Shown here in pieces: positions 1 through 64,000 of a DNA stretch of 64,000 bases. Positions within the stretch are counted from its first letter, which is position 1. Every line of letters starts with the position of its first letter. The notes below the pieces were generated by a model. That model ran no database searches. It was not told where the DNA came from and saw nothing but the letters and a program-made list of their open reading frames with translations. Both the position numbers and the translations under genes were made by a program. This stretch comes from Patescibacteria group bacterium (GTDB lineage: Bacteria > Patescibacteriota > Microgenomatia > UBA1400 > PJMF01). The stretch is taken from positions 384,410 to 448,409 of the forward strand of contig JBMORP010000006.1 in assembly GCA_049322655.1 (NCBI GenBank), read 5' to 3'.

Positions 1-663
1 CCTGCTCACAGTCTCTTCTAGCCAACTCACTCAACAACAAATGAGAGCTTTTAAGCGCCATTTGAATAGCACTATATTTGCCATCAAAAACTGGAAACAC
101 ATTTTTGTAAAGATTAACTGCCAACACTACCTCAGCACCTAGTTCTCTGGCCAACGTAATTGGTACTGGCAGTCTAGTTGCCCCATCAATTAATTGTTTT
201 CCTTCTTTTCTCACTGGTTGAAAAACTAGTGGTACCGAGGCACTAGCTCTAATTGCGGTTGCCAAAGAACCATCCTTAATAAATATCAACTCACCAGATT
301 TAAAATCAACTGCTGTCGCTCCGTATTTAATCTTTAAATCTTCAATCTTTACTTCTCCGACCACTTCTTTAATAATTTTTTTAAAATTATCACCTTTAAA
401 TAGACCTTGATTAGGCTGAAAATCTCTAAATAATTTGATCAAATCAGTGGCTGTTAGTTTTTTAAAAAGCTCTTCCAATTTTTCTATATCTTGAGTGGCC
501 GCAAAAGCTCCACCCATTAATGAACCAGTGCTACTACCAGCAATTACTTCAAAGCTAAGTTTATACTTCAACAAAGCCTTGATTACTCCCAAGTGAGCTA
601 AACCACGCCAACCACCGCTACCCAAAGCCAAACCTAATTTTTTTGCTGATTTGTTTACCATAA
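1..663 (-). CDS. Patatin-like phospholipase (partial; C-terminus lies beyond the window start)
   Basis: Reverse complement from the ATG at 663 reads MVNKSAKKLGLALGSGGWRGLAHLGVIKAL (patatin Gly-rich oxyanion motif). Further in it reads VIAGSSTGSLMGG (GxSxG nucleophile). This ORF is not in the supplied track; I translated it by eye. Confidence 0.65.
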
Positions 664-760
664 TTTCCCTTCAATTTAGTTCATTATCTCAAGAATCTTT
701 GCAATTTTGTACATCAATGATATAGTGGAAACCTAGTTTAAAAAACAGTAAAGGAACAAT

Positions 761-1486
761 ATGAAGGGTGTTATTCTAGCAGGTGGTCTAGGGACTAGAC
801 TTTATCCTTTGACCCACGTTACTAATAAACATTTATTGCCCGTTTACAACAAACCAATGGTATTTTATCCCATCAAAACTCTGGTAGATGCTGGCGTTAA
901 AGAAATCCTGATCGTTACTAGTGGACCTCATGTTGGTCACTTCTTAAGTGTCTTGAAAAATGGAACTGAGCTAGGAGTAAAACATCTTGAGTATGCTTAT
1001 CAAGAAAAACCAAATGGTGGTATTGCCGATGCTCTAGCCCTGGCCGAAGACTTTGCTGATGGTGAAGATTTGGCAGTTATTTTGGGTGATAATACTACTG
1101 ATGCTGATATTAAAAAAGCTGTCAGTAACTTCACTGAGGGAGCGACTGTTTTTTTGAAAAAAGTACCTGATCCTAACCGCTTTGGTGTGCCTGTTTTTGA
1201 CCTCAAAGATCCAACCAAAGTTATCAGAATTGATGAAAAACCCAAAAATCCAGCTTCAGACTACGCTGTTACTGGAGTTTATCTTTATGATAAAAATATT
1301 TTTGACATTATTAGGCAATGTGATCCTAATTATGCGGGCAGAGGAGAACTAGAAATTACTCAAGTAAACAACATTTATATTGATAAAGGTCAACTTAAGT
1401 GGGAAGAACTCAAGGGTTTTTGGAGTGATGCTGGAACTTTTGACTCCCTCTTCACCTCCGCTCAATATTGGGCCAAGAAGAAATAA
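761..1486 (+). CDS. Sugar-phosphate nucleotidyltransferase, short RmlA-like glucose-1-phosphate thymidylyltransferase family
   Basis: N-terminal GVILAGGLGTRLYPLT followed by KHLLPV..KPM is the classic NTP-transferase signature. Length is 241 aa. Confidence 0.75.
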   Translation: MKGVILAGGLGTRLYPLTHVTNKHLLPVYNKPMVFYPIKTLVDAGVKEILIVTSGPHVGHFLSVLKNGTELGVKHLEYAYQEKPNGGIADALALAEDFADGEDLAVILGDNTTDADIKKAVSNFTEGATVFLKKVPDPNRFGVPVFDLKDPTKVIRIDEKPKNPASDYAVTGVYLYDKNIFDIIRQCDPNYAGRGELEITQVNNIYIDKGQLKWEELKGFWSDAGTFDSLFTSAQYWAKKK

Positions 1487-1515
1487 CGTCAGTTTGATTT
1501 GCTATAACCTGATTT

Positions 1516-2250
1516 GTGTTAAAACAAGTCAGGTTATTTTGTTGCTTAATTATTTTTTTAAAAATCTTTACTCAACCAAGCTTCGCTCAAATAACTATCT
1601 CTGAAGTTTATCCCAACCCCAAGAGTGAAGAGCTAGAGTGGGTTGAGTTGTTTAACCAAAGCAATCAAGATATAAACCTAGAAAATTGGCAACTCTGGGA
1701 TCAGCTCTCTAAACCTAGTCTTATCCACCAATTTACCACTGAAAAAATCATGGCTAGTAGTTACTTGATCATTGAACTTAAAAATGTCCTAAATAACTCT
1801 GGCGATAGCGTCATTATCTATAATGATCAACAACAAATCCAAGATTCTTTAACTTATGACAATTCAGCAAAAGGCCTGAGTTGGTCAAAAAATTTCCCTA
1901 ATCTAGAAATAACCATGACAGAACCTTCACCAAATAAACCAAACCTTTTTCCAACACCCACCTTATTACCCACTAACATTCCAACTCCTCAGCCGACTCT
2001 TAAAGCACCAGTTCCTACAATATCCATACCAACTACTTCTAGTTCAAATCTACCACCTATAAAAACCCACTCCTATCCGTCAACTCTTCTTCAACCAACC
2101 ATTGATTTACCCCAGCAGAAGTTTAGAGCTCTCCAAACTATTTTTTTTGAGCCTCCCCAACTCGAGCAAGGAGCAATTAGTGTTATAATAGGTGGTCTTT
2201 TGCTGCTCATTCCAGGCTTTATTTATGCAAAAAAACAAGAACTATTTTAG
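1516..2250 (+). CDS. Lamin-tail-domain (LTD) protein with signal peptide, Pro/Thr-rich linker and C-terminal TM anchor
   Basis: N-terminal hydrophobic leader. ITISEVYPNPKSEELEWVELFN matches the LTD core. The PTPTLLPTNIPTPQPT linker is low-complexity. The C-terminus is hydrophobic and ends in KK. The start codon is probably non-ATG. Confidence 0.5.
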   Translation: MLKQVRLFCCLIIFLKIFTQPSFAQITISEVYPNPKSEELEWVELFNQSNQDINLENWQLWDQLSKPSLIHQFTTEKIMASSYLIIELKNVLNNSGDSVIIYNDQQQIQDSLTYDNSAKGLSWSKNFPNLEITMTEPSPNKPNLFPTPTLLPTNIPTPQPTLKAPVPTISIPTTSSSNLPPIKTHSYPSTLLQPTIDLPQQKFRALQTIFFEPPQLEQGAISVIIGGLLLLIPGFIYAKKQELF

Positions 2251-2605
2251 AATTGCTGTTTCTTTTTTACCTGCCGTACTTTGGGCTGGAGTGATTTACT
2301 ATTTTTCAGCTCAACAAGTTTTACCAGGATTTACCCTAGATATTGGTGATTTTTTATTCAAAAAGTCAGCTCATGTTTTTGTTTACGCTGTTCTATATTT
2401 TCTTTTGCTGCTACCTTTTCAATACTATTCACTAGGAACCGGAAAAAAAAGATGGTTAATTCCACTCTTGATTGCTATTAGTTATGCTTTTCTTGATGAA
2501 CTCCACCAATCTTTTACTCCTGGTAGGCAACCATCTTTTAGGGATGTGGGCTTTGATACTCTCGGCTGTACTTTGGTGCTTTTTAAAAAGCTTGGATATA
2601 TCTAA
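2225..2605 (+). CDS. VanZ-like family membrane protein
   Basis: Multi-TM protein with FLDELHQSFTPGRQPSFRDVGFDTLG, which resembles the VanZ DEhHQ motif. I moved the start to the internal ATG at 2225. The track start at 2192 would overlap the upstream gene by 59 nt. Confidence 0.5.
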   Translation: MQKNKNYFRIAVSFLPAVLWAGVIYYFSAQQVLPGFTLDIGDFLFKKSAHVFVYAVLYFLLLLPFQYYSLGTGKKRWLIPLLIAISYAFLDELHQSFTPGRQPSFRDVGFDTLGCTLVLFKKLGYI

Positions 2606-2625
2606 CTTAAGAAACTAATTCACCC

Positions 2626-2653
2626 TTGACTCTAAGTTTTGGCGGGTTAAACT
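2626..2653 (+). promoter_or_regulatory. Putative sigma70-type promoter for hup (-35 TTGACT, 16-nt spacer, -10 TAAACT)
   Basis: TTGACT at 2626..2631 and TAAACT at 2648..2653. This is about 60 nt upstream of hup, and an AAAGAAAGG ribosome-binding site precedes the ATG at 2716. Confidence 0.35.
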
Positions 2654-2715
2654 GAGAATCACAAGCAGTATTTTTATATACAAAGGTATTAAAAGAGAAA
2701 CAAAGAAAGGTTTTA

Positions 2716-2991
2716 ATGACAAAATCTCAATTGATTGCCATCGTAGCCAAAAAAGCTCATTTGACTAAAAAAGCTTCTGAAGAAGCAGTTGAAACTGTTT
2801 TTTCAGAAATTGCTAGAACCCTCAAGAAAGGTGATAAAATTGTCCTTTCTGGTTTTGGGACTTTTTATGTTAGTAAGGTCAATGACAAACATGTTGAACC
2901 ATTTGGTAAAAAAGATAAAAGAATGGTGGTCAAAGGCCATAGAGTCGTTAATTTCCGTGTTGGCAAACCGCTCAAAAGAGAAGTTTGGTAA
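2716..2991 (+). CDS. hup: DNA-binding protein HU
   Basis: 91 aa. LSGFGTFYVSKVNDKHVEPFGKK..V.F..GK is the HU/IHF arm and fold. Confidence 0.85.
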   Translation: MTKSQLIAIVAKKAHLTKKASEEAVETVFSEIARTLKKGDKIVLSGFGTFYVSKVNDKHVEPFGKKDKRMVVKGHRVVNFRVGKPLKREVW

Positions 2992-3011
2992 ACTTAAATT
3001 AAAATTGGAAA

Positions 3012-3040
3012 AAGGGTCTTAAAACAGGCCCTTTTTTATT
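3012..3040 (+). terminator. Rho-independent terminator after hup
   Basis: AAGGGTC / GGCCCTT stem with one G-U pair and an 8-nt loop, followed by TTTTTTATT. Confidence 0.5.
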
Positions 3041-3046
3041 ACCAAC

Positions 3047-3083
3047 AAAAAAACCCCAGGCAAATTGTCTGGGGTTTATTATT
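3047..3083. terminator. Bidirectional intrinsic terminator between hup (+) and rpsI (-)
   Basis: AAAAAAA, then CCCCAG, a 9-nt loop, CTGGGG, then TTTATTATT. A-run and T-run flank a perfect 6-bp GC stem. Confidence 0.55.
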
Positions 3084-3100
3084 GTGATTGCTAAAACGTT

Positions 3101-3613
3101 TTAACGCTTTGGAGATTGGCGCTTTCTTCTAGCCTTACCACCCATACCAATCTTACGAGTTTCTTTCATTCTATCGTCTCTAGTAACTAAACCAGCAGAT
3201 TTTAAGAAAATCTTAAATTCTGGATTATATTCAACCAAAGCTCGAGAAATACCATGAATCATAGCTTCTAATTGAGCATTAATCCCAGAACCCTTAACTG
3301 TTACTGAAACTGAAAATTTACCCTTGGTCCCAGTCAAATCAAATGGTTTATTGTACAAAACTGGAGCATTTTTGATGTTAGCAAAATATTCACCAACCAA
3401 AGTGTTGTTAACCACAAAATCACCTTTACCTTCATAAATTCTGACTCTGGCTGTAGCCACTTTTCTGCGACCAATAGCTTCAATAAAATTAACTTTTGGT
3501 AAAGTAAATTCTTTTCTTAAGTTTTTGGCTACACTGACTTTTTTATCAGTAGTTTGTTTCTTAACTACTTTTTTGACAGCAGCCTTAACTTTCTTTCTCA
3601 TTTTGATTGCCAT
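3101..3613 (-). CDS. rpsI: 30S ribosomal protein S9
   Basis: The C-terminus GGKARRKRQSPKR is typical of S9. I trimmed the start to the ATG (MAIKMRKK) preceded by GGGAGG and lying 1 nt after the rplM stop. The track ORF starts at an alternative codon 48 nt upstream. Confidence 0.9.
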   Translation of the reverse strand: MAIKMRKKVKAAVKKVVKKQTTDKKVSVAKNLRKEFTLPKVNFIEAIGRRKVATARVRIYEGKGDFVVNNTLVGEYFANIKNAPVLYNKPFDLTGTKGKFSVSVTVKGSGINAQLEAMIHGISRALVEYNPEFKIFLKSAGLVTRDDRMKETRKIGMGGKARRKRQSPKR

Positions 3614-3614
3614 A

Positions 3615-4043
3615 TTATTTGCCTCCCAATTGACTCTCATGCTTGTGCTCTGCAGCAGCATAAATCTTAAGTCTAGCTAAACGCTCACCTTGAAGTCTAT
3701 TTTTTGGTAACATGTTCTTCACAGCCAAAAAAATCACTTCCTCTGGATTCTTTTGAATCATTTCTTCAAAAGTTCTTTGTTTTAAACCGCCTGGAAACCC
3801 AGAATGACGATAATAAATTTTCTTTTGTTCTTTACCACCAGTGACAGCAACTTCTTTGGCATTAATTACCACTACATAGTCTCCTCCATCAACATGAGGA
3901 GTATAGGTCGGTTTGTTTTTACCAATAAGTTTTTCAGCAATCTCGGTAGCAACTCTTCCAAGAACTTTACCTTTGACATCTACCAAATGCCATTCTCTGG
4001 TAACGTCCTCTTTGCGTTGCATAAATGTCTGTTGATTTTTCAT
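3615..4043 (-). CDS. rplM: 50S ribosomal protein L13
   Basis: 142 aa, homologous to L13. It sits immediately upstream of rpsI, which is the conserved rplM-rpsI pair. Confidence 0.9.
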   Translation of the reverse strand: MKNQQTFMQRKEDVTREWHLVDVKGKVLGRVATEIAEKLIGKNKPTYTPHVDGGDYVVVINAKEVAVTGGKEQKKIYYRHSGFPGGLKQRTFEEMIQKNPEEVIFLAVKNMLPKNRLQGERLARLKIYAAAEHKHESQLGGK

Positions 4044-4044
4044 A

Positions 4045-4512
4045 TTATTTTTCTGCCTTTTTCACTGATTTTTTGATCTTGGCTGCAACTTTTTTAGTTG
4101 GTTGTTTTTGTTCAACTTTTTTTGGTTCAGGAGATTTCAAGCCTAACTTGTGAACTGATTTCTCTACTAAACTAAGTTTAACTAATTTAGAGTTATCACC
4201 ACGTCTATTACCTAGTTTTTCAATAGTGCTAAAACCTGATTTCCTGTTTTTTAAGGCTGGAGCGACTCGATCAACTAAAGTATTAACCACATCTCTCTTA
4301 CCAAAAAAAGTATGAAGCTGTCTTCTAGTAGCTAAAGAATCAGTTTGAGCTTTACCAATTAATTTATCAGCCCAACGCTTAACTTCTTTTGCTTTGGCTT
4401 CAGTTGTTTCTACTTGGCCATGCTCAACGAGTGATCTCACGAGATTTCTCAAGAGAGCCTTGCGAGACTTGGTATCTCTACCCAATTGTTTTGTTTTTTG
4501 TCTATGTCTCAT
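4045..4512 (-). CDS. rplQ: 50S ribosomal protein L17 with Lys-rich C-terminal extension
   Basis: N-terminal MRHRQKTKQLGRDTKSRKALLRNL is the L17 signature. It follows rpoA. Confidence 0.9.
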   Translation of the reverse strand: MRHRQKTKQLGRDTKSRKALLRNLVRSLVEHGQVETTEAKAKEVKRWADKLIGKAQTDSLATRRQLHTFFGKRDVVNTLVDRVAPALKNRKSGFSTIEKLGNRRGDNSKLVKLSLVEKSVHKLGLKSPEPKKVEQKQPTKKVAAKIKKSVKKAEK

Positions 4513-4535
4513 GATTTACTACCTTTTTATCTAGT

Positions 4536-5480
4536 TTAGTCTTCTAAGTTGACACCTTTTTTCAAAAGAGCGTCATTAATTAGATCAATACTCTTACCAC
4601 CTAAGTTTTTAACCTTAGAAACTTCAGATTTAGAAGCACCAGCTAAATCACCAACTGTTTTAAATCCACCCTTACGAAGAGCGTTAGCAATTCGGGTTGG
4701 TAAATCTAATTCTTCAACAGTTAAACGCAAAGTCTCTGCTTCTTCTGGAGATAATTGTGGTTCTTCATCCTCAACTTCAATCACCACTGGATCAAAAACT
4801 TGAGCAAATTGTTTGGCTAAAATTCTAGCTGATTGATTGACTGCATCCAAAGGAGAAATAGTCCCATCAGTTTCTACATCCATTACCACTCTATCAAAGT
4901 CAGTACGACGACCGACACGAGTAGCTTCAACTTTGTATGAAACTTTAACCACTGGTGAAAATAAAGCATCAACTGGAATTTGACCAATGACACCATTTTC
5001 TACCTCAGTAGCCATACGATAACCAGTTCCAGGTTCAACAGTCATTTCAATGTCAAGTTTTTTACCTTTGGCCAAAGTGGCGATTGGTTGATCAATATTG
5101 ACTACTTCAAAACCAGCCTCAGCTTCAATATCAGCAGCAGTGACTTCTTTAGGGCCTTTAACATTAATTCTCATGACGCCTGGCTCATCAGTTGTAGCTT
5201 TTACTCTGATTAGTTTAAGATTCAAAATCAACTCAATTACGTCTTCACTCAAACCTTCCAAAGTGGCAAATTGATGGTCAATGCCATCAATCATCACCGA
5301 AGTGATAGCAGCACCTGGCAAAGAAGTCAAAAGAACTCTGCGCAAAGCATTGCCCAAAGTGTGACCATAGCCTTGCTCTAGTGGTTCGATTACCAAACGA
5401 GCTTTGGTATCAGTGGCCTCAACTTCACTCACGGTGAAAGTTGGGTTCATGTATGAGTATTTGTTTAAATTTAATTTCAT
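4536..5480 (-). CDS. rpoA: DNA-directed RNA polymerase alpha subunit
   Basis: EPLEQGYGHTLGNALRRVLL matches the alpha NTD, and a C-terminal alpha-CTD is present (VEELDLPTRIANALRKGG). I chose the ATG (MKLNLNKY) preceded by AAAGGAAAA. The track start at 5534 is less likely. Confidence 0.85.
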   Translation of the reverse strand: MKLNLNKYSYMNPTFTVSEVEATDTKARLVIEPLEQGYGHTLGNALRRVLLTSLPGAAITSVMIDGIDHQFATLEGLSEDVIELILNLKLIRVKATTDEPGVMRINVKGPKEVTAADIEAEAGFEVVNIDQPIATLAKGKKLDIEMTVEPGTGYRMATEVENGVIGQIPVDALFSPVVKVSYKVEATRVGRRTDFDRVVMDVETDGTISPLDAVNQSARILAKQFAQVFDPVVIEVEDEEPQLSPEEAETLRLTVEELDLPTRIANALRKGGFKTVGDLAGASKSEVSKVKNLGGKSIDLINDALLKKGVNLED

Positions 5481-5578
5481 AGATTTTCCTTTTTGTTTCT
5501 CCTCCCTCTCATTTTGAGAGGAATCTGTGTTCAAGAATGTTCTATATTCTTACTACTTATTACTTTATTACTACTTAA

Positions 5579-6184
5579 CTAACGGCTATAGAACTCAACA
5601 ATTAATTGCTCTTCAATAGCTTCGGTAATATCATCTCTTTCTGGCAAACGTTGGACCTTGGCAACCGTAGCCTTACTTTCCAGCCAAGCTGGAATTGAGC
5701 GATTTTCTTCTTTTAACAGTTCTGCAATCATTGGTACTTTAACTGATTTATCATTGAGCTTGATCACATCACCCACTTTAACTGAGTAAGAAGGAATATC
5801 CATCTTTTTATTATTAACAGTTAAGTGACCGTGATTAACTAGCTGACGAGCTGCAGGTCTGGTGGGAGCCCAACCCAAACGATACATCACATTGTCTAGT
5901 CTTCTCTCAAGTAAACTCAATAAAACTGAACCTGTAGCTAATGGATTTTTACTAGCTTGGCTATACAAACGATGAAGTTGTTTCTCTAACACTCCATACA
6001 TGTATTTTACTTTTTGTTTTTCACGAAGTTGAATACCATAGTCAGAGAGTTTTCTTCTCTTAGCACCATGAACACCTGGTCTAGAATGAAGTCTTCTGGC
6101 TACTTTAAGCGCATTAGATTTCAAACCCAAGTCTTCACCAACTTGTCTTTGTAGTTTTTGTTTTGGTCCTGTGTATCTTGCCAT
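5579..6184 (-). CDS. rpsD: 30S ribosomal protein S4
   Basis: MARYTGPKQKLQRQVGEDLGLKS is the S4 N-terminus. 201 aa. Confidence 0.92.
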   Translation of the reverse strand: MARYTGPKQKLQRQVGEDLGLKSNALKVARRLHSRPGVHGAKRRKLSDYGIQLREKQKVKYMYGVLEKQLHRLYSQASKNPLATGSVLLSLLERRLDNVMYRLGWAPTRPAARQLVNHGHLTVNNKKMDIPSYSVKVGDVIKLNDKSVKVPMIAELLKEENRSIPAWLESKATVAKVQRLPERDDITEAIEEQLIVEFYSR

Positions 6185-6197
6185 ATACTAATATCCT

Positions 6198-6593
6198 CTA
6201 TCTATTGTGCTTTGCTTTTCTTGGTCTTGTACCGTTGTGAGGGATAGGAGTGGTGTCAGCAATCATGCTCACTTTAATTCCTTGTGCTCTCAACACGCGT
6301 AGAGCCACATCTCTACCTGGTCCTGGACCCTTAAGATAAACATCCATTTCATTCATCCCAAAGGTTTTAGCTCTATTGACAGCATTTTCAACTGTAATAG
6401 TTGCTGCATAAGGGGTAGATTTTCTAGAACCAGTAAAACCAGCTCCACCGGTGGTAGCCCAACAAAGAACTGAGCCTTTCTCATCGGTGACACTTACTAA
6501 AGTGTTATTAAAAGTAGCACTAACATACATTCTGCCTTTTGGTACTACTCTAGTATTTTTTTTCTTTGGTGCACTATTTATTGCTTTAGCCAT
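6198..6593 (-). CDS. rpsK: 30S ribosomal protein S11
   Basis: Homologous to S11 (ASFNNT..V..TD, GSRKSTP). I trimmed the start to the ATG (MAKAINS) preceded by GGAGA. Confidence 0.9.
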   Translation of the reverse strand: MAKAINSAPKKKNTRVVPKGRMYVSATFNNTLVSVTDEKGSVLCWATTGGAGFTGSRKSTPYAATITVENAVNRAKTFGMNEMDVYLKGPGPGRDVALRVLRAQGIKVSMIADTTPIPHNGTRPRKAKHNR

Positions 6594-6615
6594 AATTTTC
6601 TCCAACAATTATCCT

Positions 6616-7017
6616 TTATTTAGCGGCAGCTTCCTTAGCAGCTGCAGCTTCTTTAGAAATAGAACCAACAGTTTTTCTCCCGCCACCACGAACGGTACGA
6701 GAGTTAACTTTAGTTCTTTGCCCACGAACTGGTAAACCCATAATATGACGTAAGCCTCTATAAGCTTTGATTCTCTTAAGACGTTGAATGTTATCGCTAA
6801 CAATTCTTCTTAGGTCACCTTCTAATGGATATTTTTCTAAAATACGTTGAATTTTGTTGATTTCATCTGGAGTTAAATCTCTAGCTCTTTTATCTGGATC
6901 AATCTTAGCTTGAGCAACAACTTCTTGAGCTTTTTGCAAACCAACTCCATAAACAGAGCGGAGGGAGTAAACTACTTTTTTGTGTTCTGGAATATCTGTT
7001 CCGGCGATACGTGGCAT
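6616..7017 (-). CDS. rpsM: 30S ribosomal protein S13
   Basis: MPRIAGTDIPEHKKVVYSLRSVYGVG is the S13 N-terminus. Confidence 0.92.
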   Translation of the reverse strand: MPRIAGTDIPEHKKVVYSLRSVYGVGLQKAQEVVAQAKIDPDKRARDLTPDEINKIQRILEKYPLEGDLRRIVSDNIQRLKRIKAYRGLRHIMGLPVRGQRTKVNSRTVRGGGRKTVGSISKEAAAAKEAAAK

Positions 7018-7020
7018 ATT

Positions 7021-7134
7021 TTATCCTTGACTTTGTTTGTGTTTTTTATTAACGCAAATAACACGCAACTTCCCTTTGCGTCTTACAAATTTACACTGGT
7101 TACACATCTTCTTTAGCGAAGCTCTGACTTTCAT
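7021..7134 (-). CDS. rpmJ: 50S ribosomal protein L36
   Basis: Not in the ORF track because it is only 37 aa. The reverse complement reads [37 protein letters not shown], which is the canonical L36 zinc ribbon. Confidence 0.9.
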
Positions 7135-7161
7135 AGTTCAAGTCCTGGGTTTTCTGTATTT

Positions 7162-7491
7162 CTACATACTTTGTACCGGTTTTTTATTAACCCGATACGT
7201 AACTTTACACTTTGTTAAATCATACTTGGAAACATAGCCTTTAACTACATCTCCAGGCATTACTCTAATGCGATAAAGTCGCATTTTGCCGGCTAAAGTT
7301 CCCAAAAGAACCTTGTCGACCATCTTCTCAACAGCACATTCTGTCACCTTAATACGAAACATCGTATTAGGTAAACACTCCTCAACTTCACCAACGACTT
7401 CCAAACGATCAGCTCTCTCTGCTTTTTCAGCGGTTGTATCGAGTTGTCTTCTGCCCTTAGCTGCTCGTTTATGATCTTGTACTTTTCCCAT
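7162..7491 (-). CDS. infA: Translation initiation factor IF-1 with N-terminal extension
   Basis: LPNTMFRIKV...GKMRLYRIRVMPGDVV..YDLTKCKV matches the IF-1 S1-like fold. 109 aa against the usual 72. Confidence 0.8.
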   Translation of the reverse strand: MGKVQDHKRAAKGRRQLDTTAEKAERADRLEVVGEVEECLPNTMFRIKVTECAVEKMVDKVLLGTLAGKMRLYRIRVMPGDVVKGYVSKYDLTKCKVTYRVNKKPVQSM

Positions 7492-7513
7492 AGGTTATCA
7501 ACAATGAGGCATG

Positions 7514-7542
7514 ATTATACCAGAAGCAAATAAACTTGTCAC
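7514..7542 (-). promoter_or_regulatory. Putative internal promoter for infA (-35 GTGACA, 17-nt spacer, -10 TATAAT)
   Basis: Minus-strand reading is GTGACAagtttatttgcttctggTATAAT, about 20 nt upstream of the infA start, in the adk-infA gap. Confidence 0.45.
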
Positions 7543-7544
7543 CT

Positions 7545-8090
7545 CTAGTTATTTTTTCCTTCAATTACTTTAATTATATCTGCAAAAACCTCTTCAACTG
7601 TCTGCTCACCATCGATTTTATGTAATTTACCAACTCGATCATAATAACTCAAAACTTCAGAAGTAACTTCATGAAAAAGTTCAATTCTCTTACGAATCGC
7701 TTGCAAAGTTTCATCTTCACGATCAGAGATTCTGCCAGAAATTCTCCATAAAGCCTCTTTATCTGAAACATCAATTAAAACGACAGTATCAACCCCTTCA
7801 CCCAAAACTTCTGCTTGGGCTTCAGTTCTTGGGAAACCATCAAGAATATAGCCTTTTGCATATTCTGGTCTCTTGAGATATTCCATGACGATTTCAACTG
7901 CTGTTTCATCAGGCACCAAAGCACCAGAATTCAAAGTTTCTTTCAACCAACGACCCAATCTAGTTTTACTCTTGGCCATTTGACGAAAAATATGTCCAGA
8001 AGAAAGATAAGGAATGCCAAATTTTTCTGACAGTAAATTTCCTTGGGTTGATTTACCAGCACCTTGAATACCAATTAAGACAATTTTCAC
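7545..8090 (-). CDS. adk: Adenylate kinase, short form
   Basis: MKIVLIGIQGAGKSTQG is a P-loop. 181 aa. It follows secY as in spc operons. Confidence 0.9.
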   Translation of the reverse strand: MKIVLIGIQGAGKSTQGNLLSEKFGIPYLSSGHIFRQMAKSKTRLGRWLKETLNSGALVPDETAVEIVMEYLKRPEYAKGYILDGFPRTEAQAEVLGEGVDTVVLIDVSDKEALWRISGRISDREDETLQAIRKRIELFHEVTSEVLSYYDRVGKLHKIDGEQTVEEVFADIIKVIEGKNN

Positions 8091-8119
8091 GATTATTGAT
8101 CCCCTTTTTTAATTTATAT

Positions 8120-9409
8120 TTACTGGTATTTGTCATAATTTTGGCCAACCAACATACTTTCTGCTTGTTTGGCTGTTTCCAAAATTACCGACACTACAAT
8201 TAATACACTTGTTCCTCCAATAGCCAGGGATTGAACCCCAGTAAAGATTTGCGCTAATGAAGGCAAGATAGCTAGCGCTCCTAAAAAGATAGCGCCAACC
8301 AAAGTAATTCTTACTACGACATATTCCAAGAATTTTTTAGTTGGGCTACCTGGCCTAATTCCTGGAATAAAAGCTCCACTTTTTTTCAATTCATCAGCAA
8401 TATCTTGGGCATTAAAAAAGATTAAAGCCGAAAAGAAAGTAAAGCTGAAAACCAATAAAAAGTAGGAAATTAAATAAATAGATGAGGTTTGTTGGAACCA
8501 AATAGTTAGTTTTTGTCCCCAATAAACTAACTTTGGATCATCCATAGCAGTCAACACTCTACCCAAAAAAGAAGGCGCCAACATTAAAGAGACTGCAAAA
8601 ATAATCGGCATTACACCAGCCACATTAACCTTAATTGGTAAGTGAGTAGTTTGACCACCATAAGTTTTACCACCCCTGGTTCTTTTGGCGTATTGAATAC
8701 TAATCTTTCTGACAGCTTCATTAATATAAACAATCAAAGCAATTAAACCCAAAAATACTCCAGCAAAAGAAACCAAAGTCAAAACTTGTTGAGAGGTAAC
8801 CACTACCAAAGTTTGACTTAAAGCTACCGGAACTTGGCTGACAATTCCAGCAAACAACACCATCGAGATCCCATTACCAATTCCATATTCAGTCACTAGT
8901 TCTCCCAGCCACAACATAATCATCGCACCTGCAACCATCGTAGTTACCATTGCAATCATCGTTAAAGGGCTGGTGACTAATAGCAAGTTTTGGGAACGAA
9001 GTAAAGCAATAATCGAGATACTTTGAGCAATCGCAAAAGGCACACTGAGTAATCGAGTGTATTGGTTGAGCTTAGCTCTTCCTGCCTCACCTTCTTCTTT
9101 CTGCATTGCTTTCAGTTTGGGAAAAACCATCCCCGCTAGTTGCATAATAATCGAGGCAGTAATATATGGGTTAATACCGACTGCCACAATTGAAAAATTT
9201 GATAAAGTACCACCAGCAAAAATATTAAGTAAACTCAAAAATTGATTACCAACAAATAACTGTTGAAGCTGAAACACATCAACTCCAGGAACTGGAATAT
9301 GAGCAAAAAGTCTAAAAATTAGAAAAATAGTTGCAGTAAACAACAGCTTCTTTTTGAGCTCCTCATTAGCGAAAATAGCTCTCAGTTTTTGTAGTACTGT
9401 CTCTATCAC
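8120..9409 (-). CDS. secY: Preprotein translocase subunit SecY
   Basis: 429 aa, 10-TM protein in the canonical position after rplO. Confidence 0.92.
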   Translation of the reverse strand: MIETVLQKLRAIFANEELKKKLLFTATIFLIFRLFAHIPVPGVDVFQLQQLFVGNQFLSLLNIFAGGTLSNFSIVAVGINPYITASIIMQLAGMVFPKLKAMQKEEGEAGRAKLNQYTRLLSVPFAIAQSISIIALLRSQNLLLVTSPLTMIAMVTTMVAGAMIMLWLGELVTEYGIGNGISMVLFAGIVSQVPVALSQTLVVVTSQQVLTLVSFAGVFLGLIALIVYINEAVRKISIQYAKRTRGGKTYGGQTTHLPIKVNVAGVMPIIFAVSLMLAPSFLGRVLTAMDDPKLVYWGQKLTIWFQQTSSIYLISYFLLVFSFTFFSALIFFNAQDIADELKKSGAFIPGIRPGSPTKKFLEYVVVRITLVGAIFLGALAILPSLAQIFTGVQSLAIGGTSVLIVVSVILETAKQAESMLVGQNYDKYQ

Positions 9410-9416
9410 AGGTTTT

Positions 9417-9854
9417 TTATTCTACAGAACCACCAAGTTTTTTGATAGTCTCAAGTGCTTGTTTGGTTGTAGGGATACCTTTTATATTAACTTTTTTGGT
9501 TAACTTGCCACTATGAATGATTTTTGCTTTTTTAAAACCTTTTTCTATAATTTTATAAAGTTTTAAGGTTTCTAAAGTAATATCAGCTACAGGCATTTTT
9601 TCCAAATCAGCTAAAGTGATCTCTGCTGTTGGGTTAAGGACACCAAAACGACCTTTACCTCTTAACATTGGGTATTTCTTGACACCTGGCAATTGACCAC
9701 CTTCAAACCACAAAGGAATCTTAGAACCAACTCTTGAAGTTTGGCCTTTTTGACCTCTACTAGCAGTGTGACCACCTTTACCAGAGCCATAACCACGACC
9801 AACTCGTTTGTTTGATCTTTTGACGGTTTTAACTAAATTTTGTAACAATGACAT
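9417..9854 (-). CDS. rplO: 50S ribosomal protein L15
   Basis: KRVGRGYGSGKGGHTASRGQKGQ is the L15 signature. Confidence 0.92.
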   Translation of the reverse strand: MSLLQNLVKTVKRSNKRVGRGYGSGKGGHTASRGQKGQTSRVGSKIPLWFEGGQLPGVKKYPMLRGKGRFGVLNPTAEITLADLEKMPVADITLETLKLYKIIEKGFKKAKIIHSGKLTKKVNIKGIPTTKQALETIKKLGGSVE

Positions 9855-9866
9855 GATTCAATCCTT

Positions 9867-10541
9867 TTATTTTTTAGCTGATTTGGTAGGAGCTTTTTTC
9901 ACGGATTTTTTAGCTTCTTTTTTTACTGGCTTAGCAACTATTTTCTTTTTTTCAACTTTTACAATCTTATCTTCTGCTACCTCAGAAACAGCTTTTGCTT
10001 TTTCTTGAATTTCTTTGAGTTTTTCTTTTTCTTCTCGCTCAATATCAATAATTGATCTTAACTTAATACCACGAATTTTAACAATTTGTTCGATCTTTTT
10101 GAGAGCTTCAAAAGCAGCATAAACACTAGATGCTTGATTCTCACTACCCAAAATCTTGGCAGAAATATCTCTAACACCAGCAGCTTCAACCAAGGCTCTT
10201 ACTGGACCTCCAGCGATAACACCAGTTCCTTTAGGAGCTGGTTTTAATAATACTTTGCCAGCACCTTTTTTAACTTCCATTTTGAAAGGAATAGTGGTGC
10301 CATCCAAAGGGACAGCAATCATTTTTTTCTTGGCTTTTTTAATTCCTTTTTTGATAGCCGAAACTACCTCTGGAGCTTTACCCAAACCAACGCCAACTTG
10401 ACCTTTTTTATCACCAACCACCATCAGTACGGAAAAGCCCATTTTGTTTCCACCTTTGGTTTTCTTTGACACTCTAGAAATTTGAATCACTTTTTCTTCA
10501 AATTCCTTAACTTCTGGTGTATTGCCTTGAAATTTAGACAT
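9867..10541 (-). CDS. rpsE: 30S ribosomal protein S5 with Lys-rich C-terminal extension
   Basis: RVSKKTKGG...GQVGVGLGKA is the S5 core. I trimmed the start to the ATG (MSKFQGN) lying 5 nt after the rplR stop. The C-terminal roughly 60 aa is K/E-rich. Confidence 0.9.
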   Translation of the reverse strand: MSKFQGNTPEVKEFEEKVIQISRVSKKTKGGNKMGFSVLMVVGDKKGQVGVGLGKAPEVVSAIKKGIKKAKKKMIAVPLDGTTIPFKMEVKKGAGKVLLKPAPKGTGVIAGGPVRALVEAAGVRDISAKILGSENQASSVYAAFEALKKIEQIVKIRGIKLRSIIDIEREEKEKLKEIQEKAKAVSEVAEDKIVKVEKKKIVAKPVKKEAKKSVKKAPTKSAKK

Positions 10542-10545
10542 AGTA

Positions 10546-10902
10546 TTAAACGTTAATTCCTTCTGCACGAAGAGCTTCAGCAACAACTTTCACTCTCCCG
10601 TGATATTTATATGAGCCACGATCAAATTGTAATTTTTCAATCTTAGCTTTCTTTAAACCTTTTACCAATTCTGCCGTTACTTTGGCAGCTCTTTCGGATT
10701 TAGTTCCAGCGATTTTCTTTTTACCCAAATCACTAGCAGCGACCAAAGTCTTTCCAGCTTCATCATCAATTGCTTGTAAAGAAATATGTTCGTTAGAACG
10801 CAAAATCGTCAATCTTGGTCGTTCTGCTGTGCCCATCATTTTGGAACGAACTCTTTTCTTTCTTTTTTCAGCTAGTGTTTCATTATGTTTAATTACTGAC
10901 AT
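10546..10902 (-). CDS. rplR: 50S ribosomal protein L18
   Basis: Homologous to L18 and positioned between rplF and rpsE. Confidence 0.9.
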   Translation of the reverse strand: MSVIKHNETLAEKRKKRVRSKMMGTAERPRLTILRSNEHISLQAIDDEAGKTLVAASDLGKKKIAGTKSERAAKVTAELVKGLKKAKIEKLQFDRGSYKYHGRVKVVAEALRAEGINV

Positions 10903-10917
10903 TTTTAACCTTTTTTA

Positions 10918-11457
10918 TTAAGCAGTTGCTGTCTTACCTGGCTTGATACGAACAACCTCATCTTCGTGTCTAATACCTTTACCTTTGTAAGGCTCAGGAG
11001 GTCTAATCGCTCTGATGTTAGCAGCTACTTGACCAACTAATTGTTTATCAATTCCCTCAATATGAATGGTGTCGTTACCTTCAACCGAAAGTTTAATGCC
11101 CTCGACTGGAGTAATCTCAACCGGGTGAGAAAAACCGACTGTTACACTGATCCCAGCTCCTTTGGCCGTAGCTCTATATCCAGTCCCAACCAATTTTAAA
11201 GTTTTTTTATAACCATTAGTAACACCTTCGGCCGCACCAGCCAATAAACTTCTCACTAAACCATGATAGGCACGGATCTGTTTTTCATCATTAGCTCTAG
11301 TGACAACTAAAGTGTTTTCCTCTTGAGCAACTTTAATTCCTTCCATCACTGGTACGACTAAAGTTCCTTTAGGACCTTTGATAGTCACTTGACCATTTTC
11401 AATGGTAGCTGTGACTCCTTGAACTAATTCAACTGGTTTTTTTCCGATTCTTGACAT
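10918..11457 (-). CDS. rplF: 50S ribosomal protein L6
   Basis: MSRIGKKPVEL is the L6 N-terminus. Confidence 0.92.
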   Translation of the reverse strand: MSRIGKKPVELVQGVTATIENGQVTIKGPKGTLVVPVMEGIKVAQEENTLVVTRANDEKQIRAYHGLVRSLLAGAAEGVTNGYKKTLKLVGTGYRATAKGAGISVTVGFSHPVEITPVEGIKLSVEGNDTIHIEGIDKQLVGQVAANIRAIRPPEPYKGKGIRHEDEVVRIKPGKTATA

Positions 11458-11473
11458 AACAATTATTTATTCT

Positions 11474-11863
11474 TTACCAAACTTGGCAAAGAAGTTCTCC
11501 TCCGACATTTTGTTGACGAGCTTCTTTATCTGTTAAAAGCCCTTTACTAGTAGATACAATCGTAATGCCATAACCATTAAGAGTAACCGGCACTTGATCA
11601 ACCGTAGAGTAGAGTCTGCGACCTGGTTTTGAAACTCTCTTAACTCCAGAAATCTTGGGTAGTTTACCCTCATAACCTAAAGCTAACACTAAGTCTGCTT
11701 GTGGTTGTTTAGCAACTACTTCAAAACTTTCAATATAGTTATTAGCAACTAAAATCTCGGCAATAGCTTCCTTCACTTTAGAATGAGGAATCACTACCTG
11801 CTTATGCTTGGAAAGCAAAGCATTCTTAATTCTAGCTAGCATATCTGCGATTGGATCTGTCAT
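11474..11863 (-). CDS. rpsH: 30S ribosomal protein S8
   Basis: MTDPIADMLARIKNA is the S8 N-terminus. Confidence 0.92.
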   Translation of the reverse strand: MTDPIADMLARIKNALLSKHKQVVIPHSKVKEAIAEILVANNYIESFEVVAKQPQADLVLALGYEGKLPKISGVKRVSKPGRRLYSTVDQVPVTLNGYGITIVSTSKGLLTDKEARQQNVGGELLCQVW

Positions 11864-11864
11864 A

Positions 11865-12095
11865 TTATTTACTTGCCTTTACCACTCCTGGGAGTTCCCC
11901 TTTCATGGCTAATTCCCTGAAAGTAATTCTGCTTAAACCAAAGTAACGCATGTATCCCTGAGGACGACCGGTAATTTTACAACGGTTTTTTCCTCTGGTC
12001 GAGACTCTATTTGGTTTCTTCTCACCTGATAAGTTATATTCAGCACGAAGGGCCAAGATTTTCTTATCTTTAGCGATTTTTGATTTTTTAGCCAT
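11865..12095 (-). CDS. rpsN: 30S ribosomal protein S14, short non-zinc form
   Basis: [35 protein letters not shown] is the S14 C-terminal signature. Confidence 0.88.
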
Positions 12096-12097
12096 AA

Positions 12098-12661
12098 TTA
12101 CTTTTTATCCTCTTCTTTTTCAAATGGGAAACCCAAAAGTTCCAACATTCTGAAAGATTCTTGATCATTCTTTGTACTTGTCACAATATTGATTTGTAAA
12201 CTTCTAATACTTTCAATTTTGTCATATTCAATCTCTGGAAAAACGATTTGTTCTTCAACACCCAGAGAATAATTTCCTTGACCATCAAAAGCAACTCGTG
12301 AAATACCTCTAAAATCTTTAACACGAGGCAAGGCAATAGAGATTAGTTTATCCAAAAATTCCCACATTCTTTGACCTCTCAAAGTCACAGCCACGCCCAA
12401 AGGATCGCCTTCTCTTAATTTAAAGTTAGCAATAGATTGACGAGCACGAGTGATTTGAGGCTTTTGCCCGGCAATTACAGTAAATTGATCAGCAATGTTC
12501 TCAATAACTTTAAGTCTAGCTTTAGGATCAGCTGGGTCTTTAATTCCCATGTTGAGCACTACTTTTTGAATTTTGCCAACAGCAAATACATTATCATGAT
12601 TAAACTCTTTTTTGAGAGTTTGCACCACTTCTTGTTGGTATTTTTCTTTTAGTCTATTCAT
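12098..12661 (-). CDS. rplE: 50S ribosomal protein L5
   Basis: Homologous to L5 and positioned between rplX and rpsN. Confidence 0.92.
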
Positions 12662-12670
12662 TTTGGCCTA

Positions 12671-13009
12671 TTATTTCTTTGTTGTTTTCTTAGTTTCTTT
12701 TTTAGTCGCAATTACTGTACCGGTTTTTTTGTAAACTCTCTCTTTTTTGCCGTCTTTGGTTACTTTATAACCAACTCGATCGATTACACCTTTATCGTTA
12801 ATAATAGCGATTTTAGCGGTAGGAAGTGGTCTTTCTCGACGAATGATTTCTCCTGGTCTACCACCATAAGGTTTAACGTGTTTAGCATAAACATTAATAT
12901 CTTTAACCAGAACAGTACCTTCTTTAGGAAAAACTTTAACGATTTCTCCTTTTTTGCCCTTATCCTTACCAGCTGTAATGATTACTTGATCTCCAATAGT
13001 AAATTTCAT
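12671..13009 (-). CDS. rplX: 50S ribosomal protein L24
   Basis: KFTIGDQVIITAGKDKGKKGEI is the L24 KOW motif. Confidence 0.9.
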   Translation of the reverse strand: MKFTIGDQVIITAGKDKGKKGEIVKVFPKEGTVLVKDINVYAKHVKPYGGRPGEIIRRERPLPTAKIAIINDKGVIDRVGYKVTKDGKKERVYKKTGTVIATKKETKKTTKK

Positions 13010-13010
13010 A

Positions 13011-13385
13011 TTACAAAACCTCCGGTGCTAAACTAGCAATTTTGTTAAAACCATTATCTTTGACTTCACGAGCAATTGGGCCAAAAACACGAGTGCCAAC
13101 TGGATCTAGCTTGGTTCTTGATTCAATCACCACTGCAGCATTATCATCAAAGCGAATATATTCGCCCGAAGCTCTGCGTGATTCTTTTTTCGTTCTTACT
13201 ATTACTGCTCTCACCTTAGCACCTTTTTTAATGGCACTATTAGGATCAGCACTAATCACAGAAGCAATGACAATATCACCCACATAACCAAATCTTCTTC
13301 TAGAACCACCATAAACTTGAATGGTACGAAGTTTTTTGGCTCCGCTGTTGTCCGCGACTTTTAAAACAGATCTAAGTTGTATCAT
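13011..13385 (-). CDS. rplN: 50S ribosomal protein L14
   Basis: [17 protein letters not shown] is the L14 N-terminus. Confidence 0.93.
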
Positions 13386-13388
13386 CGC

Positions 13389-13622
13389 TTATTTTCCTAC
13401 TTTTTTGACTATTACAAAACGCTTGGTTTTACTAATTGGTCTTGATTCTTGAATCTCGACTTTATCGCCAAGTTCAAGCTCAATGCCCTCATAGTGACAA
13501 GCATATTTTTTACTTCTTTTTACTGATTTTTGATATAAAGGATGTTGCCAAAGAGTAGACACTGTTACAGTGGCAGTTTTTTCTCTTTTTAAAGCAGTTA
13601 CCTCTCCAGTCATTGTTCTCAT
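13389..13622 (-). CDS. rpsQ: 30S ribosomal protein S17
   Basis: 77 aa OB-fold protein in the canonical position. Confidence 0.88.
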   Translation of the reverse strand: MRTMTGEVTALKREKTATVTVSTLWQHPLYQKSVKRSKKYACHYEGIELELGDKVEIQESRPISKTKRFVIVKKVGK

Positions 13623-13843
13623 TATTTTGCCTCTTTCTCTTCTCCAGCTAATTCCATAGCTCTGAGAGTTGTTTTGATTCGAGCAACATCATCAGCCAAA
13701 GTAGTTACTAAGCTAGTATTCTCTAATTTGCCAGCTTTTTTCTCCATTCTAGCAACAGCTAGTTTCATTTGGAGGTCAGCCAACATTTTGTTGAGTTCTT
13801 TAGCTGTTTTAGCTCGAAGTTCTGTAATATCTTTTCTCTTCAT
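13622..13843 (-). CDS. rpmC: 50S ribosomal protein L29
   Basis: 73 aa helical protein; ELRAKTAKELNKMLADLQMKL matches L29. Confidence 0.88.
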   Translation of the reverse strand: MKRKDITELRAKTAKELNKMLADLQMKLAVARMEKKAGKLENTSLVTTLADDVARIKTTLRAMELAGEEKEAK

Positions 13844-13846
13844 GTT

Positions 13847-14254
13847 TTATGATTTCTTCACTATTGTTGTTTTTAAAGAGATTTTATGACCAGCTTTAGT
13901 AAAAGCGGCATTAGCCATCTCTTCTGTTACCCCACCCAATTCAAAAAGAATTGTGCCTGGTCTAACTACTGCTACGTAAGTATCAATGGCTCCCTTACCA
14001 GATCCCATTTTGACCCCAACAGGCTTTTTGGTAACTGGTTTATGAGGAAATACTTTAATCCAATATTTACCCAATCTTTTGGTGGCATAAGTAATTTTCT
14101 TACGAGCAGCTTCTAGTTCTTTTGAACTAACCCAACCACCATCTAAAGCCTTCAAACCAAATTCACCAAAAGCTAGTTGGTTGCCACGAAGGGCTTTCCC
14201 AGTGTTTTTGCCTCTAAACTGTTTGCGGTATTTTGATTTTTTTGGCTGTAACAT
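13847..14254 (-). CDS. rplP: 50S ribosomal protein L16
   Basis: MLQPKKSKYRKQFRGK is the L16 N-terminus. Confidence 0.93.
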   Translation of the reverse strand: MLQPKKSKYRKQFRGKNTGKALRGNQLAFGEFGLKALDGGWVSSKELEAARKKITYATKRLGKYWIKVFPHKPVTKKPVGVKMGSGKGAIDTYVAVVRPGTILFELGGVTEEMANAAFTKAGHKISLKTTIVKKS

Positions 14255-14262
14255 ATTACCTT

Positions 14263-14913
14263 TTAAACAATCTCTCCTTTATAAATCCATACTTTGATAC
14301 CGACGTAACCAGATCTGGTTTTAGCAGGAACTTCAAAGTAATCAATGTTAGCGCGCAAAGTTTGAGTTGGCACACTACCCTTAAAATATTTTTCCTGACG
14401 ACCAATTTCAGCGCCACCAATTCTTCCAGAAAGTTGAATTTTAACTCCCTTAGCTCCAGCAGCCATTACTTTTTCCAAAGCTTGATTGACAGCTCTTCTA
14501 TGTGGATAGCGACCAACCAACTGGTTAACCACTCTTTCAGCTACTAATCTAGCACTCAAATCAGGTGATTTAACTTCTTCTACTTTTAAATCAACCTTAA
14601 CTTGGTCCTTCTTGTCTTTAGCGACATTAATAACTTTTTCAACTTCTTTTTTAATCTCTTCTAAGTTTGTACCACCCTTACCAATTACCACACCTGGTCT
14701 GGAAACCTGTAGAACGATACGCATTTTACTGATATATCTCTCAATGTCGACTTGAACTAAGCCAGCACTAGTGAGCTTATCTGCAAAATACTTTCTGAGT
14801 TTATGGTCTTCAAGTACTTTATTTGAGTAATTAGCTGGTTTGGCAAACCAACGAGACTTCCAAGAGAAAATCTTCCCCAAACGAAAACCAGTTGGATTTA
14901 CTTTTTGTCCCAT
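14263..14913 (-). CDS. rpsC: 30S ribosomal protein S3
   Basis: MGQKVNPTGFRLG is the S3 N-terminus, and a KH domain follows. Confidence 0.93.
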   Translation of the reverse strand: MGQKVNPTGFRLGKIFSWKSRWFAKPANYSNKVLEDHKLRKYFADKLTSAGLVQVDIERYISKMRIVLQVSRPGVVIGKGGTNLEEIKKEVEKVINVAKDKKDQVKVDLKVEEVKSPDLSARLVAERVVNQLVGRYPHRRAVNQALEKVMAAGAKGVKIQLSGRIGGAEIGRQEKYFKGSVPTQTLRANIDYFEVPAKTRSGYVGIKVWIYKGEIV

Positions 14914-14917
14914 ATCT

Positions 14918-15415
14918 TTATTTCTTTGCTTTCTTAACTACTTTTTTGTTAGTCACTGATTTTGAAACTGTTGCTTTAGCAACTTTTTTGGCAGTGACTG
15001 GCTTAGTTTCTTTTTTTGTTTCAGTTGGCTTGACTTCAACTTTTGTCTCGGTTTCTTTGCCAACTTCTTTTTCTGTTTTAACTTCCTTAGTCTCCAAAAT
15101 CACCCTCACATGAGAAGTTCTTTTAAAGATCGTATGAGCTCGACCTCTACTGACAGCCCTAAACCTCTTATAAGTTGATCCTTCAGTCACTAAGATATTT
15201 TTAAGTTCCAATTGATCAGCAGTTAAACGGTGATTGTGTAAAGCATTAGCAACGGCTTGTCTTAAAACTTTGGCCACCACCATACTAGCTTTTCGTTCCA
15301 TCACAGCAAGTTGTTCGAAGGCACCTTTGAGAGTAAGTTTGCGAACAGCGTTAGCAACTAATCTTACTTTTCTGGGCGACTGTCTAGTGTTTTTTTGTTC
15401 AGCAATAATTTGCAT
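14918..15415 (-). CDS. rplV: 50S ribosomal protein L22 with Lys/Thr-rich C-terminal extension
   Basis: Homologous to L22, with about 50 extra C-terminal residues rich in K, E and T. Confidence 0.9.
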   Translation of the reverse strand: MQIIAEQKNTRQSPRKVRLVANAVRKLTLKGAFEQLAVMERKASMVVAKVLRQAVANALHNHRLTADQLELKNILVTEGSTYKRFRAVSRGRAHTIFKRTSHVRVILETKEVKTEKEVGKETETKVEVKPTETKKETKPVTAKKVAKATVSKSVTNKKVVKKAKK

Positions 15416-15430
15416 ATCTAATATTTACCT

Positions 15431-15715
15431 TTATGTCTTAGTCAAGACTCTCTTCACAATACGACCATGACCTCTAAAGGTTCTGGTTGGAGCAAATTCT
15501 CCAAGCTTGTGACCGACCATACCCTCAGAAACAAAAACTTCAATAAAATTTTTGCCTTGGTGGACCAACAAAGTGTGGCCAACAAAATCAGGAGAGACAA
15601 CGCTCTGTCTAGCCCAAGTTTTAATTGGAGTTTTATCTCCTGAATCCTTTTGCTTCATGATTTTCTTCATGAGCTTAGGGTCTATATATGGTCCTTTTTT
15701 AGTTGATCTACTCAT
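15431..15715 (-). CDS. rpsS: 30S ribosomal protein S19
   Basis: [19 protein letters not shown] is the S19 N-terminus. Confidence 0.93.
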
Positions 15716-15725
15716 AAGTTTTTAT

Positions 15726-16559
15726 TTACTTTGTTCTTCTGTCTCGAACAATCCACTTGTTACTTTTTCTTGCTTTTCTAGTCTTCTTACCTGGAGCAAC
15801 ATTACGACCCCAAGCTGTCTTAGGATATTTTAGACCAACACCGCTACGACCCTCACCACCACCATGTGGATGAGCTCCAGGATGTTGAGCTGTACCTCTA
15901 ACAGTTGGCCTAATACCCATCAGTCTTTTTCTTCCTGCTTTACCAAGTTTTCTATTTTTCCAATCACTATTACCAACCTGACCAATAGTAGCTAAACAAT
16001 CCTCATGAATTAATCTTTGTTCTCTAGAAGGTAATTGAACAGTCACATAGCTACCCTCTTTTGATTGAATTAAGGCATGAACACCTGCTCCCTTAACTAG
16101 TTGAGCACCTTTACCTGGTCTCATTTCCAAATTATGGATAGGCATACCTACAGGAATATTTTTAAGAATCATAGCATTGCCTGGCTTAGGATCAACCTTT
16201 TCACCAGCCATCACCGTATCACCAACATTAAGATTTAATGGAGCCAAAATATATTGTTTATCTCCATCTGGGTAGTAAATAAGAGCGATATTAGCACTAC
16301 GCATTGGATCATATTCAACTCTCTTAACAACACCAGCCACATCTTTTTTACTTCTCTTCCAATCAATTACTCTCAATTTTTTCTTCACACCACCACCACG
16401 ATGACGAACCGTAATTCTACCTTGGTAACCACGACCTTGTCTTTTCTTATGACCAGAAACTAACAATGACTTTTCTGGGTCACCTTTGTGCAGTTCTGTT
16501 CTGTCAACAACAACTAGGTGTCTTTTCCCAGGGCTAGTTGGTTTAACTTTAATTAACAT
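15726..16559 (-). CDS. rplB: 50S ribosomal protein L2
   Basis: 277 aa; HPHGGGEGRS matches L2. Confidence 0.95.
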   Translation of the reverse strand: MLIKVKPTSPGKRHLVVVDRTELHKGDPEKSLLVSGHKKRQGRGYQGRITVRHRGGGVKKKLRVIDWKRSKKDVAGVVKRVEYDPMRSANIALIYYPDGDKQYILAPLNLNVGDTVMAGEKVDPKPGNAMILKNIPVGMPIHNLEMRPGKGAQLVKGAGVHALIQSKEGSYVTVQLPSREQRLIHEDCLATIGQVGNSDWKNRKLGKAGRKRLMGIRPTVRGTAQHPGAHPHGGGEGRSGVGLKYPKTAWGRNVAPGKKTRKARKSNKWIVRDRRTK

Positions 16560-16861
16560 TATTTGTCTCCTCCAATGTCAAAAACGCTAATAGAATCACC
16601 TTTTTTGAGTCTTACTAAAGCTTTCTTAGTTTTAGCCGCAAAAGTTTTTAATCTTTTTTGACCAGTTCTTTTAGCTTTCTTTGGTCTCATCACTGTATTT
16701 ACCACCTCAACTTTAACTTGATACATTTCTTCAATAGCGGCTTTAATTTTATTTTTATCAGCCACTCGCTCAACTTCAAAAGTATAAATATTCTCCAAAT
16801 TAGCTCTTTGGAGAGTTTTTTCAGTAATAACTGGTCTTCTAATTACGTAAGGATTCATCAT
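16559..16861 (-). CDS. rplW: 50S ribosomal protein L23
   Basis: 100 aa, homologous to L23, between rplD and rplB. Confidence 0.9.
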   Translation of the reverse strand: MMNPYVIRRPVITEKTLQRANLENIYTFEVERVADKNKIKAAIEEMYQVKVEVVNTVMRPKKAKRTGQKRLKTFAAKTKKALVRLKKGDSISVFDIGGDK

Positions 16862-17541
16862 TATTTGGTCTCCTTCTTAGCAGTTTTAGAAGTTTCTTTT
16901 TTGGTAGAAACTTCAACCTTCTCCTTACTCAAACGATCTTCCAAAACTTTTAAAGAATCTTTGGTAAAGATAATGATGTCAGCCATAGCTACTTGCAAAG
17001 AATTAAGTTCAACAGCAGGTACAGTTAATACTTGTTCAATATTTCTTAAACTTCTTCTGATTAAATCACTGTTTCCTGCTAAAACAACCAAAACTTTACC
17101 TTTATCATCAATCATTTTATTTAATAACTTAGCAGCTTCAGCGGTTTTACCACCCAAGCTATTGAAGTTATCGGTTACTACGATTTTTTCAGTCTGCATG
17201 CTCAAAGCGACTCTTAAAGCTTGAGCTTTCATTTTTCTGGATAAAGCCTTAGTCCAGTTTTCGTTGCCAGTTGGACCATGAGAAACACCACCACCAACAA
17301 AGATGGGGGCATTCTTGGAACCATGGCGAGCATTACCGGTTCCTTTTTGTTTGTACCATTTAGCTTTGGTCCTACTGACTTCAGATCTAGTTTTAACCTT
17401 GCTAGTACCTTGTCGTAAATTGGACAAGTAAACTCTCACAGCTTGAGCTAACAAAACTGGATTGCTTTTTTGAGCAAAGATTGCGTCGTTAACTTCAATT
17501 GTGCTACCCTTACTGGTAGCGGTAATCACTTTTAATTTCAT
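16861..17541 (-). CDS. rplD: 50S ribosomal protein L4 with charged C-terminal extension
   Basis: Homologous to L4. I trimmed the start to the ATG (MKLKVITA) lying 1 nt after the rplC stop. Confidence 0.9.
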   Translation of the reverse strand: MKLKVITATSKGSTIEVNDAIFAQKSNPVLLAQAVRVYLSNLRQGTSKVKTRSEVSRTKAKWYKQKGTGNARHGSKNAPIFVGGGVSHGPTGNENWTKALSRKMKAQALRVALSMQTEKIVVTDNFNSLGGKTAEAAKLLNKMIDDKGKVLVVLAGNSDLIRRSLRNIEQVLTVPAVELNSLQVAMADIIIFTKDSLKVLEDRLSKEKVEVSTKKETSKTAKKETK

Positions 17542-17542
17542 A

Positions 17543-18322
17543 TTAGTTTTGCTCCTCTTGAGCTTCAACTGAGTGAGTTTCAGCGACTGCTTCTACTGGA
17601 GCGGCTTCTTTTTTCAAACCCATTAATTCAAGATCTAGTTCAATTGGTTTCTTTTTACCAGTTTTCTCGATTTTAATGTAACCAGATTTAAAACCTGGTA
17701 CTGGTCCAGATAACCATAGCTCTTGAGTAGTTGGATCAATGTATAGCACTGTCAAACCATAAACTGTCTTAGTTTCAACACCATAGTGGCCAGGCATCCT
17801 TTTGCCTTTCCACACACGACCAGGAGTGGTACCAGAACCAATAGAACCAACCGCTCTAGATCTGTCTGATTGACCATGAGTTTTAGGCCCACCATGAAAA
17901 CCATAACGTTTCATTGCTCCAGCAAAACCACGACCTTTAGTTACACCTTGAACTTTGACTAAATCTCCAACTGCTAAAACTTGTTCTAAAACAACCGAGT
18001 CTCCGACTTTAACTGGAGACTCACTTTCATTGTTAACTCTAACACCTTGAATTTGGCTAACACCAAAAGAAAAACCACTCTTTTGCAATCTTGAGCGGAG
18101 TGGCTTATCCATATTTTTTAGTTTCTTTGCACCATAACCAACCTCAACAACAGTTTGAGGTTTTTTATTCCAAGTACGGGTAGATTTATCTGTAAGTGAA
18201 GTTTCGGTAAGACCAACAATAGCGTTAGGTTCTACCTTACACTTGGTTACAGCCAATCTCTTTCCTTTTTTTGACCAAGCTTGAGTCATACCCAATTTGG
18301 TTGCAAAGATTGCGTCTAACAT
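17543..18322 (-). CDS. rplC: 50S ribosomal protein L3
   Basis: ATKLGMTQAW and GVTKGRGFAG match L3. Confidence 0.92.
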   Translation of the reverse strand: MLDAIFATKLGMTQAWSKKGKRLAVTKCKVEPNAIVGLTETSLTDKSTRTWNKKPQTVVEVGYGAKKLKNMDKPLRSRLQKSGFSFGVSQIQGVRVNNESESPVKVGDSVVLEQVLAVGDLVKVQGVTKGRGFAGAMKRYGFHGGPKTHGQSDRSRAVGSIGSGTTPGRVWKGKRMPGHYGVETKTVYGLTVLYIDPTTQELWLSGPVPGFKSGYIKIEKTGKKKPIELDLELMGLKKEAAPVEAVAETHSVEAQEEQN

Positions 18323-18416
18323 ACGTGTTCCAATTTCTATGTGCTCTTTGAAAGTTGCCTTTCAAAAGAAGCGAGGGCCTGTTTTTGCCCTCTTCTATCT
18401 ATCTTTTTATACTTTG

Positions 18417-18746
18417 TTACATCTTGATTTGGATGTCTACACCAGCAGGCAATTCCAAATGCATCAAAGAGTCAATCGTCTTATTGGTTGGATTGACTAT
18501 CTCAATCAGTCGCTTATGAGTTCTGATTTCAAAATGCTCTTGGGCATTTTTGTCGGTATGAGGTGAAATCAAAACCGTAAATGACTTTTTATTGGTTGGC
18601 AATGGGACAGGGCCCACTATTTTAGCTCCAGTTGACAACGCTGTTTGTAAGATCTTGCGGCTAGCTTCATCTGCGACACGATGGTCGTAAGACTTGAGTC
18701 TAACTCTAATTTTATAAACAGTTTGTGTGCCAGTGCTTTTTGCCAT
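18417..18746 (-). CDS. rpsJ: 30S ribosomal protein S10
   Basis: [29 protein letters not shown] matches S10. Confidence 0.93.
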
Positions 18747-18944
18747 ATTTTTTTACTTTTTATATATTCGGTTCAAAAATTTTAAACCCAATATTTTTTC
18801 TCTGGTTTTCCAGAGTACTTAAAATCACAGGGCGTGATTATAACTAAAATTTATCGATATGTACAGGGCTAATTTGCCTGGTGAACCATGAGGTCAAAAA
18901 TGCCTTGAAATACCAGCTTTCCCGTCTTGTAAACGAGAGTGATA

Positions 18945-18973
18945 ATTATAGCAAAAATCAAGAAAAGGAGCAA
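18945..18973 (-). promoter_or_regulatory. Putative S10-operon promoter (-35 TTGCTC, 17-nt spacer, -10 TATAAT), followed by a roughly 190-nt leader
   Basis: Minus-strand reading is TTGCTCcttttcttgatttttgcTATAAT, just downstream of the Nudix stop. The long leader before rpsJ is consistent with S10-operon leaders elsewhere. Confidence 0.35.
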
Positions 18974-18977
18974 GAGA

Positions 18978-19424
18978 CTATAATTTACTAGATAAAACCT
19001 GTAAAACTGTCCTCAAAATAGCTGGATGATCAAAAGCAATTTCTTCAGACTCAATCATTTTTTCTATTTGCTCCCAATCAACCTTGACTAAGGTATCAAA
19101 CTCTTGGTGATCAGGCATCATTTCAGGACTATATTCTTCTTCTAAAAGTAACAAAAAAGCAAAAGTTACCCAGCCATTATTTTCACTAGCCTCAACAAAT
19201 AAAAAATTAGCTACAGCAATATCCAAACCCAGTTCTTCTAAAATTTCTCGCTTGGCGGCGTGTTTTCTAGTAAGATCTTCTGCTTTAAATTTTCCCCCTA
19301 AAATCTGGAGTTTATTAGGAGCTTGTTTGCTCCATGCTGGTCGACGATTTAGTAAAATTGACTTATCTGGATTGACTACTACTACTCTGGCTACTTTATT
19401 TTCAAAGTTTTTCATGAAAATCAA
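18978..19424 (-). CDS. Nudix hydrolase
   Basis: GGKFKAEDLTRKHAAKREILEELGLDI fits the Nudix box Gx5Ex7REUxEExGU. Confidence 0.75.
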   Translation of the reverse strand: MIFMKNFENKVARVVVVNPDKSILLNRRPAWSKQAPNKLQILGGKFKAEDLTRKHAAKREILEELGLDIAVANFLFVEASENNGWVTFAFLLLLEEEYSPEMMPDHQEFDTLVKVDWEQIEKMIESEEIAFDHPAILRTVLQVLSSKL

Positions 19425-19430
19425 AGTATA

Positions 19431-19952
19431 TCAAAATTTAACATTTTCTGTCATTGTTTTCTGACCAATAAAAGCTACTACATCCACAGTTGGATCAAAC
19501 ACTTCTATTAAATCAAGATCAGACCTATCCAATATTTTTAATCCTTCTATTTCTTTTCCAGACAACAATGATCGCTTTAATTTCTTGTAACGACTGGGTT
19601 CCATATAAAAATCAAGATCTCCCACCTGATTGTGTTCAATATCATTTTTACGAATATAGAGATATGTATAAGTAGTTTTTGGAATATTATTTTCTGCTGA
19701 AATAACTATCGGTTGATACAAACGAAAATATTTTTTATTCCAATTGTCAGAAGAATCCGTAAGTTCCTCTCTCATCTTAGTTAAAAAATTAAATTCGTCA
19801 TCATCATGACAAAAAATTCCAATATTACCTGCTACTGGCAAAATATAACCAAGCTTTTGTTTACATAATTCAAAGGATTTAAAATGAACATGCTTAATTG
19901 CTCTTAACAACTCTGCTTGAGTTTTAATGGGACTAAAACGAAAAGATTTCAT
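19431..19952 (-). CDS. Hypothetical protein (173 aa), no recognisable domain
   Basis: An uninterrupted ORF packed between the Nudix gene and the tuf terminator. It has no motif I can assign. Confidence 0.45.
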   Translation of the reverse strand: MKSFRFSPIKTQAELLRAIKHVHFKSFELCKQKLGYILPVAGNIGIFCHDDDEFNFLTKMREELTDSSDNWNKKYFRLYQPIVISAENNIPKTTYTYLYIRKNDIEHNQVGDLDFYMEPSRYKKLKRSLLSGKEIEGLKILDRSDLDLIEVFDPTVDVVAFIGQKTMTENVKF

Positions 19953-19984
19953 AGCAAAATTCTATCATTAAACTTTAAACTACC

Positions 19985-20013
19985 AAAAACCCCGCCTTGT
20001 GAGCGGGGTTTTC
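19985..20013. terminator. Intrinsic terminator downstream of tuf (bidirectional hairpin)
   Basis: AAAAACCCCGCC ttgtga GCGGGGTTTTC. It is 20 nt after the tuf stop, with U-rich tracts on both strands. Confidence 0.6.
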
Positions 20014-20033
20014 TATTTCGGTTCAACCTAAGA

Positions 20034-21230
20034 TTATTTAACAATCTTAGTGATAGCCCCAGCTCCGACAGTGATTCCACCTTCACGGATAGCAAATCTT
20101 AAACCTTCGTTCACAGCAACTGGAGCGATAAGTTTGACATGCATCTTGGCGTTATCACCAGGCATAACCATCTCTACACCATCTGGGAGAGTGATTTCAC
20201 CAGTAACGTCAGTTGTTCTGATGTAAAACTGAGGTTTGTAACCACTGAAGAATGGTTTGTGACGACCACCTTCTTCTTTTTTCAAGATATAAACCTCGGC
20301 ATCAAACTCAACATGAGGAGTAATGCTACCTGGTTTAGCCAAAACTTGACCACGTTGGATATCATCTTTATCAACACCTCTCAACAAGATACCAACATTA
20401 TCACCAGCTTGACCTTCATCGAGTAATTTACGGAACATTTCAACTCCGGTAACAACACTCTTAGAAGTATCTTTGAAACCAACCATTTCGATTTCTTCAC
20501 CAACTTTGACTTTACCAGAAGCGATTCTTCCAGTAGCCACTGTACCACGACCTTTAATAGAGAAGACATCTTCAACAGGCATCAAGAATGGCTTATCAAG
20601 ATCACGAACTGGTTCTGGAATGTATGCATCAACTTGGTTCATGAGCTCCATCACTTGATCTTGAGCAGCAGCATCACCTTCCAAAGCTTTAAGAGCTGAC
20701 ACACGAACAACTGGAGTGTTATCGCCATCAAAACCATATTTACTCAAAAGCTCACGGACTTCCATTTCAACTAAATCAAGAAGTTCAGCATCATCAACCA
20801 TGTCGCATTTGTTCAAAGCAACGATCAATTTTGGCACGTTAACTTGATTAGCCAAAAGGATGTGTTCACGAGTTTGTGGCATTGGACCATCGGTAGCAGC
20901 CACAACCAAGATAGCACCATCCATTTGAGCAGCACCAGTGATCATGTTTTTGATGTAGTCAGCGTGACCTGGAGCATCAATATGAGCATAGTGTCTCTTG
21001 TCAGTTTCATATTCAATGTGAGAAATATTGATGGTCACACCACGAGCAGCTTCTTCTGGGGCGTTATCAATATCTAAATAGCCTAAAGCCTTGTTGGTAT
21101 CACAAGGAACTTTAGCTGCCAAAGTGGCAGTAATAGCAGCGGTCAAAGTGGTTTTACCATGATCAACGTGACCAATGGTTCCAATATTGACGTGAGGTTT
21201 GCTTCGGACAAATTTTTTACTGTCAGACAT
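20034..21230 (-). CDS. tuf: Elongation factor Tu
   Basis: 398 aa; [15 protein letters not shown] is the G1 motif. Confidence 0.97.
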
Positions 21231-21296
21231 ATTTTCTCCTTTTTTATTTGTACTTTTTCTTTTACTACTTTCTACTTAATTTAGAACGAAAAAACA

Positions 21297-23432
21297 CTAA
21301 CGAACGTGTGCTCCTTTGCGTTCTTCTACGATTTTATCAGTAATGCTTTTTGGTACTTCCTCATAATGACTTGGTAACAACACACTACTAGCACGACCTT
21401 GAGTCATGCTTCTCAAGATTGTAACATAGCCTTGCATCTCTGCCAACGGAACAAGCGCCGTAATAATCACTGCTTTACCTCTGTTGGTAGTACCTTGGAT
21501 TTGAGCTCTTTTACTACCCAAATCACCAATCACATCACCCATAAATTCTTCAGGTGTGGTGACTTCAAGTTTCATGATTGGTTCAATCAGCACCATTCCA
21601 GCTGTCTTCATGGCTTCACGCATACCCAAGGAACCAGCCATCTTAAAAGCCAATTCACTTGAGTCAACATCGTGGTAAGAACCATCATAAAGAGCAACTT
21701 TAATATCGGTCATTGGATAGCCAGCCAAGAAACCTCTTTCTAAAGATTCTTGAATACCTTTGTTGGTTGGCTCAATGTATTCACGAGGCACAACTCCACC
21801 GGTAATCTCATTAACAAATTCATAACCAGTTCCACGATCCTTTGGTTCAACTCTCAGTAAAACGTGACCATATTGACCACGGCCACCAGTTTGTTTGATG
21901 TATTTACCCTCGCCTTCAGTCACCTTAGTAATGGTTTCACGGTAAGCAACTTGAGGAGCTCCAACATCGGCATCAACATTAAACTCTCTTTTCATCCGAT
22001 CAACAATGATCTCCAAATGAAGTTCACCCATACCACCAATAATGGTCTGACCAGTTTCATGGTCAACCTTAATGGAAAAGGTGGGATCTTCTTCAGAAAG
22101 TTTATTCAGAGCTAGTCCCATTTTTTCTTGGTCAGATTTAGTCTTTGGCTCAATTGCCAATGAGATCACTGGCTCAGCAAAAGTAATACCTTCCAAGATA
22201 ATTGGATCATTTTCATCAGAAAGAGTATCGCCTGTTTTGGTTTCTTTCAAACCAACAACGGCCACAATCTCACCAGCTTTGGCTTCACTGATTTCCTCAC
22301 GCTTATTAGCGTGCATCAGTAACAACCGACCCACTCTTTCTTTTTCGTCCTTAGAAGAGTTATAAACATAACTGCCAGCTTTCAACACACCAGAGTAAAC
22401 ACGGAAGTAAGTTAACTTACCAACGTGAGGATCAGTTTGAATTTTGAAAGCCAAGCCAGCAAATTTTTCCTCTGGAATTAATTTACGAGTAATTTTTTCT
22501 TCTGAATTGGGTTTGGTACCTTCAATATGATCAATATCCATTGGTGATGGCAAATATTCGACCACGGCATCCAATAACACTTGGATACCAGTATTTTTCA
22601 AAGAAGAACCAGCAAAAACAGGTACCAACTTATAGCTAATTACGGCCTTACGAAGGGCTGTTTTTAGTTCAGCCACAGTAATTTCTTCTTCGTTAAAGAA
22701 TTTTTCCATCAAAGCATCATCGGTTTCAGCAATAGCTTCAACCAAGTTGGCTCTCATTTCTTCAGCTTTAGCACGATATTCTTCGGGAATTTCCATGATC
22801 TCTGGTTCAGTGGCAGCAGCATGATCTTTCCAAAAAAGAGCTTTCATCTCCAAGAGTTGAATTACTCCCTTGAAGTCATTTTCAGCTCCCATTGGCATTA
22901 CCATCACTGCTGGAGTTACACCAAACTTATCACGGATATCTTGAATAGTAGCCAAAAAGTCGGCTCCTAATTTATCCATTTTATTGACAAAACAAACCCG
23001 AGGCACATTGTATTTATCAGCTTGACGCCAGACTGTTTCAGATTGTGATTGCACACCTTCTGAAGCATCTAATACCGTTACCCCACCATCCAAAACACGT
23101 AAAGAGCGTTCTACCTCAGCGGTAAAATCAACATGGCCTGGTGTATCAATGATATTAAAACGATATTCTTCATTTGGAAGATTACTTTCAAAGTATGGTT
23201 TCCAGAAGGCAGTCGTGGCAGCAGACACAATGGTAATACCACGTTCTTGCTCTTGAGCCATCCAATCCATAGTGGCAGCTCCCTCATGAACTTCGCCAAT
23301 TTTATAGTTTTTTCCAGTATAAAAAAGGATTCTCTCAGTCGTGGTAGTTTTACCTGCGTCAATGTGAGCAATGATTCCAATGTTTCTTACTCTTTCCAAT
23401 GGAACTCGTTTATTAGCTGATTTGTCTGACAT
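21297..23432 (-). CDS. fusA: Elongation factor G
   Basis: 711 aa; [15 protein letters not shown]. Confidence 0.97.
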
Positions 23433-23530
23433 ATTTTTACCTTTTAAAAATAATTTCCATAACTAAACCCACACCCATTCTTCATAACAAGAAGATTCCC
23501 CTGCCAGGAATACTGAGTGCGGTAATTCTT

Positions 23531-24007
23531 TTACCAACGGAAGTGAGAGAAAGCCTTATTGGCTTCTGCCATTCTGTGTGAAGTCAATTTCTTCTCTATT
23601 GCACCACCGGTGTTCTCCAATGCATCGAGAATCTCTGCGGATAACTTTTCTGCATAGGAGTGAAATTCTTTGTTTGAACGTTTGTTGGATTCTAATACCA
23701 GCCAACGAATAGCCAATGAAGTAGCTCTTCTAGTTTGAACAGGCATTGGCACTTGATAAGATGCGCCACCAACTCTTCTAGAACGAACTTCCATTTGTGG
23801 AGTAATGTTAGCAACAGCTGCCTCTAAAACTTCAACTGGTTGCTTTTTTGTTTTATCAGCGGCAATTTCTAAGGCAGTATAAACTTGTTTCTGAGCAACA
23901 GATTTTTTACCATCCTTCATTGAACGGCTAATCAACTTGGCCACTAAAACTGAATTATACTTAGCGTCAGGAGAAACTTCGCGGAGTTTAGCTTTTTTTG
24001 TTCTCAT
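23531..24007 (-). CDS. rpsG: 30S ribosomal protein S7
   Basis: 158 aa, homologous to S7, within str operon order. Confidence 0.93.
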   Translation of the reverse strand: MRTKKAKLREVSPDAKYNSVLVAKLISRSMKDGKKSVAQKQVYTALEIAADKTKKQPVEVLEAAVANITPQMEVRSRRVGGASYQVPMPVQTRRATSLAIRWLVLESNKRSNKEFHSYAEKLSAEILDALENTGGAIEKKLTSHRMAEANKAFSHFRW

Positions 24008-24010
24008 GCT

Positions 24011-24424
24011 TTATTTTCCTCTTTTCACACCATACTTACTGCGACTGGTTTTACGACCTTCAACACCAGCACAATCAAACTTACCACGAACTACATGGTA
24101 CTTCACACCTGGTAAATCTTTTACCCGGCCCCCACGGATCATCACCACACTGTGTTCAGCAAGATTATGACCTTCACCTTGAATATAAGCAGTCACTTCC
24201 ATACGATTAGATAAACGCACACGAGCAACCTTACGCAAAGCTGAGTTAGGTTTCTTTGGAGTCATGGTTTTAACCACAGTACAAACACCTCTTTTTTGAG
24301 GGTTATTGGTTTTTACAGGTTTACCAGTAATTGAGTTGAAAGATCTTCTCAAAGCAGCAGCTTTAACTCGCTTGGATCGATCGATTCTTCCACCTTTTCT
24401 GATAAGTTGATTAATTGTAGGCAT
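24011..24424 (-). CDS. rpsL: 30S ribosomal protein S12
   Basis: [13 protein letters not shown] ... [11 protein letters not shown] matches S12. Confidence 0.96.
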
Positions 24425-24529
24425 AAATTTCTTTTATTTCCTTACTTCGATTTTCAGATTGTGGGATTGTAACATGACGCGGTTAGTTTTACCACTCGAT
24501 GTTACAGCCCACCATCTCCTAATTCATTT

Positions 24530-27500
24530 TTATATCTCGCGAGCCCGCTCTTCACTGGTAGGGATCAATCTACCAATAATCACGTTCTCCTTCAATCCTT
24601 CCAAAGTATCGACTTTGCCAGCAGATGCTGCATCGGTTAACACATGTTTGGTGTGTTGGAATGATGCGGCGGAAAGCCAAGAATGGGTAAAGAGTGAAGA
24701 TCTAGTAATACCAAGTAACAAAACTTTAGCTGTAGCAGGTTCACCACCAGCAGCCATGGTTTCATCATTGATCGCCATAAAGCGACTACGTTCAACAATT
24801 TCTCCTGTTAAGAAATCGGTATCACCACTCATCTCGATTCTAACTTTATCACCCATTTTACGGGCAATTACCTCGAAATGTCGGTCGTTAATCCCAATTC
24901 CCTGAGATTCATAAACTGCCTGAACTTGGTCAACAATGTGTTGTTGTGCATACATCAAACCCTGAAGTTGTAATAACTCTTGGATATCAGCTCCACCTGA
25001 AGTCAACATTTGACCAGGATGAACTAAATCTCCATTTTCCACCAACAAACTTCTGTTAGCTGGAATAATGTGCTCTTCTTCCTCTTTTGGTGGAGTAGTT
25101 GAGGTAATGGTGATGATTTTGTCATCATCATTCTCTTCAATTTTAACTTTTCCAGCAATTCTAGCCACAAAAGCAGCTAGTTTGGGATTACGAGCTTCCA
25201 AAAGTTCTTCAACACGAGGTAAACCTTGAGTCACATCAAGACCAACGATACCTCCAGAGTGCTTAACCCGCATGGTCAACTGAGTACCAGGTTCACCAAT
25301 AGATTGAGCAGCAATCACACCCACTGGAACACCGATATCGACTTTGTCTCTGGTGGAAAAATCCCAACCATAACAAGTCTGACAAAGACCTTTTCTAGCC
25401 TCACAAGTAAGAGGGGATCTAACCATTACTGTCTCGATTTTGTCATTAAGATCAATAACTTTAGTTAAATCATCATTAAGGAAATCACCTTTTTTAGCAA
25501 TTACCTTGTTACCATCTTTAACATCGTCAGCTAGATAACGACCCAAAATGCGGTTGTAGAAAGCATCTCGACGAGTAGCCTTAGAGATCTCGATTCCTTT
25601 AGTGGTCTCACAGTCTTCCATTCTAATAATGGCATCATGAGCCACGTCACTCAAACGACGAGTAAGGTAACCAGCGTCTGCAGTCTTGATAGCTGAGTCA
25701 GTTAAACCTTTTCTAGAACCACGAGCGGAAGTGACATATTCGAAAATAGTTAAACCTTGTCTAAAGTTAGACTTAGTTGGCATTTCCACGATGTTGCCCA
25801 ACGGATCAACCACCAAACCACGCATCGCAGCCAACTGTTTAACCTGATCTTTGGAAGCACGAGTACCTCCAGAATCGATCATTACTTTCACAGCATTGTC
25901 ATCATCGTAAGAATCCCAAGTTTTCTCAGCTAATTCTTCGGTAGTTTCCATCCAAATCTCGATACCTTTTCTACGACGTTCATCATCAGTGATTAAACCT
26001 TGTAAGTAACTATCCTGAACCTTTTCAACTCGTTTGTTAGCTTTATCAATAATGGCTGGCTTCTCATCAATCATCTTACAGTCAGTCACAGACACTGATA
26101 AACCAGATCTGGTAGCAGCTTCAAAACCAAGGTTTTTGATTGAGTCAATTAATCTAGCAACTTTATCATCGTCATAGTTTTCGATGGCTCGAGTCACTAA
26201 TTCTTTGATGTCTTTAGCCTTGACTGGCTCATTAACGAACTCAGCTTCTTCTGGAAGTAAGTCGTTAAATCTCAATCTACCGACTGAAGTTACCACCAAA
26301 CCTTTACCTGGTAATCTAATGGTAATAGCTTGTCTTAAACTGAGTAAGCCTACTTGGTAAGCATGATAAGCTTCATCTTTAGAAGCAAAAACTACTGGAA
26401 ATTTACCTAATTTTTCATCTAGTGAAGTGTAATAGAAAACACCCATTGCCATTTCCTTATTAGGCACAGTAATAGGCTCACCATTAGCTGGTTTGAGTAA
26501 GTTGTGGGTAGCCATCATCAACTCTTCAGCCTCTTGACGAGCTTCTTTAGTCAAAGGTACATGAACAGCCATCTGATCGCCATCAAAGTCAGCGTTATAC
26601 CCAGAACAAACACAAGGATGCAGTCTAATAGCACTACCTTCAATCAATTGAGGATAGAAAGCCTGCATACCCAATTTGTGTAAGGTTGGCGCACGGTTCA
26701 AAATCACAGGGTGATTAGCCGTCACTTTTTCTAACACATCATAAACTTCTGGTTCACGACGATCAACTAAATGACGAGCACTCTTTACATTGGGTGCTAC
26801 GCCTTGAACAATTAATTCACGTAAAACATAAGGCTTGAACATCTCCAAAGCCATATCTTTTGGTAAACCACATTGATCAAGTCTTAATTCTGGACCAACC
26901 ACAATGACACTACGACCAGAATAATCAACACGTTTACCCAATAAGTTTTGACGGAAACGACCTTGTTTACCACGCAACATTTCGGACAGTGATCTCAATG
27001 GTCTTCGGTTTGATCTTCTTCTGGTTTGACGAGCCTGACTACTATCGATCAAAGAATCAACAGCTTCCTGAAGCATACGTTTTTCATTCCGTAAAATGAT
27101 TTCAGGGGCTCCCAAATTGATTAAGTGTTTTAAACGGTTGTTACGGTTAATTACTCTGCGATAAAGATCATTTAGATCTGAAGAAGCAAATCTCCCACCA
27201 GATAATTGAACCATTGGGCGCAAGTCTGCTGGCAAGACTGGCAAAACACTTAAAAACATCCAAGAAGGATCAATGTTAGCTTTTTTAAAGCCTTCAACTA
27301 CTCTCAATCTCTTGGTAGCTTTAACTCTTTTAGCTCCCTTGCTTTCAGCCATCTCGCCACGAAGTTGCTCCACCAAGGAATCCATATCTACTTGCTTAAC
27401 TAACTCAAGGATACTTTCAGCACCCATGCCTACTCTCAAATGAGCTGCGGCATCATATTCATCAAGCTTAAGATATTCATCTTCACTTAAAATACTTTGT

Positions 27501-28216
27501 TTTTTGATCTTTTTAACCAAAGTCTTGATGGTCTTAAAGATTTCAGCGGTTTGTTCCAACTGAAGTTCTAGTTGTTGTTTAACATTAGAAAGACTTTGTT
27601 TGGCTTTGAGCTTGAGTTCTTCCAATTTTAATTGAAGGGTTTCCTTACTCTTAACTTTTTCTTTCAAAGTCGCAACATCTTTTTCCAACTGATCTTGAAT
27701 CTTTTGGATATCTTTTTCTGCTGTCTCTTTGAGTTCATCTTGAGCTGCCACCAAATTAACTTCCAAACGATCATTGACCTCTTTTTTCTCATCTTCATCA
27801 ACTTCCAAAACGATATATTGGGAAAAATACATGATGGAGTTGAGATTTCTTGGAGAGATATCCAACAGTAATGATAATTTAGAAGGAGCTCCTTTGAAGA
27901 ACCAGATATGAGCAGCTGGAGCAGCCAAAGTAATATGAGCCATTCGTTCGCGACGCACTTTGGATTGAGTTACCTCAACACCACATTTGTCACAGACAAT
28001 ACCCTTATAGCGAATACGTTTGTATTTACCACAGTAACACTCATAATCTTTAACCGGACCAAAGATTTTCTCGTCAAAGAGACCATCTTTCTCTGGTTTT
28101 AGAGAACGATAGTTAATGGTTTCTGGTTTTTTGACCTCACCGTTTGACCAGTTTAAAATCTCTTCTGGAGAAGCGATACCAATTTGTAAAGCTGAAAAGT
28201 CGATAATATTTTTCAT
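24530..28216 (-). CDS. rpoC: DNA-directed RNA polymerase beta-prime subunit
   Basis: NADFDGDQMAVH is the catalytic motif and the zinc-ribbon Cys residues are present. I set the start to the ATG (MKNIIDF) preceded by AAGGAAAC. The track start at 28264 would overlap rpoB by 23 nt. Confidence 0.95.
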   Translation of the reverse strand: MKNIIDFSALQIGIASPEEILNWSNGEVKKPETINYRSLKPEKDGLFDEKIFGPVKDYECYCGKYKRIRYKGIVCDKCGVEVTQSKVRRERMAHITLAAPAAHIWFFKGAPSKLSLLLDISPRNLNSIMYFSQYIVLEVDEDEKKEVNDRLEVNLVAAQDELKETAEKDIQKIQDQLEKDVATLKEKVKSKETLQLKLEELKLKAKQSLSNVKQQLELQLEQTAEIFKTIKTLVKKIKKQSILSEDEYLKLDEYDAAAHLRVGMGAESILELVKQVDMDSLVEQLRGEMAESKGAKRVKATKRLRVVEGFKKANIDPSWMFLSVLPVLPADLRPMVQLSGGRFASSDLNDLYRRVINRNNRLKHLINLGAPEIILRNEKRMLQEAVDSLIDSSQARQTRRRSNRRPLRSLSEMLRGKQGRFRQNLLGKRVDYSGRSVIVVGPELRLDQCGLPKDMALEMFKPYVLRELIVQGVAPNVKSARHLVDRREPEVYDVLEKVTANHPVILNRAPTLHKLGMQAFYPQLIEGSAIRLHPCVCSGYNADFDGDQMAVHVPLTKEARQEAEELMMATHNLLKPANGEPITVPNKEMAMGVFYYTSLDEKLGKFPVVFASKDEAYHAYQVGLLSLRQAITIRLPGKGLVVTSVGRLRFNDLLPEEAEFVNEPVKAKDIKELVTRAIENYDDDKVARLIDSIKNLGFEAATRSGLSVSVTDCKMIDEKPAIIDKANKRVEKVQDSYLQGLITDDERRRKGIEIWMETTEELAEKTWDSYDDDNAVKVMIDSGGTRASKDQVKQLAAMRGLVVDPLGNIVEMPTKSNFRQGLTIFEYVTSARGSRKGLTDSAIKTADAGYLTRRLSDVAHDAIIRMEDCETTKGIEISKATRRDAFYNRILGRYLADDVKDGNKVIAKKGDFLNDDLTKVIDLNDKIETVMVRSPLTCEARKGLCQTCYGWDFSTRDKVDIGVPVGVIAAQSIGEPGTQLTMRVKHSGGIVGLDVTQGLPRVEELLEARNPKLAAFVARIAGKVKIEENDDDKIITITSTTPPKEEEEHIIPANRSLLVENGDLVHPGQMLTSGGADIQELLQLQGLMYAQQHIVDQVQAVYESQGIGINDRHFEVIARKMGDKVRIEMSGDTDFLTGEIVERSRFMAINDETMAAGGEPATAKVLLLGITRSSLFTHSWLSAASFQHTKHVLTDAASAGKVDTLEGLKENVIIGRLIPTSEERAREI

Positions 28217-28241
28217 ATGTTTCCTTCGTAAAAGCAAATTT

Positions 28242-31200
28242 TTACGCTGCTGCTCCTTCCTCATCAGTAACTTCTTCTTCGTCTGTCTCTTCTAGATCTG
28301 TTGGCTCTGAATCTTCATCAGCTAATTCTTCACTCTCGTCTTCTGAAACCCCATCCTCTTCTAGCTCTTCTGGATCATCTGGCATTTCTTCAGGAGACAA
28401 CGGCTCAGCTGGTTGATCTTCTGGATCATCTTCTTCTTCGGAATCAATTGGGTTAACAGTCAAAGCTAAAGAATTTAACTCTCTCATTAACACTTTAAAT
28501 GACTCAGGTACAGAAGGAGCTGGAATATCATCACCCTTGACCATTGCTTCGAAAGCATTTGCTCTACCACGAACATCATCAGATTTGATGGTCAACATTT
28601 CTTGAAGAACATGAGCAGCACGATGTGCTTCTAAGGCCCAAACCTCCATTTCACCAAGACGTTGTCCACCCATTTGAGCTTTACCACCCAAAGGTTGTTG
28701 AGTCACCAAAGAGTAAGGTCCAGTTGAGCGAGCATGAGTCTTATCTTCGACCATGTGACTTAATTTCAGCATGTAACCAATACCCACTACAGTTTGCTCG
28801 CTAAAAGCTTCTCCTGTTCTACCATCATAGAGTTGAACTTTACCAGAACCTGGTAAACCAGCTCTTTCTAGCTCTGTCCAGATTTTACTCTCATCGATTC
28901 TTTCAAAAGCTGGAATAGCCACTCTATAACCAAGTTTTTGAGCTGCCCAGCCAAGGTGAGCTTCTAACAGCTGACCAAGATTCATACGAGCTAACACTGA
29001 CAATGGTGAAATAATAATATCAATGGCAGTTCCATCTTCGAGGTGAGGCATGTCAGCCACAGGCACGACTTTGGAAATAACACCTTTGTTACCATGTCTT
29101 CCTGCTAATTTGTCACCAACCCTAATCTTTCTGATTTGAGCCACTTTAACCACTACTTCTTTCAAAGTACCTGGATCTAATTCATCACCCAAGTCACGAT
29201 CTAAAGTCTGGACGTCAATAACAGTTCCGGTTTCACCATGAGGTAATCTCAAAGAAGTATCTCTCACTTCTTTAGATTTTTCACCAAAAATTGCTCTTAA
29301 TAATCTTTCTTCTGGAGAAAGTTCAGTCTCACCTTTTGGTGCAACTTTACCCACCAAAATATCACCAGAATTAACTTGACTACCAACTCTGATAATACCT
29401 TCCATGGTTAAGTTACTTAAATAAGCCTCACTGACATTAGGAATATCATTAGTGAGTTCCTCTGGTCCAAGTCTAGTGTCCATCACCTTAGCTTTATATT
29501 CATTAATCTGGATAGAAGTCAAAGAATCATCTTTAACCAAACGATCAGAAATCACGATCGCATCTTCATAACCCAAACCATCAAATGAAGTGTAAGCAAT
29601 CAATAAATTAGTACCCAAAGAAAGTTCTCCTTCATCTGCAGAAGGACCATTAATGATCACATCACCTGGTTGAACCTTTTGGCCGGCCTTGACTGCTACA
29701 TTTTGTGAATAACAAGTACTTTGAGAAGTTCTTGCAAATTTAACAATGTGGTAGGTAACCACACCTTTGTTGTACTCCACAGTCTCACTAGTTTTATTAG
29801 CAAAAAATACCTCGGCTTCCTTATGGTTAGCTTTATCTAATTTGAGTTCAACTCTATTAGCATCAGCATACTCAACAGTTCCAGAAAATTTAGCTACCAC
29901 AGAATGGTTCATGGCAGTAGAAACTGCTTTTTCCATACCTGTGCCAACTATCGGGGCTTGAGGTTTGACCAAAGGCACAGCTTGACATTGCATGTGGGTA
30001 CCCATCAAAGCGCGGTTGGCTTCATCATTAGCGATGAATGGAATTAAAGAAGCAGAAGTACCAATCACTTGACGAGGCACAACATCGATGTATTCCACAT
30101 CGGTAATTGGACCCTCTGTAAATTGGTTCATGTGACGAATTGACACCCAATCATCTTGAATTACACCCTTATCATCGATATCAATACTGGCATGAGTAAT
30201 CTTGTAGTCTTCTTCATCATCAGCTGAAAGATAGACAATTTCATCATAATTGACCTTAACTTTGTCACCCTTTTTATCGAGTTTAAAATAAGGAGCCTCT
30301 AAGAAACCAAAATCATTAACTCTAGTATAAAGAGCTAAATATGTTACCAAACCAATGTTTGGACCTTCTGGAGAACGAACTGGACAAATACGAGAGTACT
30401 GAGAGGCATTAATATCACGCATCGAGAATGAAGCTCGCTCACGAGTAACACCACCAGAACCCATAACTGATAGTCTGCGCAAGTTATCGACTTCAGAAAG
30501 AGGATTGGTTTGATCTAAGATGGCTGATAGTCTATTTCGTCTAAAAAATTCAGAAATAGTAGCAATTAATGGTCGAGCATTTACCAAAGCAGCTGGAGTT
30601 AAAGTCTCATCGGTCTTGGTCAAAGACATTTTTTCACGAATAGATCTTTCTAATCTGATTAAACCAATGCGGAAAGCACTAGTTTGCACCAACTCACCAA
30701 CACGTCTAACACGACGATTACTCAAGTGATCAATATCATCAACTTTACCAACACCATTTTGCAATTGAATTAAGTAACGCACTGTTTCAATAATATCTTC
30801 TGGAGTCAAAACCGTAGTTTTTTCATCAGCTGATAACTTAAGACGACGATTAATTTTGTAACGACCAACCTCACCCAAATCATATCGACGAGCATCAAAG
30901 AAAAGTTGAGTCAAATACTGTTTAGCTGTTTCAAGTACAGCTGGCTCTCCGGGTCTCATTTTTTCATAAATTTCGATTAAGGCTTCAGCCTGATTACTAG
31001 TTGGATCTTTTTGGAGAGTATTTTCTAATAAACTATATTCATCTTTTTTGACAATATCCTGGAAGAGTTCTCTAATTTGCTCATCAGACTCATAGCCCAA
31101 AGCACGAAGTAACACTGTGACTGGCATCTTACGTCTGCGGTCAATCTTGACAGTCATCACATCACGACGACCAACATTAACTTCCAACCAAGAACCTCTG

Positions 31201-31685
31201 AGAGGTCTTAGTTCTGCTCGATAAAGGACTCTTCGAGAATTTGGATCTTCATCACCCAAAAAAGAAACACCTGGAGAACGAACTAATTGAGTAATAATGG
31301 CACGTTCAATCCCATTAATAATAAAAGTGCCCATGTCTGTCATCATGGGTAAATCACCTAAGAAAACTTCTTGAGTTTGTTCCTCACCTGTTTTCTTGTT
31401 AACTAAAGTTGCTTCTACATACAAGGGAGCATCATAAGAAACAGCTTTTTTCTTGGCTTGGGAAGGAGTGTATTTTGCTTGACCAAAACGGAAATTACCA
31501 AAGGAAAGAGCCCAGTTTTTACCAGTGAAATCTTCAATTCCCTTTTCACCATTCACTTCTAAAAGAGACTCTTTAATGCCTTCAGCGAGAAACCATTCAT
31601 AGTTATCTTTTTGGAGTTTAATCAGATCTAACTCTGGCAAAACTTTGTGTTGCTTTCCCCAATTAACACGAACCTGTTGTGACAT
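28242..31685 (-). CDS. rpoB: DNA-directed RNA polymerase beta subunit with acidic C-terminal tail
   Basis: 1147 aa, homologous to beta. The last roughly 65 residues are D/E-rich. Confidence 0.96.
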   Translation of the reverse strand: MSQQVRVNWGKQHKVLPELDLIKLQKDNYEWFLAEGIKESLLEVNGEKGIEDFTGKNWALSFGNFRFGQAKYTPSQAKKKAVSYDAPLYVEATLVNKKTGEEQTQEVFLGDLPMMTDMGTFIINGIERAIITQLVRSPGVSFLGDEDPNSRRVLYRAELRPLRGSWLEVNVGRRDVMTVKIDRRRKMPVTVLLRALGYESDEQIRELFQDIVKKDEYSLLENTLQKDPTSNQAEALIEIYEKMRPGEPAVLETAKQYLTQLFFDARRYDLGEVGRYKINRRLKLSADEKTTVLTPEDIIETVRYLIQLQNGVGKVDDIDHLSNRRVRRVGELVQTSAFRIGLIRLERSIREKMSLTKTDETLTPAALVNARPLIATISEFFRRNRLSAILDQTNPLSEVDNLRRLSVMGSGGVTRERASFSMRDINASQYSRICPVRSPEGPNIGLVTYLALYTRVNDFGFLEAPYFKLDKKGDKVKVNYDEIVYLSADDEEDYKITHASIDIDDKGVIQDDWVSIRHMNQFTEGPITDVEYIDVVPRQVIGTSASLIPFIANDEANRALMGTHMQCQAVPLVKPQAPIVGTGMEKAVSTAMNHSVVAKFSGTVEYADANRVELKLDKANHKEAEVFFANKTSETVEYNKGVVTYHIVKFARTSQSTCYSQNVAVKAGQKVQPGDVIINGPSADEGELSLGTNLLIAYTSFDGLGYEDAIVISDRLVKDDSLTSIQINEYKAKVMDTRLGPEELTNDIPNVSEAYLSNLTMEGIIRVGSQVNSGDILVGKVAPKGETELSPEERLLRAIFGEKSKEVRDTSLRLPHGETGTVIDVQTLDRDLGDELDPGTLKEVVVKVAQIRKIRVGDKLAGRHGNKGVISKVVPVADMPHLEDGTAIDIIISPLSVLARMNLGQLLEAHLGWAAQKLGYRVAIPAFERIDESKIWTELERAGLPGSGKVQLYDGRTGEAFSEQTVVGIGYMLKLSHMVEDKTHARSTGPYSLVTQQPLGGKAQMGGQRLGEMEVWALEAHRAAHVLQEMLTIKSDDVRGRANAFEAMVKGDDIPAPSVPESFKVLMRELNSLALTVNPIDSEEEDDPEDQPAEPLSPEEMPDDPEELEEDGVSEDESEELADEDSEPTDLEETDEEEVTDEEGAAA

Positions 31686-32006
31686 AAAATAGTCCCTCTC
31701 TATTTACTTTGGTTGTTTATTTCTTGAGCCTGGATTATCTCAAGAAAATGTTTTCGTCTTAGCAGACAAAAACAGAGACCACTCTCTTCGAGTTGTCTCT
31801 TTAGCTAAAAAAACTTATACGATGTGATTGTTTGAGCCAATCATTCTGCAGAATAGGTATTTCTTTTTTTATTTGTTTGCGATACTCTTTTCAAAGAATC
31901 ACAAGATCTTTTTATTTTTGCAACTGTTTTTAAGATAGAAAAACGAAAAAACGACTTTCTATCTCAAAGCCCGTACGCAATAACTTGCTATTTTAACAGA
32001 AGACTT

Positions 32007-33005
32007 TTAATTACGCAAGTATTTTTCCACGTTAGCGTTGTGCCCCTCCAAAGTAGTAGCAAAATGGATTTGGCCACTCAGGTCGTGCAGATAAAAAAGA
32101 GCTCCAGTATTAACTGGATTTAAAGTAGCTTTGATCGCATCTAAACCTGGATTGGCAATTGGTGCTGGTGGCAAACCAGGATACTTATAAGTATTAAAAA
32201 CCGAGTTTAGCTCTTTATCAGCTGCTGTAGGCGTAGGCCACCAAGTATCTTGAACCTGATCAAAACCCTTGATGTATTGTAAACTAGCATCAACTTGCAA
32301 AGCCATTCCGATCTCAAGTCTTTGCCATAATACTCCAGCTACTTTGGTCATTTGGTCATAACCTTTAGCCTCTCGTTCTACAATCGAGGCCATTGTTAAG
32401 ATTTCAGTTAAAGAATAATCACTCTGAGCTAAATCATCTTTTAAACCATTAATAATCTTCTTCTCGAAAGTCTGCTGTAATAATCTCACTAATTGCTCTG
32501 TGGAGATTTGTCTTGGCACCAAATAGGTATCTGGAAACAACCTGCCTTCTTGACCCTTGGTTAAACTCAAAAATTCTTCTTTAGAAAAACTCTCCAACTC
32601 TTGTTTAGCCAAACTGTCAGCAATTTCTTCTCGACGCCAGCCCTCGGGAATAGTCACCCATAAATCATAGGTCCCCTGAGTAAGTTTTTGGGCAACCTCT
32701 GCCGTAGTCATGCTTGGAGATAAATCAAAACTACCAGCTTGAATCTTTTGGGAAAGACCGTCTTTTTTGACAATAAATCTGAAAGCTAAAGCATTTTTAA
32801 TCAAGCCATTTTCTTTCAGTCTTTCACCAATTACTGATACAGCTTGACCCTTGGGAATCACAAAAACTTGAGTTTGAGTTAGTTGACTATTAACTGGGCT
32901 AACTAAAGTTAAAAAAACCATCCATAAAGAAATAACTACCAACCCCAAAAGTAATGGAATCAGAATCAAAAAACGTTTTTTAAAAATAAATTTTTTTTGC
33001 TTCAT
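32007..33005 (-). CDS. mltG: Endolytic murein transglycosylase MltG (YceG family)
   Basis: N-terminal TM followed by a YceG-like domain (ASIVEREA, LQVDASLQY). It lies downstream of ruvX as in Firmicutes-type neighbourhoods. Confidence 0.75.
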   Translation of the reverse strand: MKQKKFIFKKRFLILIPLLLGLVVISLWMVFLTLVSPVNSQLTQTQVFVIPKGQAVSVIGERLKENGLIKNALAFRFIVKKDGLSQKIQAGSFDLSPSMTTAEVAQKLTQGTYDLWVTIPEGWRREEIADSLAKQELESFSKEEFLSLTKGQEGRLFPDTYLVPRQISTEQLVRLLQQTFEKKIINGLKDDLAQSDYSLTEILTMASIVEREAKGYDQMTKVAGVLWQRLEIGMALQVDASLQYIKGFDQVQDTWWPTPTAADKELNSVFNTYKYPGLPPAPIANPGLDAIKATLNPVNTGALFYLHDLSGQIHFATTLEGHNANVEKYLRN

Positions 33006-33074
33006 ATGTTATTTAATTAAATTAGTAAGGAATCAGTGTAGCACATTGAACAGACGCTTGCTGAAAAATAGACG

Positions 33075-33458
33075 TTAAAATTGCTGCTGCTCCAACCAAT
33101 TTTCCAAAATAATCGCTGCCGCAAAATGATCGATCGGCCCAGAACGAACTTTATGTTTGATTCCCTGATTTTGAAGTCTCTGCTCAACTTCGCGAGAACT
33201 CAATGTCTCGTCTGCAAACTCAACTGGAATTTCTGTCTTAGCTTTAAGCTCCCTCACAAATTCTTCTGTTTTGAGTGCCATCTCGTTTTCTGACAAACCT
33301 ACAATAATTTTTTGGGTTTCTTCTTGCTCAATAATCTTTAACAACTCTTCAAAAAGATTATCTTCATTAGCTAAAACTACTAATGGCACAGCCAAAGTTC
33401 CTCTAGAAACAGCCACACCTACTCTTTTAGTACCAAAATCAATTGCTAGATATGACAT
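33075..33458 (-). CDS. ruvX: Holliday junction resolvase-like protein RuvX/YqgF
   Basis: MSYLAIDFGTKRVGVAVS is an RNase H-fold N-terminus. I trimmed the start to the ATG that overlaps the sortase stop (TAATG). Confidence 0.85.
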   Translation of the reverse strand: MSYLAIDFGTKRVGVAVSRGTLAVPLVVLANEDNLFEELLKIIEQEETQKIIVGLSENEMALKTEEFVRELKAKTEIPVEFADETLSSREVEQRLQNQGIKHKVRSGPIDHFAAAIILENWLEQQQF

Positions 33459-34489
33459 TATTTGTCCTTTACTAGTTGTGCTGTAATTACTCCTCGTCTC
33501 AAATAAGTCCCCTCTGGAGTACAAGTTACCAGCTTTAATTGTCTAGTGTCATAACGCTGAGATAAAATATAAGTATCTGTAGGCTTAACTTCGGTTTTGC
33601 TTACCACTACATACGTATACTTAACTCCTTCTATAGTGACATAAATTTTGTCACCTTTTTCTAAAGTCATAATGTAACTAAAAATCGAGGTGTAACGCTT
33701 GGGATTAACTTCTTTTGGATTATAAAATTGCCGTAATACTGAATGGCCAAAAATCACTGGTGCACCAGCCTGACCTGGCAAGGCTGTACCAGGATACTGA
33801 ATCAAGCTTTTATTAAGGTCACTCCCACCTACGGCCACTAGCGCGTTAGCAACATTTACTTTGGGAATATCTAAAATATAAGAAGTTGGTTGGTTAGCTT
33901 CGCTTTCTTGAACAAACTCAGGTAAATTTTCTCCTTCAAACCAATTATTTAAGTTAGTGTAATCCAAGACAGAATCTAAAATTACTGGCTCATCATTATC
34001 TACTGCCACCCCAAAATCTTCTGCAACTAACCCCTGTGAGTCAGCTAAAGTAATTGGTGTTGAGTCTAAAATTTGATCAGGAGGAACAGGAGCTTTTAAG
34101 TTAATGGTGCTTCTGGAAAGATCATCAACATAGTAAGCCAAAATTGGATAAGTAGCACTACCAACCAAACTAATTCCTACCAACAACAAAACTGTCGGTA
34201 AAATTGCTGCCCCCATCCTAATTATTTTGGGAATTTTTTTCCTAAAGTTTTTCTTTTCGTACTCAACTTCTTTAGTCTCTTTCTTTTCAGCAACGGTTAA
34301 TCTTTTTGCTAATTTTTCAATTTTTTTTTCGATTTTAGCTAAAGAAACACCTTCTTTAATCGCTTCACGATAAACCTTAACCAAGTCCTGACGTTGGTTG
34401 TTAGATAGCGAAGAAGCGTGTTTACTCACTAGTTTTTTCCTGAATATTAATATTAATTCTATGATCTGCTTTAGGAACAGTAGAAACAA
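33458..34489 (-). CDS. Sortase family transpeptidase (long cytoplasmic N-terminus, TM, catalytic domain)
   Basis: VIFGHSV supplies the catalytic His, LKLVTCTP the TLxTC Cys, and LRRGV the Arg. The true start is probably downstream of the track start, which overlaps the upstream gene by 68 nt. Confidence 0.8.
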   Translation of the reverse strand: MFLLFLKQIIELILIFRKKLVSKHASSLSNNQRQDLVKVYREAIKEGVSLAKIEKKIEKLAKRLTVAEKKETKEVEYEKKNFRKKIPKIIRMGAAILPTVLLLVGISLVGSATYPILAYYVDDLSRSTINLKAPVPPDQILDSTPITLADSQGLVAEDFGVAVDNDEPVILDSVLDYTNLNNWFEGENLPEFVQESEANQPTSYILDIPKVNVANALVAVGGSDLNKSLIQYPGTALPGQAGAPVIFGHSVLRQFYNPKEVNPKRYTSIFSYIMTLEKGDKIYVTIEGVKYTYVVVSKTEVKPTDTYILSQRYDTRQLKLVTCTPEGTYLRRGVITAQLVKDK

Positions 34490-36701
34490 ACATCTTTGCT
34501 AAAGAAGGTTTAACCGAATAACTAGCTGCCCTAATTTCTGGTCTTTCAGTTGCTTTACCACTAACCGCTTCTAGAGGCAAACCTCGTAAAGCAGAAATTA
34601 GGTTATTTGGATCAAATTTTGGGAGAGCCCTAGCACTGACATTTGCTTCCAAGATTATCTGTGAACTGCTGGTAGCCTCTTCTCTGGGTGCCGTTAGGAT
34701 CTCTGGGTCATCATCAGTAAACTCATATCCAGCCGGTAAATCAGCTTTCAAAATCTCTACAGCCAATGGTTTAATATCCTCAGAAGAATACCGCACTGCT
34801 TCAAACTCCATCGTTAACTCTAAAGCCAGTTGGTCAGCTTCTTCGCCTAACTCTCCTCCATAATCAGCTTCAATCACTACCTGTTTGCCAGAAAGAACAT
34901 AATAAACACCATCTCCAGATTTATTAGCATAATCTTCCTGAGCTTTTTTAAATAACTCTTTCTTTAAATCATTTAGCACCAAAGTCTTATCTTCTTGAGA
35001 AATTACTCTTACTTCTCTACTAGAACCACCAGTAAAAGACTCCTTAACCAAGGCAGAATAAGTTCCTTGGTCATAATTAGCTACAGTTAACTCTCTCTCC
35101 ACAGCCAAGTTACTTTCAGCACCAATTTTAGCAGCAGTTACTTGAGTATCAAGTTTGCCGTAATCCTTAGTTTCACTTGTCCCTGATTGGGTCACTTCAG
35201 CTGAAGCAACCGTAACTTCTTCATCCAAAGTAAAGTTTAGAGAACCAGAAGAAAAAACCGTTCCAGCAGTAAAAGTTTTTGGCGAAGTAGTTTTATTTAA
35301 AATCGTAATTTTGCCTTTGGCTTTTTCACCAACCAATTTAACTCCGGTAGTATCAGTTACTTTAGTCCCGTTATACTCTTCTACTTCCAACTCACCCCTT
35401 AAAGTTAAGTTTTCAACATTAGAAGTAGCCACCGTAGTATCAACCTTTAACTCAACTTCTTTGGCTATCACTCTTTCTGCTAATTCTACCGAAACTTCCA
35501 CTTTATAAGTAAAAACCAGACCACCAACTAATAAGGCAATTGAGGCCAAAAAACCACTCACCGCCCCTCCCAAAATTATCTTTTTATGAGGATGGTGATG
35601 ATACCAATGCAACAGTTTGTTCATTGGGCCAGACTTTCTATTAGTAAATTTTGTTGCCGTTTGGTTATTAGTTGAAACAAGTGGTTTTTTAACTAAATGA
35701 TTATCTCTTTCTTTTGGCAGCTCTTCTTGAGAAATTGGAATCCCAAAACTAGTTGCTTCTGCCTTTTGTTCAGAGGAACCAACTGAGGTAAAATTATCGC
35801 CAGCTAAATCAGTGTCAACATCAGAAAAACCAAAATCAACTGAGTCTGATGAGTCGACTTTCCCTTTTTCTAAAATTGATTCATCAACACCGTCAAGCTT
35901 TAAACCTCTGCTTTCAGCTACAGCCAAACCTCCTTGTTTAATCACTATCTCCAAAACTCGGTCAGCCATGATTTTTTCAATCAAAGGACTCTGTACAAAG
36001 GGGTGGTTATCTGCCCAATCATAATTAATGATTTTAGTTCTGATGTCTTGAAGGTCTAGATCAGTTAACACTAATGAAGCCAAAACCATTTTGGCTGGTA
36101 AGTAACTACCATCATCGGTTTTATCTTTATCAAATCTAGCTAGTCCCTCGACAATATCAGCTACCACATCATCAGATCGCCCCACCGAAATCTGCTGAGC
36201 TACTTTGCCTTTTTTCAACAAAATCAAAGATAAAGCAGCTTCCTGAATATAAATCAAGATTTGAGAAACAGTTTTTTCTCTAAAAAAAATATCTTGAATA
36301 ATCGCATCAGTCAGAACTACAAAGCCAACTGGTTTTAAAGATAAATTTTCTGTCAGTTTTTTGATAAAAGGACGTTTTTCTTTAACTAAACCATTATCAT
36401 TAACCCATTTGGGATCAAAACCAAACACCACTTCACTAACAGCTTCAGACTCCTTACCTAACTCTTTCAAAGCATCATCAGTGGCAATAATTGCCTCATC
36501 ATCATTGGTAAAAGTATAAAAAGCTGATTGCTGTTTAATCACCACTTGATTACCATCAACTTGCCAAAAAGCAGCTCTAACTCCATTTTCTGAAAAAACT
36601 AAACCTAAAAAAGCGTCTACAACCACTTCAGTCGCTGATGACTTTGATTTTTTGCTAATAAAGGGCAGATTTAATGACATAAATTTTTTTGAATACCACA
36701 A
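34422..36701 (-). CDS. Large bitopic membrane protein (roughly 750 aa): N-terminal cytoplasmic domain, single TM, C-terminal extracellular Thr/Val-rich domain
   Basis: One strong hydrophobic segment (KKIILGGAVSGFLASIALLVGGLVF) lies mid-protein. The N-terminal segment VVVDAFLGLVFSENGVRAAFWQVDGNQVVI resembles the first beta-hairpin of actin-fold (FtsA/PilM-like) proteins, but I did not find the glycine-rich phosphate motifs. The start is TTG at 36701 or ATG at 36680. Confidence 0.5.
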   Translation of the reverse strand: MWYSKKFMSLNLPFISKKSKSSATEVVVDAFLGLVFSENGVRAAFWQVDGNQVVIKQQSAFYTFTNDDEAIIATDDALKELGKESEAVSEVVFGFDPKWVNDNGLVKEKRPFIKKLTENLSLKPVGFVVLTDAIIQDIFFREKTVSQILIYIQEAALSLILLKKGKVAQQISVGRSDDVVADIVEGLARFDKDKTDDGSYLPAKMVLASLVLTDLDLQDIRTKIINYDWADNHPFVQSPLIEKIMADRVLEIVIKQGGLAVAESRGLKLDGVDESILEKGKVDSSDSVDFGFSDVDTDLAGDNFTSVGSSEQKAEATSFGIPISQEELPKERDNHLVKKPLVSTNNQTATKFTNRKSGPMNKLLHWYHHHPHKKIILGGAVSGFLASIALLVGGLVFTYKVEVSVELAERVIAKEVELKVDTTVATSNVENLTLRGELEVEEYNGTKVTDTTGVKLVGEKAKGKITILNKTTSPKTFTAGTVFSSGSLNFTLDEEVTVASAEVTQSGTSETKDYGKLDTQVTAAKIGAESNLAVERELTVANYDQGTYSALVKESFTGGSSREVRVISQEDKTLVLNDLKKELFKKAQEDYANKSGDGVYYVLSGKQVVIEADYGGELGEEADQLALELTMEFEAVRYSSEDIKPLAVEILKADLPAGYEFTDDDPEILTAPREEATSSSQIILEANVSARALPKFDPNNLISALRGLPLEAVSGKATERPEIRAASYSVKPSLAKMFVSTVPKADHRININIQEKTSE

Positions 36702-36765
36702 CCAAAACGCCTCTAGCGTCTATACTCCATTTAAGCAAAGTTCTTGGGATAATAAAAGAGGGGTT

Positions 36766-38637
36766 TTACTTCTTTAACCTAGCGTAAACTCTTCTCACTC
36801 CGGCTGCAGCTGATTTTTCTTTGAAAATCTCGATTGCTCCAATTTTTCCAGTTTGAGTGACATGGGGACCACCACAAAACTCTTTAGAAATAGTTTGACT
36901 GTCATCACCAATTTGATAAACACTTACTTCGTCTGGATATTTCTCAACAAAAAAAGCTAAGGCTCCATCTGCCAAAGCGGCCTGTTTCTCCATCATTTTT
37001 TTGCTAACTGGCAAGTCAGCCTTAATCCAAGCATTGACCTGATCTTCAATTTGTTGCAGTGCCTCTTTGGTTAAAGCTTGATCATAGGTAAAATCAAAAC
37101 GTAAACGCTGAGCATTAATATTAGAACCTTTTTGACTAACCATCGTTCCCAGTATTTTTCTCAAAGCAGCATGAATTAGGTGTGTGGCAGTGTGAAACTT
37201 AACTGTTATTTCAGAATGATCTTGCAAACCACCTTTGAACTTACCAGCCGAAGCCGTTCGAGATTTATCAGCATGTTGGTGTTTTACTTGCTGAAACTTT
37301 GCTGCAAAATTATCTTCAATTTTTAAAACTCTTGACTCTGCTTCTTCTAAAGATAGTTCTAACGGAAAACCATAGGTTTCATAGAGAGTAAAAGCTAATT
37401 CAGCCGTTAGTTTTTTACTAACTTGAGTAGATTTATCAAACTCTTTCAATCCTTTATCTAAAGTACGCAAAAATTTTTGCTCTTCCTGACTTACCACCTG
37501 TTTAATTTTATCTTGTTGATCAGCAACTTGAGGATAAGCCTGATAATAAATCTCAACTACTCCAGAAACTAACTCCGCCAAAAACTGTTGCTTAATCCCC
37601 AATTTCATTCCATAACGAACTGCTCTTCTCAATAAACGACGAACAAAATAACCTTGGTCTTTATTACCAGGGAAAACTCCATCTGCGATCAACATCACCA
37701 CTGCTCTCATATGATCAGCAATTACTCGAAAGGCCACTGCCTCGGTTTCATATTTTTTATTAGCTAAATTTTCTAACCTATTTACCACAGGTGAAAATAA
37801 ATCAGTCTTAAAAACATCTGGATCACCATTCACGGCAGCCAAACTTCTTTCCAAACCACCACCAAAATCAATGTTTTTCTGAGGCAGTGGCTCAAATCCC
37901 TGATCTGTCTTGAGATACTGCATAAACACTGAGTTACCAATCTCCAGAAACCGACCGCAATCACAATTCACATGGCAAGGTTGGTTTTCCCACTCAGATT
38001 TTTCATGTAAACCCAGTTCTTCACCAAAATCATAAAAAACTTCACTGTCTGGGCCACCAGGTTCACCGACCGGCATGTTTTCTGGAGCACCAGCTCTAGA
38101 CCACCAGTTATTGTTGCCATAGGGAAAAATCCTACCATGACTAAGGCCAACTTGGTCAGCTTGATCTACCACTTGAGCATCGATCTTATGCTGAGCAAAT
38201 AATTCCTGCCAGATTTTAATGGCCTCTTCGTCTTTGGGGATTCCTAGCTCGTCATTACCTTGGTAAACAGTTACATAAAGCCGTTCCGGGTCTAAAGACA
38301 TTTCTTCGGTAAGAAACTTGAAATACCAGTTCAATTGTTCTTTTTTAAAATAATCACCCAGAGACCAATTGCCCAACATCTCAAAAAAAGTGGTATGACG
38401 ATTGTCACCAACTTCTTCAATATCTTGGGATCTAAAACATTTTTGTGAATCAGCAATCCGAGTCCCTTTGGGATGCTTATCGCCCAAAAGATAATTAATC
38501 ATTGGTTGCATTCCAGAACCAGTAAAGAGAGTGGTTGGATCGTTTTCTGGTACCAATGGAGAAGATGGCACAACCACATGCCCATTTTTTTTACAAAAAT
38601 CTAAATATTTTTGACGTAATTCTGCAGCTTTCAACAT
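36766..38637 (-). CDS. alaS: Alanine--tRNA ligase, short form lacking the C-Ala domain
   Basis: FTGSGMQPM matches the class II core. Editing-domain motifs HTATHLIHAALRKILG and CGGPHV are present. It is 623 aa against about 870 in E. coli. Confidence 0.9.
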   Translation of the reverse strand: MLKAAELRQKYLDFCKKNGHVVVPSSPLVPENDPTTLFTGSGMQPMINYLLGDKHPKGTRIADSQKCFRSQDIEEVGDNRHTTFFEMLGNWSLGDYFKKEQLNWYFKFLTEEMSLDPERLYVTVYQGNDELGIPKDEEAIKIWQELFAQHKIDAQVVDQADQVGLSHGRIFPYGNNNWWSRAGAPENMPVGEPGGPDSEVFYDFGEELGLHEKSEWENQPCHVNCDCGRFLEIGNSVFMQYLKTDQGFEPLPQKNIDFGGGLERSLAAVNGDPDVFKTDLFSPVVNRLENLANKKYETEAVAFRVIADHMRAVVMLIADGVFPGNKDQGYFVRRLLRRAVRYGMKLGIKQQFLAELVSGVVEIYYQAYPQVADQQDKIKQVVSQEEQKFLRTLDKGLKEFDKSTQVSKKLTAELAFTLYETYGFPLELSLEEAESRVLKIEDNFAAKFQQVKHQHADKSRTASAGKFKGGLQDHSEITVKFHTATHLIHAALRKILGTMVSQKGSNINAQRLRFDFTYDQALTKEALQQIEDQVNAWIKADLPVSKKMMEKQAALADGALAFFVEKYPDEVSVYQIGDDSQTISKEFCGGPHVTQTGKIGAIEIFKEKSAAAGVRRVYARLKK

Positions 38638-38709
38638 GATGTAAAGATTATACCAGGAGAATTAAATTTTTAGCGAAATAAGAACTAGTTGTTTTATACT
38701 AGCAAGCTA

Positions 38710-39045
38710 TTAAACTCCTTTAAAAAGATTTTGTTTCTTTTGCGCTCTGGTAATTGAAACAGCTTTTGTTTTGGCTGCCTTATCTAGTTTTAGAGACTCA
38801 ATGTCACCTACAGCCTGATTTAAAATATCCTTAAATAACATCCATAAATCTTGTTCAGCATTCTCAATAGTCCCTTCCGCTAATAAATCCTTGACCGCCT
38901 CTTGCCAATGATCTTTAAGTTCTTGCCGCAACTTACCACCTTCATCAGTGCCAAACAAATACATCCCAATAGCACCGGCAGCTAAACCGACGCCAAACCC
39001 AGTCATAAAAGTTTGCTCAGAAAAATTATTTTTTCTTTGTGTCAT
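38710..39045 (-). CDS. YtxH-like small membrane protein
   Basis: N-terminal GFGVGLAAGAIGMYLF is followed by a helical K/E-rich region. Confidence 0.5.
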   Translation of the reverse strand: MTQRKNNFSEQTFMTGFGVGLAAGAIGMYLFGTDEGGKLRQELKDHWQEAVKDLLAEGTIENAEQDLWMLFKDILNQAVGDIESLKLDKAAKTKAVSITRAQKKQNLFKGV

Positions 39046-39313
39046 TTTTTCTCTTTGCTAACCAGCTGGTGAAAGACTCAAAAACCTTCACCCCAGTTTG
39101 CAGGCCACTAGCCAAGCCACCTAAGTTTTGCAAAGGAGCAACCAAAGCATTAATCTTGGCTTCAGCTTGATCAATGGTGGTATTAACCTTATGTAAAGTT
39201 TTTTTTACTTCAGTCAACACAAGAAAAATTTGGATCCCAACTACCGATAAAATAATCGTTAACAGAATAGCCACCACACTTAAAACTGTTGGAAGAATTG
39301 TTTCCATAAACAC
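39026..39313 (-). CDS. DUF948-like small membrane protein
   Basis: N-terminal TM (ILPTVLSVVAILLTIILSVVGIQIFLVL) followed by a coiled-coil region. Confidence 0.45.
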   Translation of the reverse strand: MFMETILPTVLSVVAILLTIILSVVGIQIFLVLTEVKKTLHKVNTTIDQAEAKINALVAPLQNLGGLASGLQTGVKVFESFTSWLAKRKNDTKKK

Positions 39314-39351
39314 AACCTTTCTTGATTGTTAAGACTTGTTTATCTTAACAT

Positions 39352-39379
39352 AAAAAACCCTCTCAACCTAACCTGAGGC
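39352..39379 (-). terminator. Probable intrinsic terminator downstream of the RodZ-like gene
   Basis: On the minus strand an imperfect CCTCAGG..TGAGAGG hairpin is followed by GTTTTTTAT. Confidence 0.35.
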
Positions 39380-39393
39380 AAAAATTTGTTAAT

Positions 39394-40041
39394 TTAAAAA
39401 CGAACAAAAACGGTCCGTTGCTCGGTATTTTTCTTTTCCTGACGATCAATCGCTTCAATCGTAATAGTTGACATCCCTTCATTGGGCAAAGTGAGATTTG
39501 TTTCAAAAAAACCATCAGCCCTAACTGGCACAGGTTGAGCATTAATCAATAACCTTGTTTCTGGTTCGGTCACCCCTTGAACTGTAACTTGAGGAGACAC
39601 CACTTCATTTTCTGCTGGTGAGTTGATCGTAATCTTGGGTGGAGAAATAAATGAATACCATCTAATCGCAATATAAGTAAATAAAATTAAAAAAACACCT
39701 ACCCCGCCCAAAAGGGTAAATCTCACTGAAGACCAAGAACCAGACTTAAGAACTGGTTTGAGAAATTCGTGAGGAATTAGCTGACCTTTGGCACTTTCTT
39801 TAAAGTCACGCCGTAACAAAGCTAACATTGGTTCCGGATCAAAGTTTAAAATTCTGGCGTAAGCTTTAATATAGCCTTTGACAAACACCGCGGCTGGCAA
39901 ATCTTCAAAACGGTTTTCTTCTAAGGCATGAATAAAGCCCTCTTTAACTCTAATTTCTTGAGCCAATTGAGTACGAGAAATTCGTCGCTTTTCTCGTTCC
40001 ATCTTGAGTAACTCACCCACTGTTTTGGTCTGCTGAATCAT
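39394..40041 (-). CDS. RodZ-like cytoskeleton protein (XRE-type HTH, TM, C-terminal domain)
   Basis: ISRTQLAQEIRVKEGFIHALEENRFEDLPAAVFVKGYIKAYARIL matches the RodZ N-terminal HTH. One TM follows. Confidence 0.65.
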   Translation of the reverse strand: MIQQTKTVGELLKMEREKRRISRTQLAQEIRVKEGFIHALEENRFEDLPAAVFVKGYIKAYARILNFDPEPMLALLRRDFKESAKGQLIPHEFLKPVLKSGSWSSVRFTLLGGVGVFLILFTYIAIRWYSFISPPKITINSPAENEVVSPQVTVQGVTEPETRLLINAQPVPVRADGFFETNLTLPNEGMSTITIEAIDRQEKKNTEQRTVFVRF

Positions 40042-40059
40042 AAGACCTCTTATTTAAAA

Positions 40060-40494
40060 TCAAGCTAATAATTCTTTAACTAATCTGGCCACCAGCCCAC
40101 CATCGGCTTTGCCGGCTACTTTTTTCATGACCATACCTGTCACAGGACCTGGTTTGGCATCGTCACCAGCGCTAGCTACCACTTCTGCCACCACTTTTCT
40201 GACTTCTTCTTCAGACATTTGCGCTGGTAAAAACTTTTCTAAAACCTTGAGCTTTTGTTGGGCCTCAACCACCAAATCTTCTCTGCCACCAGCTTTATAA
40301 TCATTAATGGCATCTTTCCATTGCTTGATCATTCTGGCGACAATTTTTTGTACTCCAGCATCATCCTGTTCACCATTGTCGATCTCAAAGTTTTTAATTT
40401 CTGAGCGTAATAATCTAATCGTCCCCAAGGTTTCGGCATCTTTGGCTCTCATTGCCTCTTTCATCTGTTGCATTAAATCATCTTTTAAAGACAT
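40060..40494 (-). CDS. GatB/YqeY domain protein
   Basis: LKDDLMQQMKEAMRAKDAETLGTIRLLRSEIKN matches the YqeY family. Confidence 0.75.
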   Translation of the reverse strand: MSLKDDLMQQMKEAMRAKDAETLGTIRLLRSEIKNFEIDNGEQDDAGVQKIVARMIKQWKDAINDYKAGGREDLVVEAQQKLKVLEKFLPAQMSEEEVRKVVAEVVASAGDDAKPGPVTGMVMKKVAGKADGGLVARLVKELLA

Positions 40495-40607
40495 ACGTCC
40501 TTTCTAAATATTGTTAGTCGATTAACAACCATTATACCCTGACAAACTTAACTTTTAGGAGTCAGCGATTCACTTTGGTCAGTTGTGCTTTATAATACTG
40601 GGCATCA

Positions 40608-40681
40608 GGCCAATTAGCTCAGTTGGTTAGAGCGCACGATTCACATTCGTGAGGTCACTGGTTCGAGTCCAGTATTGGCCA
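40608..40681 (+). tRNA. tRNA-Val (anticodon CAC)
   Basis: I folded the cloverleaf by hand. Acceptor stem GGCCAAT/ATTGGCC. D-arm GCTC-AGTTGGTTA-GAGC. Anticodon stem CACGA/TCGTG with loop TTCACAT (U33, anticodon CAC, A37). T-arm ACTGG-TTCGAGT-CCAGT. Discriminator A. No encoded CCA. Confidence 0.85.
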
Positions 40682-41361
40682 CAATTAAGTCACAAATTTT
40701 TTTTATTATTAACTTTGTGCCCTTGCTACCAAACCTCTTCAAACTGCTTTTTCCTCAGGCTTGTGTGATTTGCCAAAAAGAGAACTCTTTATTTTGTCCA
40801 GCCTGTCAAAACCAAATTGATTTTCTTTATTTTTCTCCTCAGCTAGAATCTCTTACCTATTATCAAACTAATCTTCAAGCCGTAGGATTTTATGTTGATC
40901 CACTAGCCAGTGTAATTAAAAAATATAAATATCAGGGCATTTATGAGTTAGCTCCAACTCTAGCTCAGTTACTCTACAAGCATCTTAAGTTTTCTGCTCA
41001 ACTTGACTACATCACTTATATCCCTTTGCATCCTAAAAAACAAAGACTCAGAGGCTTTAATCAGACCGAACTAATTGCCAAAGAATTAAGTTTATTAATT
41101 AATAAACCAGTCATTAATTTGTTTCATAGAAAATTTCACACTCAAAGTTTAGCTTCAACCAAAAATCAACAAGTTAGAGCAGAAGTTACCCAAAATGTTT
41201 TTAAGTTACAATATCAAGATTTGTCTTTTCTAAAAAGTAAACAACTATTAATTATCGATGACGTGGTCACCAGTGGGAATACTTTTGCTAGTTGTTTAAA
41301 ACTTTTAGAACCTTTGAAAATCAATAAAATTCAACTGATGACTTTAGCTCATGAGGGGTGA
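40675..41361 (+). CDS. comFC: ComF family protein (ComFC-type, zinc ribbon plus phosphoribosyltransferase fold)
   Basis: CVICQKENSLFCPACQ is a double Cys pair. The C-terminal PRTase motif LLIIDDVVTSGNT is present. The ATG at 40675 overlaps the last 7 nt of tRNA-Val, so the real start may be GTG 40717 or TTG 40723. Confidence 0.7.
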   Translation: MATIKSQIFFIINFVPLLPNLFKLLFPQACVICQKENSLFCPACQNQIDFLYFSPQLESLTYYQTNLQAVGFYVDPLASVIKKYKYQGIYELAPTLAQLLYKHLKFSAQLDYITYIPLHPKKQRLRGFNQTELIAKELSLLINKPVINLFHRKFHTQSLASTKNQQVRAEVTQNVFKLQYQDLSFLKSKQLLIIDDVVTSGNTFASCLKLLEPLKINKIQLMTLAHEG

Positions 41362-42129
41362 ATCAGTCAGTTTAAATGTTTGAATTGATAAAAATCCTTG
41401 AGCAAAAAGACCATAAGCGTCTGGTTTCTGTCTAACCTCTTGCCGAAGCAAATTATGAATCATCTCGGCTGTAGGAATTTTTTGAACAATAAATTGATAA
41501 AGTAAATAATAACCATCAGAATCATTAATTAAAAATGGTTCGGTGTCATTTTCCAAATACAACCTAAACTCCAACCTTTTATCTATACCAATGCCTAACA
41601 TGTCTAGCCCTGGATTCATGTTTTCAGAAAAATTAGTCACAACTTCAGTCATCGTCAAAGCTGGATAATCTGCTTCAATTCTGATATCGCCCATAGTGAT
41701 CCCTTGCTTATCGGCCACCCCAAACACCACATCCCAACTAGCTAAAAAAGGTTGGTTGTATCTTGAAAAAATCTCCTGGTGAACTTTTCTCAAATCTTGA
41801 ATTTCTCCATTCCTGCTGGGTTTCAAAAAATGTTGACCATTGGCTGCGAAAGCAACATCAGAAGCATAAAAAGCCAAATTTTTTTCTTGTTTTTCTGGTT
41901 TTAAATGTTCCAAAACTCTTCTGAGTTTGAATAAAACTGCTTCAAAAGGATTCTCACTAGCCGGTTCTGGCTGAAACTCAACTTGATCAGATGGTTTTTC
42001 CGGATCAATAAAATCAATTCTTTCTTCAGATAAACCAAGTAACGCCATAGCCAAAGGTGCTAGTTCCTTGTGGCTAGTAGCAAAAATTAAAGCTTCATAT
42101 TCTTGGGGGAAGATTTGTGGTTCAGACAT
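41344..42129 (-). CDS. Hypothetical protein (261 aa)
   Basis: Long uninterrupted ORF with no motif I recognise. It is divergent from ssrA. Confidence 0.45.
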   Translation of the reverse strand: MSEPQIFPQEYEALIFATSHKELAPLAMALLGLSEERIDFIDPEKPSDQVEFQPEPASENPFEAVLFKLRRVLEHLKPEKQEKNLAFYASDVAFAANGQHFLKPSRNGEIQDLRKVHQEIFSRYNQPFLASWDVVFGVADKQGITMGDIRIEADYPALTMTEVVTNFSENMNPGLDMLGIGIDKRLEFRLYLENDTEPFLINDSDGYYLLYQFIVQKIPTAEMIHNLLRQEVRQKPDAYGLFAQGFLSIQTFKLTDSPLMS

Positions 42130-42366
42130 TGCTTTTTTTAAATCACTGTGTATCTTTCGTACCAGCGACTTTTTCTAAAGAAAAAGATCGGGTCCGAAAT
42201 AAAAAAGAGCACCCCTTCGCTTTCGGCTCAGCTTGGTGTCCATCCTGGCCTTTCCACCAGGAATCGTTACTTGGGAGCGAAAGCACTTGTGCCCTCGCAA
42301 TTTCTGTTATAAAAAGAATTATACCACATTATTATTTTTTTAGCAAATAATTATAGGATATTGCTC

Positions 42367-42395
42367 TTGAGTTTTTCTGACAAAAAAGATATAAT
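42367..42395 (+). promoter_or_regulatory. Putative ssrA promoter (-35 TTGAGT, 17-nt spacer, -10 TATAAT)
   Basis: TTGAGT at 42367..42372 and TATAAT at 42390..42395. The tmRNA 5-prime GGGG lies 11 nt downstream. Confidence 0.5.
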
Positions 42396-42406
42396 CTGGT
42401 CTTCAC

Positions 42407-42817
42407 GGGGATGTAAAGCATCGACGTAACCGCTCTTTACCAATTGCAGACCATCTTTGACCAAGAAAGATGTAAAACAGGGTCAAAAACACAACTGCCA
42501 ATTCATTGCGCAGCAAAGTTGCTAATTTCGTAAATGAAGCCGTTACCGGTTTCAAATCCGCTTTTGCAACTCCAGCTCAGCTTTACGCTTAACTGGTATT
42601 CACAAGAGGGCTCTCATTGACGGAACCTTGTGGGTAACAACCTAGTCGATGTGCAGAAAGATATAATTACACGCTATTTTTCGAAGCAATTTGTGTAGAT
42701 TTCTTAAGGAAGGTCTGAAAGTTCACCTCTTAGGAAATATCAAAGACTTTCTAAGTCTGTAGAAGTTGGCAAAACGTGAGTTCACGGACGGGGGTTCATT
42801 GCCCCCCATCTCCACCA
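42407..42817 (+). ncRNA. ssrA: Transfer-messenger RNA (tmRNA, SsrA), one-piece
   Basis: The 5-prime end GGGGATGTAAAGCATCGACG pairs with the 3-prime CATCTCC-ACCA to give a 7-bp acceptor stem. The 3-prime region GGACGGGGGTTCATTGCCCCCCATCTCCACCA is the canonical tRNA-like T-arm plus CCA. Length is about 411 nt. A candidate tag reading frame ends at TAA 42590..42592 with ...ATPAQLYA. The resume codon is uncertain. Confidence 0.85.
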
Positions 42818-42824
42818 AAAAATC

Positions 42825-43082
42825 ATGCTTAAACCTTGGTTCGTTTATATTGTTCGCTGTGCTGATAACACTCTCTATACTGGCATTTCCGATAACCTAG
42901 CAACCAGAATTAATAAACACAATGCGGGTAAAGGTGCCAAATATACCAAAGGCAGAAGTCCTGTAACCTTAATTTACCAAGAAAAATGCGCTGATAGATC
43001 TACTGCTAGCCAAAGGGAAGCCGCCATCAAAAAATTAACCAAATCAGCAAAATTAAAATTACTCTCCAGTTTGGGTACTTAA
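42825..43082 (+). CDS. GIY-YIG nuclease superfamily protein (UPF0213/YhbQ-like, 85 aa)
   Basis: WFVYIVRCADNTLYTGISDNLATRINKHN is the GIY-YIG core (Y-I-V...Y-T-G...R...H/N). It begins 8 nt after the tmRNA CCA. Confidence 0.7.
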   Translation: MLKPWFVYIVRCADNTLYTGISDNLATRINKHNAGKGAKYTKGRSPVTLIYQEKCADRSTASQREAAIKKLTKSAKLKLLSSLGT

Positions 43083-45245
43083 AAACTCCTGGATTTTCTG
43101 TAAATAAACCTCACGTGGTTTGCTGCCTTCTGGTGGTCCCACCATTCCAGCTTCATAAAGCTGGTCTAAAATTCTGGCAGCTCTCGCATAGCCTACTGAT
43201 AAACGCCTCTGAATAAGTGAAGAAGAAGCTTTGTCATATTTGGAAAATAATCTAGCTGCCTCCAAAAACAAATCATCTCGATCTTCACCTGCGGTACCAC
43301 CAGATCCCCCAGAGATAGCCCCTGCTTTGTATTTGGTAGTGATTTCCTCCTTATATTCTGGTTCTTTACCTTGGGAACGCAAGAAATCTGTTAAAGCCTT
43401 GGTTTCATGTTCAGAAATGTAAGTTCCTTGAATACGAACTGGTTTAGCTTTATCTGGAGGTAGATACAACATATCACCTCGACCAAGTAGTTTTTCAGCT
43501 CCTTGTCCATCAAGAATAACTCTCGAATCAGTTTGAGAAGAAACATTAAAAGCAATTCTAGTGGGGATATTAGCTTTAATTAACCCAGTGATCACATCTA
43601 CAGAAGGTCTTTGAGTGGCTAAAACTAAATGAATACCTACAGCCCGAGCCATTTGCGCAATTCTGGTAATACTTTCTTCAACTTCATTGGGAGCAAACAA
43701 CATTACATCAGCTAACTCATCGATCACAATCACTACACTTGGCATCGCAGTTAAACCAGCTAATTCATTGTAAGAATCGATGTTCTTCACTCCGACTTCA
43801 GCCAGTTGCTTATACCGATCCTCCATTAATTTCACTGCCCACTTCAAAGCAGAAACTACCTTACTGGGCTCAACAATTACTGGAGTCAACAGGTGAGGAA
43901 TATCATTATAACCAGTTAACTCTACTCGTTTTGGATCAACCAAAATAAACTTCACTTCATCTGGACTAGATCGAAATAAAATTGAACTCATAAAAGCATT
44001 GATTGCCACAGACTTACCAGAACCGGTTGCACCAGCAATTAAGACGTGAGGCATCTTTGAAATATCAGCCACAATCGGGTTGCCAGCCACATCAATTCCC
44101 AGTGAAACTGCCAACTTCGATTTGTGGTCTTTCATAGTTTTAGAAGCCAGCATTTCTTTCAAAGTAACAAACTCAGCAGAGTGATTGGGTACTTCAATAC
44201 CAACCAAAGATCGGCCAGCAATTGGTGCCTCAACTCTAATTTGACCAGTTGGAGCTGCCAATGCCAAAGCTAAATCTGTGGCTAAACTGGTAATTTTGGA
44301 TAAGCGAGTACCTTCAGTAATTTTTAAAGCATATTGGGTTACAGCTGGACCATAATTAACCTCTGCAACTGAAGCTTTAATACCAAATGATTCTAAGGTA
44401 TTTTCAATCACTTGAGCATTGGCTTTAACATCACCTCGCTGAGCTTTACCACCGGGCTTACTTGAAAGTAAAGCTAAAGGAGGATATTCCCATAGTACTG
44501 GTGTGTTTTTGGGCATCATCGCTGTCTGTTTGAGCAAGTTACGACCTTCAACTGGTTTCTTCTCAGGAATGTCTGGAATCGATGATTTCGTCTTAGGCAG
44601 CTCTTCTTCAACTAACTCAGGCTCTCTAGCATCATTAACCACAAAATTCTTTTTGCCCATTCCAGGAATATGTAGTTTGGGTAAATTGAAACCCTTTTTG
44701 GTATCAGCAGCAAATAGGTTTTTTGCCTCTTGAACAGCTTCTTTATCTGTTTTCTTTTTGGCTAAAAACTTAACTACTTCAGCTACTGACCACCGAGTCA
44801 TCACCAAAAAACCTACCACCCCTATCGCAAAAAATAAAATATAAGTACCAATAGCCGTTAGTAACACAGCAAAGTTGGTAAATAAAGCTTCACCAATCTC
44901 ACCAGTTTTACCTACCCCCAAAGTGGCTAACATTAATAATAAAGTACCCAATAAAACATGGGGCTTAGACCAAGTCCATTTGGCTCTCAGCATAGCTAAA
45001 CCAGCCGAGATAAACACAAAAGGCATAAATAACATGGCTAAACCAAGTTTTTGACTGAAAAAATCATTAACCTTTTGTAACAACTCACCCTGACCAGAAA
45101 AAGAAACCATAATCATTACTCCAATAACCATTAAAATCACTGCCATTACGGAGTTGGTTGTTTCTGGTGGAATCACCACCTTGAGCTGATTTTTTTTACG
45201 TCTTCTTTTTTTAGCCATAATCATCCCATTTGGGGATAATCTCAT
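43059..45245 (-). CDS. ftsK: DNA translocase FtsK/SpoIIIE
   Basis: N-terminal TM segments. VLIAGATGSGKSVAINA is the Walker A. The C-terminal gamma-like winged helix is present (LYEAGMVGPPEGSKPREV). Confidence 0.9.
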   Translation of the reverse strand: MRLSPNGMIMAKKRRRKKNQLKVVIPPETTNSVMAVILMVIGVMIMVSFSGQGELLQKVNDFFSQKLGLAMLFMPFVFISAGLAMLRAKWTWSKPHVLLGTLLLMLATLGVGKTGEIGEALFTNFAVLLTAIGTYILFFAIGVVGFLVMTRWSVAEVVKFLAKKKTDKEAVQEAKNLFAADTKKGFNLPKLHIPGMGKKNFVVNDAREPELVEEELPKTKSSIPDIPEKKPVEGRNLLKQTAMMPKNTPVLWEYPPLALLSSKPGGKAQRGDVKANAQVIENTLESFGIKASVAEVNYGPAVTQYALKITEGTRLSKITSLATDLALALAAPTGQIRVEAPIAGRSLVGIEVPNHSAEFVTLKEMLASKTMKDHKSKLAVSLGIDVAGNPIVADISKMPHVLIAGATGSGKSVAINAFMSSILFRSSPDEVKFILVDPKRVELTGYNDIPHLLTPVIVEPSKVVSALKWAVKLMEDRYKQLAEVGVKNIDSYNELAGLTAMPSVVIVIDELADVMLFAPNEVEESITRIAQMARAVGIHLVLATQRPSVDVITGLIKANIPTRIAFNVSSQTDSRVILDGQGAEKLLGRGDMLYLPPDKAKPVRIQGTYISEHETKALTDFLRSQGKEPEYKEEITTKYKAGAISGGSGGTAGEDRDDLFLEAARLFSKYDKASSSLIQRRLSVGYARAARILDQLYEAGMVGPPEGSKPREVYLQKIQEFLSTQTGE

Positions 45246-45348
45246 TTATAAAAGTTATAGGATATTTCTTGGCTAATGTCAAGTAGTCAAAAAACCACTC
45301 AACCTCAAGGTCTATCGCCAATCCAATATAACATAGCCAGAAGACGGC

Positions 45349-47019
45349 TTACACATCCAAAATTACTGGAATGATCATCGGTTCTCGACGAATTATCTTG
45401 TATAACTTACGAGCTAACCTTCTTTCAATTAACTTGAGTCGATCGTCGTCTTTAGTAATTTTCTTTTGATCAGCTTGTTCCAAAACATTAACTGTTTCTT
45501 GCTTAATAAAATCAATTACTTCACTAGCCTCCTTCATGAATACAAACCCCTTAGAAACTACTTGCATCTTGGCTAAATCCAACCGACCATTAGTTCTGGG
45601 TAAGATTAAAACAATCATTCCTGCTTGAGACAAAGATCTTCGATCTGACAAAACTGTTGGCCCGACATCACCAATTCCCAAACCATCAACAGCTCGAGGT
45701 TTAATTGAAATATGGTCAACTATTTTTACTTCGCCATTACTAATTCCCAAAACTTCTTCATGAGCTGGAATAATCGTAAATTCTTTTTTATAACCCAAAG
45801 CTTGAGAAACATATTCTCTAAACTTGGCTCGATGACGATCCTCCCCCCCAATCGGCATTAGGTACTTGGCATGCAAAAGTTTGGCCACTTCTCTTTGTTC
45901 AGCAGCACTGGCATGACCTGATTTATGTAAGTCTTGATTAACATCTGGGTAAACAACCACAATGCCATTGCTCGCCAATTCGTTAATTGCACGATAATAA
46001 GGAATTTCGTTACCAGGAATAACATTAGCAGAAAAAACTACTTTGTCGTCTGGTAAGATTTGAATTTGGCGATGTTCACCGAACACAGCTCTAATCAGAG
46101 ATGAGCCTTCTTGACCTTGACTACCGGCAATAACCACACAGAGCTCTTTGTCTCTATATTGATCAATATCTCGCTTATCAATCATGGTGTTAGCTGGCAT
46201 CTGTAGTTTATTAAGCTCCATGGCAATCTTGACGTTTTGTTCTACAGATCGACCAATAAAAGCCACTTTTCTATCTTGTCTTTTAGCAGCATCCACTATT
46301 TGCTGAATCCGATGAATATGAGAACTCATCAACGTTACAATATACTTACCTTTAGTATTAATCATTAACTTCTCTAATTCTGGTCCAGTTTCTGCTTCAG
46401 AAGGAGTTCTTTCTAAACTTTCAACTCTTAAACAGTCCAGTAAAGCCAAAGTAATTCCTTTTTCAGCTACTTTTTTCATGGTTGCTAGGTCAGTTTTCAC
46501 TCCATCAATGGGGTGATCATCCAACTTAAAGTCTGAGCCGTGATAAATAATGCCTTCAGGGGTTTCAATCACCAAGTGTTTGGTATCTGGAACTGAGTGA
46601 GTAACTGCCACCGTCATCACTGAAAAATATTGACCAAATTTAACTGGCTCCAAGTCTCTAAATACATTCAAAGGAGCATCGACATTTTCATCTTGAAGTT
46701 TTTTATTAATGAAACCAACTGTTAATTGAGAACCCCAAATCTGAGGTATCTCTGCTAGTTCTGGCAAAATATATGGTAAAGCACCCATATGATCTTCGTG
46801 ACCATGGGAAATAGCAATACCAACTATTTTTTTACCTTTAGCTAACTCTTCATGCAAATAGCTAGTATCTGGAATTAAGGTATCAACACCAGGCATATAT
46901 TCATCTGGAAAACCAATTCCACAATCAACGATTAAGATTTCGTTTTCGTATTCATATAAATACATATTTTGGGTTACTTTTCCTAGGCCACCCAAGGGCA
47001 CAATTCTAAGTTCTGACAT
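45349..47019 (-). CDS. rnj: Ribonuclease J (metallo-beta-lactamase / beta-CASP)
   Basis: ISHGHEDHMGALPY is the HxHxDH motif. 556 aa. Confidence 0.88.
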   Translation of the reverse strand: MSELRIVPLGGLGKVTQNMYLYEYENEILIVDCGIGFPDEYMPGVDTLIPDTSYLHEELAKGKKIVGIAISHGHEDHMGALPYILPELAEIPQIWGSQLTVGFINKKLQDENVDAPLNVFRDLEPVKFGQYFSVMTVAVTHSVPDTKHLVIETPEGIIYHGSDFKLDDHPIDGVKTDLATMKKVAEKGITLALLDCLRVESLERTPSEAETGPELEKLMINTKGKYIVTLMSSHIHRIQQIVDAAKRQDRKVAFIGRSVEQNVKIAMELNKLQMPANTMIDKRDIDQYRDKELCVVIAGSQGQEGSSLIRAVFGEHRQIQILPDDKVVFSANVIPGNEIPYYRAINELASNGIVVVYPDVNQDLHKSGHASAAEQREVAKLLHAKYLMPIGGEDRHRAKFREYVSQALGYKKEFTIIPAHEEVLGISNGEVKIVDHISIKPRAVDGLGIGDVGPTVLSDRRSLSQAGMIVLILPRTNGRLDLAKMQVVSKGFVFMKEASEVIDFIKQETVNVLEQADQKKITKDDDRLKLIERRLARKLYKIIRREPMIIPVILDV

Positions 47020-47037
47020 AATTTTTTCCTTTCAAAG

Positions 47038-47664
47038 CTAAAATAAAATGTCTTTAATATTTCCTTTTAATTTTTCGGTTTTATTTTGTTCAACCAACCA
47101 ACTTAAGATCTTTGGTAACTTTTTAAAATCATAAGTAAATGATTCCATCATTTTAGTAGAACGTAAAGCTGCAGCCGGATGGTACATCGGTAACACAAAA
47201 AGATCTTTACCTTCCCAAACTACTTTATGTAATCGGCCGTGCACTTGAGAAACTTTTACTTCAGGTAAAAACTTGGCCATACTAAATCTACCCAAAGTAA
47301 CAATGATTTCCGGCTGAATAATCTCAATTTCTCGATTAAGAAATGGTCGATAGGCGGCAATTTCCTGTGGAGTGGGGTCACGGTTTTCTGGTGGACGCAC
47401 TTTGACAATATTACTAATAAAAACTTTGGCTGGTGGTAAACCAATTTCTACTAATTTTTTTCTCAATAGTTGACCAGACCTACCCACAAAAGGCCGACGC
47501 TGGAGAGCTTCCTCACGGCCCGGTGCCTCACCGATACACATAATCTTAGCCTGTGGATCGCCTTCACCATGAACCAAATCTTCTTTCTGATGAGCCAGTG
47601 GCAAAGTTTGAAAAGAATTCTCAAGCGTTTGTTGTAATTCCTCAAGCAAAACAGCTTTGTCCAT
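47038..47664 (-). CDS. Uracil-DNA glycosylase, family 4
   Basis: MCIGEAPGREEALQRRPFVGRSGQLL fits the family 4 motif GEAPG..E...G.PFVG.AG.LL. Confidence 0.85.
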   Translation of the reverse strand: MDKAVLLEELQQTLENSFQTLPLAHQKEDLVHGEGDPQAKIMCIGEAPGREEALQRRPFVGRSGQLLRKKLVEIGLPPAKVFISNIVKVRPPENRDPTPQEIAAYRPFLNREIEIIQPEIIVTLGRFSMAKFLPEVKVSQVHGRLHKVVWEGKDLFVLPMYHPAAALRSTKMMESFTYDFKKLPKILSWLVEQNKTEKLKGNIKDILF

Positions 47665-47684
47665 ATAGCTATGTATCTTAACAT

Positions 47685-47714
47685 AAAAGGGAGCCGGTCG
47701 GCTCCCTTTTTTTA
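47685..47714. terminator. Intrinsic terminator ending the 50966-to-47740 operon
   Basis: AAAAGGGAGCC ggtc GGCTCCC TTTTTTT is a perfect 7-bp GC-rich stem. On the minus strand it is followed by CUUUUAUGUU. It sits only about 20 nt upstream of the udg ATG. Confidence 0.6.
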
Positions 47715-47739
47715 GGTTTTCTTTTTTTAAAAAGAGGAT

Positions 47740-48051
47740 TTACTCAGACAAATCTTGAGCAAGCTTAACATTATTATATGTAGTCTTAGCTGCAGTTTCT
47801 ATATAGTTGTCTGCTAAATCAGTTAAATCGTCAGCAGCCTTATCCAAAGTATCTGCCATTTCACCATAGGCATAAGCAGAAACTTTTTCAACATCACCCA
47901 TTTTGGCTAACAACTGATCCACTTTACTAATATCTTCAGCTGACATTTGCTCTGGAATTGATGCTAATTCTTGGACAACTGCTTGATAGGTTTCTTCATC
48001 CAAACCTTGATTCTTAAGCTCTTCTAAAAGTTGTGTTTTTGTTGGTCCCAT
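47740..48051 (-). CDS. Hypothetical acidic helical protein (103 aa)
   Basis: Uninterrupted ORF rich in D, E and A, with no known motif. Confidence 0.45.
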   Translation of the reverse strand: MGPTKTQLLEELKNQGLDEETYQAVVQELASIPEQMSAEDISKVDQLLAKMGDVEKVSAYAYGEMADTLDKAADDLTDLADNYIETAAKTTYNNVKLAQDLSE

Positions 48052-48084
48052 TATATTGTTCTCCTTTTTTGATTAATAATTATT

Positions 48085-48747
48085 TTATTTGGCAAAATTC
48101 TTTAACCAACCTCTGACACCACCAAGAGATTGAGCATTTTGAGCTGCTTGTTGTTGTTTGGCTCTTTTCTCCAAGGCAGCCTGTTTGATTCTGTCCGCTG
48201 CAGTAACAACTTGCTCACCATCACTCTCTTGGCCTTCTTTAACTATTTGATTAGCTGCTTCTAAAAGAGACTTTACTCCTTCTGCGGCGGCCTTAAGAGC
48301 CGCTAATTTTACTTCTTCAACTTTAGCCTCAGCTCTAGCTGGTAAACTATCAATAAAAGCTGACAACTGATCCATTTTTTCTCCAGCCTTATTGGTTACA
48401 TCATAAGCTCCTTGAATCAAGTCAGCTTTAGCATCAGCTATTCCAACTTCAGCCCTAGTTCGAAGAGCATCCGCCCCATCAACAATCTTACCTGGCCAAG
48501 AAGCAACTTCTCCTGCTCCAGATTTGACTGTATCCCAAGCTTTTGCCCCAACTTCCTTAACCTTTTGCCAACGGGCAGCCCAAGTTTCTCTACTTTCCTG
48601 TCTCTTAGCATCTCTTTCAGCTTGACGTTGCTTGCCAGCATCTCTTTTATCAAAAGAAGTTTCTTTAGCCTTTCTTGCACTTTCTGAAGAGTATGTCTTA
48701 AGTACATCCCCCCTTAAAAATGGTTGTTGTTGTGGTTGTTCTCCCAT
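48085..48747 (-). CDS. Hypothetical protein with amphipathic-helix repeats (220 aa, Ala/Lys/Glu-rich)
   Basis: Repeated A-K-A-x-x-x-V-K segments are apolipoprotein-, phasin- or LEA-like. Local GC is higher because of Ala and Gly codons. Confidence 0.45.
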   Translation of the reverse strand: MGEQPQQQPFLRGDVLKTYSSESARKAKETSFDKRDAGKQRQAERDAKRQESRETWAARWQKVKEVGAKAWDTVKSGAGEVASWPGKIVDGADALRTRAEVGIADAKADLIQGAYDVTNKAGEKMDQLSAFIDSLPARAEAKVEEVKLAALKAAAEGVKSLLEAANQIVKEGQESDGEQVVTAADRIKQAALEKRAKQQQAAQNAQSLGGVRGWLKNFAK

Positions 48748-48778
48748 ATTTTCCTTTGCTTTTTTAATTACTTTGCTA

Positions 48779-49255
48779 CTAACTATTTAGTTTTTCTTTA
48801 TACCTATTCAACAAATCTAATGCAAAAGCTATGCCACTGCGATTACTAACTTTATTAAAGGTAGCAGGTGTTTTAACTGGTTTCAATGAGTTCAAAGCTT
48901 CAATATAAAAGTCAACCTGATCATACTTTGTCACTGGCGCCCTATTTTCAAATAAATCTTTTAAGCTAACATTGTTGATAGTTTTTCCCTCATAACTTTT
49001 GTGACTTTTTGAAAAATCACTCAGTAATTCCAATAGCTCATCTGCATCAGCTGTCTCTACTTTTCGATTATCTGCAAAAGAATCCAATAGTACTTCCAAC
49101 TCTACCAAAGGGTTAATATTAGAACTTGCTTGAGTTGTAACTCCAAAATTATGGCTCAATTTTTGGGCCACCTGTTTTTCAACTTCAACATTAATTAATT
49201 CCTTAATTTGCTTGGCAAATTGATCAAAAACTTGTTGAAATAATTGGTCATTCAT
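48779..49255 (-). CDS. Hypothetical protein (158 aa)
   Basis: Uninterrupted ORF in the same operon, with no recognisable domain. Confidence 0.4.
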   Translation of the reverse strand: MNDQLFQQVFDQFAKQIKELINVEVEKQVAQKLSHNFGVTTQASSNINPLVELEVLLDSFADNRKVETADADELLELLSDFSKSHKSYEGKTINNVSLKDLFENRAPVTKYDQVDFYIEALNSLKPVKTPATFNKVSNRSGIAFALDLLNRYKEKLNS

Positions 49256-49297
49256 ATTTATTCATTTTCAATTTATCACCTACTAAATAACTCGCTC

Positions 49298-50368
49298 CTA
49301 ATACCTAGGCATAAATATCTTAGCATTTTCTTTAGTAATAATCACACTAGCAAAACCACGCTCAACAATAATTCTAACTGCTTTACGAACAGCTCCCTGC
49401 AAAGTTCTTTGTAAAGTACGAATACCCATATCATAGCCCAAAGGACGAGTAATCATCTGCCAGACATCTTCACGAATCTCAAATTGTTCAGCACGAAGAC
49501 CAGCATCTTTAAGTAGTTTAGGCAAAATATATTTTTTAGCGATTTGAATTTTTTCGTGATCAGTATAAGAAGGCATGGTAATCTTTTCCATACGATCCAT
49601 CACGGCCGTTGCAATTTTAGTAGTGTTGTTAGCTGTGGCTAAGAAAATGGCATGACTTAAATTAACCGGATAATCAACATAAGTATCAGTAAAAGCATGA
49701 TTTTGCGCAGGATCTAGTAACTCCACCAACACCCCCATCAAATCCATATTAGCCTCTTCTGCCCCACGATCAATTTCGTCAAGTAAAATAACTGGGTTTC
49801 TCACTCCCACCTCACAAATCCCTTTAATCACTCTGCCTGGCTCAGAACCAAGTAACAACCGAGAATTTCCCCGTAACTCTTTAGCTGAACCCATTCCACC
49901 AAATGGAATACGTACCAACTTTCTACCCAAAGCTTCAGAAAGTGAATAAGCAAAAGTGGTTTTACCAGTACCCACCAAACCAACTAATAACAAAATTGGT
50001 GCTTTAAAATCATCATCTGGAGATTGAGTTTGGCGCAAATTTAAAACAGAAATGTACTCCAAAAAACGATCTTTAACTTCCTGCATACCATAATGGTGCT
50101 TATCAAAAACTTCTTTGGCTTTCTGGATATTAGTCGTATCTTGAGTTTCTTCGGTCCATGGAATCTTCAATACCCAATTAACATACCTCGAGACTTTTTC
50201 GTATTTTTCGTCATAACTACCCAATTCAATACTTCGCTCCAAAGCAATAATCTCTTTTTCTACTTTGGAACGCATTTCGTCAGGTAAAGTCGATTGATTA
50301 GTCTTATCTCTAAGATCTTGAATCTCTTGCTGGAGAACTTGCTTATAATCAGTCATGGGCAGTACCAC
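49298..50368 (-). CDS. Stand-alone Lon-type AAA+ ATPase module (no Lon N-domain, no S16 protease domain)
   Basis: Several blocks align to the LonA ATPase domain as I recall it. [13 protein letters not shown] aligns to [31 protein letters not shown] aligns to [64 protein letters not shown] aligns to [57 protein letters not shown] aligns to [49 protein letters not shown] and [28 protein letters not shown] also align. The ORF ends at 356 aa, before any protease domain. Confidence 0.75.
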   Translation of the reverse strand: [356 protein letters not shown]

Positions 50369-50372
50369 CTAT

Positions 50373-50966
50373 TTAATCTTCTATTTGTTGGGTTGGTTCC
50401 TCAACAGTTATTTCCTTTGGCTCTTGAATAGCAGGTAATAATTGTTGAGAAACTAAGCCCAAACCCATAAGAAACAAGCCACCAACTACCATGAGGAAAG
50501 TGTTTTCAATCCCACCGGCAACCGGTAGGGTTGTTTGTGTGCTTTCGGTCGCTCCACCGATGCCATACGTAGTGGTAGTAGTCGTAGTGGTGGTAGAAGA
50601 AGTGCTTTCAGATGTGCCACTATCAACCAAAATAACATAGTTTAATGTTTCCAAATTAGAAGCTACTCCCAACATATGGGCCCCATCTGCCAAAGCAGTC
50701 AAAGGGGTATAAGACCAATTTCCACTGGCATCAGCCAACACTGCTACAGTGAGGTCATCAATCGAAATATCAACAGTCGCTTCTGGTGAAGCTACACCAA
50801 TAATGGTGGGAGTGGTATCAGTGGTGTTGACATTAACTGATGAACCGACAGTAGTTCCACCAACACTAGTCACACTCAAAGTAGCTGCCACAACCAAACC
50901 CTTTGCCACAAACAAAAGAGTGACACTAATCAAAAAAACAACCAATAAACGATTAAATATATTCAT
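50373..50966 (-). CDS. Secreted Thr-rich protein with C-terminal LPVAG-plus-TM sorting-signal-like tail
   Basis: N-terminal signal or anchor (LLVVFLISVTLLFVA). A run of 11 consecutive Thr within a longer Ser/Thr-rich stretch. The C-terminus TLPVAGGIENTFLMVVGGLFLMGLGLV is followed by a charged tail. Confidence 0.5.
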   Translation of the reverse strand: MNIFNRLLVVFLISVTLLFVAKGLVVAATLSVTSVGGTTVGSSVNVNTTDTTPTIIGVASPEATVDISIDDLTVAVLADASGNWSYTPLTALADGAHMLGVASNLETLNYVILVDSGTSESTSSTTTTTTTTTYGIGGATESTQTTLPVAGGIENTFLMVVGGLFLMGLGLVSQQLLPAIQEPKEITVEEPTQQIED

Positions 50967-51042
50967 GATTCGTCTTAAGGTAACACTATAACCTATATCA
51001 ATTATTCAAAACAACCGTTCATTTTATATCACCGAACCTAAA

Positions 51043-51981
51043 CTAAAAAAATGAGTGGTCATTACCTTTAATTCTGTCTCGTTCTAACAAGCCAGTTTGT
51101 GCTCCATAATACCTAATTACTGATCCAGCATTTCTCACTCCCCATTCAATAGAAGTTCTAGGATGAAGATTGAGAAATTGACCTGCTACATAACCAGTGG
51201 CAAAAGCATCTCCTGCGCCTGTGTCATCAACTGATTTACTTTGGGCACCAAAAAACTTCAACTCTTTTTTACCATGCAAATAAACTTCACCGCCTTCAGC
51301 TCCCTTAGTTACAATGATTTGGGGAATTTCTTCAATTAACTGTGATTGGTAGTCTTTCACCATTGCCCACTCTTTTTCATTCACAAATAAAATTAGGCAT
51401 GTCATTTCTTCAACTTTAATTTTTCCTTCAGCAATCAAAGCTAATTCTCCTTTGCCAGGATTCCATGACATTCGTAAGTCAGGATTAATCTTTACCAATG
51501 AAAAAATCTTTTTTAAAGTTTCCAAATTACCAGCAATACTAGAAAGATGCACCCATCTTGATTCGGTCAACCAAAAATGAGGAATATCAAATGGATCTAG
51601 CATTGAAGCAGCCCCACGATGAACCATCACTGTTCTACGCCCAGTCTGATCAACTAAAATTACTGAGCCACCAGTTCTTTCTCTTTTTTCTCTGACGATT
51701 AGCTGAGTATCAACTCTTTCCTTTTGGAGATTGTGAACAATCACTTCAGCAAAATCATCTTTACCAGTTTCACTAACCAAAGCTGCTTTAAAACCAAGTC
51801 TAGAAAAACCAACAGCAGTATTAGCGGCCCCGCCACCAACTTTAACCACAAAACTCTCCATTTCAACTTTATCACCTTGCAAAATAAATTGATTTTCACC
51901 TTCCAAGTTTTTTACCAAAAACTTATCAGAATGAATAAACATATCCACAAGTGAAGAACCAATTGAAATAAAATCGTACAT
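51043..51981 (-). CDS. PfkB-family carbohydrate/nucleoside kinase (ribokinase-like)
   Basis: GGGAANTAVG near the N-terminus and DDTGAGDAFATGYVAG near the C-terminus are the PfkB signatures. Confidence 0.8.
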   Translation of the reverse strand: MYDFISIGSSLVDMFIHSDKFLVKNLEGENQFILQGDKVEMESFVVKVGGGAANTAVGFSRLGFKAALVSETGKDDFAEVIVHNLQKERVDTQLIVREKRERTGGSVILVDQTGRRTVMVHRGAASMLDPFDIPHFWLTESRWVHLSSIAGNLETLKKIFSLVKINPDLRMSWNPGKGELALIAEGKIKVEEMTCLILFVNEKEWAMVKDYQSQLIEEIPQIIVTKGAEGGEVYLHGKKELKFFGAQSKSVDDTGAGDAFATGYVAGQFLNLHPRTSIEWGVRNAGSVIRYYGAQTGLLERDRIKGNDHSFF

Positions 51982-51993
51982 ACTGAAACTAGT

Positions 51994-52629
51994 TTACTCT
52001 GTTTCTTCCTCGCTGGGCAACCGACAACGAGTGGCGAGCTCTGTTTCAAACTCATTCAAGGCTGCAATTAACTCATCTTCATCACGAACTATTTTATAAA
52101 CTTCATGCTCTTTTTCACCAATAAAAAAATACTCACCCATAACTCTCATTACTTCATGCCAAAAATCTCCGTAGAGAATTAAAGGTTTATGGTTGCCATA
52201 GTACAAATGACCCAACAACCAAGCCGTCGCCCACTCACTCAACGTACCAGTTCCACCCTGCACACAAATAAAGGCATCAGACTCATCCATCAAACCAAAC
52301 ATTCTTTCAATATAGTTGGTAGCTTTAATTTCTTTATCAACTTTATTACCCCCATCAACTCCTTCAAACTCTGGCATATCAACCGGATTGAGGGTAACCG
52401 CCACAGTATCACCACCAACCGACTCTGCCCCCAAAGTAGCAGCAAGCATTGTTCCTGGGCCACCACCATTCACCACCGTCTTACCGTTATAAGCCAAAAA
52501 CCTGGCTATCTTAAATACTTCTTGAAAAAGAGGATGCTTTTCATCAACATCAGCACTGCCAAAAATAGCTACTTTTTTGATATTACAAGACTCTTTGATG
52601 CTGGGAATAGTAATTTGAGTTTTAGTCAT
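51994..52629 (-). CDS. LOG family protein (TIGR00730-type Rossmann fold; nucleoside 5-prime-monophosphate phosphoribohydrolase)
   Basis: VAIFGSA...GGGPGTM...GGTGTLSEWATAW matches PGGxGTxxE. Confidence 0.75.
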   Translation of the reverse strand: MTKTQITIPSIKESCNIKKVAIFGSADVDEKHPLFQEVFKIARFLAYNGKTVVNGGGPGTMLAATLGAESVGGDTVAVTLNPVDMPEFEGVDGGNKVDKEIKATNYIERMFGLMDESDAFICVQGGTGTLSEWATAWLLGHLYYGNHKPLILYGDFWHEVMRVMGEYFFIGEKEHEVYKIVRDEDELIAALNEFETELATRCRLPSEEETE

Positions 52630-52655
52630 AATCGCTCATGGTAGCAAATTTTTGC

Positions 52656-53339
52656 TTAATCACCCATCTGCAAATAAATCCTGTATTGCTGACAAAAATC
52701 GTCAGCCTGCCATAAAGTACTACCAATTGCGAAAGAAGAAATTCCCAAATCAATAAATTGATCAATATTAGCTTCTGTTACACCACCATCAAAAATTACC
52801 TCTAGTGATAAACCATCTCTGTTAGTTACAGTTGGTTGACTAAAAAAGTCAGTTAATTTGGTAAAAATTGTAGAATTGAGCTTTTGACCTTGAAAACCAG
52901 CTTCAATACCCATGAACTGAATAAAATCTAGTTTGTTTAAAATGCCTTCATCTAATGAATCTACTGGTGTAAAGATATCCAATGATAAACCAACTTTAAA
53001 ACCCATTTTTTTTACATCTTCAACAAAGTCGTGTTGATAAGTCATTTTTTCAATTTGGGCAATAATTGCTCTAATTGGTAAGTGCTCCATCGCTGCCTCG
53101 ATTTCTGCCATCATATCCATTGGTTCTTCCACCATTAAATGTAAATCTAACTGCAAATCGCCAAAATCTACCTCTAACAAACTTTGAGGCGTGACAGTGA
53201 GATTATCAGCAAAAAACCCATCAATAATATCCAGCTGTAAAACCTCAACATCTGGACAATCTTTGGCCAGATCTACTTGTTTCTGCACTTCTTCGATTGA
53301 GTCAGTTAAGATTGAAGGATAAATTGTTATTGAACTCAT
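52656..53339 (-). CDS. rpe: Ribulose-phosphate 3-epimerase-like TIM-barrel protein
   Basis: PSILTDS..., LDIIDGFFADNLT, LHLMV, FMG.EAGFQGQ and FDGGV match the Rpe family pattern, though the sequence is divergent. Confidence 0.6.
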   Translation of the reverse strand: MSSITIYPSILTDSIEEVQKQVDLAKDCPDVEVLQLDIIDGFFADNLTVTPQSLLEVDFGDLQLDLHLMVEEPMDMMAEIEAAMEHLPIRAIIAQIEKMTYQHDFVEDVKKMGFKVGLSLDIFTPVDSLDEGILNKLDFIQFMGIEAGFQGQKLNSTIFTKLTDFFSQPTVTNRDGLSLEVIFDGGVTEANIDQFIDLGISSFAIGSTLWQADDFCQQYRIYLQMGD

Positions 53340-53342
53340 AAG

Positions 53343-53795
53343 TTAACGTCTTTCTTCATATTCATGAATTTGCTTAATTCTTCTTTGATGTCTGGCTGCC
53401 CCAGAAAACTCTGTTTCCAAAAAAGTAATTACGATTTTTTTGGCCTTTTCTTCTGAAGAAACAAAGTCAGCACCAAGTACTAAAATTTGAGCATTATTGT
53501 GTTCACGAGCATGTTTGGCTGATACCTCATCACTAGCTGCCACTGCTCTAGCCCCTCTAACTTTATTGGCGGCAATTGCTACACCACCTCCTGATCTACA
53601 TAAAAGTAGGCCAAAAGTACCTTGATTAGCAACTGTTTTTTCTGCCACTGAGAAAGCCACTTCTGGGTAATCATCACTAGGATCCAAAAAAAAGGCTCCG
53701 CAATCCTCAACTTGGTAGCTCTGTTTTCCTAACCAAGTTATTAAAGTTTCTTTTAGGGCAAAGCCACCATGATCTGCACCAATGAAAATTGTCAT
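53343..53795 (-). CDS. rpiB: Ribose-5-phosphate isomerase B (RpiB/LacAB family)
   Basis: MTIFIGADHGGFALKETL and CRSGGGVAIAANK match the family. Confidence 0.8.
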   Translation of the reverse strand: MTIFIGADHGGFALKETLITWLGKQSYQVEDCGAFFLDPSDDYPEVAFSVAEKTVANQGTFGLLLCRSGGGVAIAANKVRGARAVAASDEVSAKHAREHNNAQILVLGADFVSSEEKAKKIVITFLETEFSGAARHQRRIKQIHEYEERR

Positions 53796-53808
53796 GTTTT
53801 CTTTCAGG

Positions 53809-54120
53809 TTAGAGACCTAACTCCAATCTTGTTTCTTCAGACATCATATCAGGAACCCATGGTGGATCAAAAGTCAGAACTATCTCTAAATCTTGCTCAA
53901 CATCTTCAATTACTCCAAATAAACTTTGACGCACCATATCATCAATTAAAGGAGCTAATGGACAACCAGGAGTAGTTAAAGTCATGGTAATTTTAACTTT
54001 GTTTTTCGGCAAGATCTCAACTTTATAAATCAAACCCAAACTAACAATATCAACCTGAAGCTCAGGATCAAGCACAGTGGAAAGAGCAGCTAAAACTTTT
54101 TCTTGAGTTAATTGTTTCAT
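53809..54120 (-). CDS. DUF59/MIP18-family Fe-S assembly protein (SufT-like)
   Basis: VLDPELQVDIVSLGLIY...TLTTPGCPLAPLI matches the family. Confidence 0.7.
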   Translation of the reverse strand: MKQLTQEKVLAALSTVLDPELQVDIVSLGLIYKVEILPKNKVKITMTLTTPGCPLAPLIDDMVRQSLFGVIEDVEQDLEIVLTFDPPWVPDMMSEETRLELGL

Positions 54121-54178
54121 ACTAAGTTATAACCTTGATTATACTGTGAAATTATAAAAAACCAGTGTTAGAGCTCAC

Positions 54179-54223
54179 AAAAAAACCTTCCCTCGTTGAG
54201 ATTTAATTCCCAACGAGGGAAGG
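54179..54223 (-). terminator. Intrinsic terminator downstream of the 67-aa gene
   Basis: Minus strand has CCTTCCCTCGTTG, a 12-nt loop, CAACGAGGGAAGG, then UUUUUUU. Confidence 0.55.
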
Positions 54224-54244
54224 CTTAGTTTACACGCTTAAAGC

Positions 54245-54448
54245 CTAGTTTTTTTTCAAAACTGGCATTCCGGTGCGCTTGGTCTCTACTACACTGTAAC
54301 CAGCTGGTACAGCATCTAAAGAACCAGCACGGACATCACGAGCAAAGAAATAAATTCTTTGAACGCGGCCATTCTTCAAGGTTACCTCACGAGTGTGAAG
54401 GTAGTAGGTTTGACCCTTGGAGTTTGTGTAACTGTAGGCATCTGCCAT
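54245..54448 (-). CDS. Small hypothetical protein (67 aa)
   Basis: Compact ORF with its own terminator; SKGQTYYLHTREVTLKNGRVQRIYFFARDV. I cannot assign a family. Confidence 0.4.
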   Translation of the reverse strand: MADAYSYTNSKGQTYYLHTREVTLKNGRVQRIYFFARDVRAGSLDAVPAGYSVVETKRTGMPVLKKN

Positions 54449-54545
54449 AGTTTGCTCCTTTTTTTTCGACCCGAGTACTCTCGAGGTCTGTAACTACTTA
54501 ATAAAGCCTAACATACTTGGCATCTTTATCAAGACGCAGTTCTAG

Positions 54546-55049
54546 TTATTTCTGTTCTCCAACCACACCTGTTAAAACTATTTCCTCAAGTTGAGTATCA
54601 TCAGTCATTTCTTTACTGACTACTACTTCAAATGGAAGAGTTTCAGCACTCAAAGCAGCTGAACCAACATAACCACCTTTTAGGTATTCCAAAACCAAAG
54701 CTTTTCTTTTACCCTCTCCACCAACTTCTTTCAACCAAACCTGGTAAAAACCAGCTTCAAGTTTTGGTAAAACAGCAGTGATAGTAAAAGAAACTCTTTT
54801 TTCATCAACTTCATAACGAACTTCACCTAAGTTAGTTTCTTCGCCTTCTAGGTTGGCTGTTTGGTAATCCTTGGCTCCTTTAAGTAAATCAGAAGCTTGA
54901 GCTGGATCTAAGTTCTCGATCTTAACCCCATCACTTAATAAAGAAGTCAAACCTTCACGTTGAGTTCTTAGGTTGTACCAACGAAATAATAAAAAAAGGA
55001 CAAATAAAAGCGCTACAGCGGGAAAAATATATGGATAAAATTTTTTCAT
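54546..55049 (-). CDS. Hypothetical membrane-anchored protein (167 aa)
   Basis: N-terminal TM (FYPYIFPAVALLFVLFLLF) followed by an acidic soluble domain. Confidence 0.4.
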   Translation of the reverse strand: MKKFYPYIFPAVALLFVLFLLFRWYNLRTQREGLTSLLSDGVKIENLDPAQASDLLKGAKDYQTANLEGEETNLGEVRYEVDEKRVSFTITAVLPKLEAGFYQVWLKEVGGEGKRKALVLEYLKGGYVGSAALSAETLPFEVVVSKEMTDDTQLEEIVLTGVVGEQK

Positions 55050-55196
55050 AAAAGCCCCTCCAAGGCTTCAAACATGTTGTTAAAGCTCAACAAAAAAAAC
55101 ATTGTTGAGAGGCAGGAAGAGTGAGCAAACTTTCTCAAAAGTGTTTGCACCACTTTGATAGTATTCTGCATGAGAAAACCCCAGAGTCAATATCAC

Positions 55197-55475
55197 TTAT
55201 TCAGAAACTATGGGCCAAACTTGTTTGCCAGTTTCGTTATCAGTCACAATAATCGCTGCTGTAGGACAACTCTGAGCAGCCAATAATTTGGTTTCATCAT
55301 CATTGCCAGTCTGAGAAATAATCACCGCAATCTGCTCTTCATCTAACTCAAAAACTCCAGGAGCAATCGCTACACAAGTAGCGGCACTAATACACTTTTC
55401 ACGAATTACCTTAACCGTATATTTACCAACTTGCTTCGTCAAATTGCCATTAGCATCTGGTTGAACATCACTCAT
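55197..55475 (-). CDS. Ferredoxin (single 4Fe-4S/3Fe-4S-type cluster)
   Basis: CISAATCVAIAP ... AQSCPTAAI follows a Cys-x-x-x-x-Cys ... Cys-Pro pattern in a 92-aa protein. Confidence 0.65.
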   Translation of the reverse strand: MSDVQPDANGNLTKQVGKYTVKVIREKCISAATCVAIAPGVFELDEEQIAVIISQTGNDDETKLLAAQSCPTAAIIVTDNETGKQVWPIVSE

Positions 55476-55567
55476 ATTTTCCCTTCTTAAATTATAACTA
55501 ACCTAGTTTGCAAAAATAACTTGAGCTAGAATGGTTAGCACTACTTAGCTCATCATGTAATATTTTC

Positions 55568-57190
55568 ATGTCTAATTCAATCATTAAATTTTTTAAAAAA
55601 CTAACCAAAGCAATTAACTTAAGCAAAATTTTACTTATTTCAATTGTCATTTTGGGGTTATTCTTGAGGTGGCAGAAAATTGATCAACTAGTCTGGGAAC
55701 AAGAAGGCAATGATGAAAGCCGAGACATGTTAGTGGCTGAACACATTGTTAACTACCAAGAAGAAGTCTTGAGGGGACCACTTGCTGCTGGTGGGTTAGA
55801 TTGGTTACTCAATTCACCACTCTACTTCTATCTAATTGCTGCTATTTGGAGTATTACTAAAGACCCCTTAGCCTTAATGAAAGTGTGGGCTACTCTGATG
55901 AGCCTAATTCCATTAATTGGTTACTATATCGGTAAAGAAATAAAAAACAACCAACTCGGTTTAATCATTGCCCTGATGCTCGCTATCAACATTGAGCTAA
56001 TTCATGAAAGTAAACAACTTCTCCAACCCTTTCTACTACCTTTCTTCTCAACCCTTTTTTTATGGAGTTTACTAAAAATTGAACAGCAAATAAATTATTT
56101 TTATCTGTCTGCAGCAATCTTTTTTTTATTGGTTCAACTCCATTTCCACTATGGAGTTTTGTTGATTTTACCAGCTGGCTTAATTCTGCTTGGTAACTAT
56201 TGGCTAAAATTACTTAAAAGAGACTGCTCATTAATCAACTTAGCAGTTCCTTTTTTAACCGCCAGTTCAATCGGTGTGTTATGGTTGTTACTCACCTTCA
56301 GAGAAACGGTTGGTGATCAGTTCGGTTTCTTTTTACTAAACTACAGTGAAAAAAGTGACTCGATCTTCACCAAACTTCAAGAAATCGGCATGGGCATTGT
56401 ACAAATGACTTTCTCTTGGGAAGTGCTTTTTTTAGCTGTTCCTACGTTGATTACACTCCTGACTGCGGCCTTTTTTATTAAAGATAAACAAATCGATAAA
56501 ACAATTAAAACCATTTCTTTACTAGCTGGTTCTGTTCTATTGATGATATTTTCCAATGGAGCTATTGCTAATACCTACTTACTAGCAACCTTGCCTTATT
56601 TTATTATTTTGATTTCGATTGGTCTTTATAAATTAATTCAGTTAAATTCCTTACTAGGCTTAATTTTTTTGATCATCATACCAATCAAGATTTATGGGCT
56701 CAATCAATATTTAACTAGGAGCCTGATCCCTGAAACATCTTTTTATAAACAAAAAGAAATAGTCGCACAACAAATCTATGATGACTATTTTCAAACAAAT
56801 CAATATAAACAACCCAACTTTGCTCTTGCTTCAATTAACTTTGAACTACCTTTTGATGGTTGGGGAACAACAGCTTTCTGGTTCCATTTAGAAAAAATGA
56901 CCAATAAAAAACTAACAACCCTTGTTAATTATGGGGTAAATGTTAAACCACTAGTCAATAAAGCTGACAAAATCTACTTAGTTTGTGAGCTAAGAAATAG
57001 TATTAAAAAAAATGAGACAAAAGAAAAATGTCTTAATTTATTTATCAGAGCTAGAAACTACTTAGAACCAGGTCATCCTACTCTAATTTTCGACTCCCCT
57101 AACTACGCAGTTTGGCGCTTTGAGATTATTGAGGGAACATATCAAAAAAACTACAACTCTGTTTATCCTAAGGCTTTGAGATTTTATTAG
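55568..57190 (+). CDS. GT-C-fold glycosyltransferase-like integral membrane protein (ArnT/PMT/family 39-like), tentative
   Basis: 540 aa with roughly 11 to 13 TM helices. An acidic first periplasmic loop (WEQEGNDESRD) is followed by a large C-terminal soluble domain. The architecture is typical of GT-C enzymes, but the assignment is weak. Confidence 0.4.
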   Translation: MSNSIIKFFKKLTKAINLSKILLISIVILGLFLRWQKIDQLVWEQEGNDESRDMLVAEHIVNYQEEVLRGPLAAGGLDWLLNSPLYFYLIAAIWSITKDPLALMKVWATLMSLIPLIGYYIGKEIKNNQLGLIIALMLAINIELIHESKQLLQPFLLPFFSTLFLWSLLKIEQQINYFYLSAAIFFLLVQLHFHYGVLLILPAGLILLGNYWLKLLKRDCSLINLAVPFLTASSIGVLWLLLTFRETVGDQFGFFLLNYSEKSDSIFTKLQEIGMGIVQMTFSWEVLFLAVPTLITLLTAAFFIKDKQIDKTIKTISLLAGSVLLMIFSNGAIANTYLLATLPYFIILISIGLYKLIQLNSLLGLIFLIIIPIKIYGLNQYLTRSLIPETSFYKQKEIVAQQIYDDYFQTNQYKQPNFALASINFELPFDGWGTTAFWFHLEKMTNKKLTTLVNYGVNVKPLVNKADKIYLVCELRNSIKKNETKEKCLNLFIRARNYLEPGHPTLIFDSPNYAVWRFEIIEGTYQKNYNSVYPKALRFY

Positions 57191-57912
57191 TAAAATTTTT
57201 CGTGATGAATAAACTGCCCACTTACACCTCGGCTGGTTAAGACTTTTTTAACATCCTCAATCATCGCTGTGCTGCCACATAAGTAGTAACCAGCCTGCTC
57301 TGGTAAATCATGAACACTCAAACAATCAGTCACATGGCCACGACAAAGAGGCCACTCTTGTCTGGCTTGAGACAAAACTGGGTGAAAACTAAAATTAGCA
57401 AAAGTCTGAGCATAATCTTGAAATTCGTCCTGCCAAATTAAGTTCTCTTCATGACGAAGTCCCCAATATAAAATAATTTTTCTTTGATCACCTTTATTTT
57501 TTAGCAAATCAATAATCATGCTTCTCATGGGTGCAACACCAGAGCCAGTTGCAATAAAAACAATTTCATTTTCTAGTTCTCCTGGTTGAATAATAAACTC
57601 ACCCATTGGTCCCAAAACTTGAACTTCATCACCAAACTTTAAGTTTTCAAAAAAAGTCACCCCCAAACCAGCCGGTACAACATCAACCGTGATCTCAAAA
57701 CCATGATCGATATCAGGCGGACTAGAAATAGAGTAAGATCTTCTTTCTCCTGTGTCAGAAACTAAAAAAGACACATACTGACCAGCTTTAAAAACAAATT
57801 GGTTGGGTGCTACCAGCTCAAATCGATAAGTAGTAAATTTTTCATTTAAAACTATTTTATCGGCTAATTTAGCTTTATATAATTGAGGAGTTGTCAGTTG
57901 TTTTTCAATCAT
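57187..57912 (-). CDS. Ferredoxin-NADP+ reductase-like FAD/NAD(P)-binding oxidoreductase
   Basis: RSYSISS is the RxYS FAD motif. GSGVAPMRSMI is the NAD(P) Gly motif. 241 aa. Confidence 0.75.
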   Translation of the reverse strand: MIEKQLTTPQLYKAKLADKIVLNEKFTTYRFELVAPNQFVFKAGQYVSFLVSDTGERRSYSISSPPDIDHGFEITVDVVPAGLGVTFFENLKFGDEVQVLGPMGEFIIQPGELENEIVFIATGSGVAPMRSMIIDLLKNKGDQRKIILYWGLRHEENLIWQDEFQDYAQTFANFSFHPVLSQARQEWPLCRGHVTDCLSVHDLPEQAGYYLCGSTAMIEDVKKVLTSRGVSGQFIHHEKFY

Positions 57913-57929
57913 TAATTAATCTTTCAAAT

Positions 57930-58496
57930 TTATTTATTTTCTTTAAAAAGTTGCTGAGCCTTATTTCTACCATACCAAATTCCCAAAGCCAACTTAATAA
58001 TACCTTGATATTCCTCAGTTCGATCAACAAACCCATCAGTTAAAATACCAATTAAACCTTGTTCTTGCTTGATTTTGTTCCTGTTTTTTTCACCAATAAT
58101 TTCTGCCACAGCATGACCCATTTCTATCTTATTTCTAATTAAATTAGCCACTGAATCAGGTACCTTAAACCTAGCCCCAGCCGATAAGCTCAAAAAACCT
58201 TGTTGATCAATCACTGCTGCCCAAACGGTCGACCACATTTCATTGCCTAGATCCACAATACCTCCCTCCATACCAACACCCAAACACTCACCTTGATAAT
58301 TTTTTAATCCTGCAGTTAAAGCCGCCTGAGCGCGATTAATTGCTCCTTGTCTAGTCTCTTCATCACTCATTGGTTGAGCTGAAACGCCACTCTCAACTGC
58401 AAAACCTTCAGCTTCAGCGTCTGGCCAAGTTTCAATCGCGGCAGTTAAACCCGCATTAACTTTAACTGGATTAGTAGAACCGACAAAAATCTTCAC
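57930..58496 (-). CDS. Non-canonical purine NTP phosphatase (YjjX/ITPase family)
   Basis: VGSTNPVKV, VESGVSAQPMSDEETRQGAINR and GIIKLALG match E. coli YjjX motifs. Confidence 0.7.
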   Translation of the reverse strand: MKIFVGSTNPVKVNAGLTAAIETWPDAEAEGFAVESGVSAQPMSDEETRQGAINRAQAALTAGLKNYQGECLGVGMEGGIVDLGNEMWSTVWAAVIDQQGFLSLSAGARFKVPDSVANLIRNKIEMGHAVAEIIGEKNRNKIKQEQGLIGILTDGFVDRTEEYQGIIKLALGIWYGRNKAQQLFKENK

Positions 58497-58499
58497 TCG

Positions 58500-58988
58500 T
58501 TAATTCCTTAGATATTTTTTTAATACTTGTTTAGCATCAACAGAGCTATAAATTCTAATTTTGTCAAATTGATCTAAATCAACCCATTCCGCTTTCTGGA
58601 CATATTGCCGTTCATTTTCGTCAAGATAATCAATAGAAATTTCTCCACCGGTTACTTCACATTCATAATATAAGTGAATAGAATGGACAAATTTTTCTTT
58701 AAAAGGTAACTTAAAAAATGAGTTATCAGCAAAAATAACCTCTTTAACTTCTACTTCTAAACCAGTCTCTTCCTTTACTTCACGTTTCAAAGCTTCAATA
58801 GTATTTTCACCAAGCTCAATTCCTCCTCCTGGAAAATCATAACCATCCCATTGCTTAGATAATAAAACCTTATGATCTTGAATAATCACCCCATAGACTG
58901 CTGGACGAAAAGTAAGTTGATCAACAGCAACCTGGTAGGTATTACCTTGAACATCTTCACAGGTTACTTGACCAAAAACTCTACTCAT
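58500..58988 (-). CDS. Nudix hydrolase
   Basis: GGGIELGENTIEALKREVKEETGLEV is the Nudix box. Confidence 0.8.
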   Translation of the reverse strand: MSRVFGQVTCEDVQGNTYQVAVDQLTFRPAVYGVIIQDHKVLLSKQWDGYDFPGGGIELGENTIEALKREVKEETGLEVEVKEVIFADNSFFKLPFKEKFVHSIHLYYECEVTGGEISIDYLDENERQYVQKAEWVDLDQFDKIRIYSSVDAKQVLKKYLRN

Positions 58989-59383
58989 TGCTTAGCCTCC
59001 CACAATTCAAGGGCTTGTTGTACTGCATTCAAACCTAGCAAAAAACATTTTTCACGCCCCCTGTTAACTTCACTCATCCCAAAAAAAGGCAGTAAATTAG
59101 TTTTATCCCAAGTTTTTAATTCGGCTAAAGTTTTGCCTTTAATTTTTTCTGACAGCAAACTCATACTGGTCACACTGACAACACAACCACGACCTTCCCA
59201 TTTAATATCAGTGATAGTTTGACCATCAGTAGCAAACTTTAAATAGAGTTTTATTTCATCACCACATGAGGCATTTCTACCTTCGTGTTCCAAATCAGCA
59301 GGCACCAATTTCCCCTTGTTTTGTGGTTCCTTAAACTCAGCAAGCATCGCTTCTTGATAAAAATCTGTCATCTTAAGTTCCAA
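58985..59383 (-). CDS. sufU: SUF system Fe-S scaffold SufU/NifU-like
   Basis: NASCGDEIKLYLKF ... GRGCVVS shows the conserved Cys residues of the IscU/SufU fold. Confidence 0.8.
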   Translation of the reverse strand: MELKMTDFYQEAMLAEFKEPQNKGKLVPADLEHEGRNASCGDEIKLYLKFATDGQTITDIKWEGRGCVVSVTSMSLLSEKIKGKTLAELKTWDKTNLLPFFGMSEVNRGREKCFLLGLNAVQQALELWEAKQ

Positions 59384-60629
59384 AAATCTTGTTTACTTGA
59401 TTAAAGGCAGCTACCAAGACATCAATATCTTCTTTAGAAGAATAAACATTAAAACTAGCTCTAGTAGTAGCCTGCCAATCACAAGCCAAATGCAATGGCA
59501 TAGTGCAGTGATGTCCAGATCTAACCGCTACCCCTTCACTATCTAAAATTTGGGCTAAATCATGTGGATGGGCAGTCTGGTGGATAAACGCCACAGAACC
59601 CAACCGATTTGGTAAACCTGCAACTAATCCTGGTTTTAAGCCAAGCACAGTTAAACCTGTTACTTTTGCCAGTTGATCATAAGCGTAGCTTACTAGTTCA
59701 AAATCATGCATCATTACTTCATTCATGCCCAAGTCAGATAGATATTCACAAGCTGCAGCCAAACCTCTAGCTGAAGCCACATCTGGGGTGCCAGCTGTAA
59801 ATCTATCTGCCAAATCTTCAGTAAAAGTGGCGGTTTGTTCATAAACTTGATCAATCATCCCACCACCAAACAACCACGGTTTTAGTTCTTCATTCACTAG
59901 TAATTCTTTTTTGACTAATAAACCACCCACACCCATTGGACCAAGCATTTTATGACCACTAAAAACCAAAAAATCCACATTTAACTGGTGAAAATCAATC
60001 GGTAGATGAGGTGCTGACTGGGCAGCATCCAAAACAATTCTAGCTCCACTAGTATGTTTTTTAACTAACTTAACAATTTCAGCAACAGGATTAACTGTCC
60101 CCAAAGCATTAGAGACATGATTGAAAGCCACCAATTTTACCTGGCCTGCTTTTAAAATCTTGGTCAAATGATCTAAATCCAAGCGAGCCTTATCTTTCAA
60201 ACTAACTATTTTTAAAATTGCACCTGTTCGTTTGGCTAATTCTTGCCACACCACCAAGTTAGCATGATGTTCCATGGCAGTACTGACAATCACTTCACCT
60301 GCCTCAAGATTATGTCCCCAACCATAGGCAATACCATTAGTTGCCTCGGTCGTATTTCTCGTAATAATCAATTCTTCCGGCAAAGCTCCAAAAAACCCAG
60401 TGATGGTTGCTCTACTATCTTCCCAAACCTGGGTACTGCGATCTGATAGAACATGCACCCCTCGATGAACATTAGCGTTGTCATGCCAATAGTAATTCGT
60501 AATAGCTTCAATGACTTGCTTGGGTTTTTGTGAAGTAGCGCCACTATCCAAATAAACTAACCGTTTATCACCATGAATTTTTTGCTGCAAAATCGGAAAG
60601 TCTTGAATTATTTTTTTATGATCAAACAT
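59373..60629 (-). CDS. sufS: Cysteine desulfurase SufS
   Basis: FSGHKMLGPMGVGGL is the PLP lysine motif, and the C-terminal catalytic Cys region (RSGHHC) is present. Confidence 0.88.
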   Translation of the reverse strand: MFDHKKIIQDFPILQQKIHGDKRLVYLDSGATSQKPKQVIEAITNYYWHDNANVHRGVHVLSDRSTQVWEDSRATITGFFGALPEELIITRNTTEATNGIAYGWGHNLEAGEVIVSTAMEHHANLVVWQELAKRTGAILKIVSLKDKARLDLDHLTKILKAGQVKLVAFNHVSNALGTVNPVAEIVKLVKKHTSGARIVLDAAQSAPHLPIDFHQLNVDFLVFSGHKMLGPMGVGGLLVKKELLVNEELKPWLFGGGMIDQVYEQTATFTEDLADRFTAGTPDVASARGLAAACEYLSDLGMNEVMMHDFELVSYAYDQLAKVTGLTVLGLKPGLVAGLPNRLGSVAFIHQTAHPHDLAQILDSEGVAVRSGHHCTMPLHLACDWQATTRASFNVYSSKEDIDVLVAAFNQVNKIFGT

Positions 60630-60648
60630 AAGGGTAATTGTAACAAAC

Positions 60649-61134
60649 TTAAATAGTTAAAAAGCCATCAACTATTAACTGCTCAGCTTTATTTTTTTCA
60701 ATTCCTCTAGATTGGAGATAGAAAAGATGTTCCTCTGACAAAGTGGTAATACTGGCAGCATGAGAACATTTGACGTCATCTGTTTTGATTTCTAAATCTG
60801 GCACAGCCTCAGCCCTAGCTTGCTCTGATAACAACAACACCCGCTCAGTCAAAAATGACTGGGTATCCCCACAATCTTCATCGATAATAATCTTACCTTT
60901 AAGTTGTAAAGAAGAGTTATCTCTGGCAACCCCTTTCATCACTGTTTCTGCTTGAGTATGAGCTGCTTGGTGGTGAATCACTACCTCCAAAACTAAATGC
61001 TCTTTGCCACTGGTTTGAAAAACTCCTTTAACCATAACCGAGGCACCTTCACCTACTAATTCGATCAAATGTTTTCCTGATTCTTTCAAAATGATCTCTT
61101 GATGTTGGTTAGCAGTAATTTGATAAGTTTTCAT
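60649..61134 (-). CDS. sufD: Short SufD-like protein (161 aa; C-terminal SufBD-type region only)
   Basis: The C-terminal FYLQSRGI...AEQLIVDGFL matches the SufB C-terminus next door (FYLMSRGI..ARKMIVNGFI). Confidence 0.6.
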   Translation of the reverse strand: MKTYQITANQHQEIILKESGKHLIELVGEGASVMVKGVFQTSGKEHLVLEVVIHHQAAHTQAETVMKGVARDNSSLQLKGKIIIDEDCGDTQSFLTERVLLLSEQARAEAVPDLEIKTDDVKCSHAASITTLSEEHLFYLQSRGIEKNKAEQLIVDGFLTI

Positions 61135-61136
61135 CC

Positions 61137-62567
61137 TTAGCCAATTGAACCTTCCATCTCAAAATCAATTAACCGGTTCATTTCTACTGCATACTCTAAA
61201 GGTAGCTTCTTGACTAGATCAGCAATAAAACCATTCACAATCATTTTGCGAGCATCTTCTTCAGAGATACCTCTGCTCATCAAATAAAATAATTGATCAT
61301 CACCAATTTTGGACACGGTTGCTTCGTGTTGCACCTCAACTTGATTGTTAAAAACCTTGTCTTGTGGGTAAGTATCTGATCTAGATTTGTCATCTAATAA
61401 CAAAGCATCACAAACGACTGTATTTTTACTGTTTTTAGCATTTGGCCCAACATGAACCATGCCTCGATAACTAGCCCTACCACCATCTTTACTAATTGAT
61501 TTGGAAATAATGGTTGAAGAAGTGTTGGGCGCCAAATGAATTGCTTTAGCTCCAGTATCTTGGTGTTGACCTTTACCAGCCAAAGCCATCGATAACACCT
61601 CACCATGAGCTCTTTCTCCAGCCAAAATAAAGCCTGGATACTTCATGGTAACTTTGGACCCCATATTAAAATCAGTCCAAATCATTTTACCGTCAGCATG
61701 AACATAAGTTCTTTTGGTGACCAAGTTATAAATATTTTTGTACCAATTTTGTACTGTAGTATATTGGCAAGTGGCTCCTTCTTTCACCACAATCTCTACC
61801 ACTGCTGAGTGGAGTGAGGTAGAAGAAAATTGAGGAGCAGTACAACCTTCCACATAATGAACTGAAGCACCCTGATCTACAATAATTAAGGTTCGCTCAA
61901 ACTGACCAAAAGCTTCAGCATTGATTCTAAAATAAGTTTGGAGTGGCATCTTTACCTCCACACCAGGTGGCACATAAACAAAAGACCCTCCAGACCAAAC
62001 AGCCGTATTCAAAGCAGCGTACTTATTGTCGTTGTGAGGAATAACCTTCCCAAAATGCTCTTTAACTAGGTCTGGATATTTGGCTAAGCCTTCATCCATT
62101 GATAAGAAAATTACACCATCTTTCTCCCAGGTTTTCTTCAACGAGCCATAAACCACTTCGCTATCATACTGGGCTTTGACTCCAGCCAAAAAATCTCGTT
62201 CTGCCGCTGGGACACCAATTCGATCAAAGGTTTCTTTGACCTCTGGGGGAACATCTTCCCATGATTTGGCCTGACCTGCTGTTGGTTTAAGGTAATAAGA
62301 CAAATCATCAAAAGTTAGGGCTGATAAATCAGCCCCCCAACTGGGATTTTTTTTAACTTTAAATTCTTTAAAACCTTTTAATCTGTGTTCTAACATCCAA
62401 ACAGGTTCATTTTTCATTGCTGAAATTTGTTTAATCAAGTCTTCAGTCAAACCTTTGTCAGCTTGAAAAGCATAGTTTTTGGTATCAAAAGAATAACCAT
62501 GTTGGTAATCACCTTGGATAAAATCATCACCTGGTTTACTAGTTTTCTTCGCTGCGAATCTGGCCAT
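61137..62567 (-). CDS. sufB: Fe-S cluster assembly protein SufB
   Basis: 476 aa with a SufB core beta-helix. Confidence 0.9.
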   Translation of the reverse strand: MARFAAKKTSKPGDDFIQGDYQHGYSFDTKNYAFQADKGLTEDLIKQISAMKNEPVWMLEHRLKGFKEFKVKKNPSWGADLSALTFDDLSYYLKPTAGQAKSWEDVPPEVKETFDRIGVPAAERDFLAGVKAQYDSEVVYGSLKKTWEKDGVIFLSMDEGLAKYPDLVKEHFGKVIPHNDNKYAALNTAVWSGGSFVYVPPGVEVKMPLQTYFRINAEAFGQFERTLIIVDQGASVHYVEGCTAPQFSSTSLHSAVVEIVVKEGATCQYTTVQNWYKNIYNLVTKRTYVHADGKMIWTDFNMGSKVTMKYPGFILAGERAHGEVLSMALAGKGQHQDTGAKAIHLAPNTSSTIISKSISKDGGRASYRGMVHVGPNAKNSKNTVVCDALLLDDKSRSDTYPQDKVFNNQVEVQHEATVSKIGDDQLFYLMSRGISEEDARKMIVNGFIADLVKKLPLEYAVEMNRLIDFEMEGSIG

Positions 62568-63297
62568 AACCTGTTTTTTCCAACTCTTCTACTAATTCAA
62601 CACCGCCTTGTTTAACTACTCTGCCGCCAGCCACCACTAAGACCTGATCATAGTTGAGATACTGGAGAATTCTTTGATAGTGAGTAATCACAATCACGGC
62701 CATACCGGTCTCTTGCTTAATCCGTTCAACTCCTTGAGCTACTACTTTAATGGCATCGATATCTAAGCCAGAATCAGTTTCATCCAAAATTGCCAGTTTT
62801 GGTTGCAAAACAGCCATTTGTAAAATTTCTAGGCGTTTTTTCTCACCACCGCTAAAACTCTCATTAAGCCCCCTAGTTAACAATTTTTCTGGGATATCTA
62901 ATTCCCGAGCTTTGTGTTCCAAAAAATCTTTAAATTCAACAATCGTTTTATAGTCCCGTTGCTCTTTATCTGGATGTTGCTGACTATAAACAGTCCACAA
63001 AAAATTCAAAACCCTTACCCCAGGAACTTCAACTGGATATTGGAAAGCTAAAAACAAACCTAACTTGGCTCTTTCATCTGGAGCTAAGTCAAATAATTCT
63101 CGACCAACAAACACTGCCGAACCAGTTACTTCATAGTCTGGATGACCAGCTAACACTTTGGACAAGGTTGATTTACCAGAACCGTTAGGACCCATAATCA
63201 CAACTGTTTTCCCTGGTTCAATTTCCAAATTTAACCCACGTAAAATTGGTTGACCTTCAATCTGTGCCTCCAGATTTGTTACTTTAAGTAAGGACAT
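62539..63297 (-). CDS. sufC: Fe-S cluster assembly ATPase SufC
   Basis: IMGPNGSGKSTLS is the Walker A; an ABC signature (LNESFSGGEKKR) and Walker B (ILDETDSGLD) are present. Confidence 0.92.
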   Translation of the reverse strand: MSLLKVTNLEAQIEGQPILRGLNLEIEPGKTVVIMGPNGSGKSTLSKVLAGHPDYEVTGSAVFVGRELFDLAPDERAKLGLFLAFQYPVEVPGVRVLNFLWTVYSQQHPDKEQRDYKTIVEFKDFLEHKARELDIPEKLLTRGLNESFSGGEKKRLEILQMAVLQPKLAILDETDSGLDIDAIKVVAQGVERIKQETGMAVIVITHYQRILQYLNYDQVLVVAGGRVVKQGGVELVEELEKTGYGQIRSEEN

Positions 63298-63318
63298 AAA
63301 TTCTTTCTGAATAACTTG

Positions 63319-63816
63319 TTATTTAGCTACAAACTTATCAAGTGAGTTTTCAATAATAGTTTTAACAAAACGGCCAACTGGCTCACCAAAATCTAGACTA
63401 GCTAGCTCATCCAACTCTATCCACCGATATTCTGTGTGTTCGTCAGATAATAAAACCTTGTCTGGATCTAGGTCAGTGAGATTACTTACAACCCAACCAC
63501 AAACAATCGAGTAAACCTGTTTTCTCTCATCAAAATAACTAAAAAAATGAACCATGTTCTCCAAAGAAAAAACTGCTGGCAGAACCTCAAAACCTGTTTC
63601 TTCAATTACTTCACGGGCAATATCTTCTTGGTGGACATTTCTCTTTGAGGTTGTTAATTCAGCTGGCCATTCAGCGTTACCACCAGGTAAATCCCAAGCC
63701 CCAGGCCTACTTTTAGCGTTAGCTGCTCTTTTAAGCACCAAGACTTTTCCTTGATGAACCAATGCCACTTTATGTAAAAACTTAACGTTTTCGGTTAATT
63801 GATGAGCTATTTTCAT
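63319..63816 (-). CDS. Nudix hydrolase
   Basis: GAWDLPGGNAEW...IAREVIEETGFEV is the Nudix box. I set the start to the ATG (MKIAHQ) with GAAAGGGAG 5 nt upstream. The track start at 63852 is a TTG. Confidence 0.75.
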   Translation of the reverse strand: MKIAHQLTENVKFLHKVALVHQGKVLVLKRAANAKSRPGAWDLPGGNAEWPAELTTSKRNVHQEDIAREVIEETGFEVLPAVFSLENMVHFFSYFDERKQVYSIVCGWVVSNLTDLDPDKVLLSDEHTEYRWIELDELASLDFGEPVGRFVKTIIENSLDKFVAK

Positions 63817-64000
63817 TTGCTCCCTTTCTTGTTTGCTTGATCCAAAACCCAATTGGCTTCGGCTCTTACTTCTGGAATAGTTTCTAAATCAACCAACTCT
63901 TTTTTAGAAAACCAACTTATGCCATCTGTTTCTTCGACGTTTTGTTTAAAATCCAACCCAGCAACTGCCTCTACAACATAAGTAAATACTAAATGTTTTT
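63813..64000 (-). CDS. Partial CDS (C-terminal 62 aa), possibly another Nudix-type hydrolase
   Basis: I translated this frame by hand: ...VFTYVVEAVAGLDFKQNVEETDGISWFSKKELVDLETIPEVRAEANWVLDQANKKGSK*. The TGA stop overlaps the downstream ATG (ATGA). Confidence 0.4.
   Translation of the reverse strand, partial: KHLVFTYVVEAVAGLDFKQNVEETDGISWFSKKELVDLETIPEVRAEANWVLDQANKKGSK

Follow-up and report, generated by a model that had tools for sequence, protein, structure and literature searches.

A conserved Microgenomates gene pair of a sortase and a bitopic membrane protein with a predicted actin-type fold inside and a baseplate-J-like module outside

Why do a sortase and a large membrane protein lie within a block of housekeeping genes, and do the two belong together? 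The question is raised by a locus in a stretch of 64,000 nucleotides from a Microgenomates member of the candidate phyla radiation (CPR), a Patescibacteria group bacterium (contig JBMORP010000006.1; hereafter the window). On the minus strand the gene order is alaS, the gene for the large protein (here BIG), sortase, ruvX, mltG and rpoB. A sequence-only reading had placed the pair between alaS and ruvX-mltG, and this is borne out by the order of the open reading frames (ORFs) and by Pfam, which assigns the neighbours to tRNA-synt_2c, Sortase (PF04203), RuvX and YceG/MltG. The ORFs extend over 36766-38637 (alaS), 34422-36701 (large protein), 33458-34489 (sortase), 33075-33524 (ruvX) and 32007-33005 (mltG). 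With corrected starts the genes are as follows.

36766..38637, minus strand: alaS, a short form of 623 aa (Pfam PF01411 and PF07973), by synteny the upstream member of the conserved block
34422..36680, minus strand: BIG, a 752-aa bitopic membrane protein (ATG at 36680, stop TAA at 34424-34422)
33458..34429, minus strand: membrane-anchored sortase of 323 aa (PF04203), likely start GTG 34429
33075..33458, minus strand: ruvX, YqgF-type Holliday junction resolvase/RNase-like (Pfam PF03652, E 4.5e-31; TIGR00250)
32007..33005, minus strand: mltG, YceG-like endolytic transglycosylase (Pfam PF02618, E 1.3e-74; TIGR00247), the downstream member of the block, kept downstream across loci

The large ORF is real, but its start is ATG 36680 rather than TTG 36701, as set by homologues that begin there with MSLNLPF. 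This leaves a gap of 85 nt to alaS. For ruvX the true start is ATG 33458, and for the sortase GTG 34429 is the most likely one. GC content and skew of the BIG region are those of the flanks; therefore, the region is not a recent insertion.

Both junctions of the sortase gene overlap in the window.

34422..34429, minus strand: 8-nt overlap of BIG stop (TAA) and sortase start (GTG), GTGAGTAA, with AGGA 8 nt upstream of the GTG
33456..33460, minus strand: overlap of sortase stop and ruvX start, TAATG, in the context ...AAA TAATG TCA...

The last A of the sortase TAA (33460-33458) is the first base of the ruvX ATG (33458-33456), as had been read from the sequence. Across the family, however, only 8% of the sortase-ruvX junctions overlap (median gap 15 nt, 77% at most 30 nt). 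Between BIG and sortase, the distance from the stop codon to the earliest possible start has a median of -1 nt and is at most 30 nt in 93% of 82 loci. Hence, the junction between BIG and sortase is the more constant coupling. Short or overlapping junctions support the co-expression proposed earlier.

The pair is also retained over large evolutionary distances. In 88 related loci (25-98% BIG identity) the sortase directly follows BIG wherever the downstream sequence is readable. The gene arrangement is far beyond chance, because the identical order recurs in 80 species-representative genomes at only 29-67% BIG identity; further metagenome contigs show it too. A block of a RodZ-like gene, alaS, BIG, sortase, ruvX, mltG and rpoBC spans Pacebacteria, Woesebacteria, Curtissbacteria, Shapirobacteria and Levybacteria. 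The RodZ-like protein is an HTH_25 membrane protein and, like MltG, a conserved neighbour; FtsK is encoded further upstream, and its position is likewise conserved. Levybacteria have lost ruvX from the block and still keep BIG and sortase adjacent. Elsewhere, inserts of up to about 4.7 kb separate ruvX from mltG, and BIG and sortase were never separated in the loci examined. Thus, the pair is not absent from related genomes but stays beside alaS, ruvX and mltG in those examined, with ruvX out of the block in Levybacteria.

BIG belongs to a large family. One search gave 122 homologues, and 12,387 representative clusters were found at E<=1e-3; at E≤1e-30 more than 4,000 clusters (50% identity) remain. 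Searches returned hundreds of full-length homologues with an intact reading frame and strong conservation. Named members come from Microgenomates lineages only, and are annotated as "hypothetical" or, by NCBI on some members, as "baseplate J/gp47 family protein". The BIG gene occurs in single copy, is inherited vertically and lies in the housekeeping block. Its product is organised as follows.

36660..36671, minus strand: N-terminal peptide motif NLPF, preceding the first strand of the actin-type fold
35910..36617, minus strand: residues 22-257, minimal ASKHA (actin/Hsp70/sugar-kinase) fold (AF2 and Foldseek)
35583..35909, minus strand: residues 258-366, disordered acidic/Ser-rich cytoplasmic linker (low pLDDT beyond residue 258)
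35826-35837, minus strand: short conserved linker motif DFGF
35733-35750, minus strand: short conserved linker motif SFGIPI
35505..35582, minus strand: residues 367-392, single transmembrane (TM) helix, N-in/C-out (hydropathy, charge bias across homologues)
34425..35504, minus strand: residues 393-752, extracytoplasmic baseplate-J-like (gp6/gpJ/gp47 wedge-protein-like) multi-domain module (AF2, Foldseek and Pfam)
35313-35351, minus strand: invariant ectodomain motif TTGVKLVGEKAKG
35010-35030, minus strand: invariant ectodomain motif GGSSREV

BIG is a bitopic N-in/C-out protein. The TM helix was found in all 488 checked homologues of at least 650 aa, confirming the earlier assignment of cytoplasmic and extracellular parts. 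The net charge around the helix is +2.9 upstream and +1.0 downstream, and none has an N-terminal signal peptide.

In the AF2 model (pLDDT 89.3, pTM 0.83) the cytoplasmic domain consists of two beta-beta-beta-alpha-beta-alpha-beta-alpha subdomains, 1A and 2A. The insertions or subdomains 1B, 1C and 2B are absent from the model. A Foldseek search of the PDB matched Ppx/GppA with an E of 4e-9 and many ASKHA proteins with a probability of 1.0; BT_3980, EutJ and YeaZ were further matches. In the alignment the phosphate-1, phosphate-2 and adenosine glycine motifs are absent, and YIQEAAL occupies the DxGGGT position. The proposal of an actin-like N-terminus without glycine-rich motifs is thus upheld, and BIG is not merely a low-complexity surface protein. 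Model and alignment show a predicted degenerate minimal ASKHA/actin-type fold without nucleotide-binding glycine loops, and ATP binding has probably been lost. No sequence profile detects the fold, and the domain has no sequence-level match in Pfam or the PDB. Its invariant residues are D68, W92, G119, G158, S169, D175, E178, R182, P195 and P232.

The minimal ASKHA members EutJ (3h1q), BT_3980 (3hrg), YeaZ/TsaB (4y0w) and the N-terminal half of Ppx/GppA (1t6d) share with BIG a two-subdomain core of ~235 residues without large insertions (Foldseek probability 1.0, E 4e-9 to 2e-7). BIG appears to be non-catalytic like YeaZ/TsaB. It differs from these proteins by the absence of detectable sequence similarity and of the three nucleotide motifs, by the external domain to which a disordered linker and a TM helix connect it, and by peptide motifs of its own. 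The highest TM-scores (TMq) were obtained for PilM (5eox, 0.52) and FtsA (7q6i, 0.51), both of which are actin-fold proteins at the membrane and link bitopic envelope proteins with machinery in the cytoplasm. The reminiscence of FtsA and PilM noted from the sequence therefore holds for the ASKHA fold but not for the class. BIG lacks 1C, 2B and the glycine-rich loops, Pfam matches FtsA/PilM in 0 of 48 family members, and Foldseek ranks Ppx/GppA, BT_3980, EutJ, PilM and FtsA about equally. Consequently, we rejected filing BIG as FtsA or PilM. FtsA is anchored by an amphipathic helix and PilM by the PilN peptide, whereas BIG carries a TM helix of its own as anchor. The segments GFVV.TEA and VGRS....D..EGLA of BIG sit at ASKHA segment positions in the alignment, which we take to be those of EP.AA and GG...D in FtsA, MreB and Hsp70.

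The ectodomain had been described as Thr/Val-rich and of beta type. An external domain is indeed present, but it is only modestly rich in Thr (8.9%) and Val (9.4%) and resembles a multi-domain baseplate J protein. It is not of low complexity but well folded in the AF2 model (pLDDT 95.9). Foldseek matched baseplate proteins of diffocin, phi812, Mu and A-1(L) in the PDB (E 3e-7 to 1e-4, probability 1.0). BFVD gave 43 matches at E<=1e-3, and the named ones are nearly all baseplate J or wedge proteins. Pfam Baseplate_J (PF04865) is found in 29 of 48 family members (best E 6.6e-8); BIG of the window, with 18.8 bits, stays below the cut-off of 21.1. Over all its 360 residues the ectodomain can be aligned with wedge proteins of roughly 350 aa (T4 gp6, P2 gpJ, Mu gp47, diffocin, phi812; PF04865) with an E of 3e-7 and a probability of 1.0. 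However, identity is only 8-16%, and the domains are arranged differently, so that the global TM reaches only about 0.2. These comparisons show the modelled ectodomain to be homologous, distantly but over its full length, to the wedge protein J (gp6/gp47) of phage baseplates. In contrast to its phage counterparts, a TM anchor holds the module on the outside of the cell membrane, genes for sheath, tube, gpW or gpI-like proteins are missing from its locus, and it is encoded as part of a cellular single-copy gene that is inherited vertically within a housekeeping operon.

The sortase has the following parts.

34217-34429, minus strand: cytoplasmic N-extension, residues 1-71
34142-34216, minus strand: TM helix, about residues 72-96
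Residues 186-320 (approximately): catalytic domain with His229, Cys303 and Arg312
33743-33745, minus strand: His229 in VIFGHS
33521-33523, minus strand: Cys303 in LVTCTP
33494-33496, minus strand: Arg312 in LRRGV

All three catalytic residues, recognised already from the sequence, align with the His, Cys and Arg of solved class C sortases. The N-terminus is Lys-rich (23%) and cytoplasmic as described, but it comprises about 71 instead of about 100 residues and is not unusual. An extension of ~70 aa with a conserved L..LYR.AL motif is normal for the clade and conserved in most of it. A conserved DYT..NWF segment precedes the catalytic domain, likewise in most of the clade. Pfam recognises the sortase domain (PF04203) with 74 bits (E 9e-21). 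Class assignment by HMM was negative, since none of the NCBIfam class models reaches its cut-off (160 or more); the scores are 43 bits for class C, 38 for class E and 33 for class D. Among PDB sequences, class C pilus sortases match best (E about 4e-6). With sortases of classes A-F (closest class C pilus 5k9a/6bwe; class D/E) the enzyme has in common PF04203, the His-Cys-Arg triad and the N-terminal membrane anchor. It differs by its class scores, the N-extension and DYT..NWF segment of its clade, and its obligate pairing with BIG. The sortase family is already known and near-ubiquitous in Microgenomates (PMC6744442). BIG, on the other hand, was previously undescribed as a membrane protein with an actin-type inside and a baseplate-like outside.

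We tentatively propose, at just short of an even chance, that BIG and the sortase are a conserved two-gene envelope module of Microgenomates, with BIG as a nucleotide-free transmembrane scaffold that partners the housekeeping sortase in building the envelope. Anatomy and linkage are shown by the analysis, whereas we infer the mechanism. It is the gene linkage that suggests a connection to cell-wall anchoring. The actin-fold domain may be a pseudo-ATPase that offers cytoplasmic partners a place to dock and/or mediates self-association. By analogy to wedge proteins in baseplates, the J-like ectodomain might oligomerise in the wall zone. BIG and sortase would be made in fixed proportion and act together, presumably at sites of wall growth and turnover beside MltG and the RodZ-like protein. 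BIG would position or regulate the sortase while it attaches LPx[AS]G-type surface proteins. We consider BIG a partner and not a substrate because it has no sorting signal, its C-terminus is folded, and candidate true substrates are encoded elsewhere, namely LPVAGG plus a TM helix at 50373-50966 of the window and LPESG plus a TM helix in L076 and L082. Actinobacterial SafA is presumably a precedent for a sortase-adjacent membrane factor. Against the module, co-expression with housekeeping genes could by itself explain why the pair lies in the operon, since alaS and ruvX are equally conserved neighbours without obvious envelope role.

Alternatively, BIG may belong to the divisome or elongasome as a membrane-tethered FtsA-, RodZ-, MreC- or FtsQ-like connector from cytoskeletal filaments to wall enzymes such as MltG, the sortase being linked through the operon only. 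The TM-scores of PilM and FtsA, the neighbouring MltG, RodZ-like protein and FtsK, and the inheritance as a single-copy gene in a housekeeping block are consistent with such a role. Nevertheless, we regard it as unlikely. It is the sortase, and neither MltG nor the RodZ-like gene, that is the invariant overlapping neighbour, and BIG-sortase stays intact despite the ruvX-mltG inserts and the ruvX loss in Levybacteria. Moreover, BIG has neither a 1C subdomain nor an FtsA, PilM or MreB profile match, and we know of no divisome protein with a baseplate-J ectodomain.

GspL and fused PilM-PilN presumably have the same layout as BIG, with a cytoplasmic nucleotide-free actin-like domain, one TM helix and an extracytoplasmic domain. 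By this analogy BIG could be the assembly platform of a surface filament or secretion apparatus, with the sortase joining the filament subunits into a polymer or anchoring them. In its favour, PilM ranks with the best structural matches, and the sortase is nearest, if weakly, to class C (pilus) sortases. In addition, a conserved peptide motif lies ahead of the BIG fold. It reads M.LPNLF or MNLPFIK in other clades and is present in all clades including Levybacteria, with L5 and P6 invariant in the family alignment (A4). It may resemble the N-terminal PilN peptide that binds PilM, which we take as a lead. We still find a platform quite improbable. The external domain is J-like, in contrast to the ferredoxin-like fold of PilN, PilO and GspL, and the conserved block contains no pilin, secretion or pilus ATPase or platform genes. 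GspL is not among the 50 best Foldseek matches listed for the cytoplasmic domain, and the class C model gives only 43 bits where its cut-off is 160. The recently described CPR Pam pili belong to a different operon and use donor-strand exchange, not a sortase (10.64898/2026.03.03.709456).

There is little to favour BIG as a surface or adhesion protein processed or anchored by the sortase, or as a phage-tail-derived host-attachment protein. It adjoins a sortase, as many substrates do, and its large external beta-rich domain is of phage-tail origin, but neither a C-terminal TM helix nor an LPXTG-like sorting signal was found by hydropathy or in the AF2 model, where the C-terminus belongs to a folded domain (pLDDT 85-97). 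In contrast to fast-evolving adhesins, the ectodomain is strongly conserved, ranking with the best-conserved parts of BIG and having many invariant Gly, Asn and Asp, and the signal-bearing candidate substrates are found elsewhere. Finally, the J-like part as a prophage or tailocin remnant, in a lineage-specific arrangement without function, has next to no chance and is effectively refuted by synteny and conservation: although Pfam, PDB and BFVD all point to phage baseplate proteins, as does the NCBI label of some members, no other phage genes lie nearby, base composition equals that of the flanks, the locus recurs in the 80 genomes and further contigs, reading frames are intact in hundreds of full-length homologues of the large conserved family, and the J-like part is always fused to a TM helix and actin-fold domain.

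The actin-type fold of BIG is flanked by LPxF at the N-terminus and by DFGF and SFGxPI in the disordered linker. SFGxPI, whose comparison with the sortase N-extension is confounded by phylogeny, occurs in 0 of 115 Levybacteria-group members and in 55-63% of the others. DFGF is present in 100 of these 115 members and in about 45% of the others.

All genes between 32.0 and 38.6 kb of the window lie on the minus strand, and mltG is followed by rpoB and then rpoC. The block around the sortase comprises:

36766-38637, minus strand: alaS, AlaRS by Pfam and NCBIfam
34422-36701 as an open reading frame (ORF), minus strand: the large ORF, encoding the bitopic membrane protein termed BIG here; start corrected from homologue starts
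33458-34489 as an ORF, minus strand: sortase (PF04203, 74 bits), with a likely GTG start at 34429
33075-33524 as an ORF, minus strand: ruvX, RuvX by Pfam and NCBIfam, with an ATG at 33458
32007-33005, minus strand: mltG, YceG/MltG by Pfam and NCBIfam

Since the homologues begin with MSLNLPF, the start of BIG was assigned to the ATG at 36680, which results in a protein of 752 aa. For the sortase, the GTG at 34429 is most plausibly the start (323 aa). AGGA is located 8 nt upstream of this codon, and a start at this position gives an 8-nt overlap (GTGAGTAA) with the stop of BIG. The overlap of the sortase stop with the ruvX start, proposed in the sequence-only reading, is exactly what the junction AAATAATGTCA contains: the sortase TAA and the ruvX ATG have one A in common. 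GC content and skew of the BIG/sortase pair are those of the flanks. A promoter and terminator scan from 31.6 to 40.7 kb gave counts not above those of shuffled sequence and no convincing intergenic sites, a result compatible with a single transcription unit, though no proof of it. An Rfam scan of the block revealed no RNA element.

A first protein search yielded 122 BIG homologues of 690-790 aa. Among 1.84 billion cluster representatives, the BIG profile matched 12,387 at E<=1e-3, of which 4,303 reach E<=1e-30; the best 150 of the 12,387 matches all cover essentially the full profile (687-825 aa). Searches from divergent members placed the family in Pacebacteria, Woesebacteria, Curtissbacteria, Shapirobacteria and Levybacteria. 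In their source records the homologues are named 'hypothetical protein' or 'baseplate J/gp47 family protein', and in the cluster look-up 'hypothetical protein' only. With a 12-sequence alignment, 80 related loci were gathered from species-representative genomes, and gene order was checked by tblastn in these and in five other metagenome or genome loci. The order RodZ-like HTH_25 ... alaS-BIG-sortase-ruvX-(0 to ~4.7 kb)-mltG-rpoB was found in every locus with enough sequence. It recurs in eight divergent-clade loci with called genes and Pfam annotation, except that in Levybacteria ruvX is gone from the block and rpoB is inverted; alaS-BIG-sortase-...-mltG is kept there, with a BIG/sortase overlap of 8 nt. 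The linkage of the pair to alaS, ruvX and mltG, suspected from the single locus, is, apart from ruvX in Levybacteria, general among loci with enough sequence; it is deep and strict and lies within a housekeeping operon. The feature is real and strongly conserved. Across 82 loci, the first possible start of the sortase lies at a median of -1 nt from the stop of BIG (<=30 nt in 93%), and the start of ruvX at a median of 15 nt from the stop of the sortase (<=30 nt in 77%, overlapping in only 8%). Thus, the constant coupling is that of BIG and sortase, and the TAATG shared with ruvX is a local peculiarity.

Lineage-specific insertions occur in the block, none of them between BIG and the sortase. 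Among the related loci, L003 carries an 807-aa Dockerin_1 protein between ruvX and mltG (10422-12845), L001 an inserted 376-aa ORF on the reverse strand (10737-11867) and L086 a 508-aa ORF between alaS and BIG (4449-5975). Upstream of alaS, the window encodes a RodZ-like protein (39394-40041, minus strand) with HTH_25, one transmembrane (TM) helix and a Glucodextran_B Ig-like domain, and two small minus-strand membrane proteins with weak matches to DUF948 (39026-39313) and YtxH (38710-39045). Most related loci keep the HTH_25 gene ahead of alaS, in many cases right after ftsK. AlaRS of the window (36766-38637, minus strand) has 623 aa and consists of the catalytic and SAD (editing) domains only; short AlaRS of 592-628 aa are also present in related loci, and alaS is called as two genes in L087. 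BIG of locus L006 (CAYSQA010000004.1) is 98% identical to that of the window, and both probably belong to the same species. Many GTDB representative records with the BIG locus (L006-L085) are titled 'uncultured Pseudomonadales bacterium', 'Vitreimonas sp.' or 'Methylococcaceae bacterium'. Since the short alaS, BIG and the synteny typical of the candidate phyla radiation (CPR) indicate Patescibacteria, these titles look mislabelled.

BIG has one TM helix (residues 367-392), which was found in all homologues checked. An N-terminal signal peptide is absent across the family, and the part before the helix carries a net charge of +2.9, the part after it one of +1.0. Hence, the orientation is N-in/C-out, and the domain C-terminal to the helix is extracytoplasmic.

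An AlphaFold2 model of residues 1-300, built on a 97-sequence alignment, reached a pLDDT of 89.3 and a pTM of 0.83. Residues 22-257 form two successive RNase-H-like beta-beta-beta-alpha-beta-alpha-beta-alpha units (1A and 2A) that face a cleft, which is the topology of the actin/Hsp70/sugar kinase (ASKHA) superfamily. The first unit comprises E23-29, E33-42, E45-51, H60-72, E83-88, H100-112, E116-122 and H123-134; the second repeats this pattern across residues 140-257. Residues 258-366 are disordered. A Foldseek search of the N-domain against the PDB gave 798 matches at E<=1e-3. The 50 matches listed are nearly all ASKHA-fold proteins, with the best E-value among them for Ppx/GppA (4e-9) and the best TM-scores for PilM (0.52) and FtsA (0.51); the minimal members BT_3980, EutJ and YeaZ are likewise present. 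The actin-type fold guessed from the N-terminal sequence is thus borne out by both model and structural matches. At the sequence level, neither Pfam nor NCBIfam assigned anything to the N-domain of the window BIG, Pfam found no family on the N-domain of 48 family members at E<=0.05, and a sequence profile of the domain gave only spurious matches to PDB sequences (E>=0.19).

The domain is left without a subfamily within ASKHA, and membership in FtsA or PilM in particular is not supported. Both possess a 1C subdomain (SHS2 insertion) and a 2B subdomain, whereas the ASKHA core of BIG has 236 residues with loops of <=12 residues between its elements and therefore no room for a 1B, 1C or 2B insertion. 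The Pfam models FtsA, SHS2_FTSA and PilM_2 do not match the N-domain of the window BIG or of the 48 family members (E<=0.05). Furthermore, the ASKHA nucleotide motifs phosphate-1 (DxG), phosphate-2 (DxGGGT) and adenosine (GG) are absent from BIG alignments of 20 and 97 sequences: the beta1-beta2 turn is variable, the phosphate-2 hairpin is of YIQEAAL type and L.S replaces GG. The invariant residues D68, W92, G119, G158, S169, D175, E178, R182, P195 and P232 lie outside the nucleotide-motif positions. Judged from these alignments, the N-domain is presumably a nucleotide-free pseudo-ATPase that would serve protein-protein contacts. Around the fold lie three short conserved motifs:

M.LP(N/F)(L/I)F: N-terminal peptide of BIG, in all clades
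DFGF: disordered linker
SFGxPI: disordered linker, in 0 of 115 Levybacteria-group members and in 55-63% of the others

FtsA binds the C-terminal peptide of FtsZ or peptides of FtsN, and PilM binds the N-terminal peptide of PilN. With respect to such binding, the conserved LPxF peptide at the N-terminus of BIG may be taken as a lead only.

The ectodomain (residues 393-752) was modelled with a pLDDT of 95.9. It had been described as Thr/Val-rich, which is mildly the case; its fold had been missed. In Foldseek searches against the PDB, the entire ectodomain matches the multi-domain fold of baseplate wedge J-type proteins with probability 1.0 and full-length alignments, among them the diffocin baseplate triplex 8v3w (8v3w_0, E 3e-7) and baseplates of phi812 (9euf), Mu (9ki1), A-1(L) (8kea), phiCD508, Pa193 and Milano. 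For one sub-domain, there was an additional match to the beta-barrel of GlxA. The viral structure library BFVD contains 43 matches at E<=1e-3, and those with names are nearly all 'baseplate J-like' or 'wedge'. Pfam Baseplate_J (PF04865) scores 18.8 bits on the window BIG against a cut-off of 21.1 (E 1e-3); of 48 family members, 29 have a match at E<=0.05, the best at 6.6e-8, and many homologues carry a precomputed PF04865 annotation. The ectodomain is of phage-baseplate ancestry. Identity to the phage proteins is 8-16%, and the global TM-score of ~0.2 indicates that the domain arrangement differs from that of phage wedge proteins. It is a distant baseplate J homologue and not a recent phage gene. 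Baseplate J proteins are encoded in contractile-tail or baseplate gene clusters and assembled in the cytoplasm, whereas neither applies to BIG; in the loci examined its neighbours are alaS, sortase, ruvX, mltG and rpoB, not tail genes.

The downstream protein is a genuine sortase (PF04203, 74.4 bits, cut-off 26.6). The catalytic residues His229 (VIFGHS), Cys303 (LVTCTP) and Arg312 (LRRGV), already recognized from the sequence, are all in place, are kept in four divergent sortases of the family and line up with their counterparts in solved class C sortases (5k9a). Class assignment by HMM failed, since none of the NCBIfam models for classes A-F comes near its curated cut-off (C 43.1 vs 160, E 38.3 vs 160, D 33.4 vs 165, F 24.5 vs 166) and only the generic TIGR01076 was passed (46.3 vs 39.35). 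The enzyme is therefore left unclassified. A cytoplasmic N-extension precedes the TM helix at about residues 72-96. It is Lys-rich (23%) as proposed, with ~71 aa instead of roughly 100, and not peculiar to this genome: sortases of this clade mostly have 313-328 aa with the motif L..LYR.AL in common. Short sortases of 216-257 aa occur in Levybacteria and some other clades. When loci were sorted by the SFGxPI motif of BIG and the N-extension of the sortase, both were present in 50 and neither in 4; 25 had just the extension and 3 just the motif. These counts are confounded by phylogeny and incomplete contigs. A sortase family has been reported as near-ubiquitous in Microgenomates (Méheust et al. 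2019, PMC6744442), and the sortase examined here is presumably a member of it.

In the literature searched no description of the BIG-sortase pair was found, and BIG combines known folds in an arrangement not found described there. We tentatively favor a role of BIG as a transmembrane scaffold in envelope assembly, in which it would act together with the housekeeping sortase. Because MltG and a RodZ-like protein are encoded nearby, BIG may place the sortase where the wall grows. A further reading, which we regard as rather unlikely, is that BIG and sortase constitute an undescribed Microgenomates-specific trans-envelope machine that unites an exapted wedge module, a docking actin fold and surface organisation. 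In the wall zone, the wedge module would assemble into a ring or lattice, and it would be coupled mechanically, via the one TM helix, to the nucleotide-free actin-fold domain. The latter might dock on cytoplasmic filaments or other partners through the conserved peptide motifs, and the complex would organise the sites at which the sortase anchors surface proteins or those at which a surface structure is put together. If so, a phage tail part would be re-used by cells, as housekeeping, at the cell surface.

It is likewise doubtful that BIG is a divisome or elongasome connector with a merely operonic link to the sortase. The MltG and RodZ-like neighbours are compatible with such a role, and the tight spacing of BIG and sortase across loci has to be set beside them. 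GspL-like platform proteins have a cytoplasmic domain that binds the secretion ATPase and a ferredoxin-like periplasmic domain. BIG presumably resembles them in architecture; it differs in that its locus has no ATPase gene and its external domain is J-like rather than ferredoxin-like. A role as a GspL- or PilM-PilN-like platform for a sortase-built surface structure is improbable in our view. The recently reported CPR Pam pilus is encoded in a separate, sortase-independent operon (10.64898/2026.03.03.709456). An even smaller chance is given to BIG being a sortase substrate or adhesin: the extracytoplasmic ectodomain would be compatible with this, and as a substrate BIG was rejected for its folded C-terminus with no LPXTG-like signal and no C-terminal TM helix or hydrophobic segment. 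The baseplate fold could point to a prophage remnant, which, like a recent insertion, is effectively excluded by the flank-like composition and the universal synteny.

Few Microgenomates and other CPR bacteria have been cultured, and little is known of their envelope construction. To our knowledge, the near-ubiquitous Microgenomates sortase family previously had no known partner or substrates; the sortase examined here, presumably a member of that family, is now seen to be invariably accompanied by a membrane protein that is large, well folded and strongly conserved. If both cooperate as favored here, they open a concrete and testable way to study how a major uncultured lineage anchors its surface proteins and organises its envelope, and they would clearly exemplify the recruitment of a phage structural protein for a core function of the cell. 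Otherwise, BIG would still be a high-confidence structural-genomics target among 'hypothetical' core genes.

The 64-kb window contains one good candidate for a sorting signal, and two further candidates were noted in related loci:

50373-50966, minus strand: 197-aa protein with signal peptide, Big_13 Ig-like domain (E 1e-7), poly-Thr stalk, LPVAGG and TM helix
L076, 149-634, and L082, 78-575: small proteins ending with LPESG-ALENT, a TM helix and K.KN

The tail of the LPVAGG protein is acidic, not basic; from its sequence features, it is plausibly a sortase substrate with a non-canonical sorting signal. Directly downstream of its gene, a Lon-like AAA+ ATPase is encoded (49298-50368, minus strand; AAA and Lon_lid, protease domain not detected), followed by three acidic or coiled-coil-looking proteins (47740-49255). 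At 1516-2250 (plus strand), a 244-aa protein combines a Lamin Tail Domain (PF00932, E 2e-15) with a C-terminal TM helix, behind which KKQELF is located. An LPXTG-like motif is absent from this protein, which may be a tail-anchored surface protein.

Elsewhere in the window, Rfam detected a full-length tmRNA at 42407-42817 (plus strand, 82 bits) that was not reported by ARAGORN, which found only a tRNA-Val (40608-40682). Within the Suf cluster, 60649-62567 (minus strand) encodes a 476-aa SufB/D protein and then a SUFBD_core protein of just 161 aa. The latter matches only the last 135 profile positions and may be a truncated SufD.

Follow-up and report, generated by a model that had tools for sequence, protein, structure and literature searches.

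The window, which is the whole 64-kb stretch of Patescibacteria group bacterium DNA that was analysed, has a run of five minus-strand ORFs closed by an intrinsic-terminator-like site (Table 1). In the direction of transcription they code for a putative surface protein, a Lon-type ATPase termed here Lon-AAA, and three ORFans. The positions given in the first-pass annotation hold for the five ORFs and only the start of the ATPase was corrected: its open frame reaches GTG 50368 (356 aa), while comparison with relatives points to ATG 50356 as the family start, which yields 352 aa. Successive ORFs are separated by 16, 42, 31 and 33 nt, in agreement with the tight packing described previously. The common orientation of the genes, put forward at the same time, carries little weight, almost all genes of the window being encoded on the minus strand. 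The proposed terminator was recovered as well, a G+C-rich hairpin with a T-run behind it.

Table 1. Features of the Lon-AAA region, with the evidence for each assignment.
Feature	Position	Strand	Evidence
Predicted secreted surface protein, 197 aa	50373..50966	-	Big_13 E 1e-7; Gram_pos_anchor E 0.065 and EF0750_LPXTG E 0.002 (both below cut-offs); homologues; sortase in window
Predicted protease-less, N-domain-less LonA-type AAA+ ATPase (Lon-AAA)	49298..50356	-	HMM and PDB sequence matches; relatives; motif conservation; AF2/Foldseek
Acidic helical ORFan, 158 aa, cassette gene 1	48779..49255	-	No family match; alignment of copies
Basic all-helical ORFan, 220 aa, cassette gene 2	48085..48747	-	5 clusters; alignment; AF2; pI 9.3
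Acidic helical ORFan, 103 aa, cassette gene 3	47740..48051	-	Copies aligned; 9 metagenome loci; pI 4.1
Strain-variable cargo slot, Lon-AAA stop codon to terminator upstream of UDG	47712..49297	.	Comparison with sister strain L001
G+C-rich palindromic hairpin GGGAGCC-GACC-GGCTCCC with flanking A and T runs	47685..47714	.	Intrinsic-terminator-like site

Lon-AAA has the sequence signature of a genuine LonA-type AAA+ module. The TIGR00763 'lon' model matches the ORF over model positions 252-568 of 795 (E 1.1e-90), and LonA from B. subtilis (3m6a) aligns to residues 14-353 of the 356-aa frame, including the GG...AE.RG block on which the initial assignment to LonA had relied. A PDB sequence search retrieves 3m6a and 7p6u at E 1e-70, and Pfam AAA (PF00004) is matched at E 2.8e-15. 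The AAA+ module is followed by a Lon-type lid: Lon_lid (PF22667) scores 26.3 bits, just below its gathering score of 27, and is listed for P0001, a protein identical to Lon-AAA of the window, and for most relatives. The AF2 monomer model (pLDDT 72.5) finds LonA in all of its top 50 Foldseek hits in the PDB, with TM about 0.7. LonA scores are far better than those for Clp, MoxR and RuvB models in HMM, PDB and Foldseek comparisons, the ClpA model reaching only E 2.7e-6. Lon-AAA nevertheless misses both curated cut-offs for complete-protein models, with 305 bits against 608 for TIGR00763 and 231 against 891 for NF008053.

The flanking domains of LonA are missing. Lon-AAA gave no Pfam match to the LON_substr_bdg domain (PF02190), the TIGR00763 match beginning only at position 252, and none to the S16 Ser-Lys protease domain Lon_C (PF05362), the ORF ending directly after the lid. 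A tblastn search with three Lon_C domains as query found no Lon_C-like sequence in the window or in the flanks of 80 related loci (80 x ~13 kb). A protease domain hidden behind a frameshift, named in the first-pass annotation as what would overturn its reading, is thus not found there, and Lon-AAA is not a frameshift product. Among the best 120 of 7,430 relatives (E <= 1e-10) all have ~352 aa with conserved start and stop, and none carries Lon_C.

The gene neighbourhood was surveyed in 80 related genome loci of Microgenomates/Pacebacteria type. Lon-AAA relatives (~352 aa, 69-99% identity) are found in 80/80 loci, within the fixed synteny RpiB-Rpe-LOG-PfkB-[LPXTG surface protein]-LonAAA-UDG-RNase J-FtsK. 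Median identity is 73% for Lon-AAA, 62% for FtsK, 60% for UDG, 56% for RNase J and 48% for PfkB, making the ATPase the most conserved protein of its neighbourhood. Lon-AAA counts among the conserved core genes in one group of Patescibacteria, which are ultra-small bacteria, and its ~352-aa relatives number in the thousands. The protease-less forms, those of Dojkabacteria included, group as one clade in a crude neighbour-joining distance tree computed without support values. The Dojkabacteria copies sit in YidC-L25-LonAAA-...-FtsA-like contexts and no partner gene is common to both classes.

The ATPase motifs of Lon-AAA are Walker A GLVGTGKTT, Walker B LLDEIDR, sensor-1 TANN, arginine finger DRME and sensor-2 GIRTLQR. 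The positions for nucleotide binding and hydrolysis (G126-T133, D193-E194, N243/N244, R255 and R313) are invariant in an alignment of 35 family sequences. Of 120 Dojkabacteria relatives, every one has Walker A, sensor 1 and sensor 2, 119 have the arginine finger and 116 have Walker B. The motifs, the inter-subunit arginine finger included, are those of a catalytically competent, ring-forming AAA+ ATPase. Pore loop 1 is different, a divergent 13-residue segment standing where LonA has RGHRRTY(I/V)GAMPG. The tyrosine of the HRRTY motif, invariant in 40/40 LonA representatives, is a leucine in the protein of the window; across 59 members of the Lon-AAA family this position has Leu in 31, Ile in 13, Val in 9, Phe in 2 and Tyr in 2. 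Dojkabacteria relatives feature Glu, Asn, Gln or Ser there, and no aromatic residue was found at this position among the recovered Dojkabacteria pore-loop sequences. Preservation of all ATPase motifs combined with loss of the LonA pore-loop tyrosine speaks for an ATPase that does not degrade its substrate and probably does not thread it processively. Some threading may persist, since the loop in Microgenomates has kept a hydrophobic, highly conserved sequence (RL[L/I/V]LG). The protein of the window ends in NAKIFMPRY, and the extreme carboxyl terminus is conserved per class, being NAKIFMPKY in Microgenomates and PEDIGVYS in Dojkabacteria.

The 197-aa protein encoded upstream is predicted to be a sortase-type LPXTG surface protein. 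A signal peptide and a Big_13 Ig-like domain are followed by a Ser/Thr-rich linker, the LPVAG motif, a TM helix and finally an acidic tail. The first-pass annotation had recognised the LPVAG motif and TM segment of a secreted protein; the run of 11 threonines reported with them counts 9 residues. Homologues have LPxTG, LPxSG or LPxAG followed by a TM helix and, in many of them, by a basic tail that is short. A gene for a sortase lies in the window at 33458-34489. An LPXTG-type gene directly precedes Lon-AAA in about 32-37 of the 80 loci (32 by tblastn, roughly 37 by ORF inspection), a position that is frequent and not constant. The survey of the 80 loci found no functional tie between the two proteins.

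The three ORFans gave no significant match in Pfam, NCBIfam, PHROGs or PADLOC, in line with the earlier statement that they lack recognisable domains. The 158-aa protein is poorly conserved (25-45% identity among 5 known copies), while the 103-aa protein, correctly singled out before as small and acidic, is the best conserved of the cassette (59-83% identity among copies). The 220-aa protein is represented by only 5 clusters among 5.8 billion proteins. Its AF2 model is all-helical and of low confidence (pLDDT 50), and the label 'apolipoprotein/phasin-like' is to be taken as a description, no such family being matched. No relatives of the 220-aa or 103-aa protein were found on viral contigs. 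The trio is present in only 2 of the 80 genome loci that carry Lon-AAA. The trio, or the 220/103 pair, is found without a nearby Lon gene in other metagenome contigs (L082, L089 and L091), an IS1595 transposase adjoining the cassette genes in L091. Some populations apparently carry a frameshift in the 220-aa gene.

Comparison with sister strain L001 delimits a variable slot. DNA identity between the two strains is 97% over Lon-AAA and 90% over UDG; homology ends exactly at 49298 and returns at 47711, and the slot of L001 has 2,415 bp with an unrelated 678-aa ORF instead of the cassette. UDG follows Lon-AAA by 6-100 nt in most of the 80 loci and the others hold unrelated ORFs there. The hairpin is partly common to L001 and hence belongs to the slot, not to the cassette. 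The distribution of the three genes identifies them as a putative rare, movable cassette, neighbours of Lon-AAA by accident of position. Their tight spacing makes co-transcription with Lon-AAA probable in this strain, which would be an incidental regulatory link. On a small scale, the slot illustrates how genes come and go between strains in genomes commonly regarded as static.

The region probably consists of three independent things lying side by side (probability about 0.6): a core protease-less Lon ATPase, an LPXTG surface protein and a rare ORFan cassette in a variable slot. The ATPase would derive from a LonA that lost its amino-terminal substrate-binding and S16 protease domains, with descendants forming a single clade that includes the Dojkabacteria proteins. 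It appears to be inherited vertically under strong constraint, fixed between the PfkB kinase and UDG genes. The pore-loop-1 tyrosine that grips and pulls substrate in LonA has given way to Leu, Ile or Val in the Microgenomates family and to Glu, Asn, Gln or Ser in that of Dojkabacteria. The surface protein gene often, not always, takes the upstream position, and the cassette would occupy the insertion slot between the Lon-AAA stop and the terminator, being found elsewhere without a Lon gene and beside transposase genes. What the ATPase does is a more tentative matter. It may still form an ATP-hydrolysing ring that acts as a non-degrading chaperone or remodeller with a weak or non-processive grip and feeds no proteolytic chamber, a proposal to which somewhat less than even odds are given. 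Isolated LonA AAA+ modules hexamerise poorly without the protease domain, and ring assembly of Lon-AAA is therefore an assumption. Rather doubtful is the broader possibility that Microgenomates and Dojkabacteria, perhaps with more Patescibacteria, are devoid of any proteolytic Lon and have Lon-AAA as their only Lon-type protein, an essential ATPase with a new non-degradative, non-threading job.

According to the first-pass annotation, the five genes could form an unfoldase or remodelling system, its Lon ATPase acting on the helical and acidic proteins or on the Thr-rich surface protein. This is in keeping with co-oriented, closely spaced genes served by one terminator after the last of them. 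The trio also occupies the slot beside Lon-AAA in L002, L007, L081, L086 and L088 besides the window, and in L087 and L093 its downstream end is seen joined to UDG in that slot. The neighbourhood survey nevertheless largely refutes such a system and leaves it very improbable: the trio is missing from 78 of the 80 loci with the ATPase, gives way to unrelated cargo in the 97%-identical strain, travels without the ATPase and with a transposase alongside, and has a member apparently disrupted in some populations. The earlier proposal itself named non-conservation of the neighbouring ORFs as evidence against it. The LPXTG-type gene also accompanies only part of the loci, and its product, once exported and anchored by sortase, would be beyond the reach of a cytoplasmic ATPase. 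The idea that Lon-AAA is a decaying lon remnant, either a pseudogene or an assembly truncation, agrees with coverage of only the middle 40% of LonA. It has practically no chance of being correct given the family-wide conservation, which extends to length, start and stop, to catalytic motifs that are invariant and to an identity across a whole class that exceeds those of FtsK and RNase J.

The notion that degradation is still the output deserves more weight, although it is unlikely. Lon-AAA would then be one half of a split protease and would dock, perhaps through its conserved aromatic tail IF[M/L]P[K/R][Y/F], to a peptidase whose gene lies in another part of the genome, such as an orphan S16 protein, a second Lon or another chambered peptidase. 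Stand-alone unfoldases such as ClpX, ClpA and HslU normally work with separate peptidases, and Lon proteins with two or three AAA+ modules followed by Lon_C exist, showing that Lon AAA+ rings can stack. The class-specific conservation of the carboxyl terminus would suit a docking role; in the alignment, however, the tail falls where the lid-to-protease linker of LonA begins, and it may be a mere remnant. One of three 17-kb Dojkabacteria loci examined has ClpP and a Clp ATPase within 8 kb, but no S16 domain was found among the called genes of these loci, as in the window and the 80 flanks, and the two classes have no conserved neighbour in common. The tyrosine needed for feeding a protease is also lost, and the loop differs between classes. 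Less probable still is that the module was re-used as an ATP-dependent DNA- or RNA-binding or switch protein instead of a protein remodeller. Loss of the aromatic pore loop with retention of the ATPase motifs would fit this role, and the PDB has entries in which the AAA+ alpha-subdomain of LonA is named as binding DNA (6n2i, 'DNA-binding ATP-dependent protease La'; also 1x37 and 4git). UDG, RNase J and FtsK, encoded downstream in Microgenomates, act on nucleic acids, yet this synteny is absent in Dojkabacteria. Lon-AAA moreover has a pI of about 6, no more basic than LonA modules, and no nucleic-acid-binding domain was detected on it with Pfam.

Lon is the textbook AAA+ motor fused to its own protease, and protease-dead Lon mutants have long hinted at a chaperone role independent of degradation. 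If Lon-AAA is the sole Lon-type protein of these bacteria, it would be, to our knowledge, the first natural case of a Lon kept purely as an ATPase. The protease-less clade is an experiment of nature in what a Lon motor can do alone. The ATPase is held at ~73% identity over 80 sampled genome-reduced genomes despite loss of the protease, the recognition domain and the gripping tyrosine. These proteins bear the JGI label 'ATP-dependent Lon protease', and metabolic reconstructions of Patescibacteria may consequently count a protease that is absent.

The 197-aa protein shares with LPXTG sortase substrates the signal peptide, Ig-like domain, Ser/Thr-rich stalk, LPxxG motif and carboxyl-terminal TM helix. 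It departs from them by its LPVAG motif and by its post-TM tail, which is acidic and long instead of basic and short. Many of its homologues do possess the canonical LPxTG together with a short K/R tail. Lon-AAA keeps the three-helix bundle, AAA+ large domain and Lon-type lid (LonA ~250-580) of the S16 LonA proteases from B. subtilis (3m6a), T. thermophilus (7p6u) and E. coli (6u5z), for example, with about 36-40% identity to LonA modules (BLASTP) and with Walker A/B, sensor-1, arginine finger and sensor-2 all kept. It differs in the missing LON substrate-binding and Ser-Lys protease domains, and in the replacement of HRRTY by xSRL[L/I/V] in pore loop 1 and of RGDP by ANxDIMG in pore loop 2. 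ClpX and HslU, unfoldases of the HCLR clade, are likewise single AAA+ modules without a protease domain; Lon-AAA is set apart from them by its Lon-type sequence, non-aromatic pore loop and lack of an adjacent or conserved peptidase gene. A group of multi-module Lon proteins (P0121-P0129, of which P0122 is from Dependentiae) has two or three Lon AAA+ modules plus Lon_C and, like Lon-AAA, no LonA amino-terminal domain, some of the modules also having non-canonical pore loops. Unlike the protease-less clade, from which the distance tree separates them, these proteins retain the S16 domain. LonC and Lon-like proteases with a degenerate ATPase are, as Lon-AAA, Lon derivatives minus one activity. 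LonC has given up ATPase function and kept its protease, and Lon-AAA, with intact ATPase motifs and no protease, is its mirror image.

The LonA-type ATPase consists of the LonA AAA+ module and nothing else. It matches NCBIfam TIGR00763 ('lon') with an E-value of 1.1e-90 over positions 252-568 of the 795 in the model, while the next unrelated NCBIfam family is ClpA (E 2.7e-6). Pfam identifies AAA and a borderline Lon_lid in the protein and finds neither Lon_C nor LON_substr_bdg, in agreement with the first-pass annotation, which had proposed a stand-alone Lon-type ATPase devoid of the S16 protease and substrate-binding domains. A phmmer search of PDB sequences retrieved LonA from B. subtilis, T. 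thermophilus, M. taiwanensis, E. coli and mitochondria (E 1e-71 to 1e-55), and the alignment runs end to end with the module preceding the protease domain. The 50 best Foldseek matches of its AF2 model (pLDDT 72.5) are exclusively LonA chains, with a TM of about 0.7. Identity as MoxR, RuvB or ClpX is ruled out by the HMM scores. A frameshift or a split lon gene immediately downstream was also rejected: the stop codon is followed by a 42-nt spacer and an unrelated ORF, no reading frame of the window codes for Lon_C, and in most relatives the uracil-DNA glycosylase (UDG) gene lies directly downstream. The tblastn searches for this domain, with three Lon_C domains as queries, covered the 64-kb window and ~1 Mb of related flanks and were negative in both. 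The ORF was first called as 356 codons long; it is present, but the start used by the family is the ATG at 50356, yielding 352 amino acids. The nearest full-length LonA representatives with organism names belong to Firmicutes, not to Patescibacteria, and no curated NCBIfam or Pfam model specific for the protease-less family was found.

Rather than a truncated lon, the gene is part of the conserved core. Its 120 best relatives in a collection of 5.8 billion proteins are almost all 351-354 amino acids long and none carries Lon_C; NCBI annotates them as 'AAA family ATPase' and JGI as 'ATP-dependent Lon protease'. Scanning one genome per species yielded 80 loci with an ATPase identity of 69-99%. 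All 80 display the same order of genes: RpiB, ribulose-phosphate epimerase, LOG-like protein, PfkB kinase, (surface protein), Lon ATPase, UDG, RNase J and FtsK. Compared with the window's own proteins, the ATPase has a median identity of 73%, ahead of FtsK (62%), UDG (60%), RNase J (56%) and PfkB (48%). The window has a GC content of ~38%, codes for ribosomal and other housekeeping proteins, and has metagenome-assembled Patescibacteria of the Pacebacteria/Microgenomates type as closest relatives. The taxonomic labels of Patescibacteria-type contigs look unreliable. Many contigs from the survey bear the name 'uncultured Pseudomonadales bacterium', individual ones are assigned to Vitreimonas, Limisphaerales or Methylococcaceae, and CP011212.1, labelled 'candidate division TM6', has Microgenomates synteny.

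Walker A (GLVGTGKTT), Walker B (LLDEIDR), sensor-1 (TANN), the trans Arg finger (DRME) and sensor-2 (GIRTLQR) are invariant across the family, which points to an active, oligomeric ATPase as far as motifs can tell. The pore loops diverge from LonA. All 40 full-length representatives of LonA share the pore-loop-1 motif HRRTY, while the protease-less family has xSRL[L/I/V], the tyrosine position being occupied by Leu (31), Ile (13), Val (9), Phe (2) or Tyr (2) among 59 proteins. Pore-loop 2 is likewise rewritten. By this comparison of motifs and pore loops, the loss of the gripping tyrosine coincides with that of the protease and the N domain, while the ATPase engine is kept.

An exhaustive search of representatives uncovered further short relatives without Lon_C (38-55% identity), some with long disordered N-terminal extensions rich in Pro, Gln and Ser. 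One branch is a Dojkabacteria family, mostly of about 375-450 amino acids, with no Lon_C in any of 120 proteins and the ATPase motifs kept in 116-120 of them. Glu, Asn, Gln or Ser replaces the LonA tyrosine in this family, whose conserved tail reads PEDIGVYS. A crude neighbour-joining tree unites all protease-less forms in a single clade, to which neither LonA nor the multi-module Lons belong. Multi-module Lons (P0121-P0129 and about 30 more metagenomic proteins of 900-1700 amino acids, P0122 originating from a Dependentiae MAG) have two or three AAA+ modules of the Lon type in tandem, in many cases followed by an S16 Lon_C, and no LonA N domain. Several of their modules have non-canonical pore loops. 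P0126 has two identical ones, and some of these proteins, P0126 among them, might be duplications arising from assembly or gene calling.

The first-pass annotation placed the ATPase in a unit of five genes. All five ORFs are present, separated by 16, 42, 31 and 33 nt, and a terminator-like hairpin, a G+C-rich palindrome with T-runs, closes the segment as described. Their co-orientation carries no weight as the sign of a unit because everything in the window is co-oriented, nearly all genes lying on the minus strand; the tmRNA and tRNA-Val(CAC) genes are among the few plus-strand features (see table).

Coordinates of features in the window and in related loci (locus identifiers L001 to L091 precede positions outside the window)
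Feature	Position	Strand	Remarks
Sortase-domain protein, 343 aa	33458-34489	-	
759-aa ORF	34422-36701	-	no Pfam match
tRNA-Val(CAC) gene	40608-40682	+	
261-aa ORF	41344-42129	-	no Pfam match at E <= 1e-5
tmRNA gene	42407-42817	+	Rfam 82 bits; not called by ARAGORN
Palindromic G+C-rich hairpin with flanking T-runs	47685-47714		
Variable slot	47712-49297; L001:7072-9486; L003:7231-9504		
103-aa ORFan	47740-48051	-	
220-aa ORFan	48085-48747	-	
158-aa ORFan	48779-49255	-	
Lon ATPase, 352 aa	49298-50356	-	
Surface protein, 197 aa	50373-50966	-	
540-aa ORF	55568-57190	+	no Pfam match at E <= 1e-5
220-aa gene split over two frames	L081:6001-6656; L087:5-579; L088:5317-5969		intact in L086
IS1595-family transposase	L091:127-741	-	abuts the 220-aa/103-aa pair
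220-aa/103-aa pair	L091:705-2000		

By tblastn, only L002 and L007 among the 80 loci have the three ORFans that lie downstream of the Lon gene in the window. The distance from the Lon stop codon to UDG is 6-100 nt in most loci, and the Lon-UDG gap of others harbors unrelated ORFs. In L001, which is of the same species or nearly so and shares 97% DNA identity with the window over the Lon gene, homology breaks off precisely at the stop codon of that gene (49298) and restarts inside the terminator (47711); the intervening 2.4 kb code for an unrelated 678-aa helical protein. This slot is empty in most genomes. Its cargo is a 678- or 757-aa helical protein in L001 and L003 (30% identity between the two), a multi-pass membrane protein of ~265 amino acids in L016, L029 and others, a 379-aa protein of no known family in L055 and several small ORFs in L059. 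Homology between the ORFan trio and the 678/757-aa cargo was rejected (hhalign probability of about 1%).

The trio is found also away from the Lon gene. Across the entire protein collection, clustering at 90% identity leaves no more than five groups of the 220-aa protein. Nine loci were recovered when metagenomes were searched with the 103-aa protein, those at 83% identity having the arrangement of the window. Among the loci at ~59% identity with enough flank (L082, L089 and L091), no UDG gene follows the cassette, and no Lon gene precedes it in L082 and L091, where the contig reaches that far. L091 carries the 220-aa/103-aa pair beside tsaD and an IS1595 transposase (Pfam E 6e-27), in a context of Sua5/TsaE-like, YidC-like, SPFH and GroES genes; this locus lacks the 158-aa gene and has a 220-aa homologue with an altered amino terminus. 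In L082 a divergent gene fragment of 97 amino acids precedes the trio; it gives the impression of a transposase amino terminus and has no Pfam or NCBIfam match. The 220-aa gene is apparently frameshifted in several population variants, reflecting either population-level pseudogenisation or sequencing error; the split copies come from metagenome contigs of one sampling project. The AF2 model of its product consists of low-confidence helices (pLDDT 50), a quality insufficient for searching folds. A phage or defence-system origin was rejected: PHROGs and PADLOC show no significant match to any of the three proteins, and IMG/VR contigs searched with the 220-aa and 103-aa proteins yielded no relatives. 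Pfam and NCBIfam gave no significant match to the trio. Because the trio is so rare, is replaced in L001 and occurs elsewhere without a Lon gene, these ORFs are not conserved with the ATPase. The initial observation was largely correct, while its reading as a five-gene system around the Lon ATPase was wrong: the trio makes up a rare, self-contained cassette of ORFans lying by chance in a strain-variable slot.

The gene upstream of the Lon gene codes for a probable sortase-type surface protein, which combines a signal peptide and a Big_13 Ig-like domain (E 1e-7) with a Ser/Thr stalk, LPVAG, a transmembrane helix and an acidic tail. The secreted Thr-rich protein first described is present, its Thr run counting 9 residues rather than 11. 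A recognisable homologue was detected by tblastn in 32 of 80 loci, and on inspection of the ORFs roughly 37 loci proved to have a comparable gene immediately upstream of Lon, the products ending in LPxTG, LPxSG or LPxAG and a transmembrane helix, often with a short basic tail. This neighbourhood is common, not obligatory, and nothing suggests a functional tie to the ATPase. The window also contains a sortase gene, 16 kb distant, which overlaps by 68 nt the 759-aa ORF; the latter could code for a sortase substrate or pilin-like protein.

The ATPase may act as a non-degradative, ATP-driven ring that would remodel or hold client proteins with a weak or non-processive grip, the best reading, suggested by sequence, to which we assign a probability of about 40%. 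Cooperation with a trans-acting peptidase is a less likely alternative. The Dojkabacteria gene has a conserved context (YidC, L25, Lon ATPase, small ORF, FtsA/PilM-like) unlike the Microgenomates order. Two of three Dojkabacteria loci (L083 and L085, among L083-L085) have groES-groEL within 5-8 kb and a ClpB/ClpC-type ATPase gene, and one of the two also has clpP. The Microgenomates loci show no such loose grouping of proteostasis genes, and no partner gene common to the Lon loci of both groups was found. Less probable still would be a nucleic-acid or regulatory role, for which the isoelectric point, taken as a hint of DNA binding, was uninformative.

Full-text literature searches on Lon in Patescibacteria, Microgenomates and Saccharibacteria included, turned up no account of such a protease-less family. 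The family is a warning for annotation and offers specialists in AAA+ proteins and proteostasis a good lead, with no sign yet of a new mechanism. A LonA derivative, monophyletic and strongly conserved, it is reduced to the ATPase, lacks the pore-loop tyrosine and adjoins a small hypervariable cargo slot: a real and apparently undescribed form of a very well-known enzyme.
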